NCBI GenBank assembly: GCA_973895155.1
Contig: OZ316891.1
Span: 964,143-1,028,142 of the forward strand
Source: Marsupella aquatica
Lineage: Eukaryota; Plantae; Marchantiophyta
DNA length: 64,000 bases
Reading direction: 5' to 3'
Both the position numbers and the translations under genes were made by a program. Positions 1 through 64,000 of this stretch are shown in pieces; within the stretch, counting starts at the first letter, position 1, and each line of letters starts with the position of its first letter. The notes under the pieces are model-generated. The model worked only from the letters and a program-made list of their open reading frames with translations. It ran no database searches and was not told where the DNA came from.

Positions 1-2267
1 TGTGAACTTCTCCAAGTGCGAGTCCATCATCATGTCGCGACAAGAAGATAACAAAGGCGTGAGAACGTTGACTGTGGTGACGAAAGTGGATCGAGCCCCC
101 GACGACGTTTACAAGCAAGTGACGGCTGACGATGTCAACATTGGTCGAGGGTATATTTGTGTGCGGTAAGATTTCTGCTCGAATGTTTGTTTCGGGTCAG
201 TAATTAGTTCAAAGAACTATGCCAAAACTTTGAATTGGATTTACCCTCTTTCTTTGTGCCCGGGTGGAAAATATGGTGCCAGCATTCCACTCTCCCTCAA
301 TTTGTAGAGTTACAGGGCATATCGACTGACTATACAATAAACTTGTTGGTAATCCAAATTCGTGAAAAGTACTTATCGGGGTACTTGCTAAGTGATGGAT
401 AATCCGAAGTCAGACAACATGTAAAATGTTTCTAACTAGGTCTGTTGCAATCAAACACAAAATTGATTAAGATTGTATGATGTGGGGGGGCGTAAAGTAT
501 CGACGGGTCTAAAATTCTGTAGGCGGAGAGGGGTCGTAGAATCTGTGGAATTGAGATGACCAACCGGCAAATGAATGCAAGTGTATATGAATCGAGCTGT
601 TTTTGCGCTGCAGGAACCAAACAGACGGTGATAGTTCTCATGAGGTGGCACGTGAGCAAGAGAGAAGACTCTTTGACACACATCTTGCACTCTCGAAGCT
701 GGCAAAGACCTTCGTACGGGTCCCTGCGGTGGCAGAACGCCTGACCCGAATCCAAGCGAAGATCATTCGCGTGAACCTACCGGGTAAGGAAGTCTGTGCT
801 CAATTATGAAACGTATGAGCCATTGGAACACGCACTTCGTCGAGGCAGGTGGATGGAGAGTATAGATTAGAATCGTGGGAATTGACAGTAGATGGGGAAA
901 CAAATCTAGACACACGCTTAGTTATGAAATCTATGAGCCATTGCAGAACTGAGAGTTTAAAGGTTATGTTTTCGAGAGCCTAGCGTAACCCTTTTGCAAC
1001 TGACCCAGCACACACGAATCAATACCTGTATATAGTTATGTACTCTGGCTGAAGATCTCGTTGGCTGGATGTTGTTTATTTCCAGGGCTTCGCGAGCAGA
1101 TTGACGAGGAGTTGCTAGATAGGCAGAGGGAACTAGAAGCTCTTCCACTGGGCGTGCTAGGCGACGAAGACCCGACAAATGTGTTTTCGAACATCGTTAA
1201 CCAGAACAAAAGCCTATTGCAGGATGTGATGGTGAATAGAAACTTTCGCAACTTAGCAGACCGCGAAGAATTGCACTACCCTGCAAGGCTAGATGAAATG
1301 TTCCAAAAGTTTAGTGACAACCTTCATGAAACCATCATGAAAGAAATTCTACCTGAGACCAAAACGGAGGAAATCTTGCTGCGGATGTCTGAGCTGCGAG
1401 GATTGACGCTACCAAATATTTGGTCCCCCACGCTGATGAGGACACTTGTCAGCGAGGTGGTTGACAAGGTCTCTAAAGTGTGCACCGATCTGGTGCTACA
1501 GACACATCATTACGCTCAGAAGTTTGTATTGGACATCATTGACATCTCCACAAACTCATTCCCGAACTTGAACGCGGCTTCTAAAGCGGTAAGTCCTTCG
1601 ATTTACAAATTGCTACCTGTATGAGACTGATTTTAGGATGAAGAGAATAATATAGAAATCATATTAGTGTTATTACTTTCTCGTACCTTAGTTTTTGTTT
1701 CGTCTCAATTCGCAGGAGGCAGAGAACGTTCTTGCACGATGTCAAGGAAAGTGTGCAATTTTTGTTCAGCACGTCCTCGACAAAGAAAGATCAAATGTTT
1801 TCACAATGAGTGATGACTACATGGCCAATGTTCACGAGATTAGACACTCTCTCGCACAGCTCCACTCGAAAAATGCTAATCATGATGGGGTCGAGGTTGA
1901 AGGGTTTGAGGAACCCTTCTTTCTGCGGAAGACTTCGAATAAGTCGAACGAATACCTATCAGCCTTCGACATGAAAGTGAACTTGGCGGCGTACTGCAAG
2001 GTTGTGCAGGACCGAATGGCCGACTCAATTTCGATGGATCTCCGATACGCGCTGGAAATTACGATTCTTAGGAATCTGTGGGGTGGCTTGTTGAAAGCCA
2101 ATATGGGGCAGGATCTGGTTACCCTCATGGAGGAGAGTGCGTCCACGCGTCAGAAGCGGCAGAGGTTGGTCGAGCGGGTGGCTGCTTTGGAAGAATGCAA
2201 ACAAATCCTGCGGCAGACAGTTCAGGTTCGACCTGAAAACCAGCGTTTATGTGGGACTTCTGATTGA
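1..2267 (+). CDS. DRP4: Mx-like dynamin-related GTPase (plant DRP4 type), 5' end outside the window; exons <1-165, 614-783, 1086-1588, 1716-2267
   Basis: The first exon reads ...RTLTVVTKVDRAPDD...IGRGYICVR (dynamin G4 TKxD). Later exons give the middle domain (HYPARLDEMF, LRGLTLPN) and the GED (MKVNLAAYCKVVQDRMADSI...RQKRQRL). GT-AG introns join in frame and match intron positions of the paralog at 55916-58710. Confidence 0.93.
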
Positions 2268-3920
2268 GTCAGGTCAGGTGAAGTTACCGTATTGCTTGGA
2301 ATTTCTTCGCAGGCCTGGCACTGTGAAATCACTGCCGGATTCTGATGACACCACTGGATCAATGGAATTTCGGCCATGGAATCAAAGGTTGGACACTAGC
2401 TACGAGCCGGTATATGCATCGTAGACTCTCAGAGTACGTTACGTAGTCCTGGACGTAGAATAAGAGGGGAAGTGACTGCGGGTCTATGGTTTCTTCAGTT
2501 TCTACGTAGACGTTTTGATGATTTACTGCATCTGAACTGCTTGGAATACCTCCCCTAGCCGCCTGGTCTTTGCTTGAAATGTGAAAAACAACTTCGCATT
2601 CCGACGTGGATGCATCCGTTCGTTCTATTAATAAAGGTGGATTTTTAAAAGTCTATGAATCAAATTTGGTGGCGAGAGAGTCAGCTTCAATCTGGGTAAT
2701 CCACTTGTTGAATTCTATGAAATTCGAAGCGACGAGATAACTGTGCGGTAAGCGGTGTCTGATGTTACAATCCACAAATCTGATAAAATTGTAGACAGTT
2801 GCATATATGGGACGTTTTGGTATCGTTTAGTTAGGGTTGTGGGGATTGCTCCAGGCCTCCAGCTGATCAGCTGGCTATTACTGCAGCTTTCCAACGCTTT
2901 GTTGCTCTCAATGCTATTCATGGAACTTGCAAAACGTCATTGAAAATAATCCGTATCTGCCAGACATAGAATCATGGTATGTGTAGAGGAAGACTCTCAA
3001 GTGAAAGTTGTAGCACACTCCCAAGACGGTGGCATTTGGTAGGTTTGACTTTTAAGTTTATCGGTTAATTCCCTGCATGTCTCCATCATTAAAAGACAAC
3101 CCAGACCAACGATTTGCAGGGAGTTCCTAACTGCTTAGTCATGGGATTTCCCGCGCGGTACTTTCAAGCCAAACCTTCTATGAGAACATTGCTAGCTCGC
3201 ACTGGTGAACAATGTCAGCTAAGCACGAGTAACAGCTTAATTCTAGCAGTAAGACATTTTCTACTAAGCATAGCATTAAGATGAAAAATTGCAAACAAGT
3301 ACAACAGTGAAGAAATGGCCAGCATGTGCATAATATTTTCGCCGTACCTCGTAGATAAAACTGCTGCTTCTCGATGGGTTTTTTCCAGCACCATACTGAA
3401 GAATTGGAAGAATTGGCCGGACATGTTAGGGATCTAAAAAACGGTATATACCCACACAAAACAACGAGCATTCTCAAATATGGGGATTCATACCGGTAGG
3501 AAATTTTCACAGTTTTCAAGGACTATCCCATTCGCCTGACATTTGAAGGCTTTCAAAAATGGGCCTTCTACACAATTGTAACATATTGCCCAATCCCAAT
3601 TAATACATTCATCCGGTCGGTAACTCATCCAATCCATGTGCACTGAAATTGTCGGCAGAACAGGACCGACATTGGGACGAACATCTTATCCACAATTATA
3701 ACATATTGCCCAATTGCACTTCCTAAACATCTATTGTGCCTGTGCAACTTCACGAGGTGTACATATCCTTTCAGTCTAAGATTTCCTACCAGTGAACGAG
3801 TTTGAAATGAGTAATCGTGGCTCGGCAGACAGGGCAAGTATTATTGTTAGAATTTGTTCTATGTTTCTCCAAGCAGGAAAAACAAAACTGCATGTGTAGA
3901 CAAGGAAACAGACGGTATCC
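1863..3920 (+). repeat. Segmental duplication, copy A (DRP4 last exon + 3' region + RING 3' end); copy B is at 12196-15005
   Basis: Near-identical sequence from CACTCG(A/G)AAAATGCTAATCATGATG through the DRP stop, the downstream region and the RING fragment, ending at ...AAACAGACGGTATC. Several indels separate the copies. Confidence 0.93.
3760..3920 (-). pseudogene. 3' fragment of a C3HC4 RING gene (paralog of 14859-16045)
   Basis: Nucleotide copy of ~14860-15005 (DTVCF..C...HFCFSCLEKHRT). It is truncated at 3920, where the inverted-repeat element begins. Confidence 0.75.
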
Positions 3921-6900
3921 TGGCCGGGCTCACCTGAGGCGAAAATACAACTGAAGACCCTTTGCCTCCGGCTGCAGGTCAGCCTGTTCAAGGCAACAAT
4001 TATAGCAATAGAAACGACAAAACGTACTAGTGTCTTGTCTAAAGTCTATTGGGACCCTGTATCTTAAGCAGCAAATGCAAATCCGATTTTCAGAGGGCCA
4101 AGGTGAAATCTTGCACACCCACCTAGCTTGTCTATTTATTTGGAGGTGTGGTGCATGATGTGGTTTGGTGATTCAACCTCCCAGAATGCTAAATCGGGCC
4201 CTCACACAAACTTTACTTATCTTTGTCTCCAACACGATCTCCCATTTATTTCCTTTGCATCAGATCACCTTCTTTTGTTTGCATGAAGTTTAATTTGTTT
4301 TTGGCCTTTCCCCTAGGATTGATTTTCCTTGAAACCATTGAGACCTGTTGTTAGCATGAAGTTTTGTTTTTGGCCTTTCCCTTAGCTAGGATTGATTTTC
4401 TTTGAAACCCGCTGAGACCCAACAGTTGATTTCCCATAATCGTTTGTGCCCAACTTTTGTGTCAAGCATTATCCATTGAAAGACGATTTGGGCGGGGGGG
4501 GAGGGTGCGAGGGGCAAGGGGGGACCGAGGGTTATTTACATTTTGTTGTGCCCAGAAGCTAGCTATGCGCAATATGCCATATTCTGTCTCCAAGGACTGA
4601 CTGCTTAATTGCATTACTATGCATGCCATTTCGATCACTTGAGTCACTCTCTAGCAACATATTTGTGGTCCACTATGCATTTGGGCCAAATTGGGTAATA
4701 TGAGAGTGAAATAGAGGTGACCTCACCCCTGGAACTCACCCCTGGAAAAAGCATAATTAAGTTTTTACCCCAGGCACTTTGTCTCTTTAGTACTCTGAGA
4801 CCATTCAGCAAAGACTGTAATAATTCTCTTCATGACCATGTAAACAATTAGCAAATAAGTATGCCAAAGGGGATGCCCTCATGGATCAGAAAATTCCAAG
4901 ACAGTCAAGATTGAGACACCTCAGTTTCTTGGTCTAAACTTAAAATCCAGCCACACTCATCCATTACCAACAATACACTTGATCCCATTGGTGACATAAG
5001 TGAATATATTTCATATATGCCTAGTTAATGTCACACCTAATCTATGTTAATCTTTTACTTACCTTAATAAAAAGCACACCTAACCCGAATCTCATATAAT
5101 CTTGCCCTTAATTACCTTATTTAATGTCACACTTAACTTAATTGTGCTAATTTTGTAACTACTGATTAAAAACACACCTAACTCAAATCTTATAAAAAAG
5201 CTCACCTGATTAGAAAAGATATCCTTAAATTTAAATTTTACTCATATTTAGTTTATCAAAGAAGCTGGTGGAATAGGGGTGACAACTCATACTTTTGGTG
5301 AAATACAATTCTATAGAAAAAGGCCCCCTAAATGAGGAAGACAATCACACTAAAAACAGTCTCCCTAATTACAAAATGTTTTACGTGGTTAATCTCACCC
5401 TTCTCCAAAGAAAAAGTAAGAAAAACTAAAAACAACAAACAAACACAAATTAAAAGACAAACAAAGTTGAAAAATAACAAAAGCAGAAAGTAAACACAAA
5501 AGATATATAAAACATAAAATGTTCCTCTCATCTCTCTTCTTACCTAAGCCATCATGATCTTGCCTGGATCCAAATACTTTATACAATACATTCGATTTTG
5601 TTTTGGTATCTTTAGAACAAGGCAATAGAAGTCAAGTATTGCAGTCCATTGTATTGCAGTCTGTATATATTACACAACAAAAGTATTCTGGGGTACTTTT
5701 GTGGTCCCCCATCACATAGTTGAACACATTTCATCCAGTAAGGCAAATGTGTACATTGATGCCTGTATGGACCACACCAGTTTAAAACATATTGCATTGA
5801 ATGTCACAGCTCTATAATATCACAAAAGTTTAGATCCCTCCATTCAAAGTTGTTACTTTCTTTTGATCTGTCTATGTACTGAAACCTTTTATGAACAGTC
5901 AGCTGGCCAAGAAAGTACATATATTTAGACAATACCTACAAGATAGCAGCCCGGTCAGAGGGAATGAGGCTTTGAAAAAATTTACGAGATCAACGTACGA
6001 GGAGAACAATGCATTATTTATATATTAAATATTAATTATAATTTCAGCAAGAATTTTACTAGTAAGACAATACAAACTTGGTAAGTTAAGTAAATTATTG
6101 ATTATCTGAATTAAGGGAATATTTTAAGAGTGAATTGATGACACCTTTTTCTGGAAATACTGTGTAGACAAACTAGCTAGTCAGAGTGTTCCCTTCCATT
6201 AAATTCAAAAATCAGGCCTTCTATATAATGATGGAACTTACTCTAGGTTTTTGCCAGGGTAACTTAGTTACTTTTGTGTTTAGTGGTACACATATGGGTT
6301 TAGTAACATATCAAGTCATGACCACTACCCACCAGGGCCACCACTCCACCTCCTAACCAAATATTAGGAATGGGCAATTATCCACATGCAGCTTTATTAT
6401 TAAATTAGGATTGAAAAGTGCGGGAAATTTTGAATTTCTGGAGAAGCTGGATGCACAGTGGATGAGACTTTGTTTTCTTAACATTCAAATCACAGAAAAA
6501 TTGAATTTCTGGAGAAGCTCGATGCAAAGTGGATGAGACTTTGTTTCCTTAACAATCCAATCACATAATTTGCTAAAGTGACACTCAAGAACAATCACAG
6601 GTTCCACTTTTCTACATTTGATGGATGATGACAACTGCAAGAGGGACAATTTAATGTTAAATTGACAAATGTGCAACTTCATTAAAAAAACCAAATAATC
6701 ATTTGTTGTTCAATTACTAGCTTCTACAGGGGGGAATGCCGGGCCGCTGAGAATTAAATCTTGCTGCTGAGAGTCAAGTGTCACCCCCAAGAAACTCAAA
6801 AGTAAACCTCTAGGATGGGCAAGTGTCAGGTTTAGGAGTCAAGCAACCAGACAAAATGAGGCATAAGGAGTTAACAAACTAGAGTCCTCTTTCACAAGCC

Positions 6901-7383
6901 TTTCACAAGCCTTTCCCAAGACAAGAATTGCATTCACTAATTTCGCTGCATTTAAATTATGCATCAAGGCCACAAGCCACAAGCTAAGGCCACCGGGAAG
7001 GCCACAAGCTAAGGCATCAAGGCCACAAGGCCACAAGCTAAGGCCAGGCCACAAGCCAAGGCCGGTCTCCAGACTGAGACTCATCAACACACAAAGCCCT
7101 CCAAAGCAGCTAGGCCCATCCAAGTTGATGGCTCAACATTGTGATCTATCTAAGCATCAAGTTCAGATTTGGTCATTTGCAGAAGAATTAGGACAAGTGG
7201 TAGGGTTGATAGTTTCTGCTTATAAAGGGTCCGAATAAACTGACTCCCCAATAGACTTCAGACAAGACACCTTTCATTGTAGTTTTGTCGTTTCTTTGGC
7301 TATAATTTTTGCCTTGAATGGGCTGACCAGCAGCTGGAGGCGAAGGGTCTTCAACTGCATTATCGCCTCAGGTGAGCCCAGGG
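3921..7383. mobile_element. Putative non-autonomous element bounded by ~130-bp imperfect inverted repeats (3921-4053 / 7246-7383)
   Basis: GGGCTCACCTGAGGCGAAAATACAACTGAAGACCCTTTGCCTCC...GTGTCTTGTCTAAAGTCTATTGGG is the reverse complement of CCCAATAGACTTCAGACAAGACAC...GGAGGCGAAGGGTCTTCAACTGCATTATCGCCTCAGGTGAGCCC. The interior is AT-rich and non-coding. No TSD found. Confidence 0.5.
6962..7065 (+). repeat. Short imperfect tandem repeat (AGGCCACAAGCTAAGGC-like)
   Basis: Repeated GGCCACAAG / CTAAGGC units. Confidence 0.7.
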
Positions 7384-7869
7384 CAGAATTGCTGGGGTAC
7401 ACGGCCTTGAGTCCCGTTGATCGAGAGCTCAGATCGTGGTGTGGTGCAGCTTTCCTTCGTTCTTCAGCTGTAGTGGATCGGTGGGGGTCAACACTTTTGT
7501 TCCGTTGGATTGAAATAATGATCAGGACCTTTGGAACGGCAAACTAGGGAGAGAGTAGAGCTTCTAGCGGCCCGGAGTTGATCAAATCACATCGATCTGA
7601 CTTCATTCTCATCCGTGTTGGACTATCACCCAGTTATTGACATGCAACTCATTGGGTCAAAACTGGTAACTATCCGGGAAGACAGGAGTCATGGAACCAA
7701 AAGCTCAGATGGGTCAGGGATAGGAATTAGCTGCAGGAACGTCTTCGATCTGCAACTGATTCTCGAGAACAAGATCTCCCGCTGGCTTAGTTGATGTGGA
7801 GAGGAGGCTTGAAAGTGTGTGGAGTTTGCTGGAGAATGCTGAAAATGGCAGAATGTAGAGCAATATATC

Positions 7870-8560
7870 CGAGAGCTCTGGACGATGAAAAACTTATGGC
7901 AAGCGGACCAGCAGAAGCTAATTATGGTCAACTTCAGTATGCAACGACTTTGTTGACTAGCGCGAACAGCCGGTTGCAAAGTGAATAAAGTCAATGCATA
8001 TAAGGACCGCATGAGGAAATATGGAGAGGAGAGGAGAGGAGAGGAGAGGAGAGGAGAGGAGAGGAGAGGAGAGACTGAGAGTGGAGGAGGAGACACGGCT
8101 TAGACATATATATGCTAAAGCCGAACTGCTAGGAGAGAACGACATACAACAGGAGGAGAACAAGCGGGCAGCAATTGCCCGACTCAGAAACAAGAGTAAA
8201 AGAATAAACTGCGAGAAGAGAAACATCGTCCGGAATTTGCCTTGGGCAAGCAACTGCAGGAGAGCAGACTAATGCAACAGGAGACCTATTGGCTGTTTAC
8301 TGCTTACATCAATGTAACAGTGGAGAACAAGAAACTGGTAAAGCCAAGAAGAGACCGGCAGTTGCTGCTGGGATTGCAATTAATTGAAAGGCAACAAAAC
8401 TTGTGTCCGATCTGTGTCTGGTGTCCCCAAAAAATACCGTCTGTTTGCTTTGTGGAGACTTCAGTTCTGGTTATTAGTGCTTGTGTAGACATCAAGAGTA
8501 TTAATACTACAAGTTGCTCTACTTGCGGAATAGAATCCATCATAATTGAATACTATTTAA
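7870..8560 (+). pseudogene. Degraded coiled-coil + C3HC4 RING gene
   Basis: Charged coiled-coil-like fragments are followed by QQNLCPIC..., then a shifted frame NTVCLLCG.F.....CL.RH and CSTCG. Several frameshifts and stops. Confidence 0.6.
8023..8073 (+). repeat. (GGAGA)n microsatellite
   Basis: About 10 perfect GGAGA units. Confidence 0.95.
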
Positions 8561-9700
8561 CATATTCAGCTGTACTCTGAGTTGATATTCAATAAATGGC
8601 ACGTAGCCACTGAAGTAGGCACAAATTATAGCAAGTTTCCGGAAGAAGGCAATGAATGCTCGGGATGAAGACCGAGAGTAACACTAAAATGCTTATCACT
8701 CTTGAATGAAGCACCACACAGAGACTACCAATCGCATACCCCAGGACACCTGTATGCAAATTAAATGCTCTCCTCCTGGAGTTCCAGGCAGGCTGAAGCA
8801 TCTCCTGCGTACCTCTCTTGTTGTAGAAAGGAGTTAATTAACAAGTCCAGAATGAATGGACGACCTTCAGCTCTTGACTTAAAAGGAGCAACAATTTGTC
8901 AGATGAGTTCAGCTTATGTGCTGGTTTGCCTCCAAACCAGCTAGTAATTGGGTTACCCTAAACTGCATCAAGACAGACTGAGATGACATAGAGGTTTAAC
9001 ATTGGCCTTCACCAAGGCTAAATTCCAATACAAGACCAAACCAGTGTTTCTTTTCATTTGCTACCAAGTGAAGTGGCTTGCGGATCATACACTGTTCTTA
9101 TTTAGTTTTAATGACTAGCTTATCGGCCAAAATCATCTCATGCTCCACAAATATAGCGGTCACAACTAGTGGTTTCATTGTGACATGTGATCCTACAAGT
9201 CAGGCATACATTTTTAGAAGAGGAGGCTTCTCAACAGTGCTGGTGATAGGGCCCGCTTGGATTGATCGAGGCCCCTTAGACGTCAATACGTACCAGTTCG
9301 GTCATATATATACATGCATGCAAATCCCTTTATATCATTCTTTGATGTAAGCTTTGATGAGCTGAAATTCATTTGAGATCAATCGCATGGCATATCAAAA
9401 AACACATACTATCCCGTAAAGAATTAAGACAAAGGAGCACATTCAAACCTTAGCAGTAAATAAATTGAAAAATTGGCCGGAGCTTTACTAAAGAGCAAAT
9501 GTGTGTATATCCATTTCTATCTGCTCGGCTGACTCATAAGATACATTCTACCTAAACTACATACTCAAAACAATTCAAACTATTCCATAATGCACTTATA
9601 AGAGGTCACAGTGCCTCTCTCATTTATAAACAACATGACCTTGAACAAAGCCATCCGTTTCGCACGGCAGGTAAGGTTCTAAATGTATGTCCACTAGTGC

Positions 9701-10725
9701 TCAAAGGTGAATGGGGCACATAGCAAAAGTAGTGCGCCTATCCAGCAGAAATTTAGAGTCCGTTACTATCTCCCACGCAATCTCTTTGCCAGCAGATCCA
9801 AACCCTATGCTTTGAATCATGCAACAACCGTCAGTGAGGACGCCGCTCCGACGTGCAATTGCTAAAAGCTCGTTGTTCAGCGGAAGGATAAACAACGGTT
9901 CAACCTGGATTGGGTAGCAGATGCTTCCTTCTGCAGGTTCAATTGTGCTTGAGACAGAGTGCATATGACTAGGTAGTCTTGTAATAGGATCCCGGGAATA
10001 AAAATCGACATAGTTGCGTTGTGCTACGATGTCATAGCGTTTTCCTGCAGCCGAAAACCATTGTTGCGGAAGGTTGTCCAAAGTACGCTGCTTAGAATCT
10101 GATTCTACCATTTCCCATCGACCGTCCACTGGACCAAGTGTAAACCAAGAAGAGGGGAAACAGCATGGGCACCCACTCGTCTTGAAAGTTTCATCTTCCA
10201 CTACTATGGAACCACAATTCATATCAATTGTGCCCTTACGATTTAGTGGAACACCTGTGGAGCACACTTCCCACCCTTCCCGCATCCCAGCAACATCCAA
10301 CATATACATCCTACTGGCTGGTTCGGCTTTGGTCAAGCAATTAGTGCACTCGGAACATGTGCAGTGACAACCTGCTCCCATGATGTATACAGTGCATTTG
10401 ATGCGTGAAATTGGAAGAATTTAGAGTTTCCACCAAGACTGGGGGAAATTGGAGGAAGTGGATAGAAAGCTTTCGTTCTCATGGAATACAGAGACACTGC
10501 GGGCCTATCGGAAGTAGCATCACGGTGTTTGACAAAGACGAATGTTTCCTTTTGTTCAGAGAGAATTCTGTCACCGTAGACCTTTCGGCTCTGAATTGCT
10601 TGTTTCCAAGCTGGACTCAGCGATTCCAGCACATGCAAATCTGTCCATGACAACTTCGGAGCAATATGTGCCAACGTCGCATCTTCAACGATCCCTGGAA
10701 GAAGTTCGTCTGTAGAATTACTCAT
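9701..10725 (-). pseudogene. F-box/kelch-repeat protein, intronless, with one frameshift near 10395
   Basis: N-terminal F-box-like ELLPGIVEDATLAHIAPKLSW...SLSPAWKQAI, then kelch-like strands (LYSMRTKAFYPLPPI; TVYIMG; MYMLDV...W; GRWEMV). The two ORFs (10725-10333, 10381-9701) join by restoring one base at AAT-G(G)C-ACT-GTA-TAC-ATC-ATG-GGA. This could also be a sequencing error. Confidence 0.75.
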
Positions 10726-12195
10726 TTTGCTTAACTTTTGAATTGACGTGAGAAACCTGAGGAGACAAAACGAAACAATTCGATTAGAGTCTAATTCGGC
10801 TGTGTTCGTAACTGAACAGAAACTTCCAGCAAAATAAAGCCCTGGACTTCTACTTGATTATCAGCGAGCTAAAGAGGGCGAGGATATGGGAAAGGAACTC
10901 ACAATCGTGAACGCCCAAACTGCCAAGCTGAGACAAGGAAAGCGGAGAAAATATTGGATCGTAGGAAGAAAGTTGCAACAATGGATCAATGAGGAGGAAT
11001 GAAACCGAGACTTCCTTAAGTAGCCCCTTTCAACGCATGGAAAGCATAAGTGATGAACGACTGGAAGGAAAGTTTGACTCCATGCAACCGCCGGTGATGG
11101 TTCCGGAGAAAGTATGACCAATGAGATCAAGGTGCAACAGACTCCTCACACATCCTCTGCTCCACAGCTGGCTGACTCAAACTGAGACTGATTGATGAGG
11201 AGATGAGTGCATGTCATGATAAGTCCTCGGGTTCAGTCCTCTTGATCAGTTCTATTCCAAAATAAATATAAAGTTCATAGTCAGCTCTACCTTCAATCTT
11301 AAAACTGGTTGAAAACCTCTAGTCAGGAAGGTAAGGACGTAGAGCAATGGCGACAATGAGCTTGCTGCAGTTTCTATGGCCTTCATTTATTTGCCCCGAG
11401 CAAGGTATCTATAGTGAAGCGGCAGTGGTGTGCATAGTCGAGTTTTGTCAACCGTTGATCTTATTCGTGGATCGATGGAGAGAGTTTAGGGTTTATAAAC
11501 CTTTCATAAAAACAAATAGGTGAATAGGTCTATTAGGTGGTACTGTGGTCCCTGGTTATATACTAAACGTAAGCTTAATTTAGCTTTCCTCTCAATAGAC
11601 CAGGCTCTCCCCGATTTATGCCTTCTTATATCCCTTTTCCGACACAAAAAGTAAGATTTGAATACAAAAAGCAAGATTATACCTTCTACTAAAATACATA
11701 ATTATTACATGGACAAATATTTGTGATCCATTGAGACGGATAAAAATCTTTATTCCTTTTTAGTGATGGGCCATCACTGATATAACATATATATATGATT
11801 TGATAAAAATATAAATGATAATTGAATGTGGAGATCACAAAGGGAAACTTAGGTCTAACTACATAGCTTACCACACAAGCCATGATATTTAGATGTGATG
11901 ATTTCTCCATCACATGACACACATTGTACATGTGATGAGGCACGACAGATGGTTGTGAGTCACTCCAAAACATCCGGCAAACCTAAATATCAAAATCACA
12001 TGACCGATGCGATAAAGCCTAATATTTGGATGTGGGAGAACATGTGGCAAACCTAAACATGAAACCGACCAGACCAGCGTCCCTATATAAGCCCGGTCAT
12101 TCCTGGTGTTGCTCACAACCCGCATTACAGTCCAAGTTTCTTGAGATCCTTCGCTTGTGAGAGAGTAGACATCAGGAGCATCGAGCATTGTTCGA

Positions 12196-12600
12196 CACTC
12201 GGAAAATGCTAATCATGATGAGGTCGAGGTTGAAGGGTTTGAGGAACCCTTCTTTCTGCGGAAGTCTTCGAATAAGTCGAACGAATACCTATCAGCCTTC
12301 AACATGAAAGTGAACTTGGCGGCGTACTGCAAGGTGGTGCAGGACCGAATGGCCGACTCAATTTCGATGGAACTCCGATACGAGCTGGAAATTACGATTC
12401 TTAGGAATCTGTGGGGTGGCTTGTTGAAAGCCAATATGGGGCAGGATCTGGTTACCCTCATGGAGGAGAATGCGTCCACGCGTCAGAAGCGGCAGAGGTT
12501 GGTCGAGCGGGTGGCTGCTTTGGAAGAATGCAAACAAGTCCTGCGGCAGACAGTTCAGGTTCGACCTGAAAACCAGCGTTTATGTGGGACTGCTCATTGA
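12196..12600 (+). pseudogene. 5'-truncated DRP4 copy (part of the last exon, GED only)
   Basis: Near-identical to 1863-2267. No upstream dynamin exons. An open 98-aa ORF MKVNLAAYCK...CGTAH runs 12304-12600. Confidence 0.9.
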
Positions 12601-14858
12601 GTCAGGTCAGGTGAAGTTACAGTACTGCTTGGAATTTCTTCTTAGGCCTCCAGACGGCACTGTGAAATCACTGAAATCACTGCCGGATTCTGATGAAACC
12701 ACTCGATCAATGGAATTTCGGCCATGGAATCAAAGGTTGGACACTAGCTACGAGCCGGTATATGCATCGTAGACTCTCAGAGTAAATTACGTAGTCCTGG
12801 ACGTAGAATAAGAGGGGAAGTGACGTTTTGATGATTTACTGCATCTGAACTGCTTGGATTACCTGCCCCAGCCGCCTGGTCTATGCTTGAAATGTGAAAA
12901 ACAACTTCGCATTCCCACGTGGATGCATCCGTTCGTTCTATTAATAAAGGTGGATTTCTAAAAGTCTATGAATCAATTTTGGTCGCGAGAGAGTCAACTT
13001 CAATCTGGGTAATCCACTTGTTTAATTCTATGACATTCGAAGCCACGAGATAACTGTGCGGTACCCGGTGTCTGAGGTTACAATCCACAAAACTGATAAA
13101 ATTGTAGACAGTTTCATATATGGGACGTTTTGGTATCGTTTAGTTAGGGTTGTGGGGATTGCTCCAGGCCTCCAGCTGATCAGCTGGCTACTACTGCAGC
13201 TTTCCAACGCTTTGTTGCTTTCACTGCTAGTCATCGAACTCGCACAACGTCGTTGAAAATAATCCGATCTGCCAGACATAGAATCATGGTATATGCAGAG
13301 GAAGACTCTCAAGTGAAAGTTGTAGCACTCTCCCAAGACGGTGGGATTTGTTATGTTTAACTTTTAAGTTTATCGGTTAATTCCCTGCATGTTTCCATCA
13401 TTAATCGACAACCCAGACCAATGCAACCTGTCCAAATCTTCACTTCTATCCTCGCTTCTATCCTGACTGGAAATTCTCGATCAGGCCTCCCCCATGTTAT
13501 CTCTGGTAATATACAATACTGACACCCAATTCGAGGTCAAGCTCTGCAACCAAAAATGGGCCTCAAATCAGTACTGGGATCTCGCCTTGATTGTCTTAAT
13601 TGGACTCGATCTCAAGTACAAAAAGCAGATTACCAGTCCCCGTTGTGTTTCTTCGATCATGCAAAAGGATTTCGCAACCCTGTGACTAGACCTGGAAACT
13701 GTTGTCCTGCCTACAACAGGTATCATCTAAGTCCCAAAAGTCTTGACCAAAACTTAAATTTACCTCGAAGTCACGATCAATCTCTTAAATGGCCGCCTAT
13801 TAGACCTCGCAGATGATCGATGGACAGCATGATCAAGAGAAGTGCGTACGGAGCAGGTTATCAATAGCAACCTTCGAGCCAATTATTGAAGACCCATCAC
13901 CTCAAAATTTGCTGGCATTGTAGCCAATGCTTCGCTCTCTCTCTACGTCGTGAAAATCAAATTCAACGAACAATTACGGCAATCTCTGTTCCGTAAAGTA
14001 TTCACTTCGTACAAAGCGGACGTTGGCCTGCAACCGCGATTTGCAGGGAGTTCCCAACTGCTTAGTCATGGGAATTTTAGCGCGGTACTTTCAGACCAGA
14101 CCTTCTACGAGAACATTGCTAGCTCGCACGGGTGATCAGCTAAGCACGAGTAACAGCTTAATTCTAGCAGTAAGACATGTTCTACTACGCATAGCATTAA
14201 GATGAAAGACTTCAAACAAGTACCACAGTGAAGAAATGGCCAGCATATGCATAATATTTTCGCCTTACCTCGTAGATAAAACTGCTGCTTCTCGCCGGGT
14301 TTCTTCCAGCACCATACTGAAGAATTGGCTAGCATCTACACAATGGGTTAATTTTACCTCGTAGATGAATCTGCCGCTTCGAGTCGGGTTAGTTTCTTCG
14401 CAAAACTGAAGGGCCATTTAAAAACGAGTATGTGTATGTTCCCAATAGACAGATTGGATTCATTGACAATCAAATATCCTAAATTGGCTGGGAAAGAACT
14501 CCTTCAATCCAGAGAGCAAAAGCAGTGATGGTAAAGTCTGTAAACTATCAATTCGCTTATAAACTAAATTTTTCGACAGAACAGTACAAAATGCCACGGA
14601 CCACCTTCTACACAATTGTAGCATATTGCGGAATCACAATTAATACATTAATCCAGTCTGTAACTCTTCCAATCCAAAAAGCAAAAGCTGTGCAATTCAC
14701 TGACTGAAATTGTCGGCAGAACAGGACAATGCGACGAACATCTTATCCGCAATTGAACATATTCACTGTTAATATCTCTATTTCAAAACCGTACGGCCCA
14801 ATCGCACTTCCTAAACATCTATTGTGCCTGTGCAACTTCACGAGGTGTACATATCCTT

Positions 14859-16045
14859 TCAGTCAAAGATTCCTACCAGTGAACGTTTGAAATCAGTAAT
14901 CGTGGCTCCGCAGACAGGGCAAGTATTATTGTCAGCATTTGTTCTATGTTTCTCCAAGCAGGAAAAACAAAAGTGCATTTGTAGACACGGGAAACAGACG
15001 GTATCTTTGCGTCTTTCCATACATATCGGGCAGACGGTCTTCTCTTTTTCTTGCTCGAGATCTTTTAAGCTTTTTTCCAGAGAAGCTTGAAGACGATTCT
15101 GTTCCGCTTCCCTGGAAACGATCTTCTCTTCCAGACCAATGGTTTTCTTTACCGCCTCGGTTACATCCTCTAGCAAGATTTGCCTGACTGTCTCAAAGGC
15201 GCACTTAGCTTGTTCCAAGTCTCTGGCGTGCGTCTACTCAGATTTGCTGACATTTTCCAATTCCGCGCGCATGACACTGAGATCGCGTTCCGTCTTCGCA
15301 TTCGGACATTCTATTTCAAAACGGGCCTTTCTCGAACATGATATCACTTCCGTGCTCCATTTTTCCCGAACTCGATGATTGGTTCAATTCAACCTGTGCT
15401 GCAAGCAATTCGTCTTTAACGGAAACTAATTCGTTTTCCACTTTGACCAGTGTAGTAACACTAGCAGCCTGCGCGACCTGCATAGCAACCCGTGTAGCAT
15501 CGAGCTCACTTTGCAACGAATGTACAATTTCAACTCCCCTTGTGTAGTTTCTCCAGTATATCTGCGTTTAGTGCTACGTACTGTTCTTTCTTGGAAGTTT
15601 GAATCGAAGACTCTCCATATCTTTTCTGAACTCGTTGAGGTTGATTCCGCTTGCATTTGCATTTTGACCCTGGCCCCTCCTCATGTCTAACACAAGACGG
15701 GTCTGGCAGTGAAATCACCACACTCCTTATTTCTTTAGTCCCAGGTGGGCCAGTAGTATTCGTACCGTTTCCCGCATCAGCCTGAGCTGCGTTGGTCAGC
15801 TCAGGTCCAACCTGGGCTGTACCTATCCTGCGCCTTGCTGCGGGTGGGTCAATCTTGTTCTCCACAAGTGAGGTATCCGTCGTCTCGCCTTCTGTTTTCC
15901 GTTTCTTGACCGCTTTCAGTACTTTCACCGCCTTGGCAGCCATTTCGGTCGTCACCTCGTCAGCCCACTTGCGCATCGACAATGGTAGCCCACTGAATTC
16001 AAAGTCCACGGGAGTCAATGCTGTAATTTTCTTGTTCACAATCAT
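14859..16045 (-). pseudogene. Coiled-coil + C-terminal C3HC4 RING (zf-C3HC4_3 type) E3-ligase gene, disrupted
   Basis: RING reads CPICMERRKDTVCFPCLQMHFCFSCLEKHRTNADNNTCPVC. The frame is broken by +1 in the G-run near 15537 (KG-VEIVHSLQSELD), a second shift near 15375 and an in-frame TAG near 15235. Confidence 0.85.
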
Positions 16046-16881
16046 GCCATTCTAAGCCGAGCGTTCTGGCACTCAGCAAGTAGGACCCTGCACATTGCCA
16101 CAGGCATCGCCATCAATCACATTGAAATCACACAAACGCACAGAATTGCTGTGACGCGAGTCGATGATATAACCTTCGTATTCACACGATCATGCCTAGT
16201 TAAACCGAGCCTTCTGAGACCCAACGCTTTGGGCCCCGCACATCCCCACAACGCAGTGCCAGCAACCGTATTGAAATCACAGAAATGCACAGAATGACAG
16301 AAATGCTATTGACCTCGAGAGTGCAATGCGGCCTGGATGCGTACTACCACAAGTTCGCCTACGACAGAAAACGTGGTTTGCCGAGTTACTGATCTTTGTT
16401 CAACTAGAAAAAAAGTCCGGAACTAATACGAGTCATGGATAGTTGAACTAGAGAAAAGTCCGAGACTAATAATAATACGAGTCGAGTGGGTCGACCGGTC
16501 GAGGAATAGAGCAATGAGCATGCCGCCGCCAGTACAGTCATCACGAGTGGCAGCACGGCACCAACTACGCACGGTTTGCTACTTTACTGATCATGAGAAA
16601 CAGGAATACAGGATAGCTGCTGGCGGCGCGCTCCTTAACTGTGCCTTCCGCCAATTTATATTCAGCACGAAAAGCAATCTCGAGTCTCATAAAGAGCCTC
16701 CCGTACCGGACTGCCCACATTCTCTGCCCGCTGCCCATGTTTGTCGCAAATGGTGACACTATTTTTCTAAGTGTCACTAGGGTTTTTTCTAAGTGTCACT
16801 AGGGTTTGAATGAACCTGAATGAACCCCACTTTTGGGTGGGGTGATTATTAAAAGGATCATGGCTTGCTAGGGTCAAGGAT

Positions 16882-16952
16882 CATGACTTGCCAGGATTTG
16901 ACCCCCCCCGACCTATCGCTTCCCACTCAGATGCTCTACCATCAAGTCCCTA
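16882..16952 (-). other. tRNA-derived (SINE-head-like) fragment
   Basis: The reverse strand reads GGACTTGATGGTAGAGCA...GGGGTCAAATCCTGGC, with degenerate pol III A- and B-box spacing. Not a full cloverleaf. Confidence 0.35.
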
Positions 16953-17574
16953 ACCCATCGCATATAGTATTTACCCTAATAAAAACGTCGGTTACAGCGG
17001 GCAGCAGGGGTGTATGCACGGGCTAATCATTGCTAAGTAGCATTGATTAGCCTCGATATTGCTTTTCGTCCTTAATCAATTTATTCTCTTTACAATAATG
17101 ATGGTACGCTAATACCTCCAGCCCCGGGCCTCCAGCACTACATCACTCCAGCAGAGTGACCGAGAGGGCACAGAATAATACTACGCGTGCAGATAGGCTC
17201 TGAAATTCTTATTGTCAATATTGAAGGTGAACCGGGCCATTTGATATAGCAGCCTCGAAAAAATCGGGTGTAATTGATTACTAAAGTGGGTGTGGGTGTG
17301 ATAGTCACTGGAGATGTTAGAGCTAACCTAGGTTAGTTATTTTAACCCACAAATAAAAAGAGTAATATTGTGATAAATAAAATTATATCAGAAAAATAAA
17401 AACTTAATCAATCACAATTAAATTAAATAATTGAGTTTATTATGGAGGTTATATACTATCACATTTTGATGTGCACTTTATTAAATGCATAACTATGCAG
17501 CTTGTTTGGGAATGTTAAAAATTAGAACTTTTGAATTTTTTGTTACATATCCCTTTGAGGGGTTTCATTAAGTC

Positions 17575-19032
17575 ACAAGCCAATGTATGTGCATTGCACA
17601 AAAGATGTCAAGGTGATAAAAGATGTCAAGAAGAGAAAAAATGTCAAGTGATTAAAGATGTCAAGGAGAAAAAAAATGGCACGGTGAAAAAAGATGTTGA
17701 GATGAGAAAAGGAATTGAGATGAGAAAAAGATGTCGAGGTGATAAAAGAAGTCAAGGAGAGAAAAAATGTGAAGGCAAAAAAAGATGTGAAGGTGAGAAA
17801 AAAGTAGAGGTGAGAAAAAGATGTCGAGGTGATAAAAGAAGTCAAAGAGAGAAAAAGATGTCAAGGAGAGAAAAGATGTCGAGGTGAGCAAAAAATGTCG
17901 AGGCGATAAAAGAAGTCAAAGAGAGAAAAAGATGTCGAGGTGAGAAAATTTGGGGGAAAAACATGACTTGTCCAGGTTCAGAGAAAAGATGTTGAGGAGA
18001 GAAATAGATGTTGAGATGAGAACAAAATATTGAGGAGAGAAAATATGTCAAGGTGAACAAAAGATGTTGAAGATAGCAAAATAAGTTGAGGAGAAAAACG
18101 TTTGCAAAGGAGAGAAAAAGATGTTGAGTGAAAAAAGATGTAAAGTAGAGCAAAACATTTTGAGGTGAGAAAATAAACTTGAGGTGGAGAGGTGCTCATT
18201 GTCCCGTGAGGCAGGAGTTGGGTAGACGACAGGAGGCCGGGTTGCCCATGCAATGTGTTACCTTGGCCACTAAAAGATATAGATTTGGTTGGATTTTCAT
18301 GAATTCTTGTGTGGTGTTCTCTCTATTTGTTGCATGATTGTGTTCTTCCCCTAACATGAATGTTTAGAGAAACTTACATGGTTTGGTCGACCCTATGAGT
18401 GAGAGAGTGGTGATAGCACTTTGCCAAAGGCCAGGAGGAGTGGGAACAAGATAGTCCATGGGACTTGATCAAAAGCAAAGTACATGTATAGTCGGTAGAC
18501 TTGATCAAAAAATACATTTCCGGGAACAGAAATGAAACTACTCATCCTTAGTAAGAAATTAATCCATATAACGTCCCCCCATGTCCCTCTCATACGATAC
18601 AAAAAAAATAGTGGAAACCAAACTATATTTATTGTGTTAATCATTTGATAAATAGGTGACACAAAGAACTGGGCTCCCAACTGGAGAAGGGATTAGGGCA
18701 AAAGCAAGACAAATATTGTGGAAAAGAATGTTGGGAGCTTGATCTTATCGGCCTTCATTAAAGATGCATTCTTGGAAAAGTATTTTTTAAAGAATGTTCA
18801 CTTGGAGGTTTAGATAGAATGACAAAATTTGGGACATTGATCAAAAAATGAAGAAAAAAATTTGCATTTGATTTGATTTTGGAAAAAGATGTTGTTGGGG
18901 AGAGCAAGGATGTGGGAGGGTGAGAGGGAGACTTTGCACCGTCAAGGTGTGATCACAATTTACTATTGGGAGGGGAGCATTCAAAATTTTCCGCTCCCCT
19001 TTTTTCCTATTTCTTCACTCCTTTGCCACTCC
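17575..19032 (-). mobile_element. Non-autonomous Helitron-like repeat arm (copy 1) with a 19-bp tandem array at ~17598-18190
   Basis: Degenerate Helitron-type 3' end on the minus strand near 17575-17600, followed by an array of GAGAAAAAGATGTCGAGGT units. The part at 18655-19030 is a direct copy of 37025-37495. Confidence 0.55.
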
Positions 19033-22000
19033 TTAGCCCCATGCCCGTGCGTTGCACGAAAGACTTCGAGTGAGGGCAAGATGTCGAGGAGAGGGCAAGA
19101 TGTCGAGGTGAGGGTAAGATTTGGAGGTGAGGGCAAGATGTCAAGGTGAGGGCAAGATGTCGAGCACTAGAAGAAACCGGCCCGTTTTGAGACCTGGAGA
19201 TGTGTGACTTGTCCAAGACCTTCATGAAATAGCGACTCCAAGGTTGTTGGTGTCATGTTAGTCACACCTTCTTGACTGAGTTTTGGTGAAGTTTTGCCAA
19301 GTCATGTTTACAACTTTTAGGTAAGTTGCAACTATAACTTAGTTAAGGCAATTAGGGTGAAGTTATACAAGTGACTCTACATTAGAGTACAACTTATGAG
19401 ACCACTACATTTGAACCCTTAAACCTTAAAGTATGGGATCCGCGACCATATACATATGATTTTGGATACACCATATGTCATTCCACATCAATTTAATAAT
19501 AGTTTAGTCATACCATTCTAAACCATAATTACTCCTGACCCCATTTAGACACAATGAAGCCTCAGCCCCGTTCAAACCAAGAGCAGGCCGGCTTTGTCAA
19601 ACCTTGTTATTAACCTAACTTAATGCTTATTGTAGTCAATCTCTAATTTTTCTCCATCTTTACCACTTGTCCTACCCTCTATACCAGCCATAGAACATTG
19701 GATGTCCAACTACTATATTTTTGCATGCTATATATATATATATATGCATATGAAGAAGGCTTGATCTTAGATAGCATTAGTTTTCTTTTAGGCTCTCATT
19801 TGTGCTCTTAATTAATGAGCATGCAACAAGGCTATTGTAAGGTTAATCCTAGCCCTGTGCGTTCATTTAATCTTTGCTCATATTGTGTTGTGTCAAATTT
19901 GCTTTAGGGTTTACAGCTCATGTCAACGCAAAGTGGTCGAGTGTCACTGGGTTCAGTTCTCTCACTAAGTGTTAAGGTATGCATTGTGCGTTGCCTTTCG
20001 ATATGAGTTTAGGGTGCGCGGGTTTTTCAACAGGAAACACACCAGCAGAGTGCAAATGGGAGTTGAAGGTGCGCGGGAACTCGGAGGTTTTTGTCAAGGA
20101 AAAACTTGGATGTCCATTGTGCTTACCAACAACCATCGTTTAGGGCGAGGAGCTTTATGGACTTCACTCCCGCTTGTCGTGCTTGAGTGTACATCTGCCC
20201 TCTATACTTTTGGGAGCTTTGGACTAGAGCAGATGATCGGAAGCCTCGGACGAGAGACACAGACTCCAATATCCAGCTCGTAGATCAATCCATGATTGAT
20301 TTTGTCAGGTGTGCGACCTTCAAGCTCTTCTCCATTGTGCGCTTCCAGTTGAATGCTGCAAGGTCTGAATACTATCGGGAGCTCGCATTTGGGCCAAGGT
20401 TTAGGTATTTTGTCATTGGAGGACTGAGCTGTGGGTTTAGGCCGACTTACTATGAGCTTATGTTGTTGCAGCTGTGACCAATAACTGAGGAGCTGCGACC
20501 AAGAGCTTATTTTGTTGCAGCACTGCCGTGGACAAGGGGTTGTGGAGGATCGGGGAGCTGCGACGTAGAACTGAGGAGCTGCGAAAAAGTGGGGAGTGAT
20601 CTTGAAGGCCAACTATCTAGCGTGAGGTGGATCATCGTGGTTGCAACAGCGATCGGGCCCTTTTTTGCATTGGCATTGTCAGTAAGACAATCTGTGGACG
20701 CGCAAAAGAGTCGCAAGGAGTTGTTCTTGTGGGCAGAGATTGGAGTTCACATTTGGTAAGTCCACCTCAATAATGACATACATTGTAGGTGGAGGCAATG
20801 TTATGGCCTCTTGTTGTCTTTAAACTCATTCTCCACTCACAAGAGAATGAGGATTGATTGTGTCCTGAGAAGCTTAACAATTTATGTTGTTGACATCGTC
20901 CACATTGAGTGACAGTGAGCTCAAGTCAGTGAGTGACCGATCAAATGGGACATTTGTGCTCTTCATTACATGCTCGGGCAAGAGTGATTGATGTACTAAT
21001 CGCAAGCGCTCCCAAGTATCCATTTGTCGTTAAGGCTTGAAGCTTCACCGGGAGCTGCGACCGTTAGTGGGGAGGAGTTGGAGGTTGTGTTGCGCTCGTA
21101 CACAACCTCCAAGGTACAAGGCAGGAGTTGTGCAATTTAAGGTGAGAGTCAATAGCTTTTGGGATTCACCATCTTTCATCGTTGTCATCGCTGCTCTCGT
21201 CTATCGCTACGGCCGATTGCTGCTCTGCGTTTTTGCCATGGGTTGCCAGTCTGCCAGATGCTGAGTGAGATAGAGGCTACAACCTGGGTGCGCGGAGGTC
21301 CTCACTAATCCCATGGTTTACAGTTTGCAAAATGTGACAGCCCCAGTGCACAGTGAGGTATAGGGTGTGTGAGGTATAGGGTGTTCTTACTCGTGCTACA
21401 GTCACTTTGACTTGCTGAGTTCCAGCAAATTGAGTTTTAGGTGCGGTCAATGAGAGTTGAGCTGTTTGAGCTACGGTCACTGAGAGTTTAGAGTTTGAGC
21501 TGCGGTCACTGAATGCTGGCATTGAGGTGCACGCCCTTCACATTGATCAGTGAAGGCTACGGCCGGGGTGATTATGACAGTGATTCCAATGCAAACCGTC
21601 CAGGTAAGATTTATGTGACATTGTGTACAATGAAAGTGGCCCTGCTTATTGACTGCTTAATGTTTGTGTTGCAACTGGCAGCAGATGCATGGAGTGCAGC
21701 GAAGGGAGGCGCTATTCATGTGAGCTGACAGGGGAGCTGGACTTGTGAGCCGTGGTTGCAGCTACGTCTTGGAGCTACGACCTATGAGTTGCGGCTAGAG
21801 CTACAACTTGACCTGAAGGTGACGCATGAAGAGTAATTTTGCAATCCATGAATGTTTGTACTCAATGTTATAGATGCATAGGGTGGGTGTTGCATTTTGT
21901 TACTGTAAAATGTCCGTGATGTCGTGAGATGTTCTGTTCCTTGGATTGAGACAATTCTTAGATCTCTGCATCAGCGATTATTGTATGTCATGTCTCACCT

Positions 22001-24361
22001 CAGATCATGAACGTGATTGGTTGGAGACTATATTAATTGGGGAGGAGCTCCAATCCGTTGTCATTGCTTCTCAGTGGAGTGTTGTTTTAGTAAGCTACAG
22101 GGGGCAACAGAGCGCAAGTTGCTGCTTGCAAGTTCACGCCTGCTACCTGCTACCTACGACTTCCGCCTGAAAGGTATGACATTCACATATGCGCATTTCT
22201 GGTCTCCAGTTGATCAATGTACTTATTCCCGCTGCCTTGAAATGGACCTCAAATTTCCATGCTCCAATACGCTACTGTGATTGAAGCCTATCACGATGCA
22301 AAAACAGAGGAGAGGCAGAATCAGAGCCCGGACACCAACGTGTACAGATATCACGAAGCTAAAATAGAGGAGAGGAAGAATCAGTGCTCGGCTCGGACAC
22401 CAAAGTGTACAGACATCATGAAGTAACTACAAGCTAGTAGATAGGTCAAATGCTCCCAAATCGAGTCAGAGGAAAGTTACTAAGACTACCTTCACAACTC
22501 TCAAGTCTGGAAAGTAAAAATCAGCCTGAGACACGTAGCAAGAACTGTTGTCTGCTAGGAACTGTTGTCTGCTTTCTTGGGGATCGTCATGTGTATGTAA
22601 TTGCATACACATTCTACCTGAGGGGAGTATCATGACTGTACACCTCAGGTAGAACCGAGTACTATCTATCGCATGATATAATTCCTCTACAATTTTGTAT
22701 TAATGTTGCCTAAGTGCTTTGTTGTATTGTTTTGGTTGTAATGACGTCACTTGCATTTCATAGTCAGTCTTAGTTGGTTGGCTTGGTACTCATTTGCTTT
22801 TCACTCCCTCTGGCTAGTGAATTTGTCTATTGTTGCTGAGTTTTTTGCGTAAGAACTACATGTTCTTCACTTTCTTGATCGTACTCTCTCCCCTATGGAA
22901 GACTATTGGCTTGGGCTGCCAGCCTTCTCTCTATTTCAATTTGTTGTCCCTATGGTCAAACACTACTTGGTTAGTGGTTTTGCTCTATTTTTGTCTGTTT
23001 TGCCTTCAAGTAGGACATGGATGAATTGAGCTTGGAGGCAACAAAATGGCAAGGCCGAATCTGAATGGTTCCAGAAGTATGTGTGCTGCATTTTGATTTG
23101 GAGAACCAATTGTAGAGTTGACTCTTTTTGAATGTTGTAGTCTATTTTGCCTTGAACTGGGCCATGGATGAATTGAGCTTGGAGGCAGTTTTTTTCATTC
23201 CCATCTTCCTGAAGCCTTGTCTGCTTTCTGCCACCCCCTTGTGGTGGGGACTTTTCTTGAAAGATCCTTATTGTGAACAGAGTTTGTACTTTGATTATGA
23301 AGTTTGACTGAGTTTCTGTTTACTGAAAGAATGTGACTATGTAAGAGTTTCGTTTGGCAGTGGATTGGTTGAAGCACTTCCTGCTAGTGTGATGTCCACA
23401 GCTCTTCAACCAGCTTTTGTATTCCTTGTCTTTCACCACTAGCTTACGGTGACATCAATTCAGCTAAGACCATAGAAGGTTCCAAGGCATCTAACTTGTA
23501 AAATCGCATTCTGTTACATCAAGGACTAAGGTGTTGGGTGCCAAAGGAGACAGCACATCAAACGTGCTGAAAAGACTTCAGGACTGGGTTCAACAAGGTA
23601 GTGAAGGTGCTTAGAGCCATAGTAAGTATGCATTCTGTATCCTTTCTCTGTTGATGTGAGCTTGTGCATAGTAGGAGTTGTAGTTGGCAAGAGTTCCATA
23701 AGGCCAAATATGAATAGTTCTAGAAGTATGTGTATGAACCAAGTGTAGAGTTGACTCTTTCTAAATATTGTAGTCTCTTTTGCCTTCAACTGGGCCATCG
23801 AGTACTGCTAGTGTATTCACCCCAATGAGCAATGCTTCTCCATTCAATCAGGTGAATGTACAGTTTGGTAGGGCCAATGCCAGGTGATCATGTACTTGCT
23901 CTATAAAATTCTGAAGATATAAGCATTTTCTGTTAGACCAGGAAACTTGGGAGTTTCTAAGTGTCACCTGCATCTGAGGGGCTACACCGGGGGCATCAGT
24001 GGAGGTTCACTTGCACAACACGACAGCCAGTGAATTTTCTCTCTGCTGCAACCTGCAAGGTGAGACTTTTGGTCCTTCTGGATGAAAAAACAGGATTTTA
24101 ATATGATTGATATACATGTCCGTCGAGAACATGGGTTTATCACCAAGCTCTTTGTCTTAGGAAACTCATAAACTCAGAATCAAATATGTACTATACACGT
24201 TTCATGCTATGTGTATACTATGACCTGTAGTTGGAACCAAGACAGTGAGTGGGAACTGATTAGTTTAGGTTGGTTGTTGTTGGTGAGGCAAGTCGACCTC
24301 CTGCTCGCCTTGCTCATCAAAGGACGTGAATAGAGGACGTCACAACGAAAGCAACACTTAA

Positions 24362-24811
24362 ATGGTGAGGACCCGCAACGCTGAACATGTGCGGCTTGCA
24401 CGCAAGGCAGAGATGTTGCGCCTTGAGTATGTCAGACTTGGGATCCTTCCAGCCCAGTTTGCATGGTACTTTGAGTACCCTGTTGTTTCCAGGAACAACT
24501 ACAGCCGGCCTCTACCTGCTTCAGTACCCTTCCCGACATCCTTGGTATTTGTGTCTCTTGTACATGACCCGCCACAAATTAGGTGCCAAGGGTGTGTGCA
24601 CAGTTGCCAATATGACTGTCCTGCCTGTAGGGCTTCTGGCCCAGAATTGGATGACCGTTCTCTTGGATGCCGATTTTTGCACAGAGCACAATGTATCATC
24701 TGGAACCACTCGCCATCCTGCAGTGTGCCTGGTGATGTCACTTGTCCTGCCCTCCCAGACCCCACCACTGGTGGCTTTGGTGTCTACACATGTTTGGATC
24801 ACATGCTCTAG
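24362..24811 (+). CDS. Cys/His-rich hypothetical protein, CACTA cargo (149 aa)
   Basis: ATG-initiated ORF with CQGCVHSCQYDCPAC...C...H..QC..WNH...C.....C...C..H, possibly zinc-binding. No family recognised. Confidence 0.5.
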   Translation: MVRTRNAEHVRLARKAEMLRLEYVRLGILPAQFAWYFEYPVVSRNNYSRPLPASVPFPTSLVFVSLVHDPPQIRCQGCVHSCQYDCPACRASGPELDDRSLGCRFLHRAQCIIWNHSPSCSVPGDVTCPALPDPTTGGFGVYTCLDHML

Positions 24812-25425
24812 AGGACCACTTGTCACACCACATGCATAGACCAGATACCATTGACCTATAGCTTAACACTCTACCTTCAACACAGAGGATATTTACTTAA
24901 AATTTTGATGTATGAGCAATTTTGGGTCCAGGGTTTAGGGTCAACAGTACATAACTTATCCTAGTATGCCTGCACTAAGCAAAATATCCTAATTTAAGAG
25001 GCTACCAAACTCGCTTAAAAGTCTCTATTGAAAGACTACTTTAATATTGCTTTAACCTGGTGAACATTGCAACGTTGAATGAATTAATGGGCCATGTGAT
25101 AATATGCAAAATGTGATTTATGCCTCACTTATTTGTCTCAACCACTATCATAACCTATTTAGGATGTATAAATTTCAACCCTTATGACACTGCTTCATAC
25201 CAATCCTCTTCGAAGAATGCCTGTTTTACATGTCACGACTATTGTATGTGATTCAAATGCATGAAATGTTGTTGCAGATCTCCTTTGGTGAATCATAGCC
25301 ACAATTAAAATTGAGGTGTTGGTGAAGAAATTGTATTAGGGGATCAGTTTTGTGTGTGGGCTCAACATACCCAAAGTATGTGTGCTCTGCATCCTTGTGT
25401 GGCCATTCCAATTCATTGCAGTAGC

Positions 25426-25572
25426 AAATGCCTAAATTGTACCTTAAATGCTAAATATATTTTACTTTCTATGCAGTCTGCTAAATTGTAGAGTCTATCT
25501 AAATGCCTTTGTACCTTAAATGCTAAATATATTTTACTTTCTGTGTAGTCTGCTAAATTGTAGAGTCTATCT
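25426..25572 (+). repeat. ~72-bp tandem duplication just upstream of the PHD ORF
   Basis: TGTACCTTAAATGCTAAATATATTTTACTTTCT.TG.AGTCTGCTAAATTGTAGAGTCTATCT occurs twice. Confidence 0.9.
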
Positions 25573-25583
25573 CATGCGCAGGC

Positions 25584-26264
25584 ATGGCACGGCCTAAAAT
25601 TCAAGCCAAAAAGCGTGTGACAGAGGTGAGAAACACAGGTGTACTTGGGGCAGATGCTACTAACTTCTCTGCAAGTCAGATTTTCCAGAAGGCAGCTCAT
25701 TGTTGTGCCATTTGTGATGATGGTGGGGGCCTGGTCATTTGTGAGGGCCCTTGCATGAGGCATTTCCACCTCAACCCGGAGTCTGACCTTGCTGCAGAAA
25801 ACAACTGTCCAAGGGTGGGCCTCCCGTCAACACACCAGGGAGACTGGATGTGCACTGATTGTTTGGAGAAGCAGGCTAAGTGTGCACAGTGTGGGAAGTT
25901 GGGGTCCTATGAGGGCTTTGTTGATGCTGCAGCAAATGTTAGGAAATGTCCAGACCGTTTTTGTGTGAGATTTTTCTGTTTTGAGTGTTTGCCTGCTCAT
26001 GCCAAAGCTTGCCCACTTCATAGGTGCAAGGCATGTGGTGAGCATGATGATGACTACTGGACTGACATAGTCCACTGTGCTAGGTGTCCCACTATGTGGC
26101 ACTATCATTGCCTGAAAGATCATCAAGCAGAGGGTTATGCTTGTGACAGAGAAATCTATGATCACTCTGCACATGGTGTTGATCGATGGATATTTTATTG
26201 TCATCGCCATGCCATTGATCCTACCTCGCGCACTCCTGTGAGAGATCACATATCTTGGCTGTGA
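25584..26264 (+). CDS. Stand-alone composite PHD-finger protein of EDM2/NSD type, CACTA cargo (226 aa)
   Basis: Motifs CAICDDGGGLVICEGPCMRHFH...WMCTDC, CAQCGKLGS, CPLHRCKAC, CARCPTMWHYHCL and IFYCHRHAIDPTSRTPVRDHI follow, in order, the PHD cluster of plant EDM2 as recalled. Intact and intronless. Confidence 0.85.
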   Translation: MARPKIQAKKRVTEVRNTGVLGADATNFSASQIFQKAAHCCAICDDGGGLVICEGPCMRHFHLNPESDLAAENNCPRVGLPSTHQGDWMCTDCLEKQAKCAQCGKLGSYEGFVDAAANVRKCPDRFCVRFFCFECLPAHAKACPLHRCKACGEHDDDYWTDIVHCARCPTMWHYHCLKDHQAEGYACDREIYDHSAHGVDRWIFYCHRHAIDPTSRTPVRDHISWL

Positions 26265-26856
26265 AGCTGAACATTGTACATGCACAGTGCACCTGATGTG
26301 GATGTACTATTTTTTGAGATTGCAGAGATTCCAATTTTGAAAAGGAGTTGGGTAGGCGAGTTTATATAGGCAGCACTTATCTTGTGCTCTGGCGTCAGTG
26401 GCTGGGTACATGCCTATACAAACTTATCCTTACAAGCCTTCTTGGAAGTATTTAGGCTGAGTGGTCATTTTCATAAACACTTTCATCAGACTGCTAAATT
26501 AAAACAGGACTTCTAAGTTGTAAGCGTATAAATTATCAGGCATGCAATTAATCAAATTGCCCTATAAGTTTGTCATTGAATGTATCCTCCTTTACAACAA
26601 AATATGTATGTGCCATGACAAGTTGGTTGCACTTCATTTCACCACGGATATGGATTTTGTAGTATATATTCAAACAATGTCCTGCATCCGTGCAGGTGCC
26701 TAGTACGTATTGTTCACATATCCCTTGTACCTATCAAAATCGGACCTGAGCACCAGTGGGCCAGATCAACTCAAAAAGCATGAATTTTGTTGTCCTTGTA
26801 TTGTCAGGTGAACCCATTCTTCCAAAATTCACTGTCATCACGTAGGGTGTGTGTAC

Positions 26857-27729
26857 ATGGAGCCTGGGAAACATAGAAAGTGTGACCACCCAGCAGTGTT
26901 TACAGGGGTCAGAGCGATTTTGGTCCATGGCCAGCATGGGTTGACCAAAGTGCATTGGCCAACTGTACAGAAACGATTCTCTGAGCTCCATGGCACTGTA
27001 GTTCAGGACATCACTCCAGAGACTACACATGTTGTTGCAGGGACATGGCTATCAGTGATAAACAAGTGGTCATGGTCCTACATGAATTCTGCAATTACTA
27101 AGCAAGGCCTAAAAGTAGTTGAGGCCTCTTGGATCACAGATTCCATAGCACATAAGATTGTACAGGATACTGAGCAATATGAGTTGTGGGAGGATGAAGA
27201 AGCTACTGCATCAGCTTGGGCTGAACAAGAAGTCTGGGAAGCAAAGGCACGGCTTGCTGATCTCCAATATGGACCTGTACTCAACAAAGGACAGAGCTCT
27301 ACAAGGCTGAAGAGTATGTTGGCTGAGGAGACGAAGCAACCAACCCCCATTCCGAAAGGGCTGAGCATGGTATTTGTGGAGGCGGGAATTGGAGAGGTTA
27401 AGTGCAAAGTGTACAAGTCCACAGTGCTTGACCTAGGTGGGACAGTGGAGGAGAATATAACAGAGGACACCACTCATGTCATTACTAAGTCATATCCCAA
27501 AGCCTGCCGCAAATTTGGGAAGGGAGACATTCGCTTTTATGTCATGTCCCATAATGTGTTTGTGGTTTCATATGCTTGGCTTGTGGAATCAGTAGCAGCT
27601 GGGAAGCGTCAAAACCCAATGGACTATGATCTTTTTGAGGCCTGGCCACGGAAGGGTCAGGATCCTTACAGAGAGGACTATGAGACAACAAGTGAGGAAT
27701 GGGTCATTAGCGATTCTGAATCAGAGTGA
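26857..27729 (+). CDS. Tandem BRCT-domain protein, CACTA cargo (~290 aa)
   Basis: Two repeats: HGTVVQDITPETTHVV...VVEASWITDSI...Y and GGTVEENITEDTTHVI...VVSYAWLVESV...DY. These carry the BRCT signature GG, THV and W..S. Acidic tail. Confidence 0.85.
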   Translation: MEPGKHRKCDHPAVFTGVRAILVHGQHGLTKVHWPTVQKRFSELHGTVVQDITPETTHVVAGTWLSVINKWSWSYMNSAITKQGLKVVEASWITDSIAHKIVQDTEQYELWEDEEATASAWAEQEVWEAKARLADLQYGPVLNKGQSSTRLKSMLAEETKQPTPIPKGLSMVFVEAGIGEVKCKVYKSTVLDLGGTVEENITEDTTHVITKSYPKACRKFGKGDIRFYVMSHNVFVVSYAWLVESVAAGKRQNPMDYDLFEAWPRKGQDPYREDYETTSEEWVISDSESE

Positions 27730-28160
27730 GGAGTAGTAGCATCAGTTTGGACACAAGTTTTTTTGTATAAATCAGATCATTGAAATAAATGTGATCTTTG
27801 AACTAATGTACCTTGTTATGGTTGGTGGCAGTTGGGCTTATTTTACTGTTGGCGGATTGTTGTTTCCTGCTGCCTGGGGGTGTCACTGTAAACGTACATG
27901 CAAAGGCGGTACATTTGAGGACAGCGGAGGAGGTGGTGACACCCTCCAACATTTAGGAATTTTGTGTCATTCACTTGACAATAGGTACACTACTTGCGAA
28001 CCTGTTTTTTTCTTTTGGGGTGGTTTAGGGTGTGAGAATTTAGTACACGTTATGTTAACTCTTTTGGCAGATACAGTCAGGGATATATGGAACACAAATA
28101 CCACCATTAGGCATCCTTGTTCACTGCTGTCCATGACTGCAGAGCTCCCAGCCTGTTACA

Positions 28161-31100
28161 ATGCACCCTGGTCACCACCCTCCCCAGACCCAGCCCAGGG
28201 CACAGGCACTGCCTTTGCATCATCCCACAAGGATATCACGCCATGATAATAAGCTTTGGCAGCGTGAAAGGTTACGAACCAGACTTTCAGGAGCCAGTAG
28301 GATGAGATGTCCTTGTGCAATCTGCCAAGGATCCCGTACCAGGGGTCTGAATGAGGTTTGGCGGCATATTGCGGTTCATGGAAGAGATCCACGACATCGA
28401 GTTTGGAATGATCCTGCAGAGGAAGATTCTTCCGACGAGGAGTGGAGGTTAGAATTTGATGCTGCCAATGCTGCAAGACGGGCAAGTGAGGTTCTGCCTG
28501 GTGCATTTGAAAATGTTGTAGCTGGTCTCTGTGGGTTGTTAGCTCTCCAACGGGATGGTGCTCAGGCAACACCACGTGACAAAGGAATTCATGTGGAAGA
28601 GATGGTGAGAGACATCTTCCAAGACTTGGATGCATTTCATGATGGGCTGGACAACGAAGAGGATACAGCTGCAGATGCAAGTGTGCCCCCTGTCGAAGAG
28701 CCTCTTGATGAGTTTGAGATAGGGCAGGAAACCCCTGGGCATGATGGGATGTTTGGCTCTCCCCTGCAAATACAGGAAGGCAGGAAGTTTTTGTACCCCG
28801 GTAGCAAATGTTCTAAACTGGGATTTGTCATCATGTTCCTGAACATTTGCGGCAACCACAATGTCCCCAACGTTTTGGTTTCTGAGTTGTTGGCATTCTT
28901 GCGAACAACTGTGCTACCAGATGGTAATATTTTGCCCAAGAACATGTACGAGGCAAAAAGATGCATATCTAATCTTGGATTGAACTATGATTCGATCCAT
29001 GCCTGTCCTGATGGGCATGTTCTTTTCAGAAAGGAGTATAAAGAATCGTTGACATGCCCTAAGTGTGGGAAGCACAGGTATCGGAACTCAAGAAAGTCTA
29101 TGGTTCCCGCCAAGGTACTTCGTCATTTTCCACACATTCCCAGACTTCAGCGGATGTTCAGAAGCCGTGCCATCTCGGAGATGATGACTTGGGCAACTGA
29201 CAAGAAAAGTGATGATGGGCTACAACGACATGTTGCAGATTCAAGGCAATGGAAACTCATAGATGAGATGTATCCCGAATTTGCTGCTGAGCTGAGGAAT
29301 GTCAGACTTGGGCTGTCATTGGATGGGGTAAACCCATTTGGAGACAAGAACAACAAATTTTCGTGCTGGCCTGTAACTATTTTGAATTATAACCTTCCTC
29401 CTTGGATGACTACAAAGCGATTTTTTGTTCTGATGGTCCTAGTGATACCAGGGCCAGACAGTGTTGTATCTGCCAACATAGATGTGTTTCTGGCTCCCCT
29501 AGTGGAGGAATTGAGAAAGCTTTGGGAGGAAGGAGTTCTCACATATGATGTCCTACAGAGGCTTGGGAGGTTAAACCCATTCATCCTTAGAGCCATTGTC
29601 ATTCTGACTATAGCTACTACCCAGCCCATGGGATGATATCAGGCCAAACAACAAAAGGATATTGTGCTTGTACTATCTGTGGGCGTAATGTCACCAGTGA
29701 GTACTCCAGAGCCCTGCAAAAAGTGATATACATGGGCCATCGTCGTTTTCTGAAGGCAGATCACCCTTACAAAGAAAGACAGGCACTGATTGCACACTTT
29801 GGCAATGAGATTGAGCAACGTGGACCCCCGGCACAAGTGACCAAAGAGGAGATCAGGCAGTGGGGAGCACTGAGGGATGACTATATCAAACGAGGGGGCA
29901 GGGAAGATGGAGTGAGTGATCCAATAAAGCGATATGGTGTAAAAAGACTGAGCATATTGGACTTGGAGCTCAAGTACTGGAGGGTAAGCCTCTTGGAGTT
30001 GATGTTAATTGGGATACATGTTTTGGTTCAGAGCATGTGCATTCATTTCGAAGAGAGAGACTAAACTTGAGGCATTTCCTGACGCTTTTGCATTGCAACG
30101 ATGCAGGAGTTTGAGCCAAGCAAACATAACATTGATGTTATGCACATTGAAAAGAATATTTGTGAGAGTCTACTCAGATTCTTGTGTGGAGAGAAAGACA
30201 CTGGTTCAGTGAGATTGGATCTTGAACAGAGGGGAATGAAACCCCATCTTTGGTTGAGGCCACATGCCCACAGAGCTGATGTGCTCTTGAAGTACCAAGC
30301 GCCCTATGTTCTGACAGACACAGAGTGGGAACTATTTGTGCAGAGGTTGAGTTCTTTGAAGGTTCCTTCAAACTATGGCAGTGCTTTCAAGAAGCATATC
30401 ATGACTAGAAAGCTTGGTAGTATGAAAAGCCATGACTACCATATGTTGATGCAACAGGTGTTGCCTTTATGTCTGACGGGCCTGTTGCAGAAGCCTGTTC
30501 GTACTGTGATCATGCGACTCAGTGATGTGTTTCGTCGTATTTGTGTGAAGGTTTGGGATGAAACACACTTCCCACAACTGACAGAAGATGTCGCTCAGGT
30601 GCTGTGTGACCTGGAGATTTATTTTCCTCCCGCATTTTTTGATGTCATGACCCACCTACTTGTCCATGTTGTGGAAGAGCTACACCAATTTGGGCCTGTG
30701 AGTGCTCGTTGGTTGTACCCTTTGGAACGGTACATGAAGCTACTCAAAGGTCACGTGAGAACATATTACAAACCTGAAGCAAGCATGGCTAAAGGTTACA
30801 TCAAGGATGAGACTCTGGGATTTCTGACCGAATACATAGCACAATATGAGCATGTGAAGACCAGGGTGTGGAATTCTGATGAGGAGGAAGGGGTGATAGG
30901 TGAAGTACTGGAAGGGGCTGCAACCACAAAGAACCTGACCATATCTATGAGAGACTTGGCACATGACTTTGTATTGCACAACACTGTGGTGATGGAACCC
31001 TGGATACAGTGAGTGCATACATGTGCTATAATCCAGTTCATGAGCTTAAATGTTGTGTTCGTGTGGTTTTCTCCTTCAGCCTGTTCATGTTTACCCAAGC

Positions 31101-31891
31101 TAATGCTGTGTGGTTGTTCGTTTAGGGAGTATGAGTCATTGAAGGCGGCCCATCCCACTGCAGGAACAACTTTTCCAGGTTTCATGGAGTGGATCAGAGT
31201 GGCAATTAGAGAGCATCACGAGACCCACCCAGACATGGATGCAGATGTTTACCTACTGTCTAATGCCCCTAGCCTGAAAGTGAAGACTTACAAACGGATG
31301 AGAGCATATGGGAATCACTTCCGAGTGAAGGATGGTGACAGTGCCTATAGGGTGACGAATGACTGCGGGCTCATCACTGTATTTGAGCAACAGAGCCACA
31401 ATCACGACAGGGCCTGGATGGAGATGGGATATGTGGGAGAATTAGTTGACATATGGGCTCTGGACTATGGGGCGGTGTCCAGTCCTGTGATTCTTATGAA
31501 AGGTTCATGGGTGCGGCAGGATTGGCTTGGTAACAGGGCTACCATGAAGAGAGACAACGACGGTTTCTTGCTGGCCAATTTCAGAGGGAAATTGCCCGAA
31601 TGGTCTGAGCCATTTGTGTTTCCTAGTCAGGTGGAGCAAGCTTTCTTCCTGGATGTGGAAGACTCCCCAGGTTGGCGTGTAGTGTGTCATAAACAGGCCA
31701 GGCAACGTCGGATGGAAGGATCAAACCTTGAGTTTCATTTACACTCTCATAGTGCCTTTGATCGTCGGCGTTCAGACCAAGTGCCTGTAGTTCATGATAG
31801 CCGGGACTTCATTCCTGTGACAAGGGTAGATGCATTTGCTGAAGGAGGCGAATTCAGAGATGCAGATGCCAACAGTGTGCCTGTGCCATGA
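28161..31891 (+). pseudogene. tnpD: CACTA TnpD transposase (Transposase_21, DUF4218, DUF4216), frameshifted near 29612; introns ~29984-30107 and 31009-31125
   Basis: Motifs MRCPCAIC, IHACPDGHVLFRKEY, RNVRLGLSLDGVNPFG, YNLPPW, IDVMHIEKNICES, MKSHDYH, PPAFFDVMTHLLVH, RWLYPLERYM, PEASMAKGY and EPFVFPSQVEQAFF. The TI-DYPA motif is split by a frameshift. Confidence 0.93.
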
Positions 31892-32046
31892 GTAATGTGA
31901 ATTGTTTGCATGGACATTAGTGAGGGGAAGGATGTGTAATAAAGTAATTCTGAAGCAACACAGATGTATGGATGGATGCCTGGTGATTGTGGTTGCATTG
32001 TGTTATACGGGGTGACCATAGATGACATGTTTTTGTGGTCCAGTAG

Positions 32047-35000
32047 GATGGAATAGAGTGACACGGAGATGTGTGAGTATGAAAGGAAAGCTATGGAACA
32101 ACGAGCATACATGAAAGCCAAAATCGCAGAACTGGATCTGGAAAAGGATGTGGCTGAATTGTAAGGGAACGATTCTCAACTACACCCCTCCGCTGAGTTT
32201 GTGTGACATGAATAGTTCAATGTGGCACTGAAATTGTGACTATATTCTCATATTGGAATGTCGCAGAGCCACAGCATTTTCAAAGAAACAAAAGGAGTAC
32301 GCAAGAAGGGTGACCAGCACTATCTCTGGGCCTGTGCGTCGGAGTGACAGGTTGAGCAAGAAGGTCGTACCTACAATGGCAGAATGTGGAGATGACATTG
32401 ATGCTGCACAGGTGGGTGCAGACACTAGACAAGAAGATGCAGATGATGAGTATTTTCCAGAGGAAATGGATGAGGATGGGGGTTATGAAGATGAATACAT
32501 TGCAGAGCAGCCCCAAAAGAAACAGGTAAGTAGTTTTCCCAACAAGGTTTTGAGTTACTCTTGTTTAGAGGTTTCATATGTTCAGTACTACACATATGTA
32601 CCTTGCTTAGTTCCTGACATTGTAGTTGGTGATGTGATGCAGCGTCCTGCCAGTTCTGTTTTGCCTTTGAAGCCTGTGCATGCACCATACCAGCAGGGGG
32701 GCTGACCTCTGATCAAGGTTGGCGAGGTGGTAGTAGTGGTAGATCCCAGGCTGGTGCCCAATACTATGGCAGGGGGCAAGCTCTAGGTTATGCCCGTGGT
32801 AGAGGCAGAGCAGGTCCAAACCCACAATCTCGTGGGTATGGACGTCCACCTCAACCATGGGGATGTGAGTATATATCTATATGCCAGTTCTTTGTGAAGG
32901 CATGGCACTCCTGAATTTCAGACTGCATATCAATTTTTGACATTGTTTGGGATGTATTGGATTCAGACAACATGAAATTCTGTCCACCTGCCATTGCATG
33001 CAGATTCTGCCCAACCTGATTGGGCAAATGCTAATAATGATCAGTTCCAATGTCCACAAGGATAGACATGGGTTGAACCAGGTTGGGAGGATGGTGGTGG
33101 GTCGTGGAATGAACAAGGTTGGGAAGGTGGTGAAGGTAATTGGCAGGGATATCAAAATTCAGTACCTACAAACGCTGGAAGAGGGGCAGGTAATGTCTGA
33201 TCTTGTCAGCAATGGAAGAACTCATTATATGTGAGTCCATTCACGTGGGGGGGACTCTGCACATGTATAATGATAGAAAATGTATGTGTGCAGGTTGGAC
33301 AGTCGAACCATCGACTCAAGTATTCACTAATGCCCCTATGCAGATGCAGCACGGAAGGGGGACAGGTATGTCGGTGAATGTTCAGTTGTTTTCCTACAGT
33401 TTGTACTTAGTTTTCAGTACATATGTTTGCACACACATACCTAGAAAGTGACATCATCCGGCCCCTGTACTAGGCTGGACAGGTGGTCCAGGGTCGCAAC
33501 AATTTCAGAGTGCAGTCCCTGCACAGGCATCTACAGGCAGAGCTACAGGTATGTATGTTTGAAGAATTTTTCTTGAAGTGAAGCATTGAATGTTGCCGTC
33601 ATCCATTCTGCTATATGTAGTTGTCAAGCATGAATGGCATTGTATTTTCCCAGGTGGCTTCAGAACCCCAGGTAGGGTGAATGAAGGGGTGGCCAATACA
33701 ACGCCCAGTACTACCGAGAGCAGTGCACGAGGGGAGGTGACAAAGAAAGGGAACGTAAAGTTGAATGAGAGACAATGGGTGGATGCTGAGTGTCCTTGCA
33801 AGAACCGATGGCATGCTGATTTGAAAGCTGAAGTATTGCGTTGGTTAGATGTGAGTGTTATTAATTTTAAAAAACAGCATCCAAAAGATTGGAAGACTGT
33901 ATGTGAAAATGTTGCTGCCAAATGGAATTATATGGGCAGTGATGATGGCGTGGACATAGGTTGCCTAGAGAGTACAGCAGGTAAAATCATCAAGCAAGAG
34001 AGGTGGAGAATGCATAAGGCTTGGAAGGAAGGTGGGGAGAAGCCAGATATGCCTCCACCAGCCAGTTGTGATGATAAAGTGTGGGCAAGGTTAGTAGCTT
34101 ATTTTGTAACAGATGCTTCAAAAAAGAAGAGTTCACAGATGACCGAGGCCAGGTTGAGTGTTCAGAACCCTAATCTGACAGGAAGGACCGGCACTGCACC
34201 GACAGCTAAACGTTTGGTAAGAATGAATGGCCCAGCTATGTAATTTATGCTACACTATGTACTGTTTTTTAGTGTAAACCCATACATGTAAACTTTGTTT
34301 TTTAGTGTACGTTCCCTGAATATTGATCGATAACTTGTGTTTGCCATGCATGTGCAGAAAGCCCAATTGGGGCAAAGCCCTTCAAAAGAAGAGTTGAGGG
34401 CTGAAATTGTGAACACCCGGGCTCAAGAGGGTGCATCTGAATCCTCCAAGCATGTAAGTTATATGAGTTCTGATTGGTAATTGAATGACCTGCGTTGAAT
34501 TTCAGGTGTACACTGTGTGCATATATTGCCCAACATTTCATATGGAGTGATTGAACCTATACCCCTGTGTCATGTAGGGAGGTGGATCTCACTTACAGAG
34601 ATAAGTGGTCATTTGAAGGCTGTCAAAACATGTCTTCCAGAGATCAATGAACGTTTGAATTCATTGACTGACTTGTTCCATGTGAACTTCAAGACATTAA
34701 TGGAAGCTGTTGTGTCGGTGAGAGATAAAATTGATTCCAATTCTGCAGGAGTTCCACCATCACCACTTGAGGTGGCAAAGTCGATGCACTCTTCTGGCAT
34801 GCCAACGACATGTAGGCTTGAAGGTAAGGCCTTTACAACTGTGTGGGATATGATTATTAAATGTATAGTTTGAATTGACATTGTTTGTTGAATGTGTTAT
34901 TTTCAGTAACATATATTGTGGTTGTTGTGTCCATAGAGAATAAGACAGGTGCTACAGAGAAGAAGTATGAGAACCTGGCAAATACTCGCTGTAATTTAGA

Positions 35001-35733
35001 GGCAACAAAGTTGCAGTCTGTACAAGCAACTTGTTTGACAGAGGGCAGTCAACCATGTTTGGATGAGGATGACATTGGCAAGGGAGTGGATGATATCAAT
35101 GTTGGGGCAAATGAGGATATCAGCAAGCATGACAATGATACCATTGAGCCAGATTCATGCTATGTAGATCTTGACTCCATTGCAGAGATAAATGATTTGC
35201 AGAATGTATCATTCTCAATGACAGGTGTGCCTCTTGTTGAGATAAATCCAACCAAAAAGTTAGTTGGTATGACACTCCCAGGTGATGAACCTGCTACTGT
35301 GACAGTCCTAACAGAGGAACCTATTGAGCCTAGCTTCACTACTATGAAGAGAGGAAGCATGCGCACATGAAGCAAGTCTGCTGGTGGGAGCAGAGCCACG
35401 TCAAAGGTTTCATACAAACCTCCAAGAACAGTGATGGCAGAAAGATCTAAGGTGGAAGTGGGGAAAGCACCTAATGCTGAGGGACAAAGTGGCTTGTTAG
35501 CTGTTGATGAGAGTGGAACACGAGTAGGATTTGGCAGAGTGCAAGTTGGTTCCACAACGTTCCATGGCAAGAGGATTCCCCCAGGTTATTCAGTAGTGTT
35601 AGTCACATTACTAGTGAAACCTAAAGCTGTCCTTCCCATTCCAAACACAAATGATGATCCTCCTCAAAAGACACTTGGAGATGCTGCAGGTTCTTTGGTA
35701 TTATGGCCAAGCAAGTTCATAGAGGATCCATAA
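32047..35733 (+). pseudogene. tnpA: CACTA TnpA-like multi-exon gene with in-frame stops
   Basis: N-terminal CEYERKAMEQRAYMKAKIAELDL, a Transposase_24-like segment (PPASCDDKVWARLVAYF...KKSSQMTEAR...GRTG) and a C-terminal FHGKRIPPGYSVVLV...LPIPN...TLGDAAGSLVLWP. A TGA at 35368-35370 splits one frame. Exon boundaries are only approximate. Confidence 0.75.
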
Positions 35734-38700
35734 CAATGTCATGCCATTATTTGTTTGTAGTGTGAGTCATGTTATGTAGATTTTAGATGTCAAGAAGCAG
35801 TACAAGAATCATGTCCTCTTGGAGATTCATAGTATCATGCATGTGCTTTCAGTTATCTCATCCTACAGTCATCAATTATGAGTTCCTGTTTTGTCTGAAT
35901 TACATTGATCACATTGTAAACTATTCCATTGGAATTCAAATGATCTTCATTTTTTAGCAAGATTGTGATTGTGTTTAATTCTTATGAATGTTTTATGTAG
36001 GATCTGCTTATATGATGCTTTGTTTCATGTGGATGTCATTCATGCTATGTTCATTTCTTGTATTCAATGTGTTATATTTCTAAAGTTAGAACATCAGGTT
36101 TCTATGTATTGTAATGTCGAGTGCTCTCTCTCCTTATGAACTGTCCCTCTGTGTTCATTAGTCATGGTTATAACTTGCATGTGAACCTTATTAGTTATAA
36201 ACATGAGTATATAGAGTCCCAAATGGTTCTGTTGTGTGACGCGGGCCAGGGTCTCCATTGGTCTCTCTTGTGACACTAAATAGTCACACGCTAGTCGTTG
36301 TTGAATGCGGGTAAGTCATGTATGTGACTTACGATGTGACTCGCTGAAGTCATATTGCAGTCACGTCGAAACAAGGCTAGACTCCACAATAAAGTCACAG
36401 ATCAGTCACAAATGGGTATCAAGCAAGTTGCAAAGCCCAGTATCAATAGTGACTTCCATTTTTTGGTCTCAACTTTTGCAACTCCAAGGGTCACAGCGTG
36501 GGTCAAGTCACGTTGAGTCACAATGAAGTCACATGAGCCAAAATGAGTCACATATTGCGGTCTCAGTTCACCTCGGATTCTTCTAGTGGAGGTAAGGGCA
36601 AGATATCAAGGAGAGGGCAAGATGTCGAGGTGAGGGTAAGATTTTGAGGCAATGGTAAGATTTTGAGGCGAGACAAACATGGTTGTGCATTGCAAACATG
36701 TAATTCAGGCAAACATGTAATTTTAGTAAGGTAAAGAACTACTCATTAAAAGCTGGGGTTTTTAGGTGGATCAAACTCAAATATTGGATTTTCCATAATC
36801 CTTTCTTGCCCATTTCATGTGAAAAGTGTTGTCAATGCGGAGACCTTGTTCAATATAGCACAATCATGAAATTATGTAATCAAGTAATGTAATTCAAGTG
36901 AACGCAAAAATATGGGATAAGGCGCAAATGGGTAATGAGAGTACATGGGCAAGAGTTAGGTAAGAAATCCTTATTGTTAATGATACAAAAGATGGAACAA
37001 AAGACCGGAAAAAAGATGCAAATGGGGGCAAAGAGCTGGTCTCCAGACTTGGGAAAGGATTAGGGCAAAAGAAAGACTAATAGAGATGAGGGGGCATGTC
37101 AAGCAATACATGTCTTGTGGAGAAAAGATGTTGGGAGCTTGATATTCTTGGTCTTCATTAAAAATGCATTTTTTGAAAAGATTTTCAAAGAGAATGTTGG
37201 AGATATAGATGGAATAACAAATTTGGGACCGATCTTCTATACAACAAAAAACAAAAATATAATCAAAACATGTAAAAAATAGTGGACTTTGCTTTTGCAT
37301 TTTTAATTTATTTTGGAAGTAGATGTTGTTTTGTTGTGAAAACTATATTGTTGGGGAGAGCAAGGATGTGGGAGGGTGAGAGCTAGTGCAAGAGAGATGA
37401 TGGCCCCAGGTGCTTTGATACTATTGGGAGGGGAATATTTTATTTTTTTCTCTCCCATTTTTTCCCATTTTTACACTCCTATGCAACACCATTACTCCCT
37501 TTTTTTTACATTGGCACCATTAAATAAACAGAAAAAATGCACAAAACATGATGTCGGACCTATCGAGAAGGGTGACCACCCTTCTCATTTTTCATGATCA
37601 ATTTTTTTTCTAAGGCATGTAAAACCCGATACAAATTGTGCATTCCAGAAAAATAGTCATCCATGATTAGGAGGAATGCAAAGATCGATACGGGTATCGA
37701 CCTTTGCACTTGTAAATTCTTTGGTTATCAGAAATTTACAGAAATGGTGAAACTGTGCATAACCGCGCAGTAGGCTCTAACTATGGTTAAGTTTAACTAG
37801 GGTTAAGCTAGAAATTAACCATAGCTACCTCCAAAAGTATAAATATGACTGCCCGCTCATGGAAAGAAGTTTCATTTTTTCAAGTCCTCTTTCACAATCA
37901 AGCTCTCACCCAACCCAAAGAAAACCTCCTCTCCATACAGATGCGCATTCTGGTCTTAAGAGTAAGCTTCCACTTTCCAAAGCAAACTGTGATACTCGTA
38001 TCATAATCAGCTTTGTAGAAAGCAACTTGCGATACTTGTATCATAAGTTGCATTCAAACCTAAGTTTCAAACCCTCAACAATACAGGTATCGCTTGGTGC
38101 ATTGAGCCAACTCAATTAGTCTTATGGTGCAGGAGTGAAAATACTTCAATCATGGTTTAGATTCTGTCTCTTGAAGATTGTAAAGCCGTTTGCTGCTCAT
38201 CTCGCAGTTCTTCATATTATGTTGGGGCCCTTATTTTCTCTTGGGTAGCTGTTGGTCGGATCCGAAAGCCAATAGCGATACTTGTATCACTCTTTGGATT
38301 GAGTAGTGTAGATTTAGGACGGACTGCACTGCAAAGATCATTGGACTGGGTCACTCGTGACCTCTAAGGTGGACCTGACAAAACCCCACCTAAACAAACA
38401 CAAATACTCTGTTCCGTTCGCTTACAAGCAAAAATGTGCCCAACAAAAGTTGGGCTCGACAATCTTTTGAGTGCCCAAAGAGTGACGGCCTCGTGTCTAT
38501 ATATATCCTCTCCCATACAATGTTTCCCATTTTTTCTTGTCTTTGTGAGAGCTCGTGTGAGAGATTTTGGAAAGGAGCATTGTTTGGCTAGAGAGGAGAC
38601 TGAGGACGTGGTGTGGCCTGGCTGATTCAAAAAGAAATAGTTTTACCCTGTAGGCAGCACCAGAACAAGTTCTAGAGGCGGCGCAAATGAAGACAGTGCG

Positions 38701-39764
38701 AACCATGGTTTGTACTGTGAAAAGGATTTGGTCTGCTTCTTGAGTCATTTCCCTTAGTTGGTTTTGCACAAATAGTTTTTGAGGCATTCCGTGTGGCTTG
38801 TGAAAGACATATTAGATAGTCGTATTGCTTCGAGTAGGAGTCTTTGTGTTTTGTCATCTAAAGAGGAATCGGCGGATGGATTGGAAAGTGTTGGCCCAAT
38901 CCGAAAGCAAATTGCGGTGCTTGTATCTCTCTTGGGATTGAGTCATGTTGTTCTCAGAATTAAGCTGAATTCAGTAATCCCAGTTAAAACATCATAAATT
39001 AACTAGAGACTCCATTAGAGCCTGCAATCTTGTATCTGTAGCCCGATCGTGGATTCATGGATCCTCTTGGGGGTTTGTAAGGTGTTGGCTTGTTAAGAAA
39101 GCAAAGCTTGTTCTCTCGTTCTTCTCTCTTTGCTCAATGGCAACATTCCCAAAGAGCGGAGGAAGACTTGCAAGTCTGAAGGACTTAGAATTCATCGCTG
39201 TCGATTTGGCCATTCCCACAATAACAATCATGACATAGTACTTGCTCAAATTGATGCAGCCAAAGGGCGACGAAGGAGAGGACAGTGAGTTGATCGTAGT
39301 CACCACCGGCAGAGAAGGAGTTGCAGCTTGTCATGTCTGTCAATCTATCTTTCCTTTTGTTCCAATTGTTTTGTAAGTTGCTCTTTTGCATTGATGCGGG
39401 CATTGGCGATTCTTCTGCGATTTTGAGTTTTGAGAAGCAGATTAAGTGATCAAATTGATAGTTTACATTGATTGCCAGTATCGTCGGCCTTTCTTCATTT
39501 TTTGAGCTTCCTGAGCTTCAGATTTGACTCACCGGCACTACATGTCATTGTGCAGATGGACAACGATAGCCTTGACCCTTGCTGGATTAGAACCACATGA
39601 GAATCGATAGCAGCTCCCAACAGACGCCCCTGCTCAAGGTTCTTGGACCCAGTAGAAAGCAACTTGGATGCCGTATTCAGAAGAAAGCAAAGCACGATAC
39701 TTGTATCGCTCGTGGGATTGATCAAGCAGTGTAGATCTCAAATTTGATCTGCCAAAGGAAAACA

Positions 39765-42700
39765 ATGGAAGGAAGTGCAAGGACAGGGTCTGCTGAGATC
39801 GAGAACCTCATGACAACTTTGTGTAATGTGATTTGGATGACAGAAGATATTTGTGATGAACAAAAGTTTGTGAGGAGACCTTGGTACTTTCGGGATACTC
39901 GAATGATGTCCAAGGAAGCAGCTGACTGGGAGACACCCGTTCTTTGGGTTCAAGTGAAGAAAACAGAGAAGATTACACTCTCCTTTGGTCCAGTAATTGG
40001 GGTTGCCGCATGTGACTTTAAGAAGGGTCATGGGAAGGAAAAATCTGTCGCTATTGGATTGAGCTTCCTCACAATGTGTGGAAGCAAGGGTTTTGTGGCC
40101 CTTGTCATGGACATGGATTTGTATGATCTCTCAACATTAGACAAATTTCCCGAAGACCCTATTGTGAAGGAAGTTGCAAGTACAATTGAGATGGAGATCT
40201 TCAAGCCTGAGTGGGTTGCTAATGTTGTGGATGATTCGAGTCCTTTGATGCTGCCGTTTGTCCAAAAAGAGTATAAGAGACTCGTGGGTGAAGAGTTTAA
40301 ACCCACACGAAGGATCAAAGTAAGGAAGCCAACCATTAGCGGGAGTGGTGCATCTTTAGTTGCAAAAGGAGTTGATTGTGCTAGTGGGAGCGGGGGACAT
40401 GGGAAAGGGAATTCCCAAGTAGAAGCTACAATGAGAGTGATTCTAGGTGAAGCACCTCAATCTGTAGAGGCAAGCCCAGGCGCTACTGCAAGTGTTGGTC
40501 GTGGTCGAGGTCGTGGTCGTGGAAGAGGTCATGGAAGGGGAGTTGTGGATGAATTGGTACCTGTCGAGGCAGAGGTTCCATCGCCATCAACTTCACTTGC
40601 AAAGAAGAAGAGGACTGGTTGGATTGGAGGCACAGGAGTAGCTCTAGCTGCAGATTCAAGTGGTGCAATAAGCACTCCAGCTGTGTCAATGCATCAATCC
40701 AAAGAACGATTACCCCTTACCTCAGGTCCAACCTCAGCTGTCGTTAGCATTCCCCTGGTAAGTTTATTTGTCTAGAAAAAATGAATGTTGGGAGCGATAC
40801 TTGTATCGCGCATTGCATTGAAATAATGAAAATTATGGTTTGCATTTTGAATTCTTCTTAAAATTCATTGCAAGCCATGTTATTTTTCAGGGAGATGAGG
40901 AAGAAGAGACGCCGTTGGCTTCATTTGAGACAGATGCCATCAAGGCTGAACTTGCAAAGCTCATGCTTGAACGCAGAGTCCAGAGGACCAGTGTGCTTCC
41001 ACATGTCAATAATCTCATTTTTGAAGATGAGGGTGAGAATTCAACTTTAGTTAGACCTGTAGATCGGCTACATGTAGAGAACATCAAAATGTTGCTCATG
41101 AAAAACCCTTCCAACTTCACGGCTCCATTTGTTGTTGTAGTTGATCCAACAGATTGTCCCACAATTCATGAGTGGGACATTACTAAATCTAGGGTATGGA
41201 AGTATCGAGTAATTGGCGGTAATCATGGAGCTCGTGCAAAGGCTGAACTTTTCAAAATGTATGGAAAGCAAGTGTACGGTGAGATTGAGGCATGGGTTTA
41301 CTCTGGTCTAACGAGACATGAGATCAGGATGCTGGCTTTCCAGCATAACTACGACCAGGAGTACCGTAAAACCATGACATTGATTGGCAAAGTTCGTGCC
41401 TGTCACAATATTTTCATGGAAATGAATGTGGGGTCAACTAAAGAGGTGCGAGAAGCTTGTTGTAAGGAATGTATGCTTGATTACACTCCAGGTGTTCGTG
41501 ACTCAATGGCCAAACATGACCCTACATTTCAGATTGCCTTTCGATCTGGGGAGATTTGGGAGCTCCAAGATAAATTTTTCTCTATGTGGCAAAAGTTTGA
41601 GATCCTTGGTCAAACAAAGCCAATCGTGGCCAAGCAGCCGTCAGCAACATCAAAAGGTAAATCAAAAGCTAAACCTAAACCGCTGAGTGCAAGTGAAATC
41701 AAAATGAACAAGCTCTCTGGGCATTTCAATTTGAGGGTCTTCAGAGCTCTCCAGGGGCTTTCCAATCAGGAGCATGTGAAGCGACTCCTAAACAGAGTAA
41801 TTGGAAAGAAAATCACTCTAGAACAAATGTTCAAAGAAGGTGAGACACTTAAGAAGTTGGCAAAGGTAAAGAAATTGTTCCTGCAGATTTCTGGTCAAAA
41901 AGATTGGGCAACATGCCGGGAAATGTTTCCCCAGGAAACTGATGTGAAAGTCCTTTCAACTTGGTGCGAAAAGCTCATAGAAGCAGTAAGCACAATGTCC
42001 TTATGGCCTTTTGTTTTCAGTTATATATATTCAAAGCAAACATTTGAGATATTGAATGCAGGTAGTGTTACTTGTATCACTGGTGGCATTCAAAATTTGT
42101 GTTTGGAAATCTTACAAAGAGTTTTGTTTAATGTGCAGTTCAAAATCAGTTCAAAGAGGAAGAAAAAAGTCATTTCTGGAAATGAATTTGATGAGGGCGT
42201 GGAGGTCGAGATTCCTTCATGCGACATCCCCTACGTCTTCAAGAACTATGTTCTTGAAGCAATTGAAAAACACAATCGGAGACTGAATATCTCATCAATT
42301 GCTACAGCTTCATCTCAACATCAATGGAAGAATGCAAATGGAGACGCATTCTCATATTCTATTCATGTTGGAGATATTCGGAAACTAGAAACCTTTCTAG
42401 AGCCAAAACATTTCACTTTGGCAATTGCAGACATCCCGTACGGTTTCAATGCCCCTGGTTCTCAGTTTGACGAGGAACCTTTCACTGAACAGGATGTAAA
42501 TGAGATGGTTACTAATTTTGCTAAAATCACCACCTCTCCATTGTGGAGGTTTGTTGTGATCCATTCCTTGCAGCAGACAAATAGCGTTATGAGCGCACTT
42601 GAGAAGGTTTGCAATTGCGGAGTTGAGGCCGGTATATATGAGAAGACAAACATCCATGAGCACCCTTCTGGGCCAAGGCTAGCTTGGGCCTTTGAGAACT

Positions 42701-43119
42701 GGTCAATTGGTTATTACAGTGAGGATGGAGTCCGAAAGAAGGAGATGTACAATTTTGCTCCTGATGAGTCCAGGGTGAACATTGTGAAAGTTCCCTGTGT
42801 TACTACAAAGTCTATGAGTCCATTAGGGTTTATTGTAAACCCTTACCAAAAACCAATTGCATTGGGTGATTGGTTTGTTAATCATTTCAGTGAGAAAGGG
42901 GACTGGGTGGCAGACCTTTGTTGTGGAACCGGGTCAACATTGGTGGTTGCACTTCTCAACTCTCGGAATGGGTGTGCTGTTGACAAAGGTGAGACTCAGG
43001 TAGAATTTTTGAGGAGTCGGATTATGACATTGGAATCTGTTTGGACTCTATACGATGAAGCACAAGTGTCCGGTGAAGGTGGCCAGGGACAAGAAGTTCA
43101 GCCTCCGGTTGGTGGGTAG
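39765..43119 (+). CDS. ParB/Srx-like domain + beta-class DNA amino-methyltransferase (N6-A/N4-C) fusion; exons 39765-40757 and 40891-43119, with a probable in-frame intron at 41986-42138
   Basis: ParB-like VRPVDRLHVENIK...PFVVVV...YRVIGGNHGARA...EIRMLAFQHN. The MTase region has GDIRKL..FTLAIADIPYG (motif IV), NPYQKPIAL and GDWVADLCCGTGSTLVVAL...GCAVDK (motif I). Catalytic-before-SAM order indicates beta class. The phase-0 GT-AG intron joins the two ORFs. An RG repeat lies in the linker. Confidence 0.88.
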
Positions 43120-43419
43120 TTGGGAGTCATTGGTACTAGCATTTATGTGGATACTGATGACTAGGAGGAGCCTGAAGAAAATGAGCCAAACATTGAAGAA
43201 AAGCTACCTAGAACACCGGACGACGGGGAACTCAATGATATGTTGTTAGATTAGATGTGTGCAATAAAACTATTGAGGATTTATCAAGGCTTTCTATTAA
43301 TGATTGAGAACCTTGATAAACATATCTCTATTTGAGGTTTGAAATGCAATTGGCGATACATGTATCGGATGTAGCATTCCCAACAACATTCCTACCTATC
43401 TGCACTTTTCCTACTCTAA

Positions 43420-46400
43420 CTAGTCACAGTCATCTGCATCAATGATTTCCGTGTCAAGCATTGCTGCTTGGATGATTCGCTTTGTTTGTACTGGAAGCGT
43501 GTTGTTTGAGAGCAGTGCAAAATTATATGCATAAATTGCAGTTTCTGAGAGGCACAATGTGTCCTCAAGTAACTTGTTAGAGGATGCAACTTTTTCAGGG
43601 TAATATTGACCTTCCATAGCAGACCCTTCTCGAGAATCCATTGTATACCATACAATTTTGATGTTCTCTGGAACATCTTGTACTTTGGATAGAATATCTA
43701 TGACTTTTGCCATCCAAAATGGTCTGCTGTTTGGATCCCTATATGCAGCCACGCAAATCATTGCATATTTAGTGTTCACTTCAAGATCTTTGAAGTCTCC
43801 CTCGACTGCTTTCTTCTTCCTTGTTCCAGAGTACATGACTGTTGTTGCACCTGCAATTTTATCTAGCAAGGCTGGCTCTATTTGTGGGGGAAGTGCATTT
43901 CTTGGAGTCTCTACTCCAATATTTGATTTTGGCCACGTCCAATCAAAAACCCATTGTCCTGCCTTCAAGTGGTGTTTAATCACTTCTTTCTGGTTGTCAA
44001 AGAAACGGAGCCACCAAAGTTTATCCTCATCATCAAAGTAATTGAATCCATCTTCAATTGATTTGCGATATTTCTCCAGGACTGCAACATGGTTGCAGAG
44101 AAGATGCTCGTCTCCATTGCCTCCGTCATCATGTTCATCATTCTCCACTGTTGCTCCGGTTGTAGATTTCAATGCCATTTGTGCAGCAACCCACATGGTA
44201 GATGTGGGGATGTATCTAAGGAACTCCACTGCTTCTCCCCAACTTTGAGTGCTAGAAAGATGCTTTGCGTGAAACAAAGTTGAAGTTCCTCCATTCTCTC
44301 CTACAACCCTCTTCATCCTAAATTGCTTTTGACCACTAATACAATGTAGAGGACACAAAACATGCCCAATACCTCCCATGTCATTGGGTTGGTCTTTATC
44401 CGACACAAACTTCTTGAAATCAGCAACCTCTTCAACAAAGATTATCTCAGCCTTTGGATTGTACGAATCCTTGAGAATGTCTGCAAGACTATCCACCCGA
44501 AAAGCTTTTTGCTTATTTAATTTTGAGGAGAACTTGCTGAACATTTGGTCAATCTGATCATGGGTATGTCCAACCAAAAGAAAACCAACTTTGATCTTTT
44601 GGAAAACCCTCATCTCAACAAGCATATTCAAATATGCCATGAGAAATTTATTTTTATTTTCTCGAGGGGTATTATCAAGTTGTAGATACAACACTAGAGG
44701 GAGTGGACCTTTCCAACTATTTAAAATATGTTGGATCACATGCACTGTCAAGTTGGTGTCATTGTGAATGTTTGGATAATTCAAAAACACTTTTGATGTC
44801 AAATGTCCATTGAACACCAAACAACCCACCACATGTACCGGAATAAAGTACTTCTCGTCCATGTTTTTGGGGCACCTAGTGAAATGTGGCAACTCAGTCT
44901 TTTTTTGATCCATACCATCAATGCAGATCCTCAAATATTTTTCTGGACTCTTATAGCACTTGCTTCGGTGCTTTGCTAATTTCTCCCTCTCAACTCCTTG
45001 TGCTTTCCGATGTTGGTTCAAAAGTGTTGAATATTTTCCTGTCAAATGAACATCAATGTTTTTGTCAATAATAACCGCATCACCAAACCAAACAAGTAAA
45101 TAATGTAGTACTTAACATCAATCCTTTACTTATTTAAAGGTAGACACAACTTACGTTTTTCTGCTTCAAGTACTGCTTTGTCGCGAAGTGCTTTGAACTC
45201 TGTGCAAGGACCGCATGTGGAGAAGCGACTCTTTTTTGGAATACGCACCCTGGGGAACTCTTTGTTCCAGATGCGAACAAACCAAGAATATGTGATCTCG
45301 GTTTCCTTCCGCACCATAGTATCAGTCTTGAAAGCATCAAATACTTCAGCTTTCGTCCAATTGTCTGGTAAGTGGAAGATGTCCTTGTTTGGAAGACTTT
45401 CAACATTTGACATGAAAAACTCATTCAACCATTGAACTAGTGAAAGATGAGTAACCGATTTTTCCTTGCAAAATGTGTCATTTTGAATACGAGAAAACGT
45501 ATTCCTTGAGATTCTCTGCAGCCGATTATTTCCAACGGAAAATAATTTCTTGAAACCTTCTCGAAAAAAAGATCTCCCGTCAACAATGTAACCGGTTGGA
45601 CCACCGTGCCCACTTTTCAAACAGCCCCTTAGAAGTATGTTCTTCTCGGTCGATGATAAGCCATAATAGAAGGTCCGGTGTTTTGTCACTAAATCTAGAC
45701 CAAAATATCTCAAACACAAATTATCACAACATGGGTACTTAAAAACTTCTTTCATTTTTTTTGTCTTTAAATTTTGATTTGTAACATTATCTTTCCTCAC
45801 AAGCTTGTCTCTCACTTTCTTGCTAAGCTCCTTTTGTTTCTCCATACTGTGAAATCCATGGAGTGAATTTTCACTCTCTTGTCTCTCTGCAACTTCCAGA
45901 ATAGAGCCATTAGTATCTTTTGAGCTACTATCATCTGAAGATAGAGTGGGATTTCTCGGATCACTAAAGAGATGACTATAGCTACTCTCGCCCTCATTTG
46001 TTTCCAAACATTCTGATACAACTTGTGCAATGGCTTGCAACTGTCTATTTTCCTCAACATCTTCCTCCTCACTTGACTCATCAGAAAACACTATTGGACT
46101 TCTTGGTTCTCTGTACATAATTTGGACTCCGCTAAAACTAGTGAGGCCTCGTCTAGCAACTTGAAGACGTCTAATTGGCTGTCTAGAAACACTCCTAGTT
46201 GCAGAAGTGGGTCTAGCGGTCATCAATGGTGTGTCTTGATTGTTCCCCAAACTTGTATTGTGTACACGAGCGGCTGCCATTGGTCCATTGATTGGAGAAG
46301 CATCGAATAATCGTTGTACACATCTCCCCACTGCAATTTGAGATTGCGTAGATTCTGGACTTTGTAGTCCGTTGTCTTTGCTGTTGCTGGGAACCAGTTC

Positions 46401-46961
46401 TCTTTGACGCAATGCAGACGGCGATCCACGTATCGTTGTGTGTATTGTACCTTGCGTTCTCACGTCTGTCCCAAGAAATATCCTTCGCTGCACCTGTGGC
46501 AAAACTGATTCCCTCAAAGGCAATGCAAATGGCGATACACGTATCGCTGTTTGCATTCGACCTTCTCTTCTCTCCTCTGGCACCTGTTGGAAACTTGAAG
46601 CGTCAATTGGAGATCCCAATCTCGTTGCCAATACGCGTATCGTCTTCTTGATTCCTTCACCATACCCAGGGATAGACGGTCTAAATCGACGTCTAAAACC
46701 TAAACCTTGGATAGAAAGCTTTTGCATCCGAGGGGAGGGAATGTTTAGGAGCCGACGTTTATCAGGTTTACTAGGTGACACATAGTAAGCCCCAGGTTCT
46801 GGTTCAGAACTTCCATCAGAATCAGAGTCCGATATTTTGGGTACACTCTGTTGAGAAACTGGGAGTAATTTGCGAATATGATTTGGCAAACATCGACGAC
46901 CATGAGGACCACCATTGGGGGAGGACTCAACTGAACTGGAGGGCGACCACTCTTTAGACAT
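43420..46961 (-). CDS. Sola1-like/DUF7869-type DDD transposase, intact; exons 46961-45155 and 45038-43420 (~1141 aa)
   Basis: Motifs CIDGMDQKKTELPHF, LYLQLDNTPRENKNKFLMAYL and GFLLVGHTHDQIDQMFS. Upstream there are Cys motifs CCDNLCL and FSTCGPC and a long disordered N-terminus. The intron rebuilds an R codon in frame. The 4-bp TSD fits Sola. Confidence 0.85.
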
Positions 46962-48844
46962 GGCTAACGTATAACTAACTCTATACTGGTGGGCATTCCT
47001 GTCACAAAATGCTCTTATATGCTCAAAAAACTCAAATAGACGCATAACTTTGTGAAACAAAATGGTGCAAAAAACTTAGTCGGCGTTGATGTATTTATAG
47101 TTTTTGGTGACCCTGAGCCACGTGGCTACTTCTGATTGGTCAGCCGCTACACGACAAAATAGATTGGGTGATTAAAAAAGGTTCAAATTAGTGTTTTAAC
47201 GACAAAATTAATGTACATGTTAAGTGTTTCCTCCGGGGTGGATGCAATTTTTATTCTATTTGGGATATTGTACTGTGGGTTGCTTTAATCAACCATTGAG
47301 ACAATTTGGTTCTAGATGCGATACAAGTATCGCTTTTTGCATTTTGGGGTGATTTTTTCAAATTGGTCCTGTAAAAGGTGCACATATTGTGCTTTGGAGT
47401 TATGTACCATAGTTTTGCTGATTCACAATCACTTTTCACGATGGTTAGGCGGAATGGTTACCATGATTTTGTCACTTAGTTTACTTTCTGGTTAAAAGTA
47501 GATCAACTGCGTTGAACTGTGTAGTAAATTTTGGGCAACTATGATGTAACTTTTCAAATTGTTGATAGTAAATTTTTTGAAAGGAGAGGTTGAGCTACTT
47601 TTGGAGTATATTCTCAAATGATGAATGTGGTTTGCGATACGAGTATCGCTAGTTGCTTTCCTTTATGTGTTTGGGTTTGGAAGCAAAACTATTATGTGTA
47701 CAAGTTGACGGAAAATAAGGATTTTCCATGTTGGAAACAAAGTTGAACGTTGTCAACAACAAACAGTACATTTTGGAAGTTTAAATATATATAATGAGGT
47801 AGTCTGTGGGCATTGCTCACCCCTTCAATGAAATCCCATCTACGATACAAAAATGTAACTACTGGGATATTGCGGAATTTTGGATGGCTATTTGTGTCAT
47901 TTCAACAAAATTGGCGAGAATGAAAAACACCCTTCTCTATGTGCGGAAATACTTCTCAATTGGTCCGAAATCATGTTACAACTAAATATAGAGAAGAAAA
48001 AGAAGAAAAAGAAGAAGAAAATTAACACATTTTCCTTCCTTCTAGAGTCTCACAGGCTCTGTAAAAATCCAAAATTTCTCATGCCCCAAAAGATTCTCCC
48101 ATCATTCGTGTGTACTTTTATATTTAAGATGATATCACATAAGTATCTTCTAATATACGATGTCAGATCAGTATCGTCTACTATACTTTGTATTTTAGTA
48201 TTAAAATGAGCATATCATTTGACATACCTGGTCAATCAATCCAAGGGTACAAAACAATCTTTGAAAAAATCTGACGGCTCAGGTTTGTTCCCTCCATTTC
48301 TGAATTTGTAAGCGGACGAAAGAGCTTTTTGGCGGCATTGCATATTATAGAAGTAGATAAGCATTGGAAAGGTTTTAACTAATGAAGGTACACACATGGG
48401 AAGGAGAAACTTTGGGGTTGACAAACTTTTTGGATTTTTTCATAGAGTATAATCATGAAACTTTAAAAAGAAGCAAAATGGATTAATTTTTCTTTTAACC
48501 CCGTTTTTTTTCTTCTCTTTATTTAATTTTGCATTTTTTTAGTATATTTAATGGTGCCAAAGGTAAGAAAGAGGGGGAGGAATGGAGTGGCGAGGGAGTG
48601 AAGAAATAGGAATTAAAGGGGAAGAGAAAAATTAAAATGCTCCCCACCCAATACCATTGTGCGACCACACCTTGACCCTGTAAAGCCATCACCTCTCTTG
48701 CACTCCCTCTCACCCTCCCACATGCTTGCTCTCCTCAACAACATAGCTATCACAACAATGACAACATGGTCGCAATAACATTTGAGATGTTTAAACAATT
48801 TTTTTGCCCTACTTGCATTTCTTTGCATTGTTTACATTTTTTTG

Positions 48845-49446
48845 GCGGATGACATTTCTTTGTCTTGCCTCAACATTTTTGCCTCACAACAACATCTTTG
48901 CCACACTTTAACATCAGTCTAAACTTGCCTCAACATCTTTGCCTCACCTCAACAATTTTGCCTCACCTCAACAATATTTCCTTGCCTTGACATGGCTGCA
49001 ATGACATATCACATGCCTGAATGAATGTATACCTTGCAAAGCCTATATTTTCTTGCTTCACCTTGACTTCTTTGTCTTGCTTCAACATCTTTTTGCATCT
49101 TGACATCTTTTCTTGCTTCAACATTGTTTTTTAACTCAATGTCTTTGCCCTCCTTTGACATCTCTTTTTGGCCTTTTAACATTTTTCCTGCCTGAACATC
49201 TTTTTCCCTGTCTTTTCTCACCTCAATCAATATATTTGTCTTGCCTTGACATCTTTTTCTTTCATCAACATCTTTTCCTCACCTCAAAATCTTTTTCTCT
49301 CCTCAACATCTTTGTCTTAACTTGACATCTTTTTCTCACCTCAACATCTTTTTCTCTCCTCGACATCTTTTTCTCACCTCGACATCTTTTTCTCACCTCG
49401 ATATCTTTTTCTCACCTTAACATCTTCTTCTCACCTCGACATCTTC
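48845..49446 (+). repeat. 19-bp tandem array (ACCTCGACATCTTTTTCTC), reverse complement of the 17598-18190 array
   Basis: Repeated units are visible directly and are most regular at 49320-49446. Confidence 0.9.
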
Positions 49447-49759
49447 TATGCAACTGACGGGCATTGAGCTAGTCTTACTATAATAGTGCATTTTGAAGCC
49501 TACTATTAAGGCCAGGCCTTAGGTCTAAGTGCAGCCTAGCCCGTAACTCCCAATATAAACAAAGCTTTGTAACTCCCAACATAGACAAAATTGATAATGA
49601 GATTCAATATGGTCAAATTTTAGTGGAAGACTTACAAAAGAGACATTGACTCTAATTAAAGATAAAAACTGAAAGTAAGGTGAACCAAAAAAGAGTGGGG
49701 CAAAGACCAACCAGATAACATAATTTTTTTTGTTTGTGCAATAATCGTTTTAGTGTCTG

Positions 49760-49969
49760 TTAGTTAAAAAAGGAATGGGTCATGGGGCTAGTGGGAACAA
49801 TCCGCAACATCTATTAGCAATACGTAATTCCTGTCAGGAGAAGAGGTTACTGGTGTGTAACCATTAGTTAAAAAAGGAATGGGTCATGGGCCTAGTGGGA
49901 ACAATCCGCAACATCGATTAGCAATACATAATTCTTGTCAGGAGAAGAGGTTACTGGTGTGTAACCATT
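49760..49969 (+). repeat. 104-bp tandem duplication
   Basis: TTAGTTAAAAAAGGAATGGGTCATGGG...GGTTACTGGTGTGTAACCA occurs twice. Confidence 0.93.
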
Positions 49970-52369
49970 TCTGCAGGGGCCTGCTATAGTCATAATCTGC
50001 TCTCCTGAAAAGTCTAGCCGGTAACCTCTTTCCGGGCAGGAGTTACATACGCTAGTGCAGGTCTGGGCTGGGGTTATAGAATTTAACCTGCTCCCGGAAT
50101 ATTCAAAGGCGCTTTCGGGCTACCTGTGGTCAACTTCTTTTCATAGTTTTCATAGTCCGGAGGCAAGGTTACAGCCTAGTCACCCTGCCCACACCTACAT
50201 TACCCTATACATAGCGCTTGTGGGTTACAGAGTAAAATATTCCGTGAGCGAAGAGGATTCGTGGGAAGCCAGTGACTCCGTGACACCATGGTCTCCTTCT
50301 TTCTGGGCTTCTTATCACTACAGGCCTGCAAGTCCACCTGTTGTCGACTCGACCGGCAGCGAGGGTTGTTGCAAAATCCACTTGCTCACTCGACCGGCAG
50401 TGAAGATTGCTGCACTGGACAGAGTTTGAATCAAGGTCTGGATCAGTCTCCTTTGCTGGATGTGTGGATCGAACCATTCGACGAGGGTTTCACACAATTG
50501 CCTGAAATTTGACATTTCGGCTGGCTTGCAGATCAGTCTGGGAGCTTACAAAATGAGGTACGTTACATGTCCATAACCATTTGACCACGCTCAACAGAGT
50601 GGACGATGATACTGATTGAGGATGTTACATATCCCTTGTTGTGCTTTTGGCAAAGCTCTCCTTCTTCGAAGTATGTTGACCGGTTTTTGGCTTCATTGCT
50701 TCGTTCGAGATATCCATGGTACTGAAGAAGGGATAAGATGTTCATGAGTGATTTTTGTTCGGAATGCTGCCACTAGCTTTGATTCACTGAGGTACATTCC
50801 TGTTTTCATGGCTTTTGCTTGAATTTATGACACTGGCCATTACTCATCGACTGCCTTCAACGCAACTGACATTTCATAGATTGATGGCACTGGAATCCAC
50901 GCAGGATCGCCGACTGATCGAGGAAGTGCCCTTGAAGTTCCCTTTCAACTTGATAGCTTGGTTCTACTAACTGTGCAACGGAAGGGTACTTCCATGCCGC
51001 AGTCACTTCGGGATCGACTACTGAGGAAGCTCGAAGTGTCAGTTAACAAGCTCGGGCTAGCTGCAAGAGAAGAGCCATCGGAAATGCCAGTGGGAAGTTG
51101 GCAGCTGCCAAATCGTCGGGCACTACTGCCGTCGGAACCACTGCCGTCGGAACCACTGCTTGAGCATAAGATTCCAAGGTTTTCATAAACTCCACGCAAG
51201 TATTCTCTTGACACCCAATTCATTTTGACATTGCTTCTCGTGATATTTCACTGGATAGTTTTAACATTTTGCTTTTGCTATGCAAACGTACTTCAAATCT
51301 CTTCGCATCAGTCAATGATGTGTCCCGAACTAGTGCTCACAGAAGTGAGGCCTACTCGTCAATTCGATGAGGCAGTATCGAATCGTCCTATTCGTAAGTT
51401 TGTCACATTCGCTTGAAGAGAAGCAGATCCGGTCAAAGTGAACGCAGTGAACTGATGTACCTTACTATCAGCTCCAACCTTTTGTCCCTTAAATCTGTTT
51501 CATCTACGGCCTCTAGTTGGACCATGATCTCCGCTTCGCCTGTTTGTAGAGCTTCTCGTTTGTCCTTAGAAAACATATTTTTGCCACAAGAGTTCAACGT
51601 TTCAACGTTAATACTAGGTTCCTCTTATGGGTCTAACAGTCTTTACAAACCCACCGTACTTTAGTTCAGGGGATGGATCTGTCGTGTTTTCGAAGTTGTC
51701 ATCGGCACTTCTAGGAATTCAAGACAATAAAAGATCGTATGTACTTCTCTGTTTTTTGGCGAGCGTCGTGAAAGCCTTATTCCAAATAACCTAATCTACC
51801 GCCCTATATATTGCTTTCCTTCTCAGGATCTTGGGTGGCTCTGTGATGAGAACCAGCAGACATCAGCCGCTTCTCTTACCCTGCCGGTTGGTTTCTTCTT
51901 CCAAAGTTACTATCGTTTACAGAGTATAAACTTTAACTAAATTTGTATTATAATTTAGGTTTAAACCTGCCTCGATAATTATTGACTAAAGAGTAAGCCA
52001 ATTAATTTTTGACTTGTTATTCTCTCTTTCTTTCTCTGTGATTGTTAAATTTGACACTGTAAATGGTAGATTTCAGACAGATTCTTCAACACTTCTTAAG
52101 TTTAGGGCGTTGTTTCGGACACCCGTCACCAGTTTTTTTGTTTTCATGCCTTTGACAGATGAGCTACAGTAGCTAGAAGCTTGTGAACGGTGTTTGGATG
52201 GAGTCCATCTTCGAAAATCAGCAACAGGTATGCAAGGGGTAGATCGTTGATTCCCTTGGCCAGTTCGGAATTATGTGTCGTTTCCTCAGTTGCTCTGCAG
52301 GAGTACTCTCCAAGGAGGCAGAGTAGATAGAAGACACGAGGAAAGTTCCGTTCCAGGACTGTGGCGGAA

Positions 52370-53401
52370 ATGGAAACCAATCCGTTTGCCATGGGGAAGG
52401 CGAGAATAGAACTTCTGCAGATCAAATCCGATGTGAATGAAATAATCGATAAGAGAATTCATTCTATCGAGACTGCTAACCGTGAAGAGAGGATGGCACT
52501 AAAAGCTCAGGTTGCAGAGGAAAAGGAACTACGAAGGTCTTCTGAAACTGCATTGCGAAATCAGATAACCTTACTGGAAAAGGAGCGAAACGTTGTTTTA
52601 GTTGATGTACAGATCAAGACGAGGGAATTAGATTCTATGAGAATTATGCAGAAGAAAGCTGAAGATGAGCAAAGGAAAAGAGATCAAGATTTCGCAGAGA
52701 TGAGGAACTTATGGCAAGCGGATAAGCAGAAGCTAATTGCAGAACAAGGTGCATTGAAGGCGGAGATGGATGCTAATCTGTTGTCATTGACTAGCAAAAT
52801 TAGCGGGCTGCAAACTGAACTCGAGGCATCAAGGGCCACAACGGAAAAATACTTAACTTGGTGGTATGAGTCTAGAACGGAAGAAATCAAACTACGGCAG
52901 CTAAAGCCGGAACTACGAGCACAGAAGGCCAAAATCAGACAAGCGGAAGTCAAACTACGAGCAGAGAAGAAGCGTCGGGAAGTTTCTCAAGTCGAACTAC
53001 GAAGGGAGATCAACATAAAGCTAGAAGATCTAAACAAGCGTGTACTAACTGCCGTCTCATCGATAGTCAAAATACGAGATAAGAGAAACGAACTGCAAGA
53101 AGCAAACGAAGATCTAGGAGCTGCCCAAGATAAACTACTGAAGGAGAACAAAAGACTCCGAGACGAGAAGAAGAACCTGGCAGCTGCTCATGAGACTGCG
53201 ATCCAAAACATTGTACAAGAAGAAAGAGAGAAAAGCATGTGCCAGATCTGTCTGGACTCTCCAAGAGATACCATCTGTCTGCCTTGTGCACATTTCAATT
53301 ATTGTTTCACCTGCCTCTCAAAACATAGACGGCGAAGTAGAACTTGTCCTACTTGCCGAATTGTGCTCAGTGGCATACTTAAATCCGACATTACTTCATA
53401 G
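52370..53401 (+). CDS. Coiled-coil + C-terminal C3HC4 RING E3 ligase-like protein, intact and intronless (~343 aa)
   Basis: A long E/K/R/L-rich heptad region is followed by CQICLDSPRDTICLPCAHFNYCFTCLSKHRRRSRTCPTCR. Confidence 0.9.
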   Translation: METNPFAMGKARIELLQIKSDVNEIIDKRIHSIETANREERMALKAQVAEEKELRRSSETALRNQITLLEKERNVVLVDVQIKTRELDSMRIMQKKAEDEQRKRDQDFAEMRNLWQADKQKLIAEQGALKAEMDANLLSLTSKISGLQTELEASRATTEKYLTWWYESRTEEIKLRQLKPELRAQKAKIRQAEVKLRAEKKRREVSQVELRREINIKLEDLNKRVLTAVSSIVKIRDKRNELQEANEDLGAAQDKLLKENKRLRDEKKNLAAAHETAIQNIVQEEREKSMCQICLDSPRDTICLPCAHFNYCFTCLSKHRRRSRTCPTCRIVLSGILKSDITS

Positions 53402-53519
53402 TCGGGGCCTTGCAATCTTTTTCGATCTGATGACCCATCGGGACAAGGGGATTGTCATCATGGATATGGTTTTAGAGCTAGATGGGAAGCTTAAAAGTAG
53501 TGCTCTCAGTTCGAGTGAA

Positions 53520-53668
53520 TGCCAATATCTACATCAATACCACTTGAGCCTCTTCGCAATACTTTCTCTTTGCTGTAAAGTAATTACACTCTTTGCCAAT
53601 ATCTACATCAATACCACTTGAGCCTCTTCGCAATACTTTCTCTTTGCTGTAAAGTAATTACACTCTTT
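53520..53668 (+). repeat. 74-bp tandem duplication in the RING 3' region
   Basis: TGCCAATATCTACATCAATACCACTTGAGCC...GTAATTACACTCTTT occurs twice. It is single in the paralogous copy near 60510. Confidence 0.92.
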
Positions 53669-55915
53669 CTGCATTCTCAGACATCATCTCAGATACGCTC
53701 AGTTTATGATTCGAATTCCTGTTTCTCAATATATAACGATCTTGGCTGTGCTTAGACGCATAGTACATCAGTGGGTGCAGCGAGTCATTTTTGCCACCCG
53801 ATCTAGGTCTAAAACATTCCTAAATCTAAATGCCGTGCATTATGACAAGAATAAAGACGTAATTGGGATCCGAAGAGCCTTATAGTGCAAGCACTCCAGC
53901 CAAGCGTGTTCTCGAAGATTTCTCTTCCGAGCAGAACAGGGCTCGACAACTTCCTAGCTAGAAGCTAGAAGTATTCTTTTACTACCTTAGTTCAGGGTTT
54001 CTCCCACCAGCACGTTACTTGGTGGACCACAAGCTACCCTGCTTTGCCATGAAAACATAACATGCCTTAGTAGACTCTCACTAATATGATTGCGAGCCTC
54101 AGGCATGTAGCTCTCTAAGAGCCGGCAGGGTAAATCTTTGCAAAACAAGACTTTTACGTTCATTCATTGAACATGGTGGATTGCATTTGGCCACACTTAA
54201 GGAGATAAAATCAAAGAAATTGTTGGGCATACTGGCAGAACCATAATGACAAATTCCGGAGGACGAGTTGATCCATCTTGAGACGACTCGTGAATTGGAA
54301 GTGGGAACTTGGGTCGGATTACCAGTTGGATACTGGTGAAAAACCAACAGGTGTTAATTTAGCACGATTAGAATTGAGCAAAGTGGAATTCCTTTGTGGT
54401 ACTTACAGTCCGTTCTAATATATAACTCAGGAAATTCTCGTCAACTTTGTGGAAGAAATCTCTCCTCCTTCTGGTCCAGTCAGTTGTAATGATGTAACAG
54501 TGCATTAATTTTTTTTTGAGATTTTGGTGGAGGTTTATTCAGTTAGAAAAGAAGCATAATTAGCAACTCCCTGCACTTTGGACTCATCTTTGATAATGCT
54601 CAGGTCAGATACGTGGGGTTTCTGTCCTTTGTTACGACTATAGAGTTTTAACTGCCGTAGCCAGTTCAGGGTTCTTCTGGGAAATATAGCATGTTCATCT
54701 TCGAACATGTTTTTTTTTTGGTGTTATAGTGATACCTAATTCATTTGATTTCTTTTCCAATAAAAGAAATAGGTACATGCAAAATGTATACCAAAAAATT
54801 AATATCTGTTAATTAAGAAAAAATACACATGCAAAGGAAAAACACATTATGACCAAGTACAAAGAATACTAAAGAGTTCTGTATATATAATACAGATTTT
54901 CATTTGCTTCTAGGTAATGATAACCAATTCAATTAAAATCATAAATTTTATAAAAAATAAAAAAAACCAGGAAGAGAACTTAGTACACCAAATGTAGGTA
55001 ATGACAATTAATTCAATTAAAATTATAAATTTTATAAAACAATCAGGAACGGAATGTACATTGTTTTAATTCATTTTTTTCACTCATTAGTGAAAAAGAT
55101 AATTTAGTAAGGAGTGATTGAAAAAATTTATGAGGAGAACCAAATACTTTAAAATATTTTAAGTTCTCTAAAATTAAAAAAGGTACTAAAACTAAAAGAG
55201 GTCCAAAAATTGGTTAAAAATAAAATTAATACAAATGGTTCACTTATTTTAAGTATATTAAAATAAAAATACTGAACACAATATTTAAACAAAACAAAAT
55301 CTGAAAGATTCACCATAAAGCACCTTCAAAAGTTAACTACCGTAGCTAGTTCAGGGTCATCCAGGGAAACTATGGCCACGAGACCGGGGCCCTGTTCAAG
55401 AAAAGTCTGAAGCTTGCCCAAAGGAATGCAAGTACGGCTTAATTTACTATAGACTGGGAACTTCAATACAGAGTGGAGCTATTTTCAGGTATTTGAGATT
55501 GTGAAATAAAGAAATATCAAATGTAAAGAACCCACAAACTTCACAGGCACGCAAATTAAGGGCACGAACATTCACTTTTGAAATAGCACATGCAAAGAGT
55601 CCAATACTGCACAGGCACACAAATTTAGGGCACGAACAAAATTTCACTTTTGATCTCAAAATTCGCGCGCAGTAGTGATGCCAACATTTGCAGATTGTGT
55701 ATAGCGCTTCTACTAAGAAGACGTCACGCAACACTGAGCCTGAGGAGAATCAAAACCTCATGTCCTGGCCGTGCTAAGTATATAGGAAATCTACATTGCT
55801 AAACGACATCCACAGTTTTAATCAGTATCTAGACGCAGTCCACCAAGCTGTATGTTAAACCGTGAGAAAAACGATGAGGCTTCATTAATTGACCCGTGAT
55901 AAGACGATTTCACCC

Positions 55916-58710
55916 CTAGAGTAACTTCTGAAGGACAGCTTTGCATTGTTTTAGTGTGTCGACCCGTTTTTGCAATGTCAATCTTTTATGAAGGGTGGCA
56001 GGATTCTCCTCCATGAAGGTGGACAAGTCCTGCCCCACCTTCGCTTTCAACATGGCCTCGCGAAGGCTCTTCAGAAGAGCATTTTCCAAAGAATATCGCA
56101 ACTCCAACGGAATTTCGTCAGCCATTCTTTTGTGCACTACTTTGCAGTAGGCTGCCAAATTCACTTTCATGTCAAAGGCTGATCGGTAATCGTTTGACCT
56201 ATTCTGAGTCTCGCGCAAACTGAAGAGTTCCTTGAACCCTTCGAGCTGGACGTCGCGAACTGAACTGCTTCCAGATTGGTACTGGATCAAGTGCTCTCTA
56301 ATCTTCTGAACGTTCGCCATGTAACAATCATTGATTGTGAAAACATTGGATCTCTCTTTCTCGAGGACACAGCGAACATACTTCATGCACTTCCTAAGAC
56401 AGACGGCAAGGACGTTATCGGCTTCCTGCACACGTGGAATCAATAAACCATCAGGTGAAGAGTAAACCGGACGGAGTAATTACATGTCAGTCGACGAAAC
56501 CAAGCAAAGGAATTATAATGTGATTGAAAAGCCTCACTTGTTTGTATGCTATGTGCAAATTCGGAAACACGTGTGTCGATTTCTCAATGATAGTGAAAAC
56601 AAAATTCCGAGCGAATTCATGTGACTCGGCCACGAGATCGGTGCACGCCTCTGAGACCTTATCTATTTCCTGGCTCACAAGGGTTTTCATCAGTACGGGA
56701 GACAGAAAGTTGGGCAATGTCAACCCTCGCATCTCGTTCAGACGCAGCAAAATTTCCTCTGTTCTAGCCGGAGGAAGAATTTGCCCCACAACGTTACTCA
56801 GCTTCTTGTTGAATGCCTGAAACATCTCGTCTAGTCGGGCAGGGTAGTGCATTTTTTTCTTATCCGAAACTTTATCGTAGTTCCCTTTCAACAGTAAGTC
56901 TTCCATCGTCGTTTTGATCTCGTCGACTATGTTCAAGAACAGGACTGTCGAATCCACATTGCCTGAAATACCCTGCGGGAGTGCATCCAGCTCCTTCCTC
57001 CGCTCTAACAAGGCCTTTTCAACCTGCTGCTGTATACCTGCGCACAAGAATTCGCTCACGGAATGATTATCGAGCTAGCCACCAGAAATATTCTGCACAT
57101 GTGGCGGCCCAACTTTTAGCAGCGACCTTTGAGGATAACTTCCGCATCTAGACTTGAGTAGCAACAAACTGAAGAGGATACAGGTGTATGCATTACCTGG
57201 CAAACTCGTACGAATTATATTTGCTTGAATCTGAGTCAAGCGTTCTGCCAAAGATGGGATCCCCACTGAGTTTTTGTCAAGTCGGGAAAGCGAAGAGTGT
57301 CCCCGGAACAGCTTTCTCTCCTCTTCACGTGCTTCCTCATGTGAACCATCACCTGTTCGGTTCCTGCAGCGAAATTTCAGACGCCGAAACTAGTTCAGAT
57401 GTCAATCACAAGACGGAGACTTCGTACATGTGCCCGAAGAGACCAGAGTCGTGCAGGTTCGTGAAAGTATCGAAGCGTGGGACATATATACATACAACCC
57501 ATGTAGGACAGTACGTTAGCTTCAATATAATCCGACAAATAACTCTAAGAAGCCGGTATCAGAGAATTTTACCTCACACAAATATAACCCAAGCCTATGT
57601 TAACATCATCGGCCGTCACCTTGTCGTAAACGTCATCAGAAGCTCTGTCCACTTTGGTTACCACTGCCAAAGTTCTCTCCCCGTTCTTATCTTCCTCTTG
57701 CGACATCCGGATGGATTCGCATGTAGAGAAGTCAACAGTTGCCGATAGGACATTGAGTATCACAGTTTCTTTGGGTTTCAAATAGTGCTGAATCATTGCT
57801 TTGATCTGTTCATATATATCGGCTGGCTGGCCGTGGACGGGTACTCGGGTGATACCTGCAGATTGTAACATCCCACATCGTGCGATTTAATTTTGGATTA
57901 GTTGCTTTAGTTGTGAAAGGAGTTTCCCCTCGTAATTTGCACAATCTGCACGAACTCTCGAAAACGCTATCGTAGAAGGCCGCATATATACTTAAGACGG
58001 CAATTTGAGCATCCGGTTGAAGTCGATTCAAACTTACACGAGAAATTACGCTTGTGAAAAGATTATTGCCGATTGAGATATCCGTAGCTGTCGATGTCAC
58101 TAGATTTCTTATCGTTTTGAAGTGGAGGAGATATTTAGCAGATCTATAGCTAGCGAGGTATATACATCGACTCCTACTATCAATACGAGAGTTGAACAGA
58201 CACGAGATTTGGAGCAACCATCTGAGTAAGTAAACTGACGCGAGACTTTGAGAAGCAATCTGAGTAAGTAGATTGACCTGGCAGATCAATCATTGTAAGA
58301 TCGGGCGCGTTAGGCCTTCGGATGTGCAACGAAATTACTGCGTCCGTTACGACACCTTTCCCAGTGCCTGCCAGGACATCTGTCGCGGCATTTACCTGCG
58401 ACGCTATCTCCTCCTCTGTGATTGTCAGTTGCTTATCCTTGTATGAGATTGTTATCGCACTTTCTTCGGAGCCACGGCAGCTCTGCAGCCGTAATATCAG
58501 AGGGACTCTTGTGGCGATGCCCTGTCCACGCGGTAAACTGATCGTCGCCAGCGACTCTAAGACAGACGACTTTCCACTCGATTGGTCCCCAACAACTACT
58601 ATGCTGGGCAGAGGAATACCCTCGTCAGTGACCTTCAGAGTACGGAGCATATCCACAGCATCCAGGAGAGGACGAATGTTCTTGTTGAATTTCTCTTCCA
58701 GACCCGTCAT
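55916..58710 (-). CDS. DRP4: Mx-like dynamin-related GTPase (DRP4 type), complete, ~630 aa; exons 58710-58278, 57855-57573, 57363-57197, 57037-56538, 56425-55916
   Basis: G1 VVVGDQSSGKSSVLE, G2 LPRGQGIATRVPL, G3 DLPGITRVPVHGQP and G4 TKVD, plus middle domain and GED. All introns are GT-AG and the spliced length of 1893 nt is an open frame. Confidence 0.96.
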
Positions 58711-60149
58711 GTTGCTGGCTGGACCCGACGATGGAGAAATTAAGTAAGTAAGCTGTAGCCTGACGATGAGGGTTTTACCACTCGAAATAAGGCAAACTGA
58801 GAATGCTTCAAAGGAAAATGGAAGGATAAGATCCTCGCATTCAGATCAACTGTGCCGCATTAACAATTGACAACGCAAGGAACGCTCAAGTGCTTTGTTC
58901 AGATAGATGTCGTCTGTCTGGCTATCATCGCAATGTTCGCAACTAGCGTCAGGATGACCTGAGCAATTGATGGCAGGTTGCTTTCTAATACTGCACAGCG
59001 TAGTGGGAACAACGGTAAGAAGGAACTCTTCTGCAGGCATGCAAATAGATCATGCAAAGTGAGAATAGGCATCTGACTGTCAGCTATTTATCTTAGCCCT
59101 CATAACAGCCAGCCAAAGCATGTAGGGAGGCTGTGTTACACGCTCAAGTGGGCGAGACAGAGTGATAAGTTGAGTGTTGCTACGATGATGATAAGGTAGG
59201 AAGACGATAATTGCGAGCGTGAAATTGTACCACTAAGAGTGAATCATACCATTAAAGGAGAAATTGATCTTTCGTTAATTACGTCGACATCAGGGCTCGC
59301 ATCAGGGTTGGCCACTGGCCAAGGAATGGATCCGCTATCAATTCATACTGTTGGTATCCAAGAGCTGTTAAGAATGATGGCGGCTCTGTACTCGCAGATA
59401 TCTGGCTTGGACGGGTAGCTACACGCTGGGAGAATGAGCTGTATTGCAGCTGGTTGGCGTGCCGGTTGTCGATCTCCTTCCATTTTCCTCCTTCCATTTT
59501 CTGTGTAGTATATCATTCTTTGGTTAGCAGATATTTCTACGGAGGATTCTTGATGTTCTACTCGCGAGTCGAGGGCGTCCTAAGCGCTGAAGGGTGGATC
59601 TTTATCGATCTAAAATTTTATTTCCAGAAGTGAAATCAATCCTGTACGTACAGTACACCGGGTTTCTCGTTCTTCTGAGCCCGATTGTGTAAAACGTCTT
59701 CAAGATTCAAATTCCCATATGCGCTTCCTACATTGAAAGTAGGAACTACTGGCCCTGCCATGCAGCGTGAAGACGTATTTCCATAGTAAAGGCGAACGAC
59801 ACGTACTGTGCAATATCATGCACCAGTACATGTCTACTGCTGCCTAGCTACTGGATTCTTCAATCAGCTTTTATTGGGAGATCTAGCCAGAATCAAACGT
59901 GCAGTTTTAGTGCATTTTGCGATGAAGTTTTCGCCCAGCGGCCAAAGTACTCTTGCATGCAGAAATTATGTCGATTAAGTGATTGAGTGCAGCATCCCCT
60001 TGGTCTCTGAGTCCACCGTCCTTATGTGCCGCAGGAGCTTCTCTCCTTTATTGATCTATTGAATGTAACTACGGAAGATATTTCTTGGATCTTCAAAGAG
60101 CTTAATTTCATCCGTGAATTAGGACTTACTTATATTATTTTGAAGAGTC

Positions 60150-60750
60150 TCGCAGCTGCTCATGAGACTGCGATCCAAAACACTCATGTGCCAGATCTGT
60201 CTGGATTCTTCAAGAGATATCATATGTTTGCCTTGTGCATATTTCAATTATTGTTTCACCTGCCTATCAAAACATAGACGGCGAAGAAGAACTTGCATTG
60301 CCCTACTTGCCGAATTGTGCTCACTCATAGACTTAAATCCGACATTTCTTCATAGTCGAGGCCTTGCAATCATTTTGATTTGGTGTCCCGTTGAGACAAT
60401 AGGATTGTTGTCATCGATATGGTTTTGAACCTCATTTGCTCCCATTTGAAGTTTGGGGATGGGAAGCTTCGTAAAAGTGCTCTCAGCTCGTGCAAATACC
60501 ATTCGGTCAATACCACTTGAGCCTGTTACCTAAGTTCGCTGCTGTATTTTAATTAGTTTCTTTCGCATTGTCACTCAGACATCTTATCAGATACACTCAT
60601 TCTATGTCTCGAATCCTATATTTCAAATATAACGACCTTGGCTTTGGTTAGAGGCACTTTTTATCTTGTGTTTAGTGAAGTATCGTTGCCACCCGATCTA
60701 CAGTAGGTATATACAGTAAAACACAATCCTTATAAGAGTCTAAATGCCTT
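60150..60750 (+). pseudogene. 5'-truncated, frameshifted copy of the RING gene 3' end and its downstream region (paralog of 53180-53840)
   Basis: GCAGCTGCTCATGAGACTGCGATCCAAAACA...MCQICLDSSRDIICLPCAYFNYCFTCLSKHRRRRRTC, with a deletion and an insertion shifting the frame. The zinc-ligand His is replaced by Tyr. Confidence 0.88.
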
Positions 60751-61207
60751 GCTTAAACCACAATTCGTAATATAAGTACTCCGGGGCACCCGGAGTACTC
60801 ACTGAAGAAACTCGACGTTCACGAGTGCGGACGAGTGCCCATCGGTAGTCCTCCGATCAGCCTTCACCATAATCTCATCCGCCCATGAAACTCAGCGATC
60901 TAGGCTCATTTTGAAGATCTCGCTGAGATCTACGTCCCAGAAAACTCCGCATTAGAAAATGATGAAAAATGAATGAGAAAATAGTGAATAACAAACGGGG
61001 GCTTCTGATTGGGTGGGGAAGTAAATTTGAAATTCAAATTTACGGGCAGGCCGGGCAGGGGACACCTGGCCTTATAAAGTGTCGGGTGCCAGGGAAGAAG
61101 GCAAGGTGCGGTGACAACACGGGCGCTGCCGAGAGAACAGGGAATGGTCAGGGCTGAGGCGCAGCCTGTTAGTTCATTTACAGTTGAGGTATCTTCTCAT
61201 TCCAAGA

Positions 61208-61280
61208 TTTTCCTTAGCTTGATGGTTCATACCCCTGCCTCCCACCCAGGAGGTCCTGAGTTTGAATCTCCACAGTGCAC
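61208..61280 (+). other. tRNA-derived sequence (pseudo-tRNA or SINE head; CCC in the anticodon-loop position)
   Basis: TAGCTTGATGGTTC (A box), CCTGCCTCCCACCCAGG (anticodon arm) and GAGTTTGAATCTC (B box/T arm). The acceptor stem does not pair well. Confidence 0.5.
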
Positions 61281-62470
61281 GTGGCTGTATCTTTTGGGGA
61301 AGTCTACTGTGTGGGGTCAAAAATGTGGCGGCCAGAGCATGGGATTAGGGTTTCTATTCCAGCCAAGGTGATTGGATGTGTGGGGGGGAGGGGGAAGCGC
61401 AGAGCATGAGGGAGCAGAGCAGGAGGGAGCAGGAGGTCTTAGTAGGGAGGGTGGAAAGTGTTGGGGTGTCATATTTCACATGTTCACTCCAAGAGGTCTA
61501 GTGCTCCTTCCTTTTCGTCCCTCTCCATTTTTTGACTTTGCATTGTTTTGTAGAATTTTGTATTTGTTTGCTGGGTTGGGCTTGGCATCCGGTCTCCAGT
61601 TTTCATATGTGAAACACAATCCTTATAAGAGTATAAAGTGGATGAACTTCAGACGAGCTAAGAGCCGAGCTACGAGCCTTAAAGTGAACAGGCGTGTTCC
61701 CACGGGAGGATTTCTAATTATGAACAAGAACCTTGAGCATGCAATTGATACTCCTCGTCAGTAGCATCTTTATTGCAATGGGAGGCTCATCAACAAACTT
61801 CCAACACACTAACTTCCAAACACTACCGCGGGTTAAAGTTGCCCCACTTTCCTGGGCCCCATACACTCTCAGTCCCTGTGCCCAATGTTCCTGCCCCATT
61901 CCTACCCAATTTGTCAAAACATAAACCAATACTTTACCATTTTGTCACCCGTTTCAGCCCAATCACTTTTGTGTCATTGAATTGACTTCCGGCCTGCTCC
62001 AGTCTCACCTACTTGGTGCCATTAACTTATTCCTTCTAGAATTGTGGTTTATGTTCTGGCTAGTGACATTTCTTTCCAATAGACTCATGTTTATTTTATA
62101 ATAAAGTCTAAGTGTTGGAGAGCCTAGTAATCTGGGTAAGAGTCAAGATTGATAGAGTCTTGGTTAATGTTTTGCCAAATGTTTCCTCTCTATGGAAGGG
62201 TGGTTTGTGTTCTTGGTTTATGTTCTACCACCCTTGGGTCAGAGTGGGCAGCAGCATTGGGGACTTGGGCCACAGCAAGCAACAACAAGTGCAGGGGTGC
62301 CAGAACATAAACCTGAATTCGTGACACAAATTTGATCGGGCTTGAGTGGATGACAAATTTTTTAGAGTGTTGGTTTATGTTTTGGCAAACTCGGGCCAGA
62401 GCGGGATTGTGATGAGCAATGTACGGGTTAGCTTTAATCATGTCAATTGTCACGGGTGTAAGTAGTTGAA

Positions 62471-64000
62471 TTCACCATGCGTCAGTTTTTGAAGTGTTGT
62501 GACTCTAGCTACTTAAATTCTGTCGAAAGAAGTTCAAGTCTCTTTGTATTTGAATCTCCTAACTTTGTCTGCGGAGATGGGAGGTATAGTTAAAAAATCA
62601 TCTCTCCCTCCCTCTCTGGTATGATTTTGAGTTCTGTCACTTCTCTTCACGAAGAATACGAGAGAATAGAAGAAGACAATTTGTACACCAACTTCTCTTG
62701 ACATGTAGTCTCAATCAACTGATGTGTGTAAAATAATGTTTTGTTCGCTCTATTGAGAACGATCACAGGTTATATTCGGGCCTTAGCTTAGTTTATGCTT
62801 GTTCTAAAAGCTCACACATCTTTACATTCTAGTTTTTCCTTCCAAGAGTGATCACATGGCATTATTGCTACACGATTCCAGTCAAGCTATTCCCAAGCTG
62901 GATGGCAATGCCAACTAAGATGCATCGCAACTTCTTGTTTTTGCAAGCCTTTCATCGACTGGCGGTTGGGAGTTCTTAAACGGCACTAGAGTTCCACCTA
63001 CATGCAAAGCCGAGGAAAAGGCATGCAATACTCGTAGACCAGGATGACAATGAAATACAGTCACTGTGCAGCAGTTTCAGCAATAGTTCAAGGGTAGCAA
63101 TCATGATTGTTCAGGCATCTACCCCTGCTCCATTGCCATTTTCTCCTTCATTTTGTTGATCTTTTCAATTTTGTTCAATTCTCTTTTCAAGCGCACCCTG
63201 AGGAGGGTCCAGTGAGTGACATTTCAACACGGATTCCTGATTCAGGAAGCTAATCACCATTTTTGACATACTAAGGCAGATCCTGTGAGAAAAATCTTGA
63301 CACAGATTGTTGACTCACGCGCTAATCACAATTCTGTGCAACAACAAATCATTTTTCCGAATTACGTTATGGATCCGTTGTCCATCATACTGGAGCGGGC
63401 CCAACCATCTCACCGGGATATATACGGGCAAGTCAATTTGCGATTATAGCACAGTGATTGCGATAAATCTTTGTGGTGTTTGCTATCTGGCTACCAATGT
63501 GCTCAATACTATCTCTGAGCATCTTCTAGAGCAACAGGGCATCTATGGACCTATTTGCTGTGAACTTCACCATTCCATAAATTGTTTTTGATGTCATGGG
63601 CCCTATCTCTACTACTGGTCTTGCCAGTCAGAAATATTTTTGTGCCTAGTTACAGATGACTATTCACAGTTGGGTGGGGTGTGTGATAGGATGCTCTGTC
63701 TTCTCTCCTGATTGATTCCTATCTGTTGTTAGAGTTTCTTTGGGTACTTGTGTTACTAATGTGAAATGCCGCGTGTGTTAGTCGCTGCACTTTCCACGTG
63801 TCAGTACCTTACAGTTGAAGTGTTTCCATTTTAGCTTTACTCATGTGTAAACTGCCGCGGGTGTAAGTTCAGGGTTTAGGGTAAGTCATTGATTCACCAC
63901 ACGTCAGTGTTTGAAGTGTTTTCTGCTTTATGTTGAAAGAACTTCACGTCTCTTTGTATTTGAATTATCTCCTTTGTCCGCGGGGATGGGAGATATTAAA
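62471..64000 (+). repeat. Diverged ~120-bp direct repeats (62471-62594 and 63893-64000)
   Basis: TTCACCA..CGTCAGT.TTTGAAGTGTT...GAAAGAA.TTCA.GTCTCTTTGTATTTGAAT...GATGGGAG occurs in both. Confidence 0.7.

Follow-up and report, generated by a model that had tools for sequence, protein, structure and literature searches.

Introduction

Among the closest described counterparts of the protein studied here are VANC of the VANDAL Mutator elements and TnpA of maize Spm, transposon-encoded accessory proteins opposing silencing, as we propose for the present protein. TnpA and MURA have been reported as transposon counter-silencing factors (PMC10398659), and VANC has been traced to a captured host chromatin factor, MAIN (PMC13547354); further background is found in PMC3632883 and PMC10241880. 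In the literature consulted, VANC, TnpA, and MURA are linked to loss of DNA methylation, and VANC and TnpA are described as sequence-specific.

Two groups of host proteins are also relevant. EDM2 combines an atypical multi-PHD block with acidic regions, an N-terminal RFD, and a methyltransferase-like ELP domain (PMC7529245), and its PHD fingers are reported to bind H3K9me2 and other marks (PMC7472560, citing Lei 2014). H3 N-terminal mimicry proteins (H3TMs), human proteins characterized in vitro, carry the M-Z-R-X-K motif right after the initiator Met in a disordered N-terminus; this start is given for 48 of 20,996 human proteins, while H3 itself has ARTK at positions 1–4 and ARKS at 7–10 (PMC8166343).

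In this study, we analyzed a window of 64,000 nucleotides of liverwort (Marsupella aquatica) DNA, for which a preliminary description had proposed that a CACTA element carries a captured EDM2-type histone reader. The PHD gene is a real, conserved, and apparently undescribed accessory gene of a CACTA family. Unlike VANC and TnpA, with which no homology was found, its product is predicted to act through histone tails. Like the H3TMs, it would present M-Z-R-X-K right after the initiator Met in a disordered N-terminus; its H3-like stretch, however, also matches at positions 7 and 9, is attached to a reader, and is transposon-encoded. In the literature covered, which excludes most subscription papers, supplements, and repeat databases, where such elements may be annotated, no CACTA-encoded PHD protein or transposon-encoded histone mimic was found. 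The available text of the VANC paper (PMC13547354) makes no mention of PHD, EDM2, or BRCT, and that of a gene-capture review (PMC13317346) makes no mention of PHD or histone.

Results

The PHD gene lies inside a complete CACTA element

The first unit in Table 1 is a complete CACTA (En/Spm) element. Its CACTA...TAGTG terminal inverted repeats match over 11 bp at both ends, CACTAGAAG occurs once per strand of the window, at the two ends of the element (19165; ending 36588), and the same 3-bp target site duplication is present at both flanks. These matching ends and the duplication bear out the earlier placement of the PHD ORF within a CACTA element. Additionally, GTCAC/GTGAC subterminal motifs number 14 in the right 400 bp and 3 in the left 300 bp, as raw counts without a shuffle control. 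The genes all lie on the plus strand in the order Cys-rich ORF, PHD ORF, twin-BRCT ORF, TnpD, and TnpA, and TnpD matches Transposase_21 with an E value of 2e-44.

The twin-BRCT ORF is intact, its best PDB match being weak (BRCA1 BRCT, E 0.007), and represents a second chromatin or repair module on the same element. The Cys-rich ORF starts with MVRTR, contains an ARK motif, and, in three of the four runs, falls within the element's deepest contig bin; it gave no Pfam match better than E 0.097 and no usable ESM Atlas match. A splice fusion of the PHD or BRCT ORF to TnpD was considered and rejected, as inspection by eye found no convincing in-frame join, and the conserved stops likewise argue against it.

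The insertion site of the element is a 19-bp repeat array. Arrays of this repeat, in inverted orientation and with 74-nt inverted arms, lie at 17580–19164, 36589–37404, and 48685–49460. They may mark the ends of a single, very large element enclosing a methylase unit, with the CACTA element inserted into the left array. This second transposon-like unit (39735–47075) contains a DUF7869 ORF on the minus strand (43420–45111, E 1e-48), an adjoining 649-aa ORF, and, on the plus strand at 40822–43119, a 765-aa ORF with a C-terminal N6/N4 DNA methyltransferase domain (E 3e-7, above the cut-off), a candidate transposon-borne adenine or cytosine-N4 methylase. Elsewhere in the window, several Dynamin_N gene copies (1004–2267, 12169–12600, 55916–58845) and coiled-coil RING ORFs (14859–15233, 52331–53401) are present, and the first 15 kb include a duplication of roughly 10.3–10.9 kb.

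Table 1. Features of the CACTA element and of its PHD gene (positions in the window)
Feature	Position	Strand	Evidence
CACTA (En/Spm) element, 17.4 kb	19165..36588	+	terminal repeats, GAG target duplication
Left terminal inverted repeat CACTAGAAGAA	19165..19175	+	target duplication GAG 19162-19164 precedes
Cys-rich ORF, 149 aa	24362..24811	+	inside CACTA element
Splice-acceptor-like sites ending 25548 and 25581	25530..25581	+	sequence only
Stand-alone EDM2-type composite PHD ORF, 226 aa	25584..26264	+	Pfam, profile match, predicted structure
H3-like motif, residues 2-10 (mature A1 R2 P3 K4 I5 Q6 A7 K8 K9)	25587..25613	+	[AS]RxKxx[AS] in 14/17 members
PHD1 (C41 C44 C53 C57 H62 C75 C90 C93), long EDM2-type H-to-C loop	25704..25862	+	8/8 ligands invariant in 14/14
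PHD2, shortened; C132 replaces EDM2/NSD histidine ligand	25881..26021	+	C132 in 14/14; alignment to EDM2
PHD3 (C148 to H209) and EDM2-type C-terminal tail, end DHISWL	26025..26261	+	alignment
Twin-BRCT ORF, first ATG 26857, second accessory gene	26812..27729	+	Pfam BRCT E 5e-12, two stretches
TnpD-type transposase; introns 29984-30106, 31009-31125; frameshift near 29615	28137..31891	+	Transposase_21, DUF4218, DUF4216
TnpA-type multi-exon gene, start not mapped; frameshift near 32695, stop at 35368	32232..35733	+	Transposase_24 E 1.5e-4, below cut-off
Right terminal inverted repeat	36578..36588	-	then GAG 36589-36591

The predicted product is a stand-alone EDM2-type PHD block

The PHD ORF is one open frame from ATG to TGA (681 bp), and its product ends in YCHRHAIDPTSRTPVRDHISWL. 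Judged from its sequence, it is a three-finger EDM2-type PHD block standing alone. Pfam places PHD-1st_NSD (E 5e-5), PHD_NSD (4e-3), and PHDvar_NSD (7e-5) in this order, with all three matches below the respective curated cut-offs. A profile built from six family members and run against 2702 candidates retrieved five longer proteins. The three best of these are EDM2 or EDM2-like proteins, with E values from 1e-23, for a named EDM2, to 1e-15, and relatedness to EDM2 is thereby upheld. The alignment runs through the C-terminal TP.R[DN]HI motif, the characteristic EDM2 end noted earlier. The shared features are the three-finger order, the long PHD1 loop, and the YC..H...TP.R[DN]HI tail; the identity of the ORF to EDM2 is approximately 30%.

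Compared with EDM2, the family lacks the RFD, the acidic stretch, and the methyltransferase-like (ELP) domain; no RFD or ELP profile match was found in its members, in agreement with the stand-alone character first described. Moreover, PHD2 in all 14 aligned members carries Cys at the EDM2/NSD His position and misses about 20 linker residues. The family also differs from EDM2 in its basic H3-like N-terminus and its separate clade, and the window copy in its location inside a transposon. The NSD1–3 PHD clusters, like our protein, match the Pfam NSD-type models; in contrast, the PHD protein has no SET or PWWP domain and NSD proteins lack the EDM2-type loop and tail, and the family profile scores higher on pineapple EDM2 (102 bits) than on human NSD2 (45 bits).

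An AlphaFold model of the 226-aa protein, computed with 14 sequences, reached a mean pLDDT of 72 and a pTM of 0.67, with pLDDT below 50 at residues 1–26 as a proxy for disorder. Its structural matches are multi-PHD modules, the best TM being to NSD PHD5-C5HCH (0.55–0.60 on the target), and the ESM Atlas matches are exclusively NSD-type PHD clusters (top score 0.92, Streptophyta). PDB searches returned no solved structure of the EDM2 PHD block. PHD1 aligns to PHD1 of AIRE (E 0.003), including the strand and the Trp loop, which in AIRE-type PHD1 have a role in H3 binding.

The gene had been described as free of introns. This holds for the coding part, and the relatives have their starts and stops at matching places; however, the acceptor-like sites just upstream of the ATG make an intron in the 5′-UTR likely.

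The window protein belongs to a conserved family

Sequence searches yielded 15 same-type relatives at E ≤ 1e-17 among 16 matches, and further members came from one metagenome locus and from the best 150 of 682 profile matches. Full-length members have approximately 210–245 aa (one was called at 304 with extensions), most end in DHISW[LIF], and pairwise identity ranges from 35% to 99% with a median of 44%. Conservation reaches 305 of 312 positions for the 24 inferred zinc ligands, compared with 901 of 2132 for the other positions. Many copies are dead, which is usual for transposon genes: 8 of 16 relatives have lost a ligand, are truncated, or show a broken frame, and the metagenome locus (L001) is a decayed 1.5-kb piece without transposase. 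No genomic locus of a relative was found in viral contigs or prokaryote genomes.

Two known classes of transposon cargo were considered and rejected. A VANC-type protein does not fit, as 16 members show only PHD-type Pfam matches and the host element is CACTA, not Mutator. Nor does a fragment captured by a Pack-CACTA element, which would be a recent, near-identical, and unselected piece of host sequence in a non-autonomous element, as the present element encodes both transposase genes and the ORF is diverged from EDM2 to the level given above and under selection.

Lesions in the transposase genes are largely private to the window copy

In the preliminary description, the PHD ORF was said to stay open while TnpD and TnpA are broken. 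The two genes are indeed damaged, TnpD by one frameshift and TnpA by one frameshift and one stop; however, two further TnpD breaks turned out to be GT-AG introns. The true lesions of the window copy are the frameshift near 29615, the frameshift in a G run near 32695, and the stop at 35368. We compared these sites with contigs from 4 (X1, X2, X3, X5) of 12 listed runs. The 29615 lesion is absent from the other copies at 1821/1821 depth in X1, 14390/14390 in X3, 41/41 in X5, and 20115/30245 in X2, and the 35368 stop is absent at approximately 100% in all four runs, while the picture at 32695 is more mixed (17% in X1, 15% in X2, 54% in X3, and 29% in X5). The three lesions are therefore largely private to the window copy, a young element in decay that belongs to a family most of which looks intact at these sites. 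Silent changes make up 3 of the 13 top-listed ones in the coding parts of BRCT, TnpD, and TnpA, which is the neutral share. With three lesions in an estimated 7,250 coding bases, 0.28 would be expected in 681 bp, and the probability of none is 0.75. Since the lesions are largely private and an intact ORF of this size is expected by chance, the argument from an open ORF beside broken transposases fails.

The PHD ORF is multicopy and evolves under purifying selection

In X1, near-identical ORF contigs (1 difference in 158 bp; 2 in 177 bp) have depths of 1539 and 1813, matching those of TnpD contigs (1554 and 1782). A second ORF type (33 differences over 234 bp) lies at a depth of 1978, close to the 1912 of a patchily matching TnpD contig, and diverged ORF pieces have depths of 13–34. 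The contigs thus contain at least two deep PHD-ORF subfamilies. The second ORF type is placed with the second TnpD from their equal depth, no contig spanning both; the CACTA surroundings are seen directly only for the window copy. If the lowest depths represent single copies, each subfamily would comprise on the order of a hundred copies. The left interior of the element (19760–21952) has a depth of 133–154 in X1, and the stretch 19407–23048 has about one-tenth of the contig depth of the remainder, so most copies differ there.

The 138 variant rows were represented by 40, of which 39 lie in the PHD ORF: 17 silent, 22 replacement, and no stop. The silent share of 17/39 compares with 21–28% expected (P 0.001–0.028), and pN/pS is 0.36–0.53, an estimate resting on 39 of about 137 PHD-ORF sites. 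No indel row reached a 3% share in the PHD ORF, although a few low-depth pieces carry gaps; across the whole 18.2 kb, 153 indel rows reached a 10% share (12 of them displayed). As estimated from these contig variants, purifying selection on the PHD ORF is moderate. Collectively, the gene is neither single-copy nor evolving neutrally, two of the three outcomes that would have spoken against the original proposal (the third, a lack of relation to EDM2/NSD PHDs, does not apply either), and we are highly confident that it is a selected part of the element family.

The family is of EDM2 type and its nearest host relatives are liverwort paralogues

In a 150-row tree, the PHD family forms one clade of 18 rows (support 96) adjoining one long-branch row and six proteins, all of which come from liverworts (Riccia, Marchantia, and Calypogeia); in a 35-row tree, the family clade has a support of 100/99. 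These paralogues, including Riccia sorocarpa KAL3685775.1, Calypogeia fissa CAM6087769.1, and Marchantia polymorpha MPTK1_1g03210 and MPTK1_4g03050, give the best single-block scores outside the family (129–136 bits for three) among the best 150 of 682 profile matches. Like family members, they end shortly after the PHD block, none of the six has a methyltransferase-like match, and three otherwise rare motifs are common to both groups: RCPxxW[HC] (family 17/17, paralogues 6/6, other proteins 9/127), [VI]xCxRC (17/17, 6/6, and 4/127), and an aromatic-x-H before the last YC..H (14/17, 5/6, and 3/127). In contrast to the family, 5 of the 6 have an RFD-like region, the PHD2 histidine and long linker are kept, and none starts with M-Z-R-X-K.

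The PHD family is a separate clade in all trees and is never nested in the canonical EDM2 clade. In the 35-row IQ-TREE analysis with algal-type outgroups, it falls outside all EDM2 proteins, on unstarred branches, and an AU test did not reject a grouping of family and paralogues (p 0.355); without outgroups, canonical EDM2 separates from family plus paralogues at only 60/68. Small trees with six host rows failed to place the family. The proposed capture stands as to type but probably shifts as to donor: the shared motifs, though not the trees, point to paralogues lacking the methyltransferase-like domain rather than canonical EDM2. The origin is EDM2-type and old, and likely lies in the liverwort paralogue lineage.

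The N-terminus resembles the H3 tail

After Met removal, the mature protein would start with A-R-P-K-I-Q-A-K-K. The motif A-R-x-K-x-x-A/S, often with K9, matches H3 residues 1, 2, 4, 7, and 9 and is located 32–45 residues before the first cysteine. In shuffles, [AS]RxKxx[AS], observed in 14 of the 17 members, was expected in 0.11 and the version with K/R9, observed in 11, in 0.02. The motif lies 2–3 residues further in for 5 of the 17 members and is absent from 3. It was found post hoc, and the members share ancestry. Among six later-found members with an N-terminus, three have the strict motif and five if Thr is allowed at position 1; three further later-found members without an N-terminus were dropped from this test.

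The window protein, starting MARPK, conforms to M-Z-R-X-K, as do 9 of 17 members (in 2 of the 9 at an internal Met preceded by an extension that was likely mis-called) and 2 of the 6 later-found ones. Within the window, the PHD ORF itself is the only one of 39 ATG ORFs with such a start. Among 142 non-family matches, three have it, all in one clade of short stand-alone EDM2-PHD proteins (P0058, P0064, P0065, P0072, and P0113; 3/5 start M-A-R-x-K), of which one member is named, from Eleusine coracana. Since this separate clade nests among long EDM2 proteins, its combination of reader and H3-like start suggests convergence.

Several observations bear on how the tail is read. Position 6 is Lys in 10 of 14 members, unlike H3, so a plain basic patch fits too, and the Marchantia host paralogue P0068 has a similar but internal basic motif. 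The classical NLS consensus pattern, as scored on the members, occurs in 4 of 17 versus 2.15 expected and, not being enriched, was rejected as an explanation of the tail. In the AlphaFold model, the tail is undocked from the PHD block. Furthermore, the acidic stretch preceding PHD1 in EDM2 is absent from the family (0–5 acidic residues per 20 versus 9–10), and H3 specificity may therefore differ from that of EDM2.

Discussion

Our leading interpretation, to which we give somewhat less than an even chance, is that this conserved accessory gene combines an EDM2-type triple PHD with an H3-like tail to act as a chromatin reader and histone mimic that helps to keep the element active in silenced chromatin. 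The PHD block would have been taken long ago from the EDM2 paralogue lineage seen in liverworts. The protein would be expressed from the element transcript, and PHD1 would bind H3 tails on element nucleosomes. The disordered A-R-x-K-x-x-A-x-K tail could then serve as a decoy or recruiter for host proteins that write, erase, or read H3K4/H3K9 marks, so that family copies would be less silenced and remain transcribable. A more far-reaching form, which we put forward as doubtful though worth stating, is that a plant CACTA lineage encodes a histone-level counter-silencing factor in which the captured EDM2-type reader and an H3(1–9) mimic dock on element nucleosomes and divert the host H3K4/H3K9 machinery, the same design having arisen a second time in the short stand-alone EDM2-PHD proteins of grasses.

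The PHD protein may instead assist transposition without affecting silencing, perhaps together with the twin-BRCT protein, by tethering the transposase complex to a chosen chromatin state or by recruiting repair factors at excision or insertion. Chromodomain-guided integration of retrotransposons offers an analogy. In its favor, TnpD is immediately preceded on its strand by two modules of chromatin or repair type, and the window copy is surrounded by a repeat array in DNA rich in transposons; however, neither module is seen fused to the transposase, one insertion site is uninformative on preference, and the conserved tail motif is left unexplained. We regard this role as unlikely, but as a serious competitor.

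The gene could also be functional for the element without any reading of histones, the tail being no more than a basic patch for nuclear import or DNA binding, and the fingers forming a protein-binding scaffold. The Lys-rich character of the motif (K6 in 10/14), its offset from the N-terminus in 5/17, the lost acidic stretch, and the His-to-Cys ligand swap are consistent with such a scaffold. The unenriched NLS pattern, the Ala/Ser kept at positions 1 and 7, and the strand and Trp loop retained in PHD1 argue against it, and we consider it improbable.

About equally improbable is a role like that of EDM2 in read-through, in which the protein would join the host ASI1–AIPP1 machinery and thereby keep the long, intron-rich transcript of the element from ending prematurely in heterochromatin. 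EDM2 is reported to act in this way in Arabidopsis (PMC7472560, PMC10852260), and the element genes span more than 10 kb with many introns; in contrast, all other EDM2 domains are absent from the PHD protein, PHD2 is remodeled, and its nearest relatives are EDM2 paralogues, not EDM2 proper. Finally, a captured host fragment amplified with the element and devoid of function is largely refuted and very improbable, since the decay of the window copy (3/13 silent changes) and the 8/16 damaged relatives are outweighed by ligands kept at 98% across 35–99% pairwise identity, conserved starts and stops, and an excess of silent changes.

If the reader-and-mimic interpretation is true, the host–transposon arms race would include a route distinct from the loss of DNA methylation, by way of a histone reader carried by a transposon and, even more distinctly, of a histone-tail mimic; histone mimicry is known mainly from viruses and host proteins. 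The PHD gene also represents a natural minimal version of the EDM2 PHD block. With 681 bp, no intron in the coding part, and its nearest host relatives in Marchantia, the proposed function is directly testable in a model plant.

Follow-up and report, generated by a model that had tools for sequence, protein, structure and literature searches.

A DNA transposon of Marsupella aquatica with a predicted ParB-like methylase helper gene and an array of its own palindromes

The window analysed here, a 64-kb stretch of Marsupella aquatica DNA, contains a discrete transposon of 10.4 kb (37545-47977), in which two convergent genes, coding for a transposase and for a helper protein, lie among dispersed copies of one palindrome. 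The left end of the element begins at 37545 with AACATGATGTCGGACC, and the right end, reverse-complemented, terminates at 47977. The original prediction had assigned 26-bp terminal inverted repeats to the element, and the inverted ends are indeed 26 nt long, but the left one (37545-37570, + strand), starting with AACATG, matches the reverse complement of the right one (47952-47977, − strand) at 23 of the 26 positions. The proposed ACAA target duplication was found at 37541-37544 and, by comparison of the ends, at 47978-47981; a single 4-mer is present at the corresponding point of an empty paralogous site. Specifically, the flanks joined without the element align gap-free over the junction (73.7%, 369 bp, E 3.9e-53) with an inverted neighbouring copy of the flanking repeat (48767..48403, − strand), as had been proposed for the opposite foldback arm. 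In addition, contigs from the public runs X2 and X4 pass from 37544 directly into CTAAATA..., the sequence 3' of the right ACAA, and contigs from X1 and X2 start exactly at 37545 and cease matching exactly at 47977, with about 0.6-1.1% differences. The element, of which near-identical copies at other sites were detected in four public runs, is therefore multi-copy and precisely bounded, and we conclude that it is an intact cut-and-paste DNA transposon.

The transposase gene, located on the − strand, codes for a DUF7869 protein of 1141 aa. Its exon 1 (45155-46961) starts with the ATG at 46961-46959, upstream of which a TATA-like ctataaata maps to 47100-47091, and comprises a non-conserved Ser/Arg-rich N-terminus followed by a conserved, Cys-rich region (45737-45155). 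A predicted GT..AG intron (45039-45154; phase 1, 116 nt), devoid of the palindrome, joins two homologue-covered frames, and exon 2 (43420-45038, stop at 43420-43422) contains the DUF7869 catalytic core (Pfam 1.2e-48; 91 homologues). The candidate acidic residues, in the numbering of the frame 43420-45111, are D65/D68, D146 and D185/D188; D146 and D188 are invariant, while D185 and D231 are nearly so. Three features are consistent with a Sola1-like element, namely a 4-bp target duplication with A as its last base, AAC at the termini and the helper gene shared with Sola1; the link is drawn from these and not from a profile match leading from DUF7869.

The helper gene, on the + strand, codes for a protein of 1022 aa in three exons. 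As proposed, both convergent genes are open and contain introns, the latter being predicted from GT..AG limits, maintenance of the reading frame and exon limits common to relatives. Exon 1 (39765-40757, 331 aa) consists of a conserved domain of about 180 aa (29-35% identity in the related loci L001, L003 and L005) followed by an RG-rich and KKKR stretch; its structure model has a pLDDT of 42. Intron 1 (40758-40890, phase 0) and intron 2 (41986-42138, phase 0, 153 nt, in frame) flank exon 2 (40891-41985, 365 aa), and exon 3 (42139-43119) adds 326 aa and the stop codon TAG.

Exon 3 matches Pfam N6_N4_Mtase (PF01555; 7.9e-8, 33 bits against a cut-off of 26.7), the phage family phrog_67 (4.6e-12 over aa 36-296) and PDB profiles including 8urk (5.6e-12), M.RsrI (2.7e-11), DpnA, MboIIA and CcrM. 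Among these profiles, N6-adenine enzymes score from 5.6e-12 to 2e-9, as compared with 3.4e-7 and weaker for N4-cytosine enzymes. Motif IV, DIPY (nt 42430-42441), which starts with Asp, precedes the QKP...DLCCGTGST stretch, motif I (DLCCGTGST) mapping to nt 42913-42939, and residues D98, P100, Q237, K238 and P239 are invariant. Judged by this motif order, exon 3 is a beta-class amino-methylase, as originally predicted, with catalytic and SAM motifs intact.

The exon 2 model (pLDDT 87.7) shows a ParB-like N-domain (aa 30-160; nt 40978-41370), an HTH-like part (aa 161-321) and terminal helices. At E <= 0.001, Foldseek gave 11 matches (1.5e-5 to 3e-4), each of them to a Noc or ParB chain, and VIA returned Z 9.8 against 7bnk_B, Z 9.4 with an rmsd of 2.3 over 96 residues against 7bm8_A, Z 8.0-8.1 for KorB chains and, on model residues 161-321, Z 5.8 against the HTH in the Spo0J-parS complex. 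Pfam ParBc was detected neither in the helper query nor in any of 24 long homologues, and a PDB profile search returned nothing for the ParB module; the ParB assignment thus rests on predicted structure. Exon 2 models as a ParB fold with both N-domain and HTH, which goes beyond the Srx-like part of the ParB/Srx-like module initially put forward. When modelled in two copies, exon 2 scored 0.38 against 0.00 for the best control, with a symmetric interface in the ParB-like N-domain, at least 29% of contacts shared between runs and a partner pLDDT of at least 63. Among proteins solved as pairs of one chain, 21 of 30 attained the mark used, as against none of 23 solved as single chains; of the eukaryotic proteins without an older solved relative, only one of seven did so. 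Since ParB N-domain dimers have already been solved, this pass may stem from likeness to known structures.

A search for GATACNNGTATC, allowing at most one mismatch, found 14 matches in the window, all of them within 37687-47647; the 53.6 kb outside the element gave none. By chance, 1.31 matches were expected (largest 5; 14 reached in 0 of 100 shuffles). With a 15th, degenerate copy at 38916 carrying the same flanking arms, this agrees with the roughly 14 copies counted originally, and within the window the motif is restricted to the element. Seven copies map to the left subterminal region, 5' of the helper gene (37687-39707; cores at 37687, 37991, 38031, 38080, 38277, 38916 and 39696), one to intron 1 (40796-40807), one to intron 2 (42067-42078) and one to the spacer between the convergent genes (43355-43366). 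Upstream of the transposase gene, the right subterminal region (47320-47647) has two more, at 47320 and 47636. The remaining three (46423, 46534 and 46630, spaced by 96 and 111 nt) sit in-frame within the open transposase N-terminus, at variance with the earlier view of the palindromes as non-coding.

Five related loci (L001-L005) were compared with the element. Four diverged relatives from metagenomes, with relatives at 50-65% protein identity, keep the order of the genes, the limits of the exons and the positions of the motif. In L002 and L003 the transposase gene lies convergently on the 3' side of the helper gene, and L001-L003 share the residue with which exon 3 starts. The locus tags of the helper homologue (R1sor_010796) and of the DUF7869 protein (R1sor_010795) of Riccia sorocarpa are adjacent. 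In each of the four lineages compared, exon 3 is open (61-75% aa identity; dN 0.16-0.30, dS saturated) and keeps both motifs; on these sequence comparisons, the methylase motifs are under purifying selection. The pattern CGA[GT]N6[AC]TCG has 11 matches in L001, 6 in L002, 20 in L003, 4 in L005 and 0 in L004, against 0.02-0.34 per locus in shuffles. In favour of the original prediction, related elements do not, on the whole, lack either component, the motif being found in four of the five loci and the methylase exon in the three that reach that far. Of the 41 matches, 40 are non-coding, lying upstream, in intron 1, in intron 2 or after exon 3, and at positions equivalent to those of the window relatives have 2-5 copies in intron 1, 2-7 in intron 2 and 2-4 in the spacer. 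In these same places the relatives carry lineage-specific core variants of a common unit, GAATGC-N6-CGAKMC; among them, region-by-region identity of the HTH part does not follow the motif variants. The L003 unit, CGATCCAAACATCG, is asymmetric, with GAATGC on one side only, and occurs singly in both orientations.

Taken together, we consider that there is about an even chance that the transposon encodes a helper which reads the palindromes and methylates the element. According to this explanation, a helper dimer would bind the 15 palindromes of its own element via the ParB-like N-domain/HTH module, so that the helper, rather than the transposase, would be the reader of the motif. It would then methylate the element DNA in cis through its beta-class domain, probably at adenine N6, and could spread from the palindrome sites. 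The resulting mark may serve self-recognition, either as a shield from host silencing or in transposition control, by analogy with VANDAL21 VANC and En/Spm TnpA. These two proteins of plant transposons recognise motifs that are dispersed or subterminal, and they work against silencing by methylation. Like these, the helper would be an element-encoded DNA-binding accessory with a short motif in non-coding parts and lineage-specific variants; unlike it, they lack an enzyme domain and cause 5mC to be lost, whereas the methylase would add a different mark, and they share no homology with it. In the alignments, the box GGNHGARA (nt 41215-41238) replaces the canonical CTP-binding box GERRxRA, so that the helper lacks the arginines which CTP-binding ParB proteins have in box II; canonical CTP binding is therefore doubtful, and spreading that depends on CTP should not be taken for granted. 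If the helper uses a nucleotide at all, it may be ATP or GTP, as for the Srx- and DndB-like members treated in PMC12704722.

The palindromes could instead be subterminal sites on which the transposase assembles the transposition complex, with the ParB-methylase acting independently of them, perhaps at short, common sequences anywhere in the element or the genome. In plant transposons, the sites for a transposase or TnpA are usually subterminal; here, 12 of the 15 copies fall in the two 5' end regions (within about 2.2 kb of the left end or 1.6 kb of the right), and the Cys-rich transposase region could bind DNA. We nevertheless regard this as unlikely, as the terminal inverted repeats themselves do not contain the palindrome and relatives carry copies far from the ends, in both helper introns and the 3' spacer. 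Moreover, binding to arrays of palindromic sites is known for the ParB family (PMC12704722), and Plavaka elements, of an unrelated transposase superfamily, also have inverted-repeat arrays next to a ParB-fusion gene (bioRxiv 10.1101/2025.02.11.637652), which suggests that the arrays accompany the ParB partner rather than the transposase.

A slightly smaller chance attaches to the helper binding the palindromes chiefly as a KorB-like regulator or tether, repressing or activating the two inward-facing promoters or holding copies or ends together, with methylation secondary, aimed elsewhere or at RNA. The KorB chains among the structural matches and the motif clusters upstream of both genes would fit, as would the predicted RNA enzymes among some eukaryotic members of related methylase clades (PMC4738411); against it, the methylase motifs are conserved in all four lineages, the nearest solved relatives are DNA N6-adenine enzymes, and intronic and 3' copies are unneeded for promoter control. 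It is improbable that the palindromes act as nucleic-acid structures, namely as DNA cruciforms or, in introns and UTRs, as pre-mRNA hairpins for small-RNA or splicing control. Their arms extend up to about 18 nt per side, the variable spacer is also self-complementary in several copies and some copies lie in transcribed non-coding parts; yet, outside the two boxes, self-complementarity is poor in several of the window's copies (22-26 of 44), and the one-sided L003 unit, single and in either orientation, conserves the half-unit sequence instead of self-complementarity. Short palindromic repeats are able to spread on their own, but it is scarcely credible that these arose by chance, or that they are an unrelated miniature palindromic element which inserted here and does nothing for the transposon, given their confinement to the element and the conserved positions and lineage-specific cores in such diverged relatives.

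As for the helper as palindrome reader and methylase, the claim that this three-part arrangement was undescribed is out of date: the design was already described in algae in 2025, and the element reported here is a streptophyte case and a good test system. Specifically, Sola1-1_Ec32 of the brown alga Ectocarpus carries an accessory ParB-like and DNA methyltransferase gene, for which binding and modification of its own transposon were proposed (Dinatale et al., Genome Biol 2025, PMC12477816). Judging from the accessible description, to which the likeness is limited, both elements share this gene and hypothesis, cut-and-paste transposition, a 4-bp target duplication with a bias towards A as its last base, and termini that begin with AAC; Sola1-1_Ec32 differs in its host, its length (21.5 kb, against 10.4 kb) and its inverted ends (282 bp, against 26 nt), and the part of the description available makes no mention of a dispersed palindrome, intronic placement or lineage-specific variants (PMC12477816). 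In red-algal Plavaka transposons, PAG3 combines a ParB-like N-terminal domain with a nucleic-acid-modifying enzyme, adjoins inverted-repeat tandem arrays and is likewise proposed to bind and modify its own element (Petroll et al. 2025, bioRxiv 10.1101/2025.02.11.637652). According to the same source, its enzyme is a 2OG-dependent oxygenase instead of a methylase, its transposase is CACTA-related Plavaka instead of DUF7869/Sola1-like, and its arrays are adjacent to the gene, whereas here they also lie inside helper introns.

A ParB fold followed by PF01555 on mobile DNA is also found in phage and prophage fusions of a ParB-CTPase fold with an N6_N4 methylase and in ParB-Tls locus methylases (PMC12704722, PMC4738411). 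Unlike the helper, which has an extra 331-aa N-terminal exon and the GGNHGARA box, these fusions are prokaryotic, intron-less and thought to serve packaging or anti-restriction, and the accessible parts of both descriptions report no site arrays. Retrotransposon-borne, prokaryote-like Dam methylases likewise place a prokaryotic-type amino-methylase on a eukaryotic mobile element, with the idea of exploiting 6mA chromatin (bioRxiv 10.64898/2026.05.21.726589); unlike the helper, they have no ParB and occur in unicellular hosts with AMT1, and the terms ParB, N6_N4 and PF01555 each occur 0 times in the available text. Compared with canonical ParB, Noc and KorB (PDB 6sdk, 7bnk, 7nfu, 8qa9), the helper has no sequence-level match, GERRxRA box, C-terminal dimerisation domain or ParA partner, and the site sequence of the element is unrelated to parS. 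It resembles them in the modelled N-domain plus HTH fold, in the predicted symmetric N-domain dimer and, as with the parS, NBS and OB sites, in the presence of several palindromic sites on the replicon served.

A discrete mobile element occupies positions 37545-47977 of the window, with the termini AACATG...CATGTT. ACAA stands immediately outside each end and is present as a single copy at the empty site, as expected of a 4-bp target site duplication. When the flanks were joined without the element and compared with the other foldback arm (48767..48403), the alignment ran gapless through the junction (73.7% over 369 bp, E 3.9e-53). Thus, the duplication, the empty site and the sharp ends of the original prediction were all recovered, while its 26-nt terminal inverted repeats match at only 23 of 26 positions. 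The insertion site is one arm of a high-copy repeat that is duplicated locally in inverted orientation. In the runs compared, the summed contig depth of this repeat (37000-37544 and 47982-48500) is about 3-10 times that of the element; the repeat forms a local foldback with 48403-48767, has related pieces at 18750-19032 and includes, in its right flanking part, an (AAG)n run at 47990-48028.

The full length of the element is represented, at about 99% identity, among the Logan contigs of four public sequencing runs (X1-X4; two organisms, two studies). Specifically, the contigs of X1 and X2 have exactly 37545 as their first base, and their match to the element ends exactly at 47977, whereas in X2 and X4 contigs pass directly from 37544 to CTAAATA..., the sequence 3' of the right ACAA. 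These contig limits and joins indicate several near-identical copies at different sites, together with unoccupied paralogous sites. The element is young and has precise ends, and the copy in the window is intact and small, its copies being about 99% alike. Contigs of four further runs (X5-X8), at 80% likeness, are mostly short transposase-core pieces of other family members and carry no information on the palindromes.

The transposase gene is predicted to comprise two exons on the minus strand (46961-45155 and 45038-43423), with the ATG at 46961 and a TATA-like box ahead of it (47100-47091, minus strand). The predicted GT..AG intron of 116 nt lies between 45155 and 45038, and both frames are covered by homologues. 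Exon 2 matches the Pfam family DUF7869 (1.2e-48), the sole Pfam family given. Homologues number 91 at E <= 0.001, those named being from the ferns Ceratopteris and Adiantum, the liverwort Riccia (many copies) and amphioxus. Alignment of 24 transposase sequences shows two invariant Asp residues, D146 and D188, and two nearly invariant ones, D185 and D231 (numbering of ORF 43420-45111); D65/D68, picked by eye, is the candidate first catalytic Asp. Sola transposases were reportedly defined by Bao et al. in 2009 by a DDD catalytic triad in an RNase H-like core. The conserved Asp residues are compatible with a DDD-type core, rather than proof of one.

The Ectocarpus transposon Sola1-1_Ec32 is described as having a target duplication of 4 bp whose last base tends to be A, the termini AACCG...CGGTT and a moss Sola1 as its best match (PMC12477816). 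Its termini share with those of our element the first three bases (AAC) only. Since the ACAA duplication also ends in A and the termini also start with AAC, we call the element Sola1-like on these sequence features, and claim no membership of Sola1.

Convergent with the transposase gene lies the helper gene, predicted to consist of three exons on the plus strand (39765-40757, 40891-41985 and 42139-43116; ATG at 39765, stop at 43117-43119) and to encode a ParB-like plus methylase product of 1022 aa. Both of its predicted introns are GT..AG and in phase 0, and the exon limits recur in relatives. The contigs of X1-X4 span both introns with no splice joints, so these runs look genomic; a search for RNA runs yielded none. 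The pair of convergent, open, intron-containing genes originally proposed is present, both frames being open and the introns being predictions. Exon 1 encodes a domain of about 180 aa (39765-40355, plus strand), 29-35% identical in three relatives and followed by GRGRGRGRGRGHGRG and KKKR stretches. No family was found for this domain, for which Atlas returned only sub-threshold bacterial clusters (best 0.84), and AlphaFold gave no confident model of its fold from four sequences (pLDDT 42).

Exon 3 scored 33.0 bits against PF01555 (cut-off 26.7), a family also found at E 0.01 or better in 13 of the 24 long helper homologues, and matched the phage family phrog_67 over residues 36-296 (4.6e-12). 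A profile of 17 exon-3 sequences retrieved solved N6-adenine enzymes (8urk 5.6e-12, M.RsrI 2.7e-11, DpnA, MboIIA, CcrM 2e-9) and, more weakly, N4-cytosine enzymes (3.4e-7 and 1.3e-4). Motif IV (D98-I-P100-Y) stands ahead of Q237-K-P and of motif I (D259-LCC-G263-TGST); both motifs are intact, and D98, P100 and QKP are invariant in the 17 sequences. As judged from its sequence, exon 3 is a beta-class amino-methylase, in agreement with the class first assigned to it: PF01555 lies above cut-off and motif IV precedes motif I. Its target is probably the N6 of adenine, as suggested by the motif IV Asp and by the profile matches, stronger for N6-adenine than for N4-cytosine enzymes.

By sequence, no ParB was recognised in exon 2 (Pfam to E 10, PHROGs, NCBIfam and a PDB profile search); Pfam ParBc (PF02195) was absent from the query even at E 10 and was found in none of the 24 long homologues. 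The model computed from a 37-sequence alignment was confident (pLDDT 87.7), and all 11 of its Foldseek matches at E <= 0.001 were Noc or ParB chains (best E 1.5e-5, probability 1.00). VIA-align gave Z 9.8 to Myxococcus ParB, 9.4 to Caulobacter ParB (rmsd 2.3 over 96 residues), 8.0-8.1 to KorB and 6.2-7.4 to sulfiredoxins. Compared with the helix-turn-helix (HTH) of the Spo0J-parS complex, residues 161-321 of the model reached Z 5.8 (rmsd 4.2 over 97 residues), which is under the safe level for helical parts. In this predicted structure, the N-domain of the module has the ParB/Srx fold that the original prediction assigned to it.

Box II of the helper reads GGNHGARA and is invariant in eight close homologues; we take it to be closer to the Srx and DndB type than to ParB. 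The arginines of GERRxRA, which in ParB hold the phosphates of CTP, are not kept, so a ParB-like spreading of the helper is speculative. A survey of the ParB fold describes ATP- and GTP-binding members, as well as fusions of ParB with N6_N4 methylases enriched in phages (PMC12704722). Modelled as two copies, exon 2 scored above the mark set for dimers (0.38, compared to 0.00 for the best control). Among proteins solved as same-chain pairs, 21 of 30 reached this mark; among single chains, 0 of 23 did. The runs agreed on at least 29% of the contacts, the partner pLDDT was at least 63, and the interface is symmetric and lies within the ParB-like N-domain. Since ParB N-domain dimers have already been solved, this pass may reflect mere likeness.

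Searched with up to one mismatch, GATACNNGTATC has 14 matches in the 64-kb window, compared to a chance expectation of 1.31, and all 14 are inside the element. The roughly 14 palindromes first noticed are thus accounted for, and a degenerate 15th copy maps at 38916. The full unit spans about 38 bp (GAATGCA-N5-GCGATAC-NN-GTATCGC-N5-TGCATTC). Of the copies, seven precede the helper gene, and each of its two introns holds one. A further copy separates the convergent genes, three fall in the non-conserved N-terminal transposase frame and the last two lie upstream of the transposase; the terminal inverted repeats do not carry the unit. The internal copies at 39696, 40796, 42067 and 43355 are fairly evenly spaced along the helper gene (1100, 1271 and 1288 bp). 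The three copies in the transposase frame (46423-46641, minus strand) are in a common reading frame, at spacings of 96 and 111 nt, each divisible by three, and encode the peptides ...TIRVLATRL, ...TAIRVSPFAL and ...TTIRGSPSAL; from their sequence, a unit bearing the site seems to have been triplicated within coding sequence without loss of the frame. An intron 46705..46381, which would excise these three palindromes from the transposase N-terminus, was rejected, as it breaks the frame.

With the helper as query, exhaustive searching of proteins retrieved 514 homologues; a word-indexed protein search with the helper ORF gave 0 matches among 4717 candidates. Full-length homologues were named from Chara braunii, Ginkgo, Riccia sorocarpa, Adiantum nelumboides and the sea cucumber Holothuria, and the locus tag of the Riccia protein (R1sor_010796) adjoins that of a DUF7869 protein (R1sor_010795). 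The family is thus broadly distributed among streptophytes (Chara, Riccia, ferns and Ginkgo) and, with the sea cucumber, extends into animals, which is relevant to the controversy about 6mA in the DNA of plants and animals. Two viral-contig scans with the transposase found no DUF7869 element that is free of a helper gene.

Scanning metagenomes with the helper yielded five diverged related loci (L001-L005), 49-57% identical to it in exon 2. The exon order 1-2-3 of the helper recurs in L001 and L003, while L005 carries exons 1 and 2 and L002 exons 2 and 3; a convergent transposase lies downstream of the helper homologue in L002 and L003. The methylase and the motif are largely kept among the relatives: wherever a locus extends to exon 3 (three loci), that exon is open (61-75% amino acid identity, both methylase motifs kept), and arrays are found in four of the five. 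Among relatives the dN of exon 3 is 0.16-0.30, given in place of dN/dS because dS is saturated. The pattern CGA[GT]N6[AC]TCG has 11 matches in L001, 6 in L002, 20 in L003, 4 in L005 and 0 in L004, of which 40 of 41 fall outside exons, compared to 0.02-0.34 per locus in shuffles. The arrays occupy non-coding places equivalent to those in the window (upstream of exon 1, introns 1 and 2, and after exon 3).

Across lineages the outer box GAATGC is common, and the inner box is lineage-specific: CGATAC in the window, CGAGAC in L001, L002 and L005, and CGATCC in L003, where it lies within the asymmetric CGATCCAAACATCG, a unit found in both orientations. Intron 2 of L003 (3010-3400) is almost filled by seven such units in both orientations, some of them arranged as tail-to-tail pairs around GCATTG...CAATGC. 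On this comparison of sequences, what is conserved is a half unit made of two boxes, GAATGC-N6-CGAKMC, rather than self-complementarity in itself.

In the mechanism that we propose, the helper would act as a dimer and would read the units through its ParB-like, putative HTH module; it would methylate element DNA, probably at adenine N6, and this self-mark would affect silencing or transposition. That the helper binds and marks the element is plausible; for the full mechanism, drawn from the parts and their conservation, we consider the case evenly balanced. The arrays accompany the helper gene, its introns included, and the terminal repeats are free of the unit, both of which argue for the helper as the reader. 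In addition, the red-algal Plavaka elements, which have an unrelated transposase, are described as having inverted-repeat arrays beside their ParB-fusion gene (bioRxiv 10.1101/2025.02.11.637652). Against this, identities computed region by region do not show the HTH part changing along with the motif variant.

The palindromes could instead be binding sites of the transposase, since the two end regions hold 12 of the 15 copies, as would be expected of transposase or TnpA sites; however, the same absence from the terminal repeats and the same association with the helper gene and its introns speak against this reading, which we consider unlikely. The exon-2 model resembles KorB as well as ParB, and exon 3 keeps both methylase motifs; that the helper is a KorB-like regulator or a tether seems to us distinctly unlikely. 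A structural role of the palindromes is improbable, as conservation of the half unit favours protein recognition and disfavours a pure hairpin, and with all 14 matches confined to the element a chance origin is hardly credible. Returning to the helper as reader, a far-reaching version appears doubtful: in a transposon of the land-plant lineage, a nucleotide-gated ParB-type clamp joined to an adenine methylase would load at about 15 private sites in promoters, introns and spacer and deposit 6mA over the element as a whole, as a self-written non-5mC tag of identity to escape or steer host silencing; the sites would co-evolve with the protein from lineage to lineage. DNA 6mA in streptophytes is disputed, and this version, if true, would be the first such self-tagging system open to test in them.

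The three-part arrangement had been taken to be undescribed, a claim that no longer holds, as Sola1-1_Ec32 is already in print with a ParB-methylase gene (PMC12477816). That element is reported to be 21.5 kb long and to encode, on the other strand from its transposase, a 1104-aa protein combining ParB-like and DNA methylase parts. The likeness thus lies in one protein of about 1,100 aa, ParB-like and methylase, opposite the transposase, the product described here having 1022 aa encoded in three exons. Petroll et al. (2025) describe ParB plus 2OG-oxygenase genes with adjoining inverted-repeat arrays (bioRxiv 10.1101/2025.02.11.637652), and Iyer et al. (2016) other ParB-linked methylases in algae and fungi (PMC4738411). 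For land plants and other streptophytes we found no description of a ParB-methylase transposon, only the two algal papers; the passages found in these mention neither intronic placement nor lineage-specific site variants, and the figures of PMC12477816 or the preprint supplements may show repeats.

The kind of system is already in print, and the element is a new, well-preserved streptophyte member of it with useful comparative detail. In the literature found, as far as its text goes, the binding or epigenetic modification of their own element by transposon ParB-enzyme fusions stands as a proposal with no reported test. The new comparative evidence consists of a two-box unit at matching non-coding places, both helper introns included, in lineages 50-65% identical in protein, and of a private core variant in each lineage. 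This evidence provides specific probes with which binding and methylation could be assayed, as well as a definite prediction for methylation calling on native long reads.

Elsewhere in the window, an En/Spm (CACTA)-type gene set lies on the plus strand at 28137-34243 (Transposase_21 2.2e-44, DUF4218 4.6e-28, DUF4216 and a weak Transposase_24, 'plant transposase'), in keeping with a plant host. Upstream of it, a PHD ORF (25557-26264) and a BRCT ORF (26812-27729) may represent host exons, either captured or adjacent. Another ORF (52331-53401, plus strand) has a RING finger at its C-terminus (zf-C3HC4_3, 1.3e-11) and is probably a host gene exon. A dynamin-like gene with Dynamin_N, Dynamin_M and GED is present as two inverted, diverged copies (1004-2267, plus strand, and 55916-58845, minus strand) about 54 kb apart, whose DNA arms 1712-2216 and 55925-56429 are 70-73% complementary.

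Follow-up and report, generated by a model that had tools for sequence, protein, structure and literature searches.

Across a 64,000-nt window of the Marsupella aquatica contig OZ316891.1 (the window being the whole stretch of DNA analysed), one transposable element is studded with copies of a short palindrome, raising the question of which protein, if any, reads them. The element encodes both a transposase and a ParB-like DNA methylase; if the sites do serve the latter, docking of this enzyme would let a transposon mark its own DNA.

A composite palindrome restricted to one element

The original prediction described a 14-bp palindrome in about 14 copies, seven of them perfect. An exact search with CGATACNNGTATCG returned precisely these seven in the window (starts at 37686, 39695, 40795, 43354, 46533, 47319 and 47635), with no match of any kind in 100 shuffles. 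Allowing at most one mismatch yielded 12 matches, against 0.02 expected from shuffles, the additions being the near-perfect copies at 38030, 38079, 38276, 46422 and 46629, and allowing at most two yielded 13 (0.66 expected; shuffle maximum 3), with the near-perfect copy at 37990. All 13 lie inside 37686-47648, a region that accounts for 16% of the window's length. At 38915, the degenerate copy also proved real, having 3 mismatches and both outer arms. The motif is indeed repeated within the element, but the total is higher than predicted, namely 15 copies and one half copy, as two further occurrences had gone unnoticed, one at 42066 with both outer arms and 3 mismatches in its core, the other a solitary half-site at 47830-47849. 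The rest of the window contains bare hexamers only, again as predicted (3 of 14 CGATAC and 7 of 20 GTATCG occurrences are outside the element). A half-site weight matrix, applied at a threshold of >=10 bits (for which 3-12 such hits per shuffled window are background), placed 31 of its 35 hits inside 37545-47979, and the other four scored 10.3-13.7, i.e., in the background range. Neither this matrix nor the mismatch-tolerant search detected a composite site in the other 53 kb of the window. Within the window, the palindrome array is element-specific, beyond chance.

While the 14-mer is a real core, the full unit, overlooked until now, is a bipartite, composite palindrome of ~40 bp: GAATGCA-N4-GCGATAC-NN-GTATCGC-N4-TGCATTC. 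Its arms are conserved and its spacer free, with 1.1-2.3 bits in the arms, whereas the 3-nt linkers and the 2-bp centre carry 0.1-0.4; the variability of the 2-bp spacer, too, was as described among the perfect and one-mismatch matches. Core positions are complementary in 12-15 of the 15 copies and linker positions in just 4-7, and complementarity is kept in 2-7 at positions 1, 9-11 and 13 as counted from the dyad. Given the low linker complementarity, a protein dimer reading each half fits better than a hairpin, in keeping with the type of site first proposed. The mismatches in near-perfect copies are mostly CpG to TpG/CpA, and 29 of the element's 241 CpGs fall in the 15 cores.

Six of the sites occupy the left 1.6 kb of the element: 37673..37712 (perfect core, 37686-37699), immediately interior to the left inverted repeat; 37977..38016 (core 37990, with 2 CpG to TpG/CpA mismatches); 38017..38056 (core 38030, 1 mismatch); 38066..38105 (core 38079, 1 mismatch, left outer arm weak); 38263..38302 (core 38276, 1 mismatch); and 38902..38941 (core 38915, degenerate, 3 mismatches). 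Four are deep in the element: 39682..39721 (core 39695, perfect), preceding the ParB-methylase ATG by 57-70 nt; 40782..40821 (core 40795, perfect) and 42053..42092 (core 42066, 3 mismatches, outer arms good on both sides), which occupy introns 1 and 2 of the methylase gene, respectively, both of them GT-AG introns; and 43341..43380 (core 43354, perfect), in the gap that separates the two convergent genes' stop codons. The right ~1.8 kb, discounting an inserted foldback, holds the other six: 46409..46448 (core 46422, 1 mismatch), 46520..46559 (core 46533, perfect, the top score of all copies) and 46616..46655 (core 46629, 1 mismatch), all in frame in the N-terminal extension of the transposase; 47306..47345 (core 47319, perfect, without the left outer arm), upstream of the transposase frame; 47622..47661 (core 47635, perfect); and the half-site at 47830..47849 (+), which scores 16.5 bits. 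The array thereby spans both subterminal regions and the positions before, within the introns of and after the methylase gene, bearing out the claim that it is not only subterminal, and conserved coding sequence holds none of it. The outermost ~360 nt of each element end are devoid of sites, the outermost site being ~369 nt from the repeat boundary on both sides by count (foldback discounted), with ~31 nt of net indels in the alignment. As a side observation, a 60-nt repeat, to which the core at 38276 belongs, occurs at 38250, 38889 and 39669, and another of 71 nt at 46398 and 46509, indicating local duplication among the copies.

The element and its family

The element is bounded by a long imperfect inverted repeat, comprising a left arm at 37323..37648, whose outer boundary is uncertain, and a right arm split into an inner part (47862..47979) and an outer part (48530..48767). 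Positions 37323-37541 are identical to the reverse complement of 48767-48530 in 178 of 219 aligned columns, and 37545-37648 to that of 47977-47862 in 71 of 102 (local score 44, control maximum 29). The right arm is split by a foldback (MITE-like) insertion at 47980..48528, outside the element proper, with inverted arms at 47980-48004/48504-48528 and 48057-48099/48403-48445; at its boundary, family contigs stop at 47977 and depth goes up ~5-fold. No target-site duplication was found at the element ends.

The transposase gene lies on the minus strand. Exon 1 (45155..47075) encodes an open, non-conserved extension of 447 residues and then, from residue 448 of the frame onwards, a conserved, Cys-rich N-terminal domain. 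It is followed by a 116-nt intron (45039..45154, GTAAGT..CAG, acceptor at 45039/45038), in which neither the mismatch-tolerant search nor the half-site matrix found a palindrome, and by exon 2 (43420..45038), with the DUF7869 catalytic core and the C-terminus (PF25273, E 1.2e-48; 91 relatives).

In run X1, depth was 77-111 over the element and 16-19 over single-copy genes flanking it. The family is young and has several copies, at ~5-7x single-copy depth, and the window copy is a slightly decayed member. The family majority sequence (four public runs) brings back the consensus at five motif positions: T at 37709 restores the TTGCAT outer arm of the leftmost palindrome, G at 38003 brings the second core nearer to perfect, G at 38043 and at 46630 make the cores at 38030 and 46629 perfect, and G at 39694 gives GCGATAC in the site upstream of the methylase gene.

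A ParB fold joined to a predicted DNA methylase

The ParB-methylase gene lies on the plus strand. Exon 1 (39765..40757), based on an open reading frame, encodes 331 aa with an RG-rich tail and ends at the donor CTG|GTAAGT (40757/40758); no known domain was found in it and no Pfam family matched. Intron 1 (40758..40890, 133 nt, GTAAGT..CAG, phase 0) is supported by the conserved coding start of exon 2, which has no preceding ATG. Exon 2 (40891..41985) encodes a ParB/Srx N-domain, a ParB-type HTH domain and a helical region, and intron 2 (41986..42138, 153 nt, GTAAGC..CAG, in frame) is supported by a relative, P0001, that is continuous without this stretch. Exon 3 (42139..43119) encodes an N6/N4 DNA methyltransferase domain (PF01555, E 3e-7) with motifs in the order DIPY, QKP, CCGTGS. 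This domain appears constrained, since D98 and P100 (D-x-P), Q237, K238 and P239 (QKP) and G265 (the motif I glycine) are invariant in 13 relatives. From its sequence, the C-terminus of the protein is an N6/N4 DNA methylase, of predicted activity.

The 'ParB' label of the original prediction was upheld by fold, though Pfam ParBc gave no hit in the protein or in 26 relatives; a profile search of PDB sequences with the protein likewise found nothing. For an AlphaFold model spanning 40891-42009 (pLDDT 89.2, pTM 0.77), Foldseek gave a match at E 7.6e-6, and all 11 of its hits at E<=1e-3 were ParB or Noc. The VIA fold comparison with the N-domain and HTH of ParB, Noc and KorB gave Z 8.4-10.4, including Z 10.4 over 169 residues for ParB 7bnk and Z 10.0 (2.3 A, 99 residues) for the N-domain 7bm8; the match to the Spo0J-parS DNA-binding domain 4umk (Z 6.0 over 97 residues) is a modest, helical HTH match. 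Structures matched by fold were 7bnk, 6sdk, 7ng0, 8qa8 and 4umk. As modelled, the middle part of the protein has the ParB N-domain and HTH fold. The CTP-binding box of ParB reads GERRxRA; the corresponding position here reads GGNHGARA, of which only the final R-A is kept.

The array in sister elements

Relatives of the methylase gene, 49-56% identical, occur on three metagenome contigs (L001, L002 and L004) with 11, 20 and 3 sites, respectively: 11 exact matches to CGAKACNNGTMTCG in L001 (0 expected), 20 matches to CGATCNAAACATCG at <=1 mismatch in L002 (0.02 expected) and 3 site matches in L004 (0 expected). In all three, exon 1 is homologous (31-33%) and upstream of the ParB exon, and core and GAATRYR outer arm are spaced 4 nt apart. 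The tblastn-matched exons of L001 and L002 contain none of their 31 sites, which occupy the same positions around the methylase gene as in the window: ahead of it or at its very start, on either side of the ParB exon (towards exon 1 and towards the methylase exon), and past the stop codon. In L004, the site at 948 precedes the matched exon 1, and the interval from exon 1 to the ParB exon holds those at 2054 and 2129. Judging from these matches, sister elements have retained the array.

The copies differ in form, those of L001 being nearly perfect 38-bp palindromes and those of L002 asymmetric, with one outer arm. Every core in the four elements has CGA at the same place; otherwise, across elements, the core varies and the outer arm is kept. 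Identity to L001 and L002 is 63-64% in the methylase domain versus 51-54% in the ParB part; the most conserved pieces are the outer arm among site blocks and the methylase among protein parts. The shift of the core alongside protein divergence at three sister loci is an anecdote and not covariation.

Which protein reads the sites

We give an even chance to the explanation that we consider best, in which the sixteen palindromes form a conserved cis-acting array of candidate docking sites for the element's own ParB-fold/HTH methylase dimer. The sites follow the methylase gene, as both of its introns hold one and the sole transposase intron holds none. The transposase resides on the same element, and in L002 its C-terminus occupies the same convergent place, so co-occurrence cannot separate the two proteins; moreover, the single outer arm of the L002 sites makes them a poorer fit to a simple dimer. 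Also against the methylase, 12 of the 16 sites, near the ends and at a similar boundary distance on both sides, look like subterminal transposase sites by their layout. Such sites might help the DUF7869 transposase find and pair the ends, with the ParB-methylase as unrelated cargo, the main rival explanation, which we hold to be unlikely but deserving of weight. In En/Spm, 12-bp subterminal TnpA motifs serve this very purpose, and here the outermost pair sits just inside the long inverted repeat, the Cys-rich N-terminal domain of the transposase could bind DNA, and the transposase, as L002 shows, is kept in sister elements too. Yet the outer ~360 nt, the usual zone of transposase binding, lack sites at both ends, the sites at 39695, 40795, 42066 and 43354 are far from either end, and all 31 sites of L001 and L002 surround or interrupt the methylase gene. 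Furthermore, the higher-copy versions of the outer repeat diverge from the element at 37545, before the first site, an indirect argument in that their transposition is presumed.

It is less probable still, and in our view rather improbable, that the sites are substrates of the methylase or regulatory sites for a host factor (e.g., a methylation-sensitive plant DNA-binding protein), either of which would control the expression of both genes, the ParB-like HTH having no sequence-reading role. The invariant CGA would always present a CpG or an adenine, the cores hold 29 of the element's 241 CpGs, one site closely precedes the methylase ATG and two to three are upstream of the transposase frame, and the most conserved site block and protein part are the outer arm and the methylase. 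However, promoter elements would be unusual in introns or in the gap between two convergent genes, a host-factor site would be expected outside the element too but did not turn up in the other 53 kb of the window, and a 40-bp bipartite site of dimer type far exceeds the usual methylase targets, which are much shorter. We see very little chance that the palindromes act by structure, whether an RNA hairpin or a DNA cruciform, or that they are tiny, mobile inserts that multiplied within the element. Every copy can fold back, those of L001 nearly perfectly, some share the longer 60-nt and 71-nt flanks, and three are in frame in an open reading frame; but pairing is not maintained across linker and centre, each half following a consensus of its own accord, the L002 units lack one arm, the window outside the element has no copies, and no flanking duplications were seen around the window copies.

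Under the docking explanation, the HTH pair would read the 16-bp core, much as ParB, Noc and KorB act on 14-16-bp palindromes, and the outer arm, one helical turn off, would be read by a second, more conserved module, for which the methylase domain and the exon 1 domain are candidates. Tethering at many sites might then direct the enzyme to write N6-methyladenine or N4-methylcytosine on element DNA alone, and the resulting self-mark could counter host silencing or time transposition.

Comparison with known systems

ParB-parS, Noc-NBS and KorB with its RK2 operators all employ multiple 14-16-bp palindromes present only on their own replicon, and KorB sites are scattered over the whole plasmid, near promoters and between genes. 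The element resembles these systems in having an N-domain followed by an HTH domain in its protein and many palindromes only on itself, here with a 16-bp core, and resembles KorB in their spread throughout, near promoters and between genes. It differs in its eukaryotic host, its cut-and-paste carrier, the DNA methylase and the 331 N-terminal aa fused to its protein, the extra outer arms (~40 bp in all), a CTP box that is not kept, the lack of a Pfam ParBc hit, and the fact that no ParA-like partner gene was seen with it. The interpretation first offered is partly supported: it stands as to conserved arms, element specificity and the ParB label, with the array kept in sisters as well, while its parS analogy is incomplete, holding for site size, symmetry and multiplicity and failing for the ParA partner and the CTP box. 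In En/Spm (CACTA), numerous copies of a short subterminal motif, in either orientation and bound by TnpA, lie no more than 1-2 kb from the ends; both plant DNA transposons repeat a motif near both ends and encode a binder (a candidate one here), but the window sites are dimer-type palindromes with a bipartite half, also occur in introns and between genes, and are missing from the outermost 360 nt.

The idea of self-binding was already proposed for algal transposons in 2025. The 21.5-kb Ectocarpus transposon Sola1-1_Ec32 carries an accessory ParB-like/DNA-methyltransferase gene, whose product its authors propose to bind and modify its own transposon (PMC12477816). Compared by description, both are DDE transposons with a protein of ~1,050-1,100 aa combining ParB-like and N4C/N6A methylase domains, encoded on the strand opposite to the transposase, and the terminal repeat is long and imperfect in either case (282 bp in Ectocarpus, ~330 bp here); they differ in host, a brown alga there and a plant-type genome here, and the 4-bp duplication and AACCG termini described there were not found in the window element (PMC12477816). 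Binding sites go unnamed in the main text of that article (zero occurrences of 'palindrom' and of 'subterminal'; PMC12477816). In red algae, Plavaka giant transposons carry an accessory PAG3, described as a ParB-like domain with a 2OG oxygenase, for which self-binding and self-modification were likewise proposed (bioRxiv 10.1101/2025.02.11.637652). There, too, a DNA transposon has a ParB-like domain fused to a DNA-modifying enzyme, and inverted-repeat arrays adjoin PAG3; unlike here, the enzyme is an oxygenase rather than a methylase, the transposase belongs to another superfamily, and the repeats are tandem and beside the gene, rather than single sites or small clusters element-wide, including introns (bioRxiv 10.1101/2025.02.11.637652). 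The ParB call for PAG3 is a weak HHpred hit (E 0.29; bioRxiv 10.1101/2025.02.11.637652), compared with a confident fold match for the protein described here.

A bipartite palindrome is repeated along a DNA transposon

The element is a DNA transposon (~37323-48767) that bears two convergent genes, a ParB-methylase (+) and a DUF7869 transposase (-), and an array of palindromic sites. The repeated palindrome of the original prediction, CGATACNNGTATCG, was recovered as seven exact matches at the positions first reported, and the window holds 12 matches at ≤1 mismatch and 13 at ≤2 mismatches, while dinucleotide-preserving shuffles led us to expect 0.00, 0.02 and 0.66, respectively. Its proposed confinement to the element also held: all 13 matches (≤2 mismatches) lie within 37686-47648, and no paired site was found outside the element in the window. 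As anticipated, only half-sites occur elsewhere, with three of 14 CGATAC and seven of 20 GTATCG copies falling outside the element.

Repeat finding and an alignment of 15 copies showed the 14-mer to form the core of a longer motif. Each half-site comprises (G/C)AA(T/A)GCA(A), three free bases and GCGATAC, and two such halves are opposed over a free 2-bp centre, for a total of ~40 bp. Both blocks carry information of 1.0-2.3 bits versus 0.1-0.4 bits in the linker and the centre, in line with the conserved arms and variable spacer that had been described. When we scanned with a weight matrix of the half-site (≥10 bits), 31 of the 35 hits fell inside 37545-47979; the four outside the element score 10.3-13.7, and shuffled windows yield 3-12 such hits each. 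The matrix additionally detected one degenerate copy (42066) and an isolated half-site (47830-47849), bringing the total to 15 copies and one half.

Six sites are located in the 2.2-kb non-coding left part of the element, one lies 57-70 nt upstream of the methylase ATG, two occupy the methylase introns (one in each), one lies between the stop codons of both genes, three (46409-46655, -) are in frame within a non-conserved extension (447 residues) at the N-terminus of the transposase, and two, along with the half-site, are found right of the transposase frame. Neither the conserved coding sequence of the element nor the transposase intron contains a site. The sites at 39695, 40795, 42066 and 43354 lie 2.4-6 kb from either end, so that the array is indeed not only subterminal; the outermost sites are ~369 nt from the ends by raw count, the alignment having ~31 nt of net indels. 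Of note, the three in-frame palindromes are spaced 111 and 96 nt apart and each encodes Ile-Arg-Val/Gly. Either the sites are tolerated within a translated extension, or this long open frame is non-coding.

The array is conserved in sister elements

A search with the exon 2-3 protein (HMMER, 1.84 billion representatives) returned 516 relatives at E≤1e-3, mostly fragments. Scanning metagenome contigs with a four-sequence alignment of the N-domain yielded four loci (L001-L004), and no relative was found in viral contigs scanned with the methylase and the transposase. By tblastn, L001 and L002 have in common the order exon 1, ParB exon, methylase exon, and L002 also contains the C-terminus of a convergent transposase; in L004, exon 1 and the ParB exon are present, followed by the end of the contig.

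Three of these loci carry arrays of their own. L001 contains 11 exact copies of CGAKACNNGTMTCG and L004 three (0 expected in each), and L002 contains 20 matches to CGATCNAAACATCG at ≤1 mismatch (0.02 expected); no site was found in L003, which is 1,086 bp long and nearly all coding. The cores of the window and of the three loci are built on a common 7+2+7 frame, reading GCGATAC-NN-GTATCGC in the window, GCGAGAC-NN-GTCTCGC in L001 (with CGATAC in some left halves), CGAGAC-GG-GTATCG in L004 and CCGATCC-AA-ACATCGG in L002. All three sister loci have a GAATRYR arm placed 4 nt outward of the core, with a single outer arm in L002. The sites of L001 and L002 form four clusters, which are located before or at the very start of exon 1, in the two intervals that separate exon 1 from the ParB exon and the ParB exon from the methylase exon, and after the stop, with none of the 31 sites falling within the tblastn-matched exons. 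Of the three sites in L004, the two downstream ones are located in the interval from exon 1 to the ParB exon, and the remaining one precedes the matched exon 1.

The presence of arrays in the sister loci makes the array a conserved feature of the family, retained at 49-56% protein identity. The outer arm changes little between these elements, and it is the core that drifts, as observed in three sister loci, all of them short. We also noticed that the mixed cores are consistently oriented when read on the methylase-sense strand: those of L001 (1749, 3392, 3447, 4700 and 4761) always read CGATAC..GTCTCG, and those of L004 (948, 2054 and 2129) always read CGAGAC..GTATCG. The nine units of L002 that precede exon 1 or follow the stop all share one direction.

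The methylase is predicted to contain a ParB-type fold

The ParB-methylase gene comprises three exons (39765-40757, 40891-41985 and 42139-43119, +), separated by two predicted introns of 133 and 153 nt that are supported by canonical GT-AG borders, frame and relatives. Exon 2 begins with sequence that relatives conserve but that lacks an ATG, so exon 1 was assigned to the same gene. P0001, a relative, joins the ParB and methylase parts without the intron that separates them here.

Pfam detected a C-terminal N6_N4_Mtase domain alone (PF01555, E 3e-7); neither the query nor any of 26 relatives gave a ParBc hit, and a profile search of PDB sequences gave no match. When modelled with AlphaFold from 61 relatives, exon 2 reached a confident pLDDT of 89.2 and a pTM of 0.77, versus a pLDDT of 36.9 for a single-sequence fold. 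All 11 Foldseek hits at E≤1e-3 were ParB or Noc (best Noc 7ng0, 7.6e-6), followed by KorB, PadC and sulfiredoxins. VIA-align matched the model to ParB 7bnk (Z 10.4, 169 residues), Bacillus subtilis ParB 6sdk (Z 10.1, 186 residues) and Noc 7ng0 (Z 10.0, 191 residues), to the N-domain alone of 7bm8_A (Z 10.0, rmsd 2.3 Å, 99 residues) and to sulfiredoxins (Z 7-9). The predicted fold thus bears out the "ParB" label originally given to this gene, a ParB/Srx-type N-domain being present in the model. A helix-turn-helix (HTH) appears to follow directly after it: the N-domain and DNA-binding domain together (model residues 31-329) align with ParB, Noc and KorB at Z 8.4-10.4 over 158-191 residues, and the Spo0J-parS DNA-binding domain 4umk matches residues 159-321 (Z 6.0, 97 residues), a match that is, taken alone, modest for a helical domain.

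The CTP-binding boxes of ParB are GERRxRA and ENLQR. The stretches that we aligned by eye to these boxes read GGNHGARA and QHN(Y/I)DQE, and in the 26 relatives H112 and N153 hardly vary. The methylase motifs occur in the order D-I-P-Y, Q-K-P, C-C-G-T-G-S, which is that of the beta class, a leading D favouring adenine-N6; D, P, QKP and one motif-I glycine are invariant in 13 sequences. Identity between elements is 63-64% in the methylase domain and 51-54% in the ParB part. The exon-1 domain has no Pfam family and no word-sharing homologue, its one lead from Atlas being a weak match to Transposase_28 (0.84) that lies below the tool's trust line. No ParA-type ATPase partner was found among the long frames of 37545-47979, where the two genes account for every long frame and other frames of ≥80 aa are short or overlap them.

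The transposase and the inverted repeats

The only Pfam hit of the transposase (-) is DUF7869 (E 1.2e-48), and its gene is predicted, from GT-AG borders, frame and relatives, to have one 116-nt intron. Its conserved N-terminal domain starts at residue 448 of the open frame. Named relatives come from ferns, a liverwort and amphioxus; two of the amphioxus proteins, P0077 and P0078, carry a Ulp1-type peptidase C48 together with DUF7869, a fusion that also occurs in other DNA transposons of plants and animals. We found no mention of DUF7869 in the literature searched.

Both genes are enclosed by long (~330-bp) imperfect inverted repeats. Their outer part pairs 37323-37541 with the reverse complement of 48767-48530 (178 of 219 columns identical), and their inner part pairs 37545-37648 with 47977-47862 (71 of 102; score 44 versus a control maximum of 29). 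The right arm is split by a 549-bp foldback (MITE-like) insertion at 47980-48528, the depth of which is ~5-fold above that of the element interior.

The window copy belongs to a family of near-identical copies

Four public sequencing runs contain 70-76% of the window's sampled words. In one of them (X1), contigs over the host genes next to the element (50051-60000) show 0 differences and a depth of 16-19, and those over the element interior have a depth of 77-111 and differ by ~0.5% from the window; in another (X2), depth is ~50-60 in the flanking genes and ~190-220 in the element interior. The family therefore has roughly 4-7 near-identical copies, a rough figure because depth does not equal copy number.

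The window copy carries private changes relative to the family. Among the X1 differences listed in 37545-47979, the window has T/A where the family has C/G in 32 cases and the reverse in 11, a bias as expected from deamination of methylated cytosine and for a cytosine-methylated, silenced copy. At least five differences between window and family fall in the motif, and all five of those listed restore the consensus: A to G changes at 38003, 38043 and 46630 turn CpA back to CpG, the change at 39694 yields GCGATAC and that at 37709 yields the TTGCAT arm. The family majority sequence accordingly has at least nine perfect cores.

A putative target of the element's own ParB-methylase

The site array is real, functional-looking and conserved. 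It is specific to the family, dimer-type and bipartite, and its 16-bp core, GCGATAC-NN-GTATCGC, occurs in several copies on its own element, as in ParB/parS-type modules; the protein encoded beside it combines a predicted ParB N-domain and ParB-type HTH with an intact-looking methylase. We consider the chances about even that the sites are targets bound by this ParB-methylase. The sites of ParB, Noc and KorB have the same size and symmetry as the 16-bp core, and by analogy a pair of HTHs could read this core. The outer arm, one helical turn off the core, may be read by a more conserved module, e.g., the methylase, since the arm is better conserved across elements and so is the methylase relative to the ParB part. 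Tethering at ~1 site per kilobase would then let the enzyme modify the element's own DNA.

A complete bacterial-style module, in which the sites load a spreading ParB-methylase that places 6mA or 4mC on the whole element and nowhere else, is a tentative extension of this idea. Under such a scheme the core would diversify between sister subfamilies in the manner of plasmid partition specificity, and the outer arm would be kept for the enzyme module.

As the main alternative, the sites could be bound by the transposase. This is rather unlikely in our view: 12 of the 16 sites do lie no more than ~1.8 kb from an end, with the outermost just inside the inverted repeats, yet the outermost 360 nt are without sites, the methylase gene has sites inside and around it in every locus with sites, and the transposase's own intron is empty. 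Moreover, contigs break at 37545, and the more abundant relatives of the terminal repeats leave the element before the first site. The array also differs from the subterminal repeats of En/Spm in that its sites are not confined to subterminal regions, all 31 sites of L001 and L002 surrounding methylase exons. If the transposase were the binding protein after all, the sites would constitute the first cis-element map for the widespread, unstudied DUF7869 transposase family. It is improbable that the sites serve as substrates of the methylase or as sites of a host factor, and very improbable that they are structural (hairpin) or mini-mobile palindromes, as the linker shows no compensatory pairing and no copies occur outside the element in the window.

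Binding by the ParB-methylase would be consistent with proposals made for algal transposons. Sola1-1_Ec32 of Ectocarpus (PMC12477816), with termini AACCG..CGGTT and the 4-bp target-site duplication of the Sola1 superfamily, carries a 1,104-aa ParB-like/methylase gene on the strand opposite the transposase; such proteins are suggested there to bind and modify their own transposon, and the main text names no sites. In Bostrychia, tandem inverted-repeat arrays lie beside PAG3 (ParB-like and 2OG oxygenase) in Plavaka elements, and the same self-binding and self-modifying proposal is made for PAG3 (bioRxiv 10.1101/2025.02.11.637652). The Iyer-Aravind review describes Dam-type methylases fused to ParB-HTH in chlorophytes and chytrids. 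Like the Ectocarpus gene and the red-algal PAG3, the gene studied here lies beside the transposase, inside a DDE transposon, and is predicted to fuse a ParB-like fold to a DNA-modifying domain (PF01555). These three works alone, in the literature searched, provide a link to a eukaryotic transposon or ParB-methylase, and none describes the site in the sections covered; nor did the searches return anything on such sites for a ParB-methylase, or anything in land plants. Thus, the concept has algal precedent, and what appears to be new is the site, the way it is built from two parts and how it drifts from one sister element to another in a plant-type genome.

Should the ParB-fold methylase bind the sites, they would represent a compact, sequence-defined means by which a eukaryotic transposon targets a DNA modifier to itself, and, in the complete module, a self-directed epigenetic mark. 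This would bear on how transposons escape or shape host silencing, on the origin of non-canonical 6mA or 4mC in eukaryotes and on the reuse of bacterial ParB clamps once they had been transferred to eukaryotes. The case lends itself to direct tests: the site is defined to the base, the family is young, with 5-7x single-copy depth, and the genes look intact, and the sister elements offer natural variants of the site, with T or G as the fourth base of the core and with either one outer arm or two. The protein-site pair is also a candidate orthogonal tethering tool.

Neighbourhood of the element

At the repeat boundary (37323/48767) we saw no matching target-site duplication, and weak similarity and minisatellites extend beyond it, so the termini given here are provisional. 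Related minisatellites occur on both sides of the element, inverted with respect to each other (36586-36681 and 48850-49470), and recur at 17600-18186 and 19034-19164, next to a solo fragment (18662-19032) similar to 37029-37490. This TIR-like fragment contains no site; being a solo arm, it is little informative. The depth of the minisatellites in the public runs is in the thousands. They may mark either the actual ends of the element, which would then be longer, or a distinct repeat that hosts it.

A plant-type CACTA/En-Spm transposon adjoins the element at 28137-34243 (+), perhaps from ~26800, with Pfam hits to Transposase_21, Transpos_assoc, DUF4218, DUF4216 and Transposase_24. Together with the named relatives of the DUF7869 transposase, this neighbour suggests a host genome of plant type. 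Directly before the CACTA transposase, frames with NSD-like PHD fingers and BRCT domains (25557-27729, +) could represent a host gene or captured cargo. Finally, dynamin-like pieces (Dynamin_M, Dynamin_N) are located at both ends of the window, at 1004-2267 (+) and 55916-58845 (-), and these opposite-strand pieces may be a duplicated gene.

Follow-up and report, generated by a model that had tools for sequence, protein, structure and literature searches.

We identified the beta-class amino-methyltransferase (MTase) encoded in this window, by which we mean the whole 64,000-nucleotide stretch of DNA analysed, as the last part of a fusion gene carried by a transposon. The predicted protein runs from an N-terminal domain without a known family through a ParB/Noc-like module to the MTase, and its gene lies tail-to-tail with a transposase gene in an element that holds 15 dispersed copies of a 16-bp palindrome. 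We propose that this is a helper gene in a Sola-like cut-and-paste transposon, whose ParB module would bind the element's own repeated sites while the tethered MTase would write N6-methyladenine (6mA) on the element, a reading to which we assign a probability of roughly 0.5. The features are as follows, in window coordinates.

37541..37544, plus strand: left target site duplication (TSD), ACAA, 4 bp
37545..47977, no strand: terminal inverted repeat (TIR) DNA transposon, Sola-like, 10,433 bp; no other end pair in the tested ranges has a TSD
37545..37570, plus strand: left TIR, 26 bp, 88% match to the right end (blastn)
47952..47977, minus strand: right TIR (blastn)
47978..47981, plus strand: right TSD, ACAA, 4 bp
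39765..40757, plus strand: fusion gene exon 1 (inferred); conserved domain of ~190 aa without known family, followed by a low-complexity linker that contains a GR repeat
40758..40890, plus strand: intron 1 (predicted), GT-AG, phase 0, one palindrome inside
40891..41985, plus strand: exon 2, ParB/Noc-like module; a ParB/Srx domain, then a helical region resembling the ParB DNA-binding domain
41986..42138, plus strand: intron 2 (predicted), 153 nt, GT-AG, phase 0, one palindrome inside
42139..43119, plus strand: exon 3, beta-class amino-MTase domain, premature TAG at its end
42430..42441, plus strand: motif IV, DIPY, placed by reading frame and by alignment to DPPY of a phage beta-MTase
42847..42855, plus strand: QKP, near invariant in the family (YQKP at 42844-42855)
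42913..42939, plus strand: motif I, DLCCGTGST, SAM binding (from sequence)
43120..43254, plus strand: remnant of an acidic C-terminal tail that relatives keep, here with two in-frame TAG stops
43420..45038, minus strand: transposase exon 2, DUF7869, with candidate catalytic Asp motifs DGMDQ, QLDNT and GHTHDQID
45039..45154, minus strand: transposase intron (predicted), 116 nt, GT-AG
45155..47045, minus strand: transposase exon 1, start codon inferred
37685..47649, no strand: 15 dispersed palindromes of 16 bp, GCGAKAC-NN-GTMTCGC, with outer AATRC arms (pattern match), starting at 37685, 37989, 38029, 38078, 38275, 38914, 39694, 40794, 42065, 43353, 46421, 46532, 46628, 47318 and 47634

Joining the two flanks of the element rebuilds a paralogous repeat at 48380-48700, which thus serves as an empty site. 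Contigs from the Logan public assemblies (four runs from two studies, one of which may be the window's own source) respect the same borders. The X1 and X2 contigs both start at 37545, and on the right one X1 contig ends at 47977 while one X2 contig stops matching there and continues into other sequence. Moreover, these contigs differ from the window copy by ~1%. Contig ends at the borders together with this small difference are the pattern expected of a young multicopy family, to which the window copy, itself decaying, probably belongs. Two inverted 19-bp arrays, at 36586-36681 and 49250-49445, were considered as element ends and ruled out, being part of Helitron-like repeats.

The spliced transposase model comprises two exons and 1169 aa with no internal stop, and matches DUF7869 (PF25273) at E 1.2e-48. 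Among five related loci (L001-L005, all from one assembly), an opposite-strand transposase follows the MTase in L001, L003 and L004, with matches of 60%, 54% and 50%, and the remaining two loci end about where it would begin. We call the element Sola-like on the basis of its 4-bp TSD and of DUF7869 and its motifs, which we take to be linked to Sola1; its TIRs are likewise a Sola feature. Sola1 prefers AWWT targets (PMC3845634) and has been recorded for Physcomitrella (PMC9033089); the single TSD seen here, ACAA, does not fit that preference, which one insertion cannot test. A definition of the Sola motifs is absent from the available text of PMC4455052 and PMC5751038. An earlier, sequence-only reading of this DNA had described the MTase as part of a plant nuclear gene, adding that a transposon-borne enzyme could be a vehicle for horizontal acquisition. 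The TIRs, TSD, empty site and tail-to-tail transposase show that the enzyme is indeed transposon-borne, and the first description must be revised: rather than an ordinary plant gene, the methylase is transposon cargo fused to a ParB/Noc-like module.

The three-exon model (39765-40757, 40891-41985 and 42139-43119) predicts a protein of 1022 aa. The exon 1 domain is 30-32% identical in L002 and L004, and neither Pfam nor PDB offers a match for it below E 0.04. Its connection to exon 2 is predicted from splice signals, and an AG acceptor before exon 2 is also found in L002, L003 and L004. Intron 2 is in frame and stop-free in the window copy, and an intron sits at the same position, with other lengths, in all five related loci; in protein P0058 exon 3 directly follows exon 2, the intron being absent. 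Motif IV precedes motif I, which is the beta order, and the three motifs share one open frame that scores above the PF01555 cut-off in Pfam (33 bits against 26.7, E 7.9e-08). The DIPY, QKP and DLCCGTGST motifs previously placed at 42345..43050 are therefore real, and that interval does delimit the MTase core; the gene itself is larger and has three exons. In an hhalign comparison, DIPY is aligned with DPPY from a phage beta-MTase. A further DIPY occurs upstream of the core at 42223-42234 and is not kept in relatives.

An AlphaFold (AF2) model of exon 3, built from a 57-row alignment, has a pLDDT of 89.9 and a pTM of 0.87. Its closest structure is CcrM (Z 23.8, rmsd 2.8, 221 residues aligned), followed by M.BceJIV (22.4), MboIIa (20.9), N4CMT (19.9), PvuII (19.7) and RsrI (19.5), so that enzymes making N4-methylcytosine (4mC) trail the best match by no more than about 4 Z. 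The DNA beta-MTases span 17.5-23.8 and outrank the MT-A70 types (MTA1 13.0, METTL3 12.9), and Foldseek ranks the structures in the same order. This agrees with the proposed bacterial-type beta-class assignment and disposes of kinship with RNA MTases, which had been named as a finding that would count against it. A homodimer prediction of the MTase with SAM scored 0.69, and its control 0.67. Across the 57 rows, which are 19-70% identical, conservation is 90% or higher at D98, G102, Q237-K238-P239, D259 and G263. Of 175 proteins examined, 115 cover motif IV; it is D-initial in 109 and S-initial in one, and the variants within the family include DLPR, DILY and DVWY. Position 167, a near-invariant W in the rest of the family, is Y in this copy.

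The second residue of motif IV is among those that hydrogen-bond the target amine in CcrM; in N4CMT the bond is made by its main-chain carbonyl (PMC10406627). Since it acts through the main chain, Ile should be tolerable there and DIPY can be catalytic. Deep family members carry DPPY, and DIPY looks derived. We consider DNA methylase activity in the family probable. Should the enzyme be active, 6mA is its likely product, given the D-initial motif and the CcrM-like fold, and 4mC keeps a share of the probability because the N6_N4 domain has switched its base repeatedly in evolution (PMC8885841). The caution of the sequence-only reading, that a D-initial motif points to 6mA and leaves 4mC unsettled, was thus well placed.

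Selection on the family was estimated from codon alignments. For exon 3 omega is 0.056 (6 sequences, 323 codons), with lnL -4736 against -5259 when omega is fixed at 1 (kappa at 1.3), and for exon 2 it is 0.017 (3 sequences). Synonymous divergence is saturated in 14/15 pairs; the only measurable pair, L003-L005, has dN 0.056 and dS 0.82. The family is under strong purifying selection, nowhere near the dN/dS of 1 that had been put forward as grounds for doubting the enzyme, and an omega this low is compatible with a non-catalytic role as well. In CACTA and Harbinger elements, second proteins act as structural transposition helpers, and by comparison the MTase half could be a catalytically weak or dead scaffold for DNA binding. 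The non-canonical motif IV and the degenerate variants in the family speak for such a scaffold, and purifying selection is no proof of catalysis. Against it, the catalytic Asp, QKP and motif I are retained together across rows that differ widely, and the beta-class fold is complete in a confident model. We regard the scaffold as unlikely, although it survives better than any other rival to a 6mA-writing helper.

The window copy itself is in decay, because two TAG stops remove the acidic tail that its relatives keep; its MTase core is free of stops. When the window copy was compared with the Logan contigs, 35 of the 40 best-supported differences, out of 209, fell inside the element. C-to-T type changes in the window copy account for 21 of these 35, with 14 lying in CG and 4 in CHG. 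Hence this copy is not shielded from 5mC-type decay (18/35 listed differences are C-to-T in CG or CHG). Among the 15 listed changes in the fusion gene, 8 alter a residue.

The palindromes are concentrated in the element. At three or fewer mismatches the window contains 18 matches, 15 of them inside the element, which makes up 16% of the window, against a mean of 2.45 in shuffles. Three of the 15 lie in the transposase ORF and the other twelve in non-coding sequence, where each intron of the fusion gene has one and the stretch between the two 3′ ends is also occupied; site density rises towards the element ends. At two or fewer mismatches the palindrome recurs in L001 (6 copies), L002 (16), L003 (8) and L005 (5), and is missing from L004, which instead carries 20 copies of a different, asymmetric core, CCGATCNAAACATCGG (0.03 by chance). 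The two core types never occur in the same locus among L001-L005. None of the 55 sites in these loci falls in the approximate coding sequence, which covers 59-81% of each locus. In all site types the AATRC arm keeps a fixed distance from the core, and the CG of the core is the best-kept part of both. We read these as candidate double-stranded protein-binding sites that change with the subfamily, as parS and NBS do (PMC7333895). Reading the palindrome as an RNA hairpin was ruled out by its 2-nt loop and by a mismatch at pair 4 in 17/52 sites; the asymmetric L004 core and the lack of an Rfam match also count against it. Apparent covariation in the palindrome is confounded by relatedness.

That both cores keep their CG best raises the possibility that the enzyme writes 4mC, perhaps on those CG pairs, and so blocks silencing by host 5mC. 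The Z scores of N4CMT and PvuII and the evolutionary lability of the domain's target base are in line with this, as is a CpG observed/expected ratio of 0.54 in the element against 0.37 in a neighbouring CACTA element. However, the element still falls below its flanks (0.71-0.74), three site cores of the window copy show CG decay, and motif IV is S-initial in just one of the 115 proteins, whereas N4CMT and DN4MT1 have SPPY. A 4mC writer seems to us somewhat less likely than the weak or dead scaffold.

The reading of exon 2 as a ParB/Noc-like module comes from predicted structure. Its first ten Foldseek rows are all Noc, Spo0J and ParB chains, with E values from 1.4e-05 to 1.8e-04 over ~290 columns (Noc 7ng0 at 1.4e-05, Spo0J 6sdk at 3.4e-05), from a model of moderate confidence (pLDDT 72.6, pTM 0.47). 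By VIA, sulfiredoxin (Z 9.3), a serine kinase (SerK, 9.1) and a pNOB8-like ParB (9.0) are tied. The ParB/Srx N-terminal fold is present in the model. In the helix-turn-helix region, Spo0J 152-191 is matched at E 0.098, Foldseek covers the region at high rmsd, and HTH_ParB is matched in 5/21 members at E up to 1 (best 7e-04). Atlas matches to exon 2 include DUF3723 clusters, at a score of 0.95. The ParB profile also matches 23 of 150 listed MTase relatives, many of the others being single-exon fragments, and distances in the ParB and MTase trees are correlated (rho 0.59, 16 rows, 0/5000 permutations as high).

ParB and Noc bind specific sites, and their specificity is easily reprogrammed (PMC7333895). 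In the ParB arginine patch the motif is GERRxRA (PMC7333895), in place of which the window copy has GGNH (41215-41226) in its ParB/Srx domain; GGNH(G/S/T) or GGGH is found in 26/42 profile matches that gave a motif match. This replacement makes a CTP clamp doubtful. Overall we think it reasonably likely that the ParB module binds the repeated sites. They could instead be bound by the transposase or by the exon 1 domain, leaving the ParB-MTase protein without site specificity or acting elsewhere in the host genome. The higher density of sites towards the element ends, the exon 1 domain's lack of an assigned function and the altered arginine patch would suit another binder. Two things would not: the presence of sites well away from the termini, in the two introns and between the 3′ ends, and the readiness with which ParB and Noc acquire new specificities. 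Such a division of labour ranks slightly below 4mC in our estimate, and binding by the ParB module remains the reading that we prefer.

Lastly, we sought relatives of the family in other organisms. A profile search returned 1018 representatives at E ≤0.001, 141 of them at 1e-10, and the named relatives among 20 distant members came from Chara braunii (3), Riccia sorocarpa (2), Adiantum nelumboides (2) and Ginkgo biloba (1); they include CBR_g41648, R1sor_020633, L7F22_039831 and Gb_37443. In a 56-row tree, with long branches, a midpoint root and family rows chosen by profile, a clade of 20 rows (95/85) unites the window with all 5 named land-plant rows, and the Chara rows stand apart (100/99). 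The split between the 44 family rows and the 12 rows of prokaryotic and viral beta-MTases has support of 99/99. Relatives in Chara, Riccia, Adiantum and Ginkgo point to a family that is old in streptophytes rather than freshly transferred, and the tree fits long residence and names no donor. The horizontal acquisition suggested by the sequence-only reading thus does not look recent. Word-based scans, which detect close relatives only, found none in two sets of viral-contig stretches (0/38 and 0/115) or in 31 prokaryote genomes. A search for longer fused forms yielded one unrelated protein among 4910 candidates of 861-2455 aa, a weak blank. Direct descent from a phage ParB-MTase fusion is unsupported, the phage ParB half failing to align to exon 2.

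We consider it very improbable that the gene is domesticated in the host, comes from bacterial contamination or encodes an RNA methylase. Relatives annotated singly in Ginkgo, Riccia, Adiantum and Chara might be domesticated genes, but here the TIR, TSD, empty site and conserved intron speak against a host gene or contaminant, the scans gave no close prokaryotic or viral relative, and MT-A70 enzymes score 10 Z units lower. The conserved intron and the scans likewise uphold the view that the gene is a eukaryotic resident.

In summary, the mechanism that we favour is that of a helper whose ParB-like module would bind the 16-bp sites and whose tethered MTase would write 6mA. Most speculatively, the mark would lie in or beside the sites, with the outer AATRC arm, common to all subfamilies seen, as the best candidate, and would keep the element expressed or regulate its transposition. 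Going further, we tentatively hypothesise an old transposon family of Chara and land plants that encodes a site-guided 6mA writer, in which parS-like sites co-evolve with the subfamily and the self mark escapes or tunes host silencing; this broader scenario is less probable than the helper function itself. An intact catalytic motif in a family under strong purifying selection makes the idea testable, and candidate sites that differ between subfamilies offer a built-in specificity control. Enzyme activity would mean that plant transposons supply a DNA mark of their own, giving plant 6mA a defined source outside the host. Were the writer indeed site-guided, this would be transposon-encoded, sequence-specific DNA 6mA in plants, and the family a natural library of retargetable methylases.

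Several known systems share parts of this design. CcrM, M.BceJIV, M.RsrI and M1.MboII have the same permuted fold, motif order and D-initial motif IV (Z 19.5-23.8). Identity to CcrM and other beta-class N6-adenine DNA MTases is only 16-21%, and the family differs from them in its DIPY, its ParB fusion and its introns. N4CMT of bdelloids and MpDN4MT1 of Marchantia are likewise bacterial-type beta-class amino-MTases in eukaryotes, and had been cited as precedents for the present gene. In motif the present gene differs from them: N4CMT combines SPPY with a chromodomain and DN4MT1 has TSPPY (10.1101/2021.02.12.428880, PMC8885841), in contrast to DIPY here; both are described as host enzymes, and motif and architecture as described set them apart. 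With ParB/Noc and their parS/NBS the module shares a ParB/Srx domain followed by a helical DNA-binding region, and repeated 16-bp sites, whereas GERRxRA is absent here and no ParA gene was seen in the element. The phage ParB-MTase fusion of ParB-terminase loci (L006) has the same domain order, and section 8 of PMC4738411 gives no eukaryotic clade with a ParB-MTase architecture.

The closest counterpart is Sola1-1_Ec32 of Ectocarpus. Its accessory protein combines a ParB-like domain with an MTase whose predicted product is 4mC or 6mA, and the authors propose self-binding and self-modification (PMC12477816). As in the present element, a large Sola-type transposon carries a second gene on the strand opposite the transposase. 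Going by the published description, on which the likeness is based, the accessory protein has 1104 aa against 1022 aa here and the element 21.5 kb against 10.4 kb (PMC12477816), and the host is Ectocarpus, against a probable land plant here. With this design in print, a ParB plus MTase helper gene is already known. Further similar transposon proteins are cited in PMC12477816, and those works may already mention streptophyte members. Our literature search turned up no land-plant report of the family, but the supplements and cited works of PMC12477816 may cover part of this ground. In the available text, the helper gene of algal transposons receives a few sentences that demonstrate no function, and the account of Sola1-1_Ec32 is without binding sites, a selection test or streptophyte members (PMC12477816). 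To this, the present analysis adds a streptophyte range that takes in Chara, a liverwort, a fern and Ginkgo, together with a selection test and subfamily-specific candidate sites.

A single Helitron-like repeat copy seems to have received the insertions of both the CACTA element and the MTase element, the Sola-like transposon that carries the ParB-MTase fusion gene. These and other features are listed by window position.

1004-2267, dynamin-like gene copy
about 12196-13421, dynamin-like gene copy
17570-19030, Helitron-like non-autonomous repeat
19034-37544 and 47978-48400, Helitron-like non-autonomous repeat
19167-36588, CACTA element with ends CACTAGAAG and TSD GAG
25557-26264, NSD-like PHD fingers (CACTA cargo)
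26812-27729, tandem BRCT domains (CACTA cargo)
48400-49474, Helitron-like non-autonomous repeat
52331-53401, ORF whose product combines a coiled coil with a C3HC4 RING finger
55916-58845, dynamin-like gene copy

In the Helitron-like repeats, 19-bp units are arrayed in tandem and the 3′ ends resemble hairpins; they are labelled Helitron-like from end features typical of Helitrons. The CACTA element contains Tnp2/DUF4218/DUF4216 and Transposase_24 ORFs, and its PHD fingers and BRCT domains make up a chromatin-reader cargo. Two of the dynamin-like copies represent a duplication spaced 10.3 kb (94-97% identity), and one copy is inverted.

At L004, one of five related loci and a member of a distinct subfamily, the 16-bp palindrome repeated in the MTase element is replaced by 20 copies of an asymmetric 16-bp site (L004 78-4860), with the outer AATRC arm present on one side only.

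Within the fusion gene, the predicted exon 1 encodes a conserved domain of ~190 aa (window 39765-40340) that has no family match in Pfam or PDB. In the family member from Ginkgo biloba, Gb_37443, motif IV reads DIPH and the ParB motif is degenerate. Lastly, an Atlas feature search matched the ParB-like exon (window 40891-41985) to ascomycete DUF3723 clusters (score 0.95), which hints that the DUF3723 proteins may be related.
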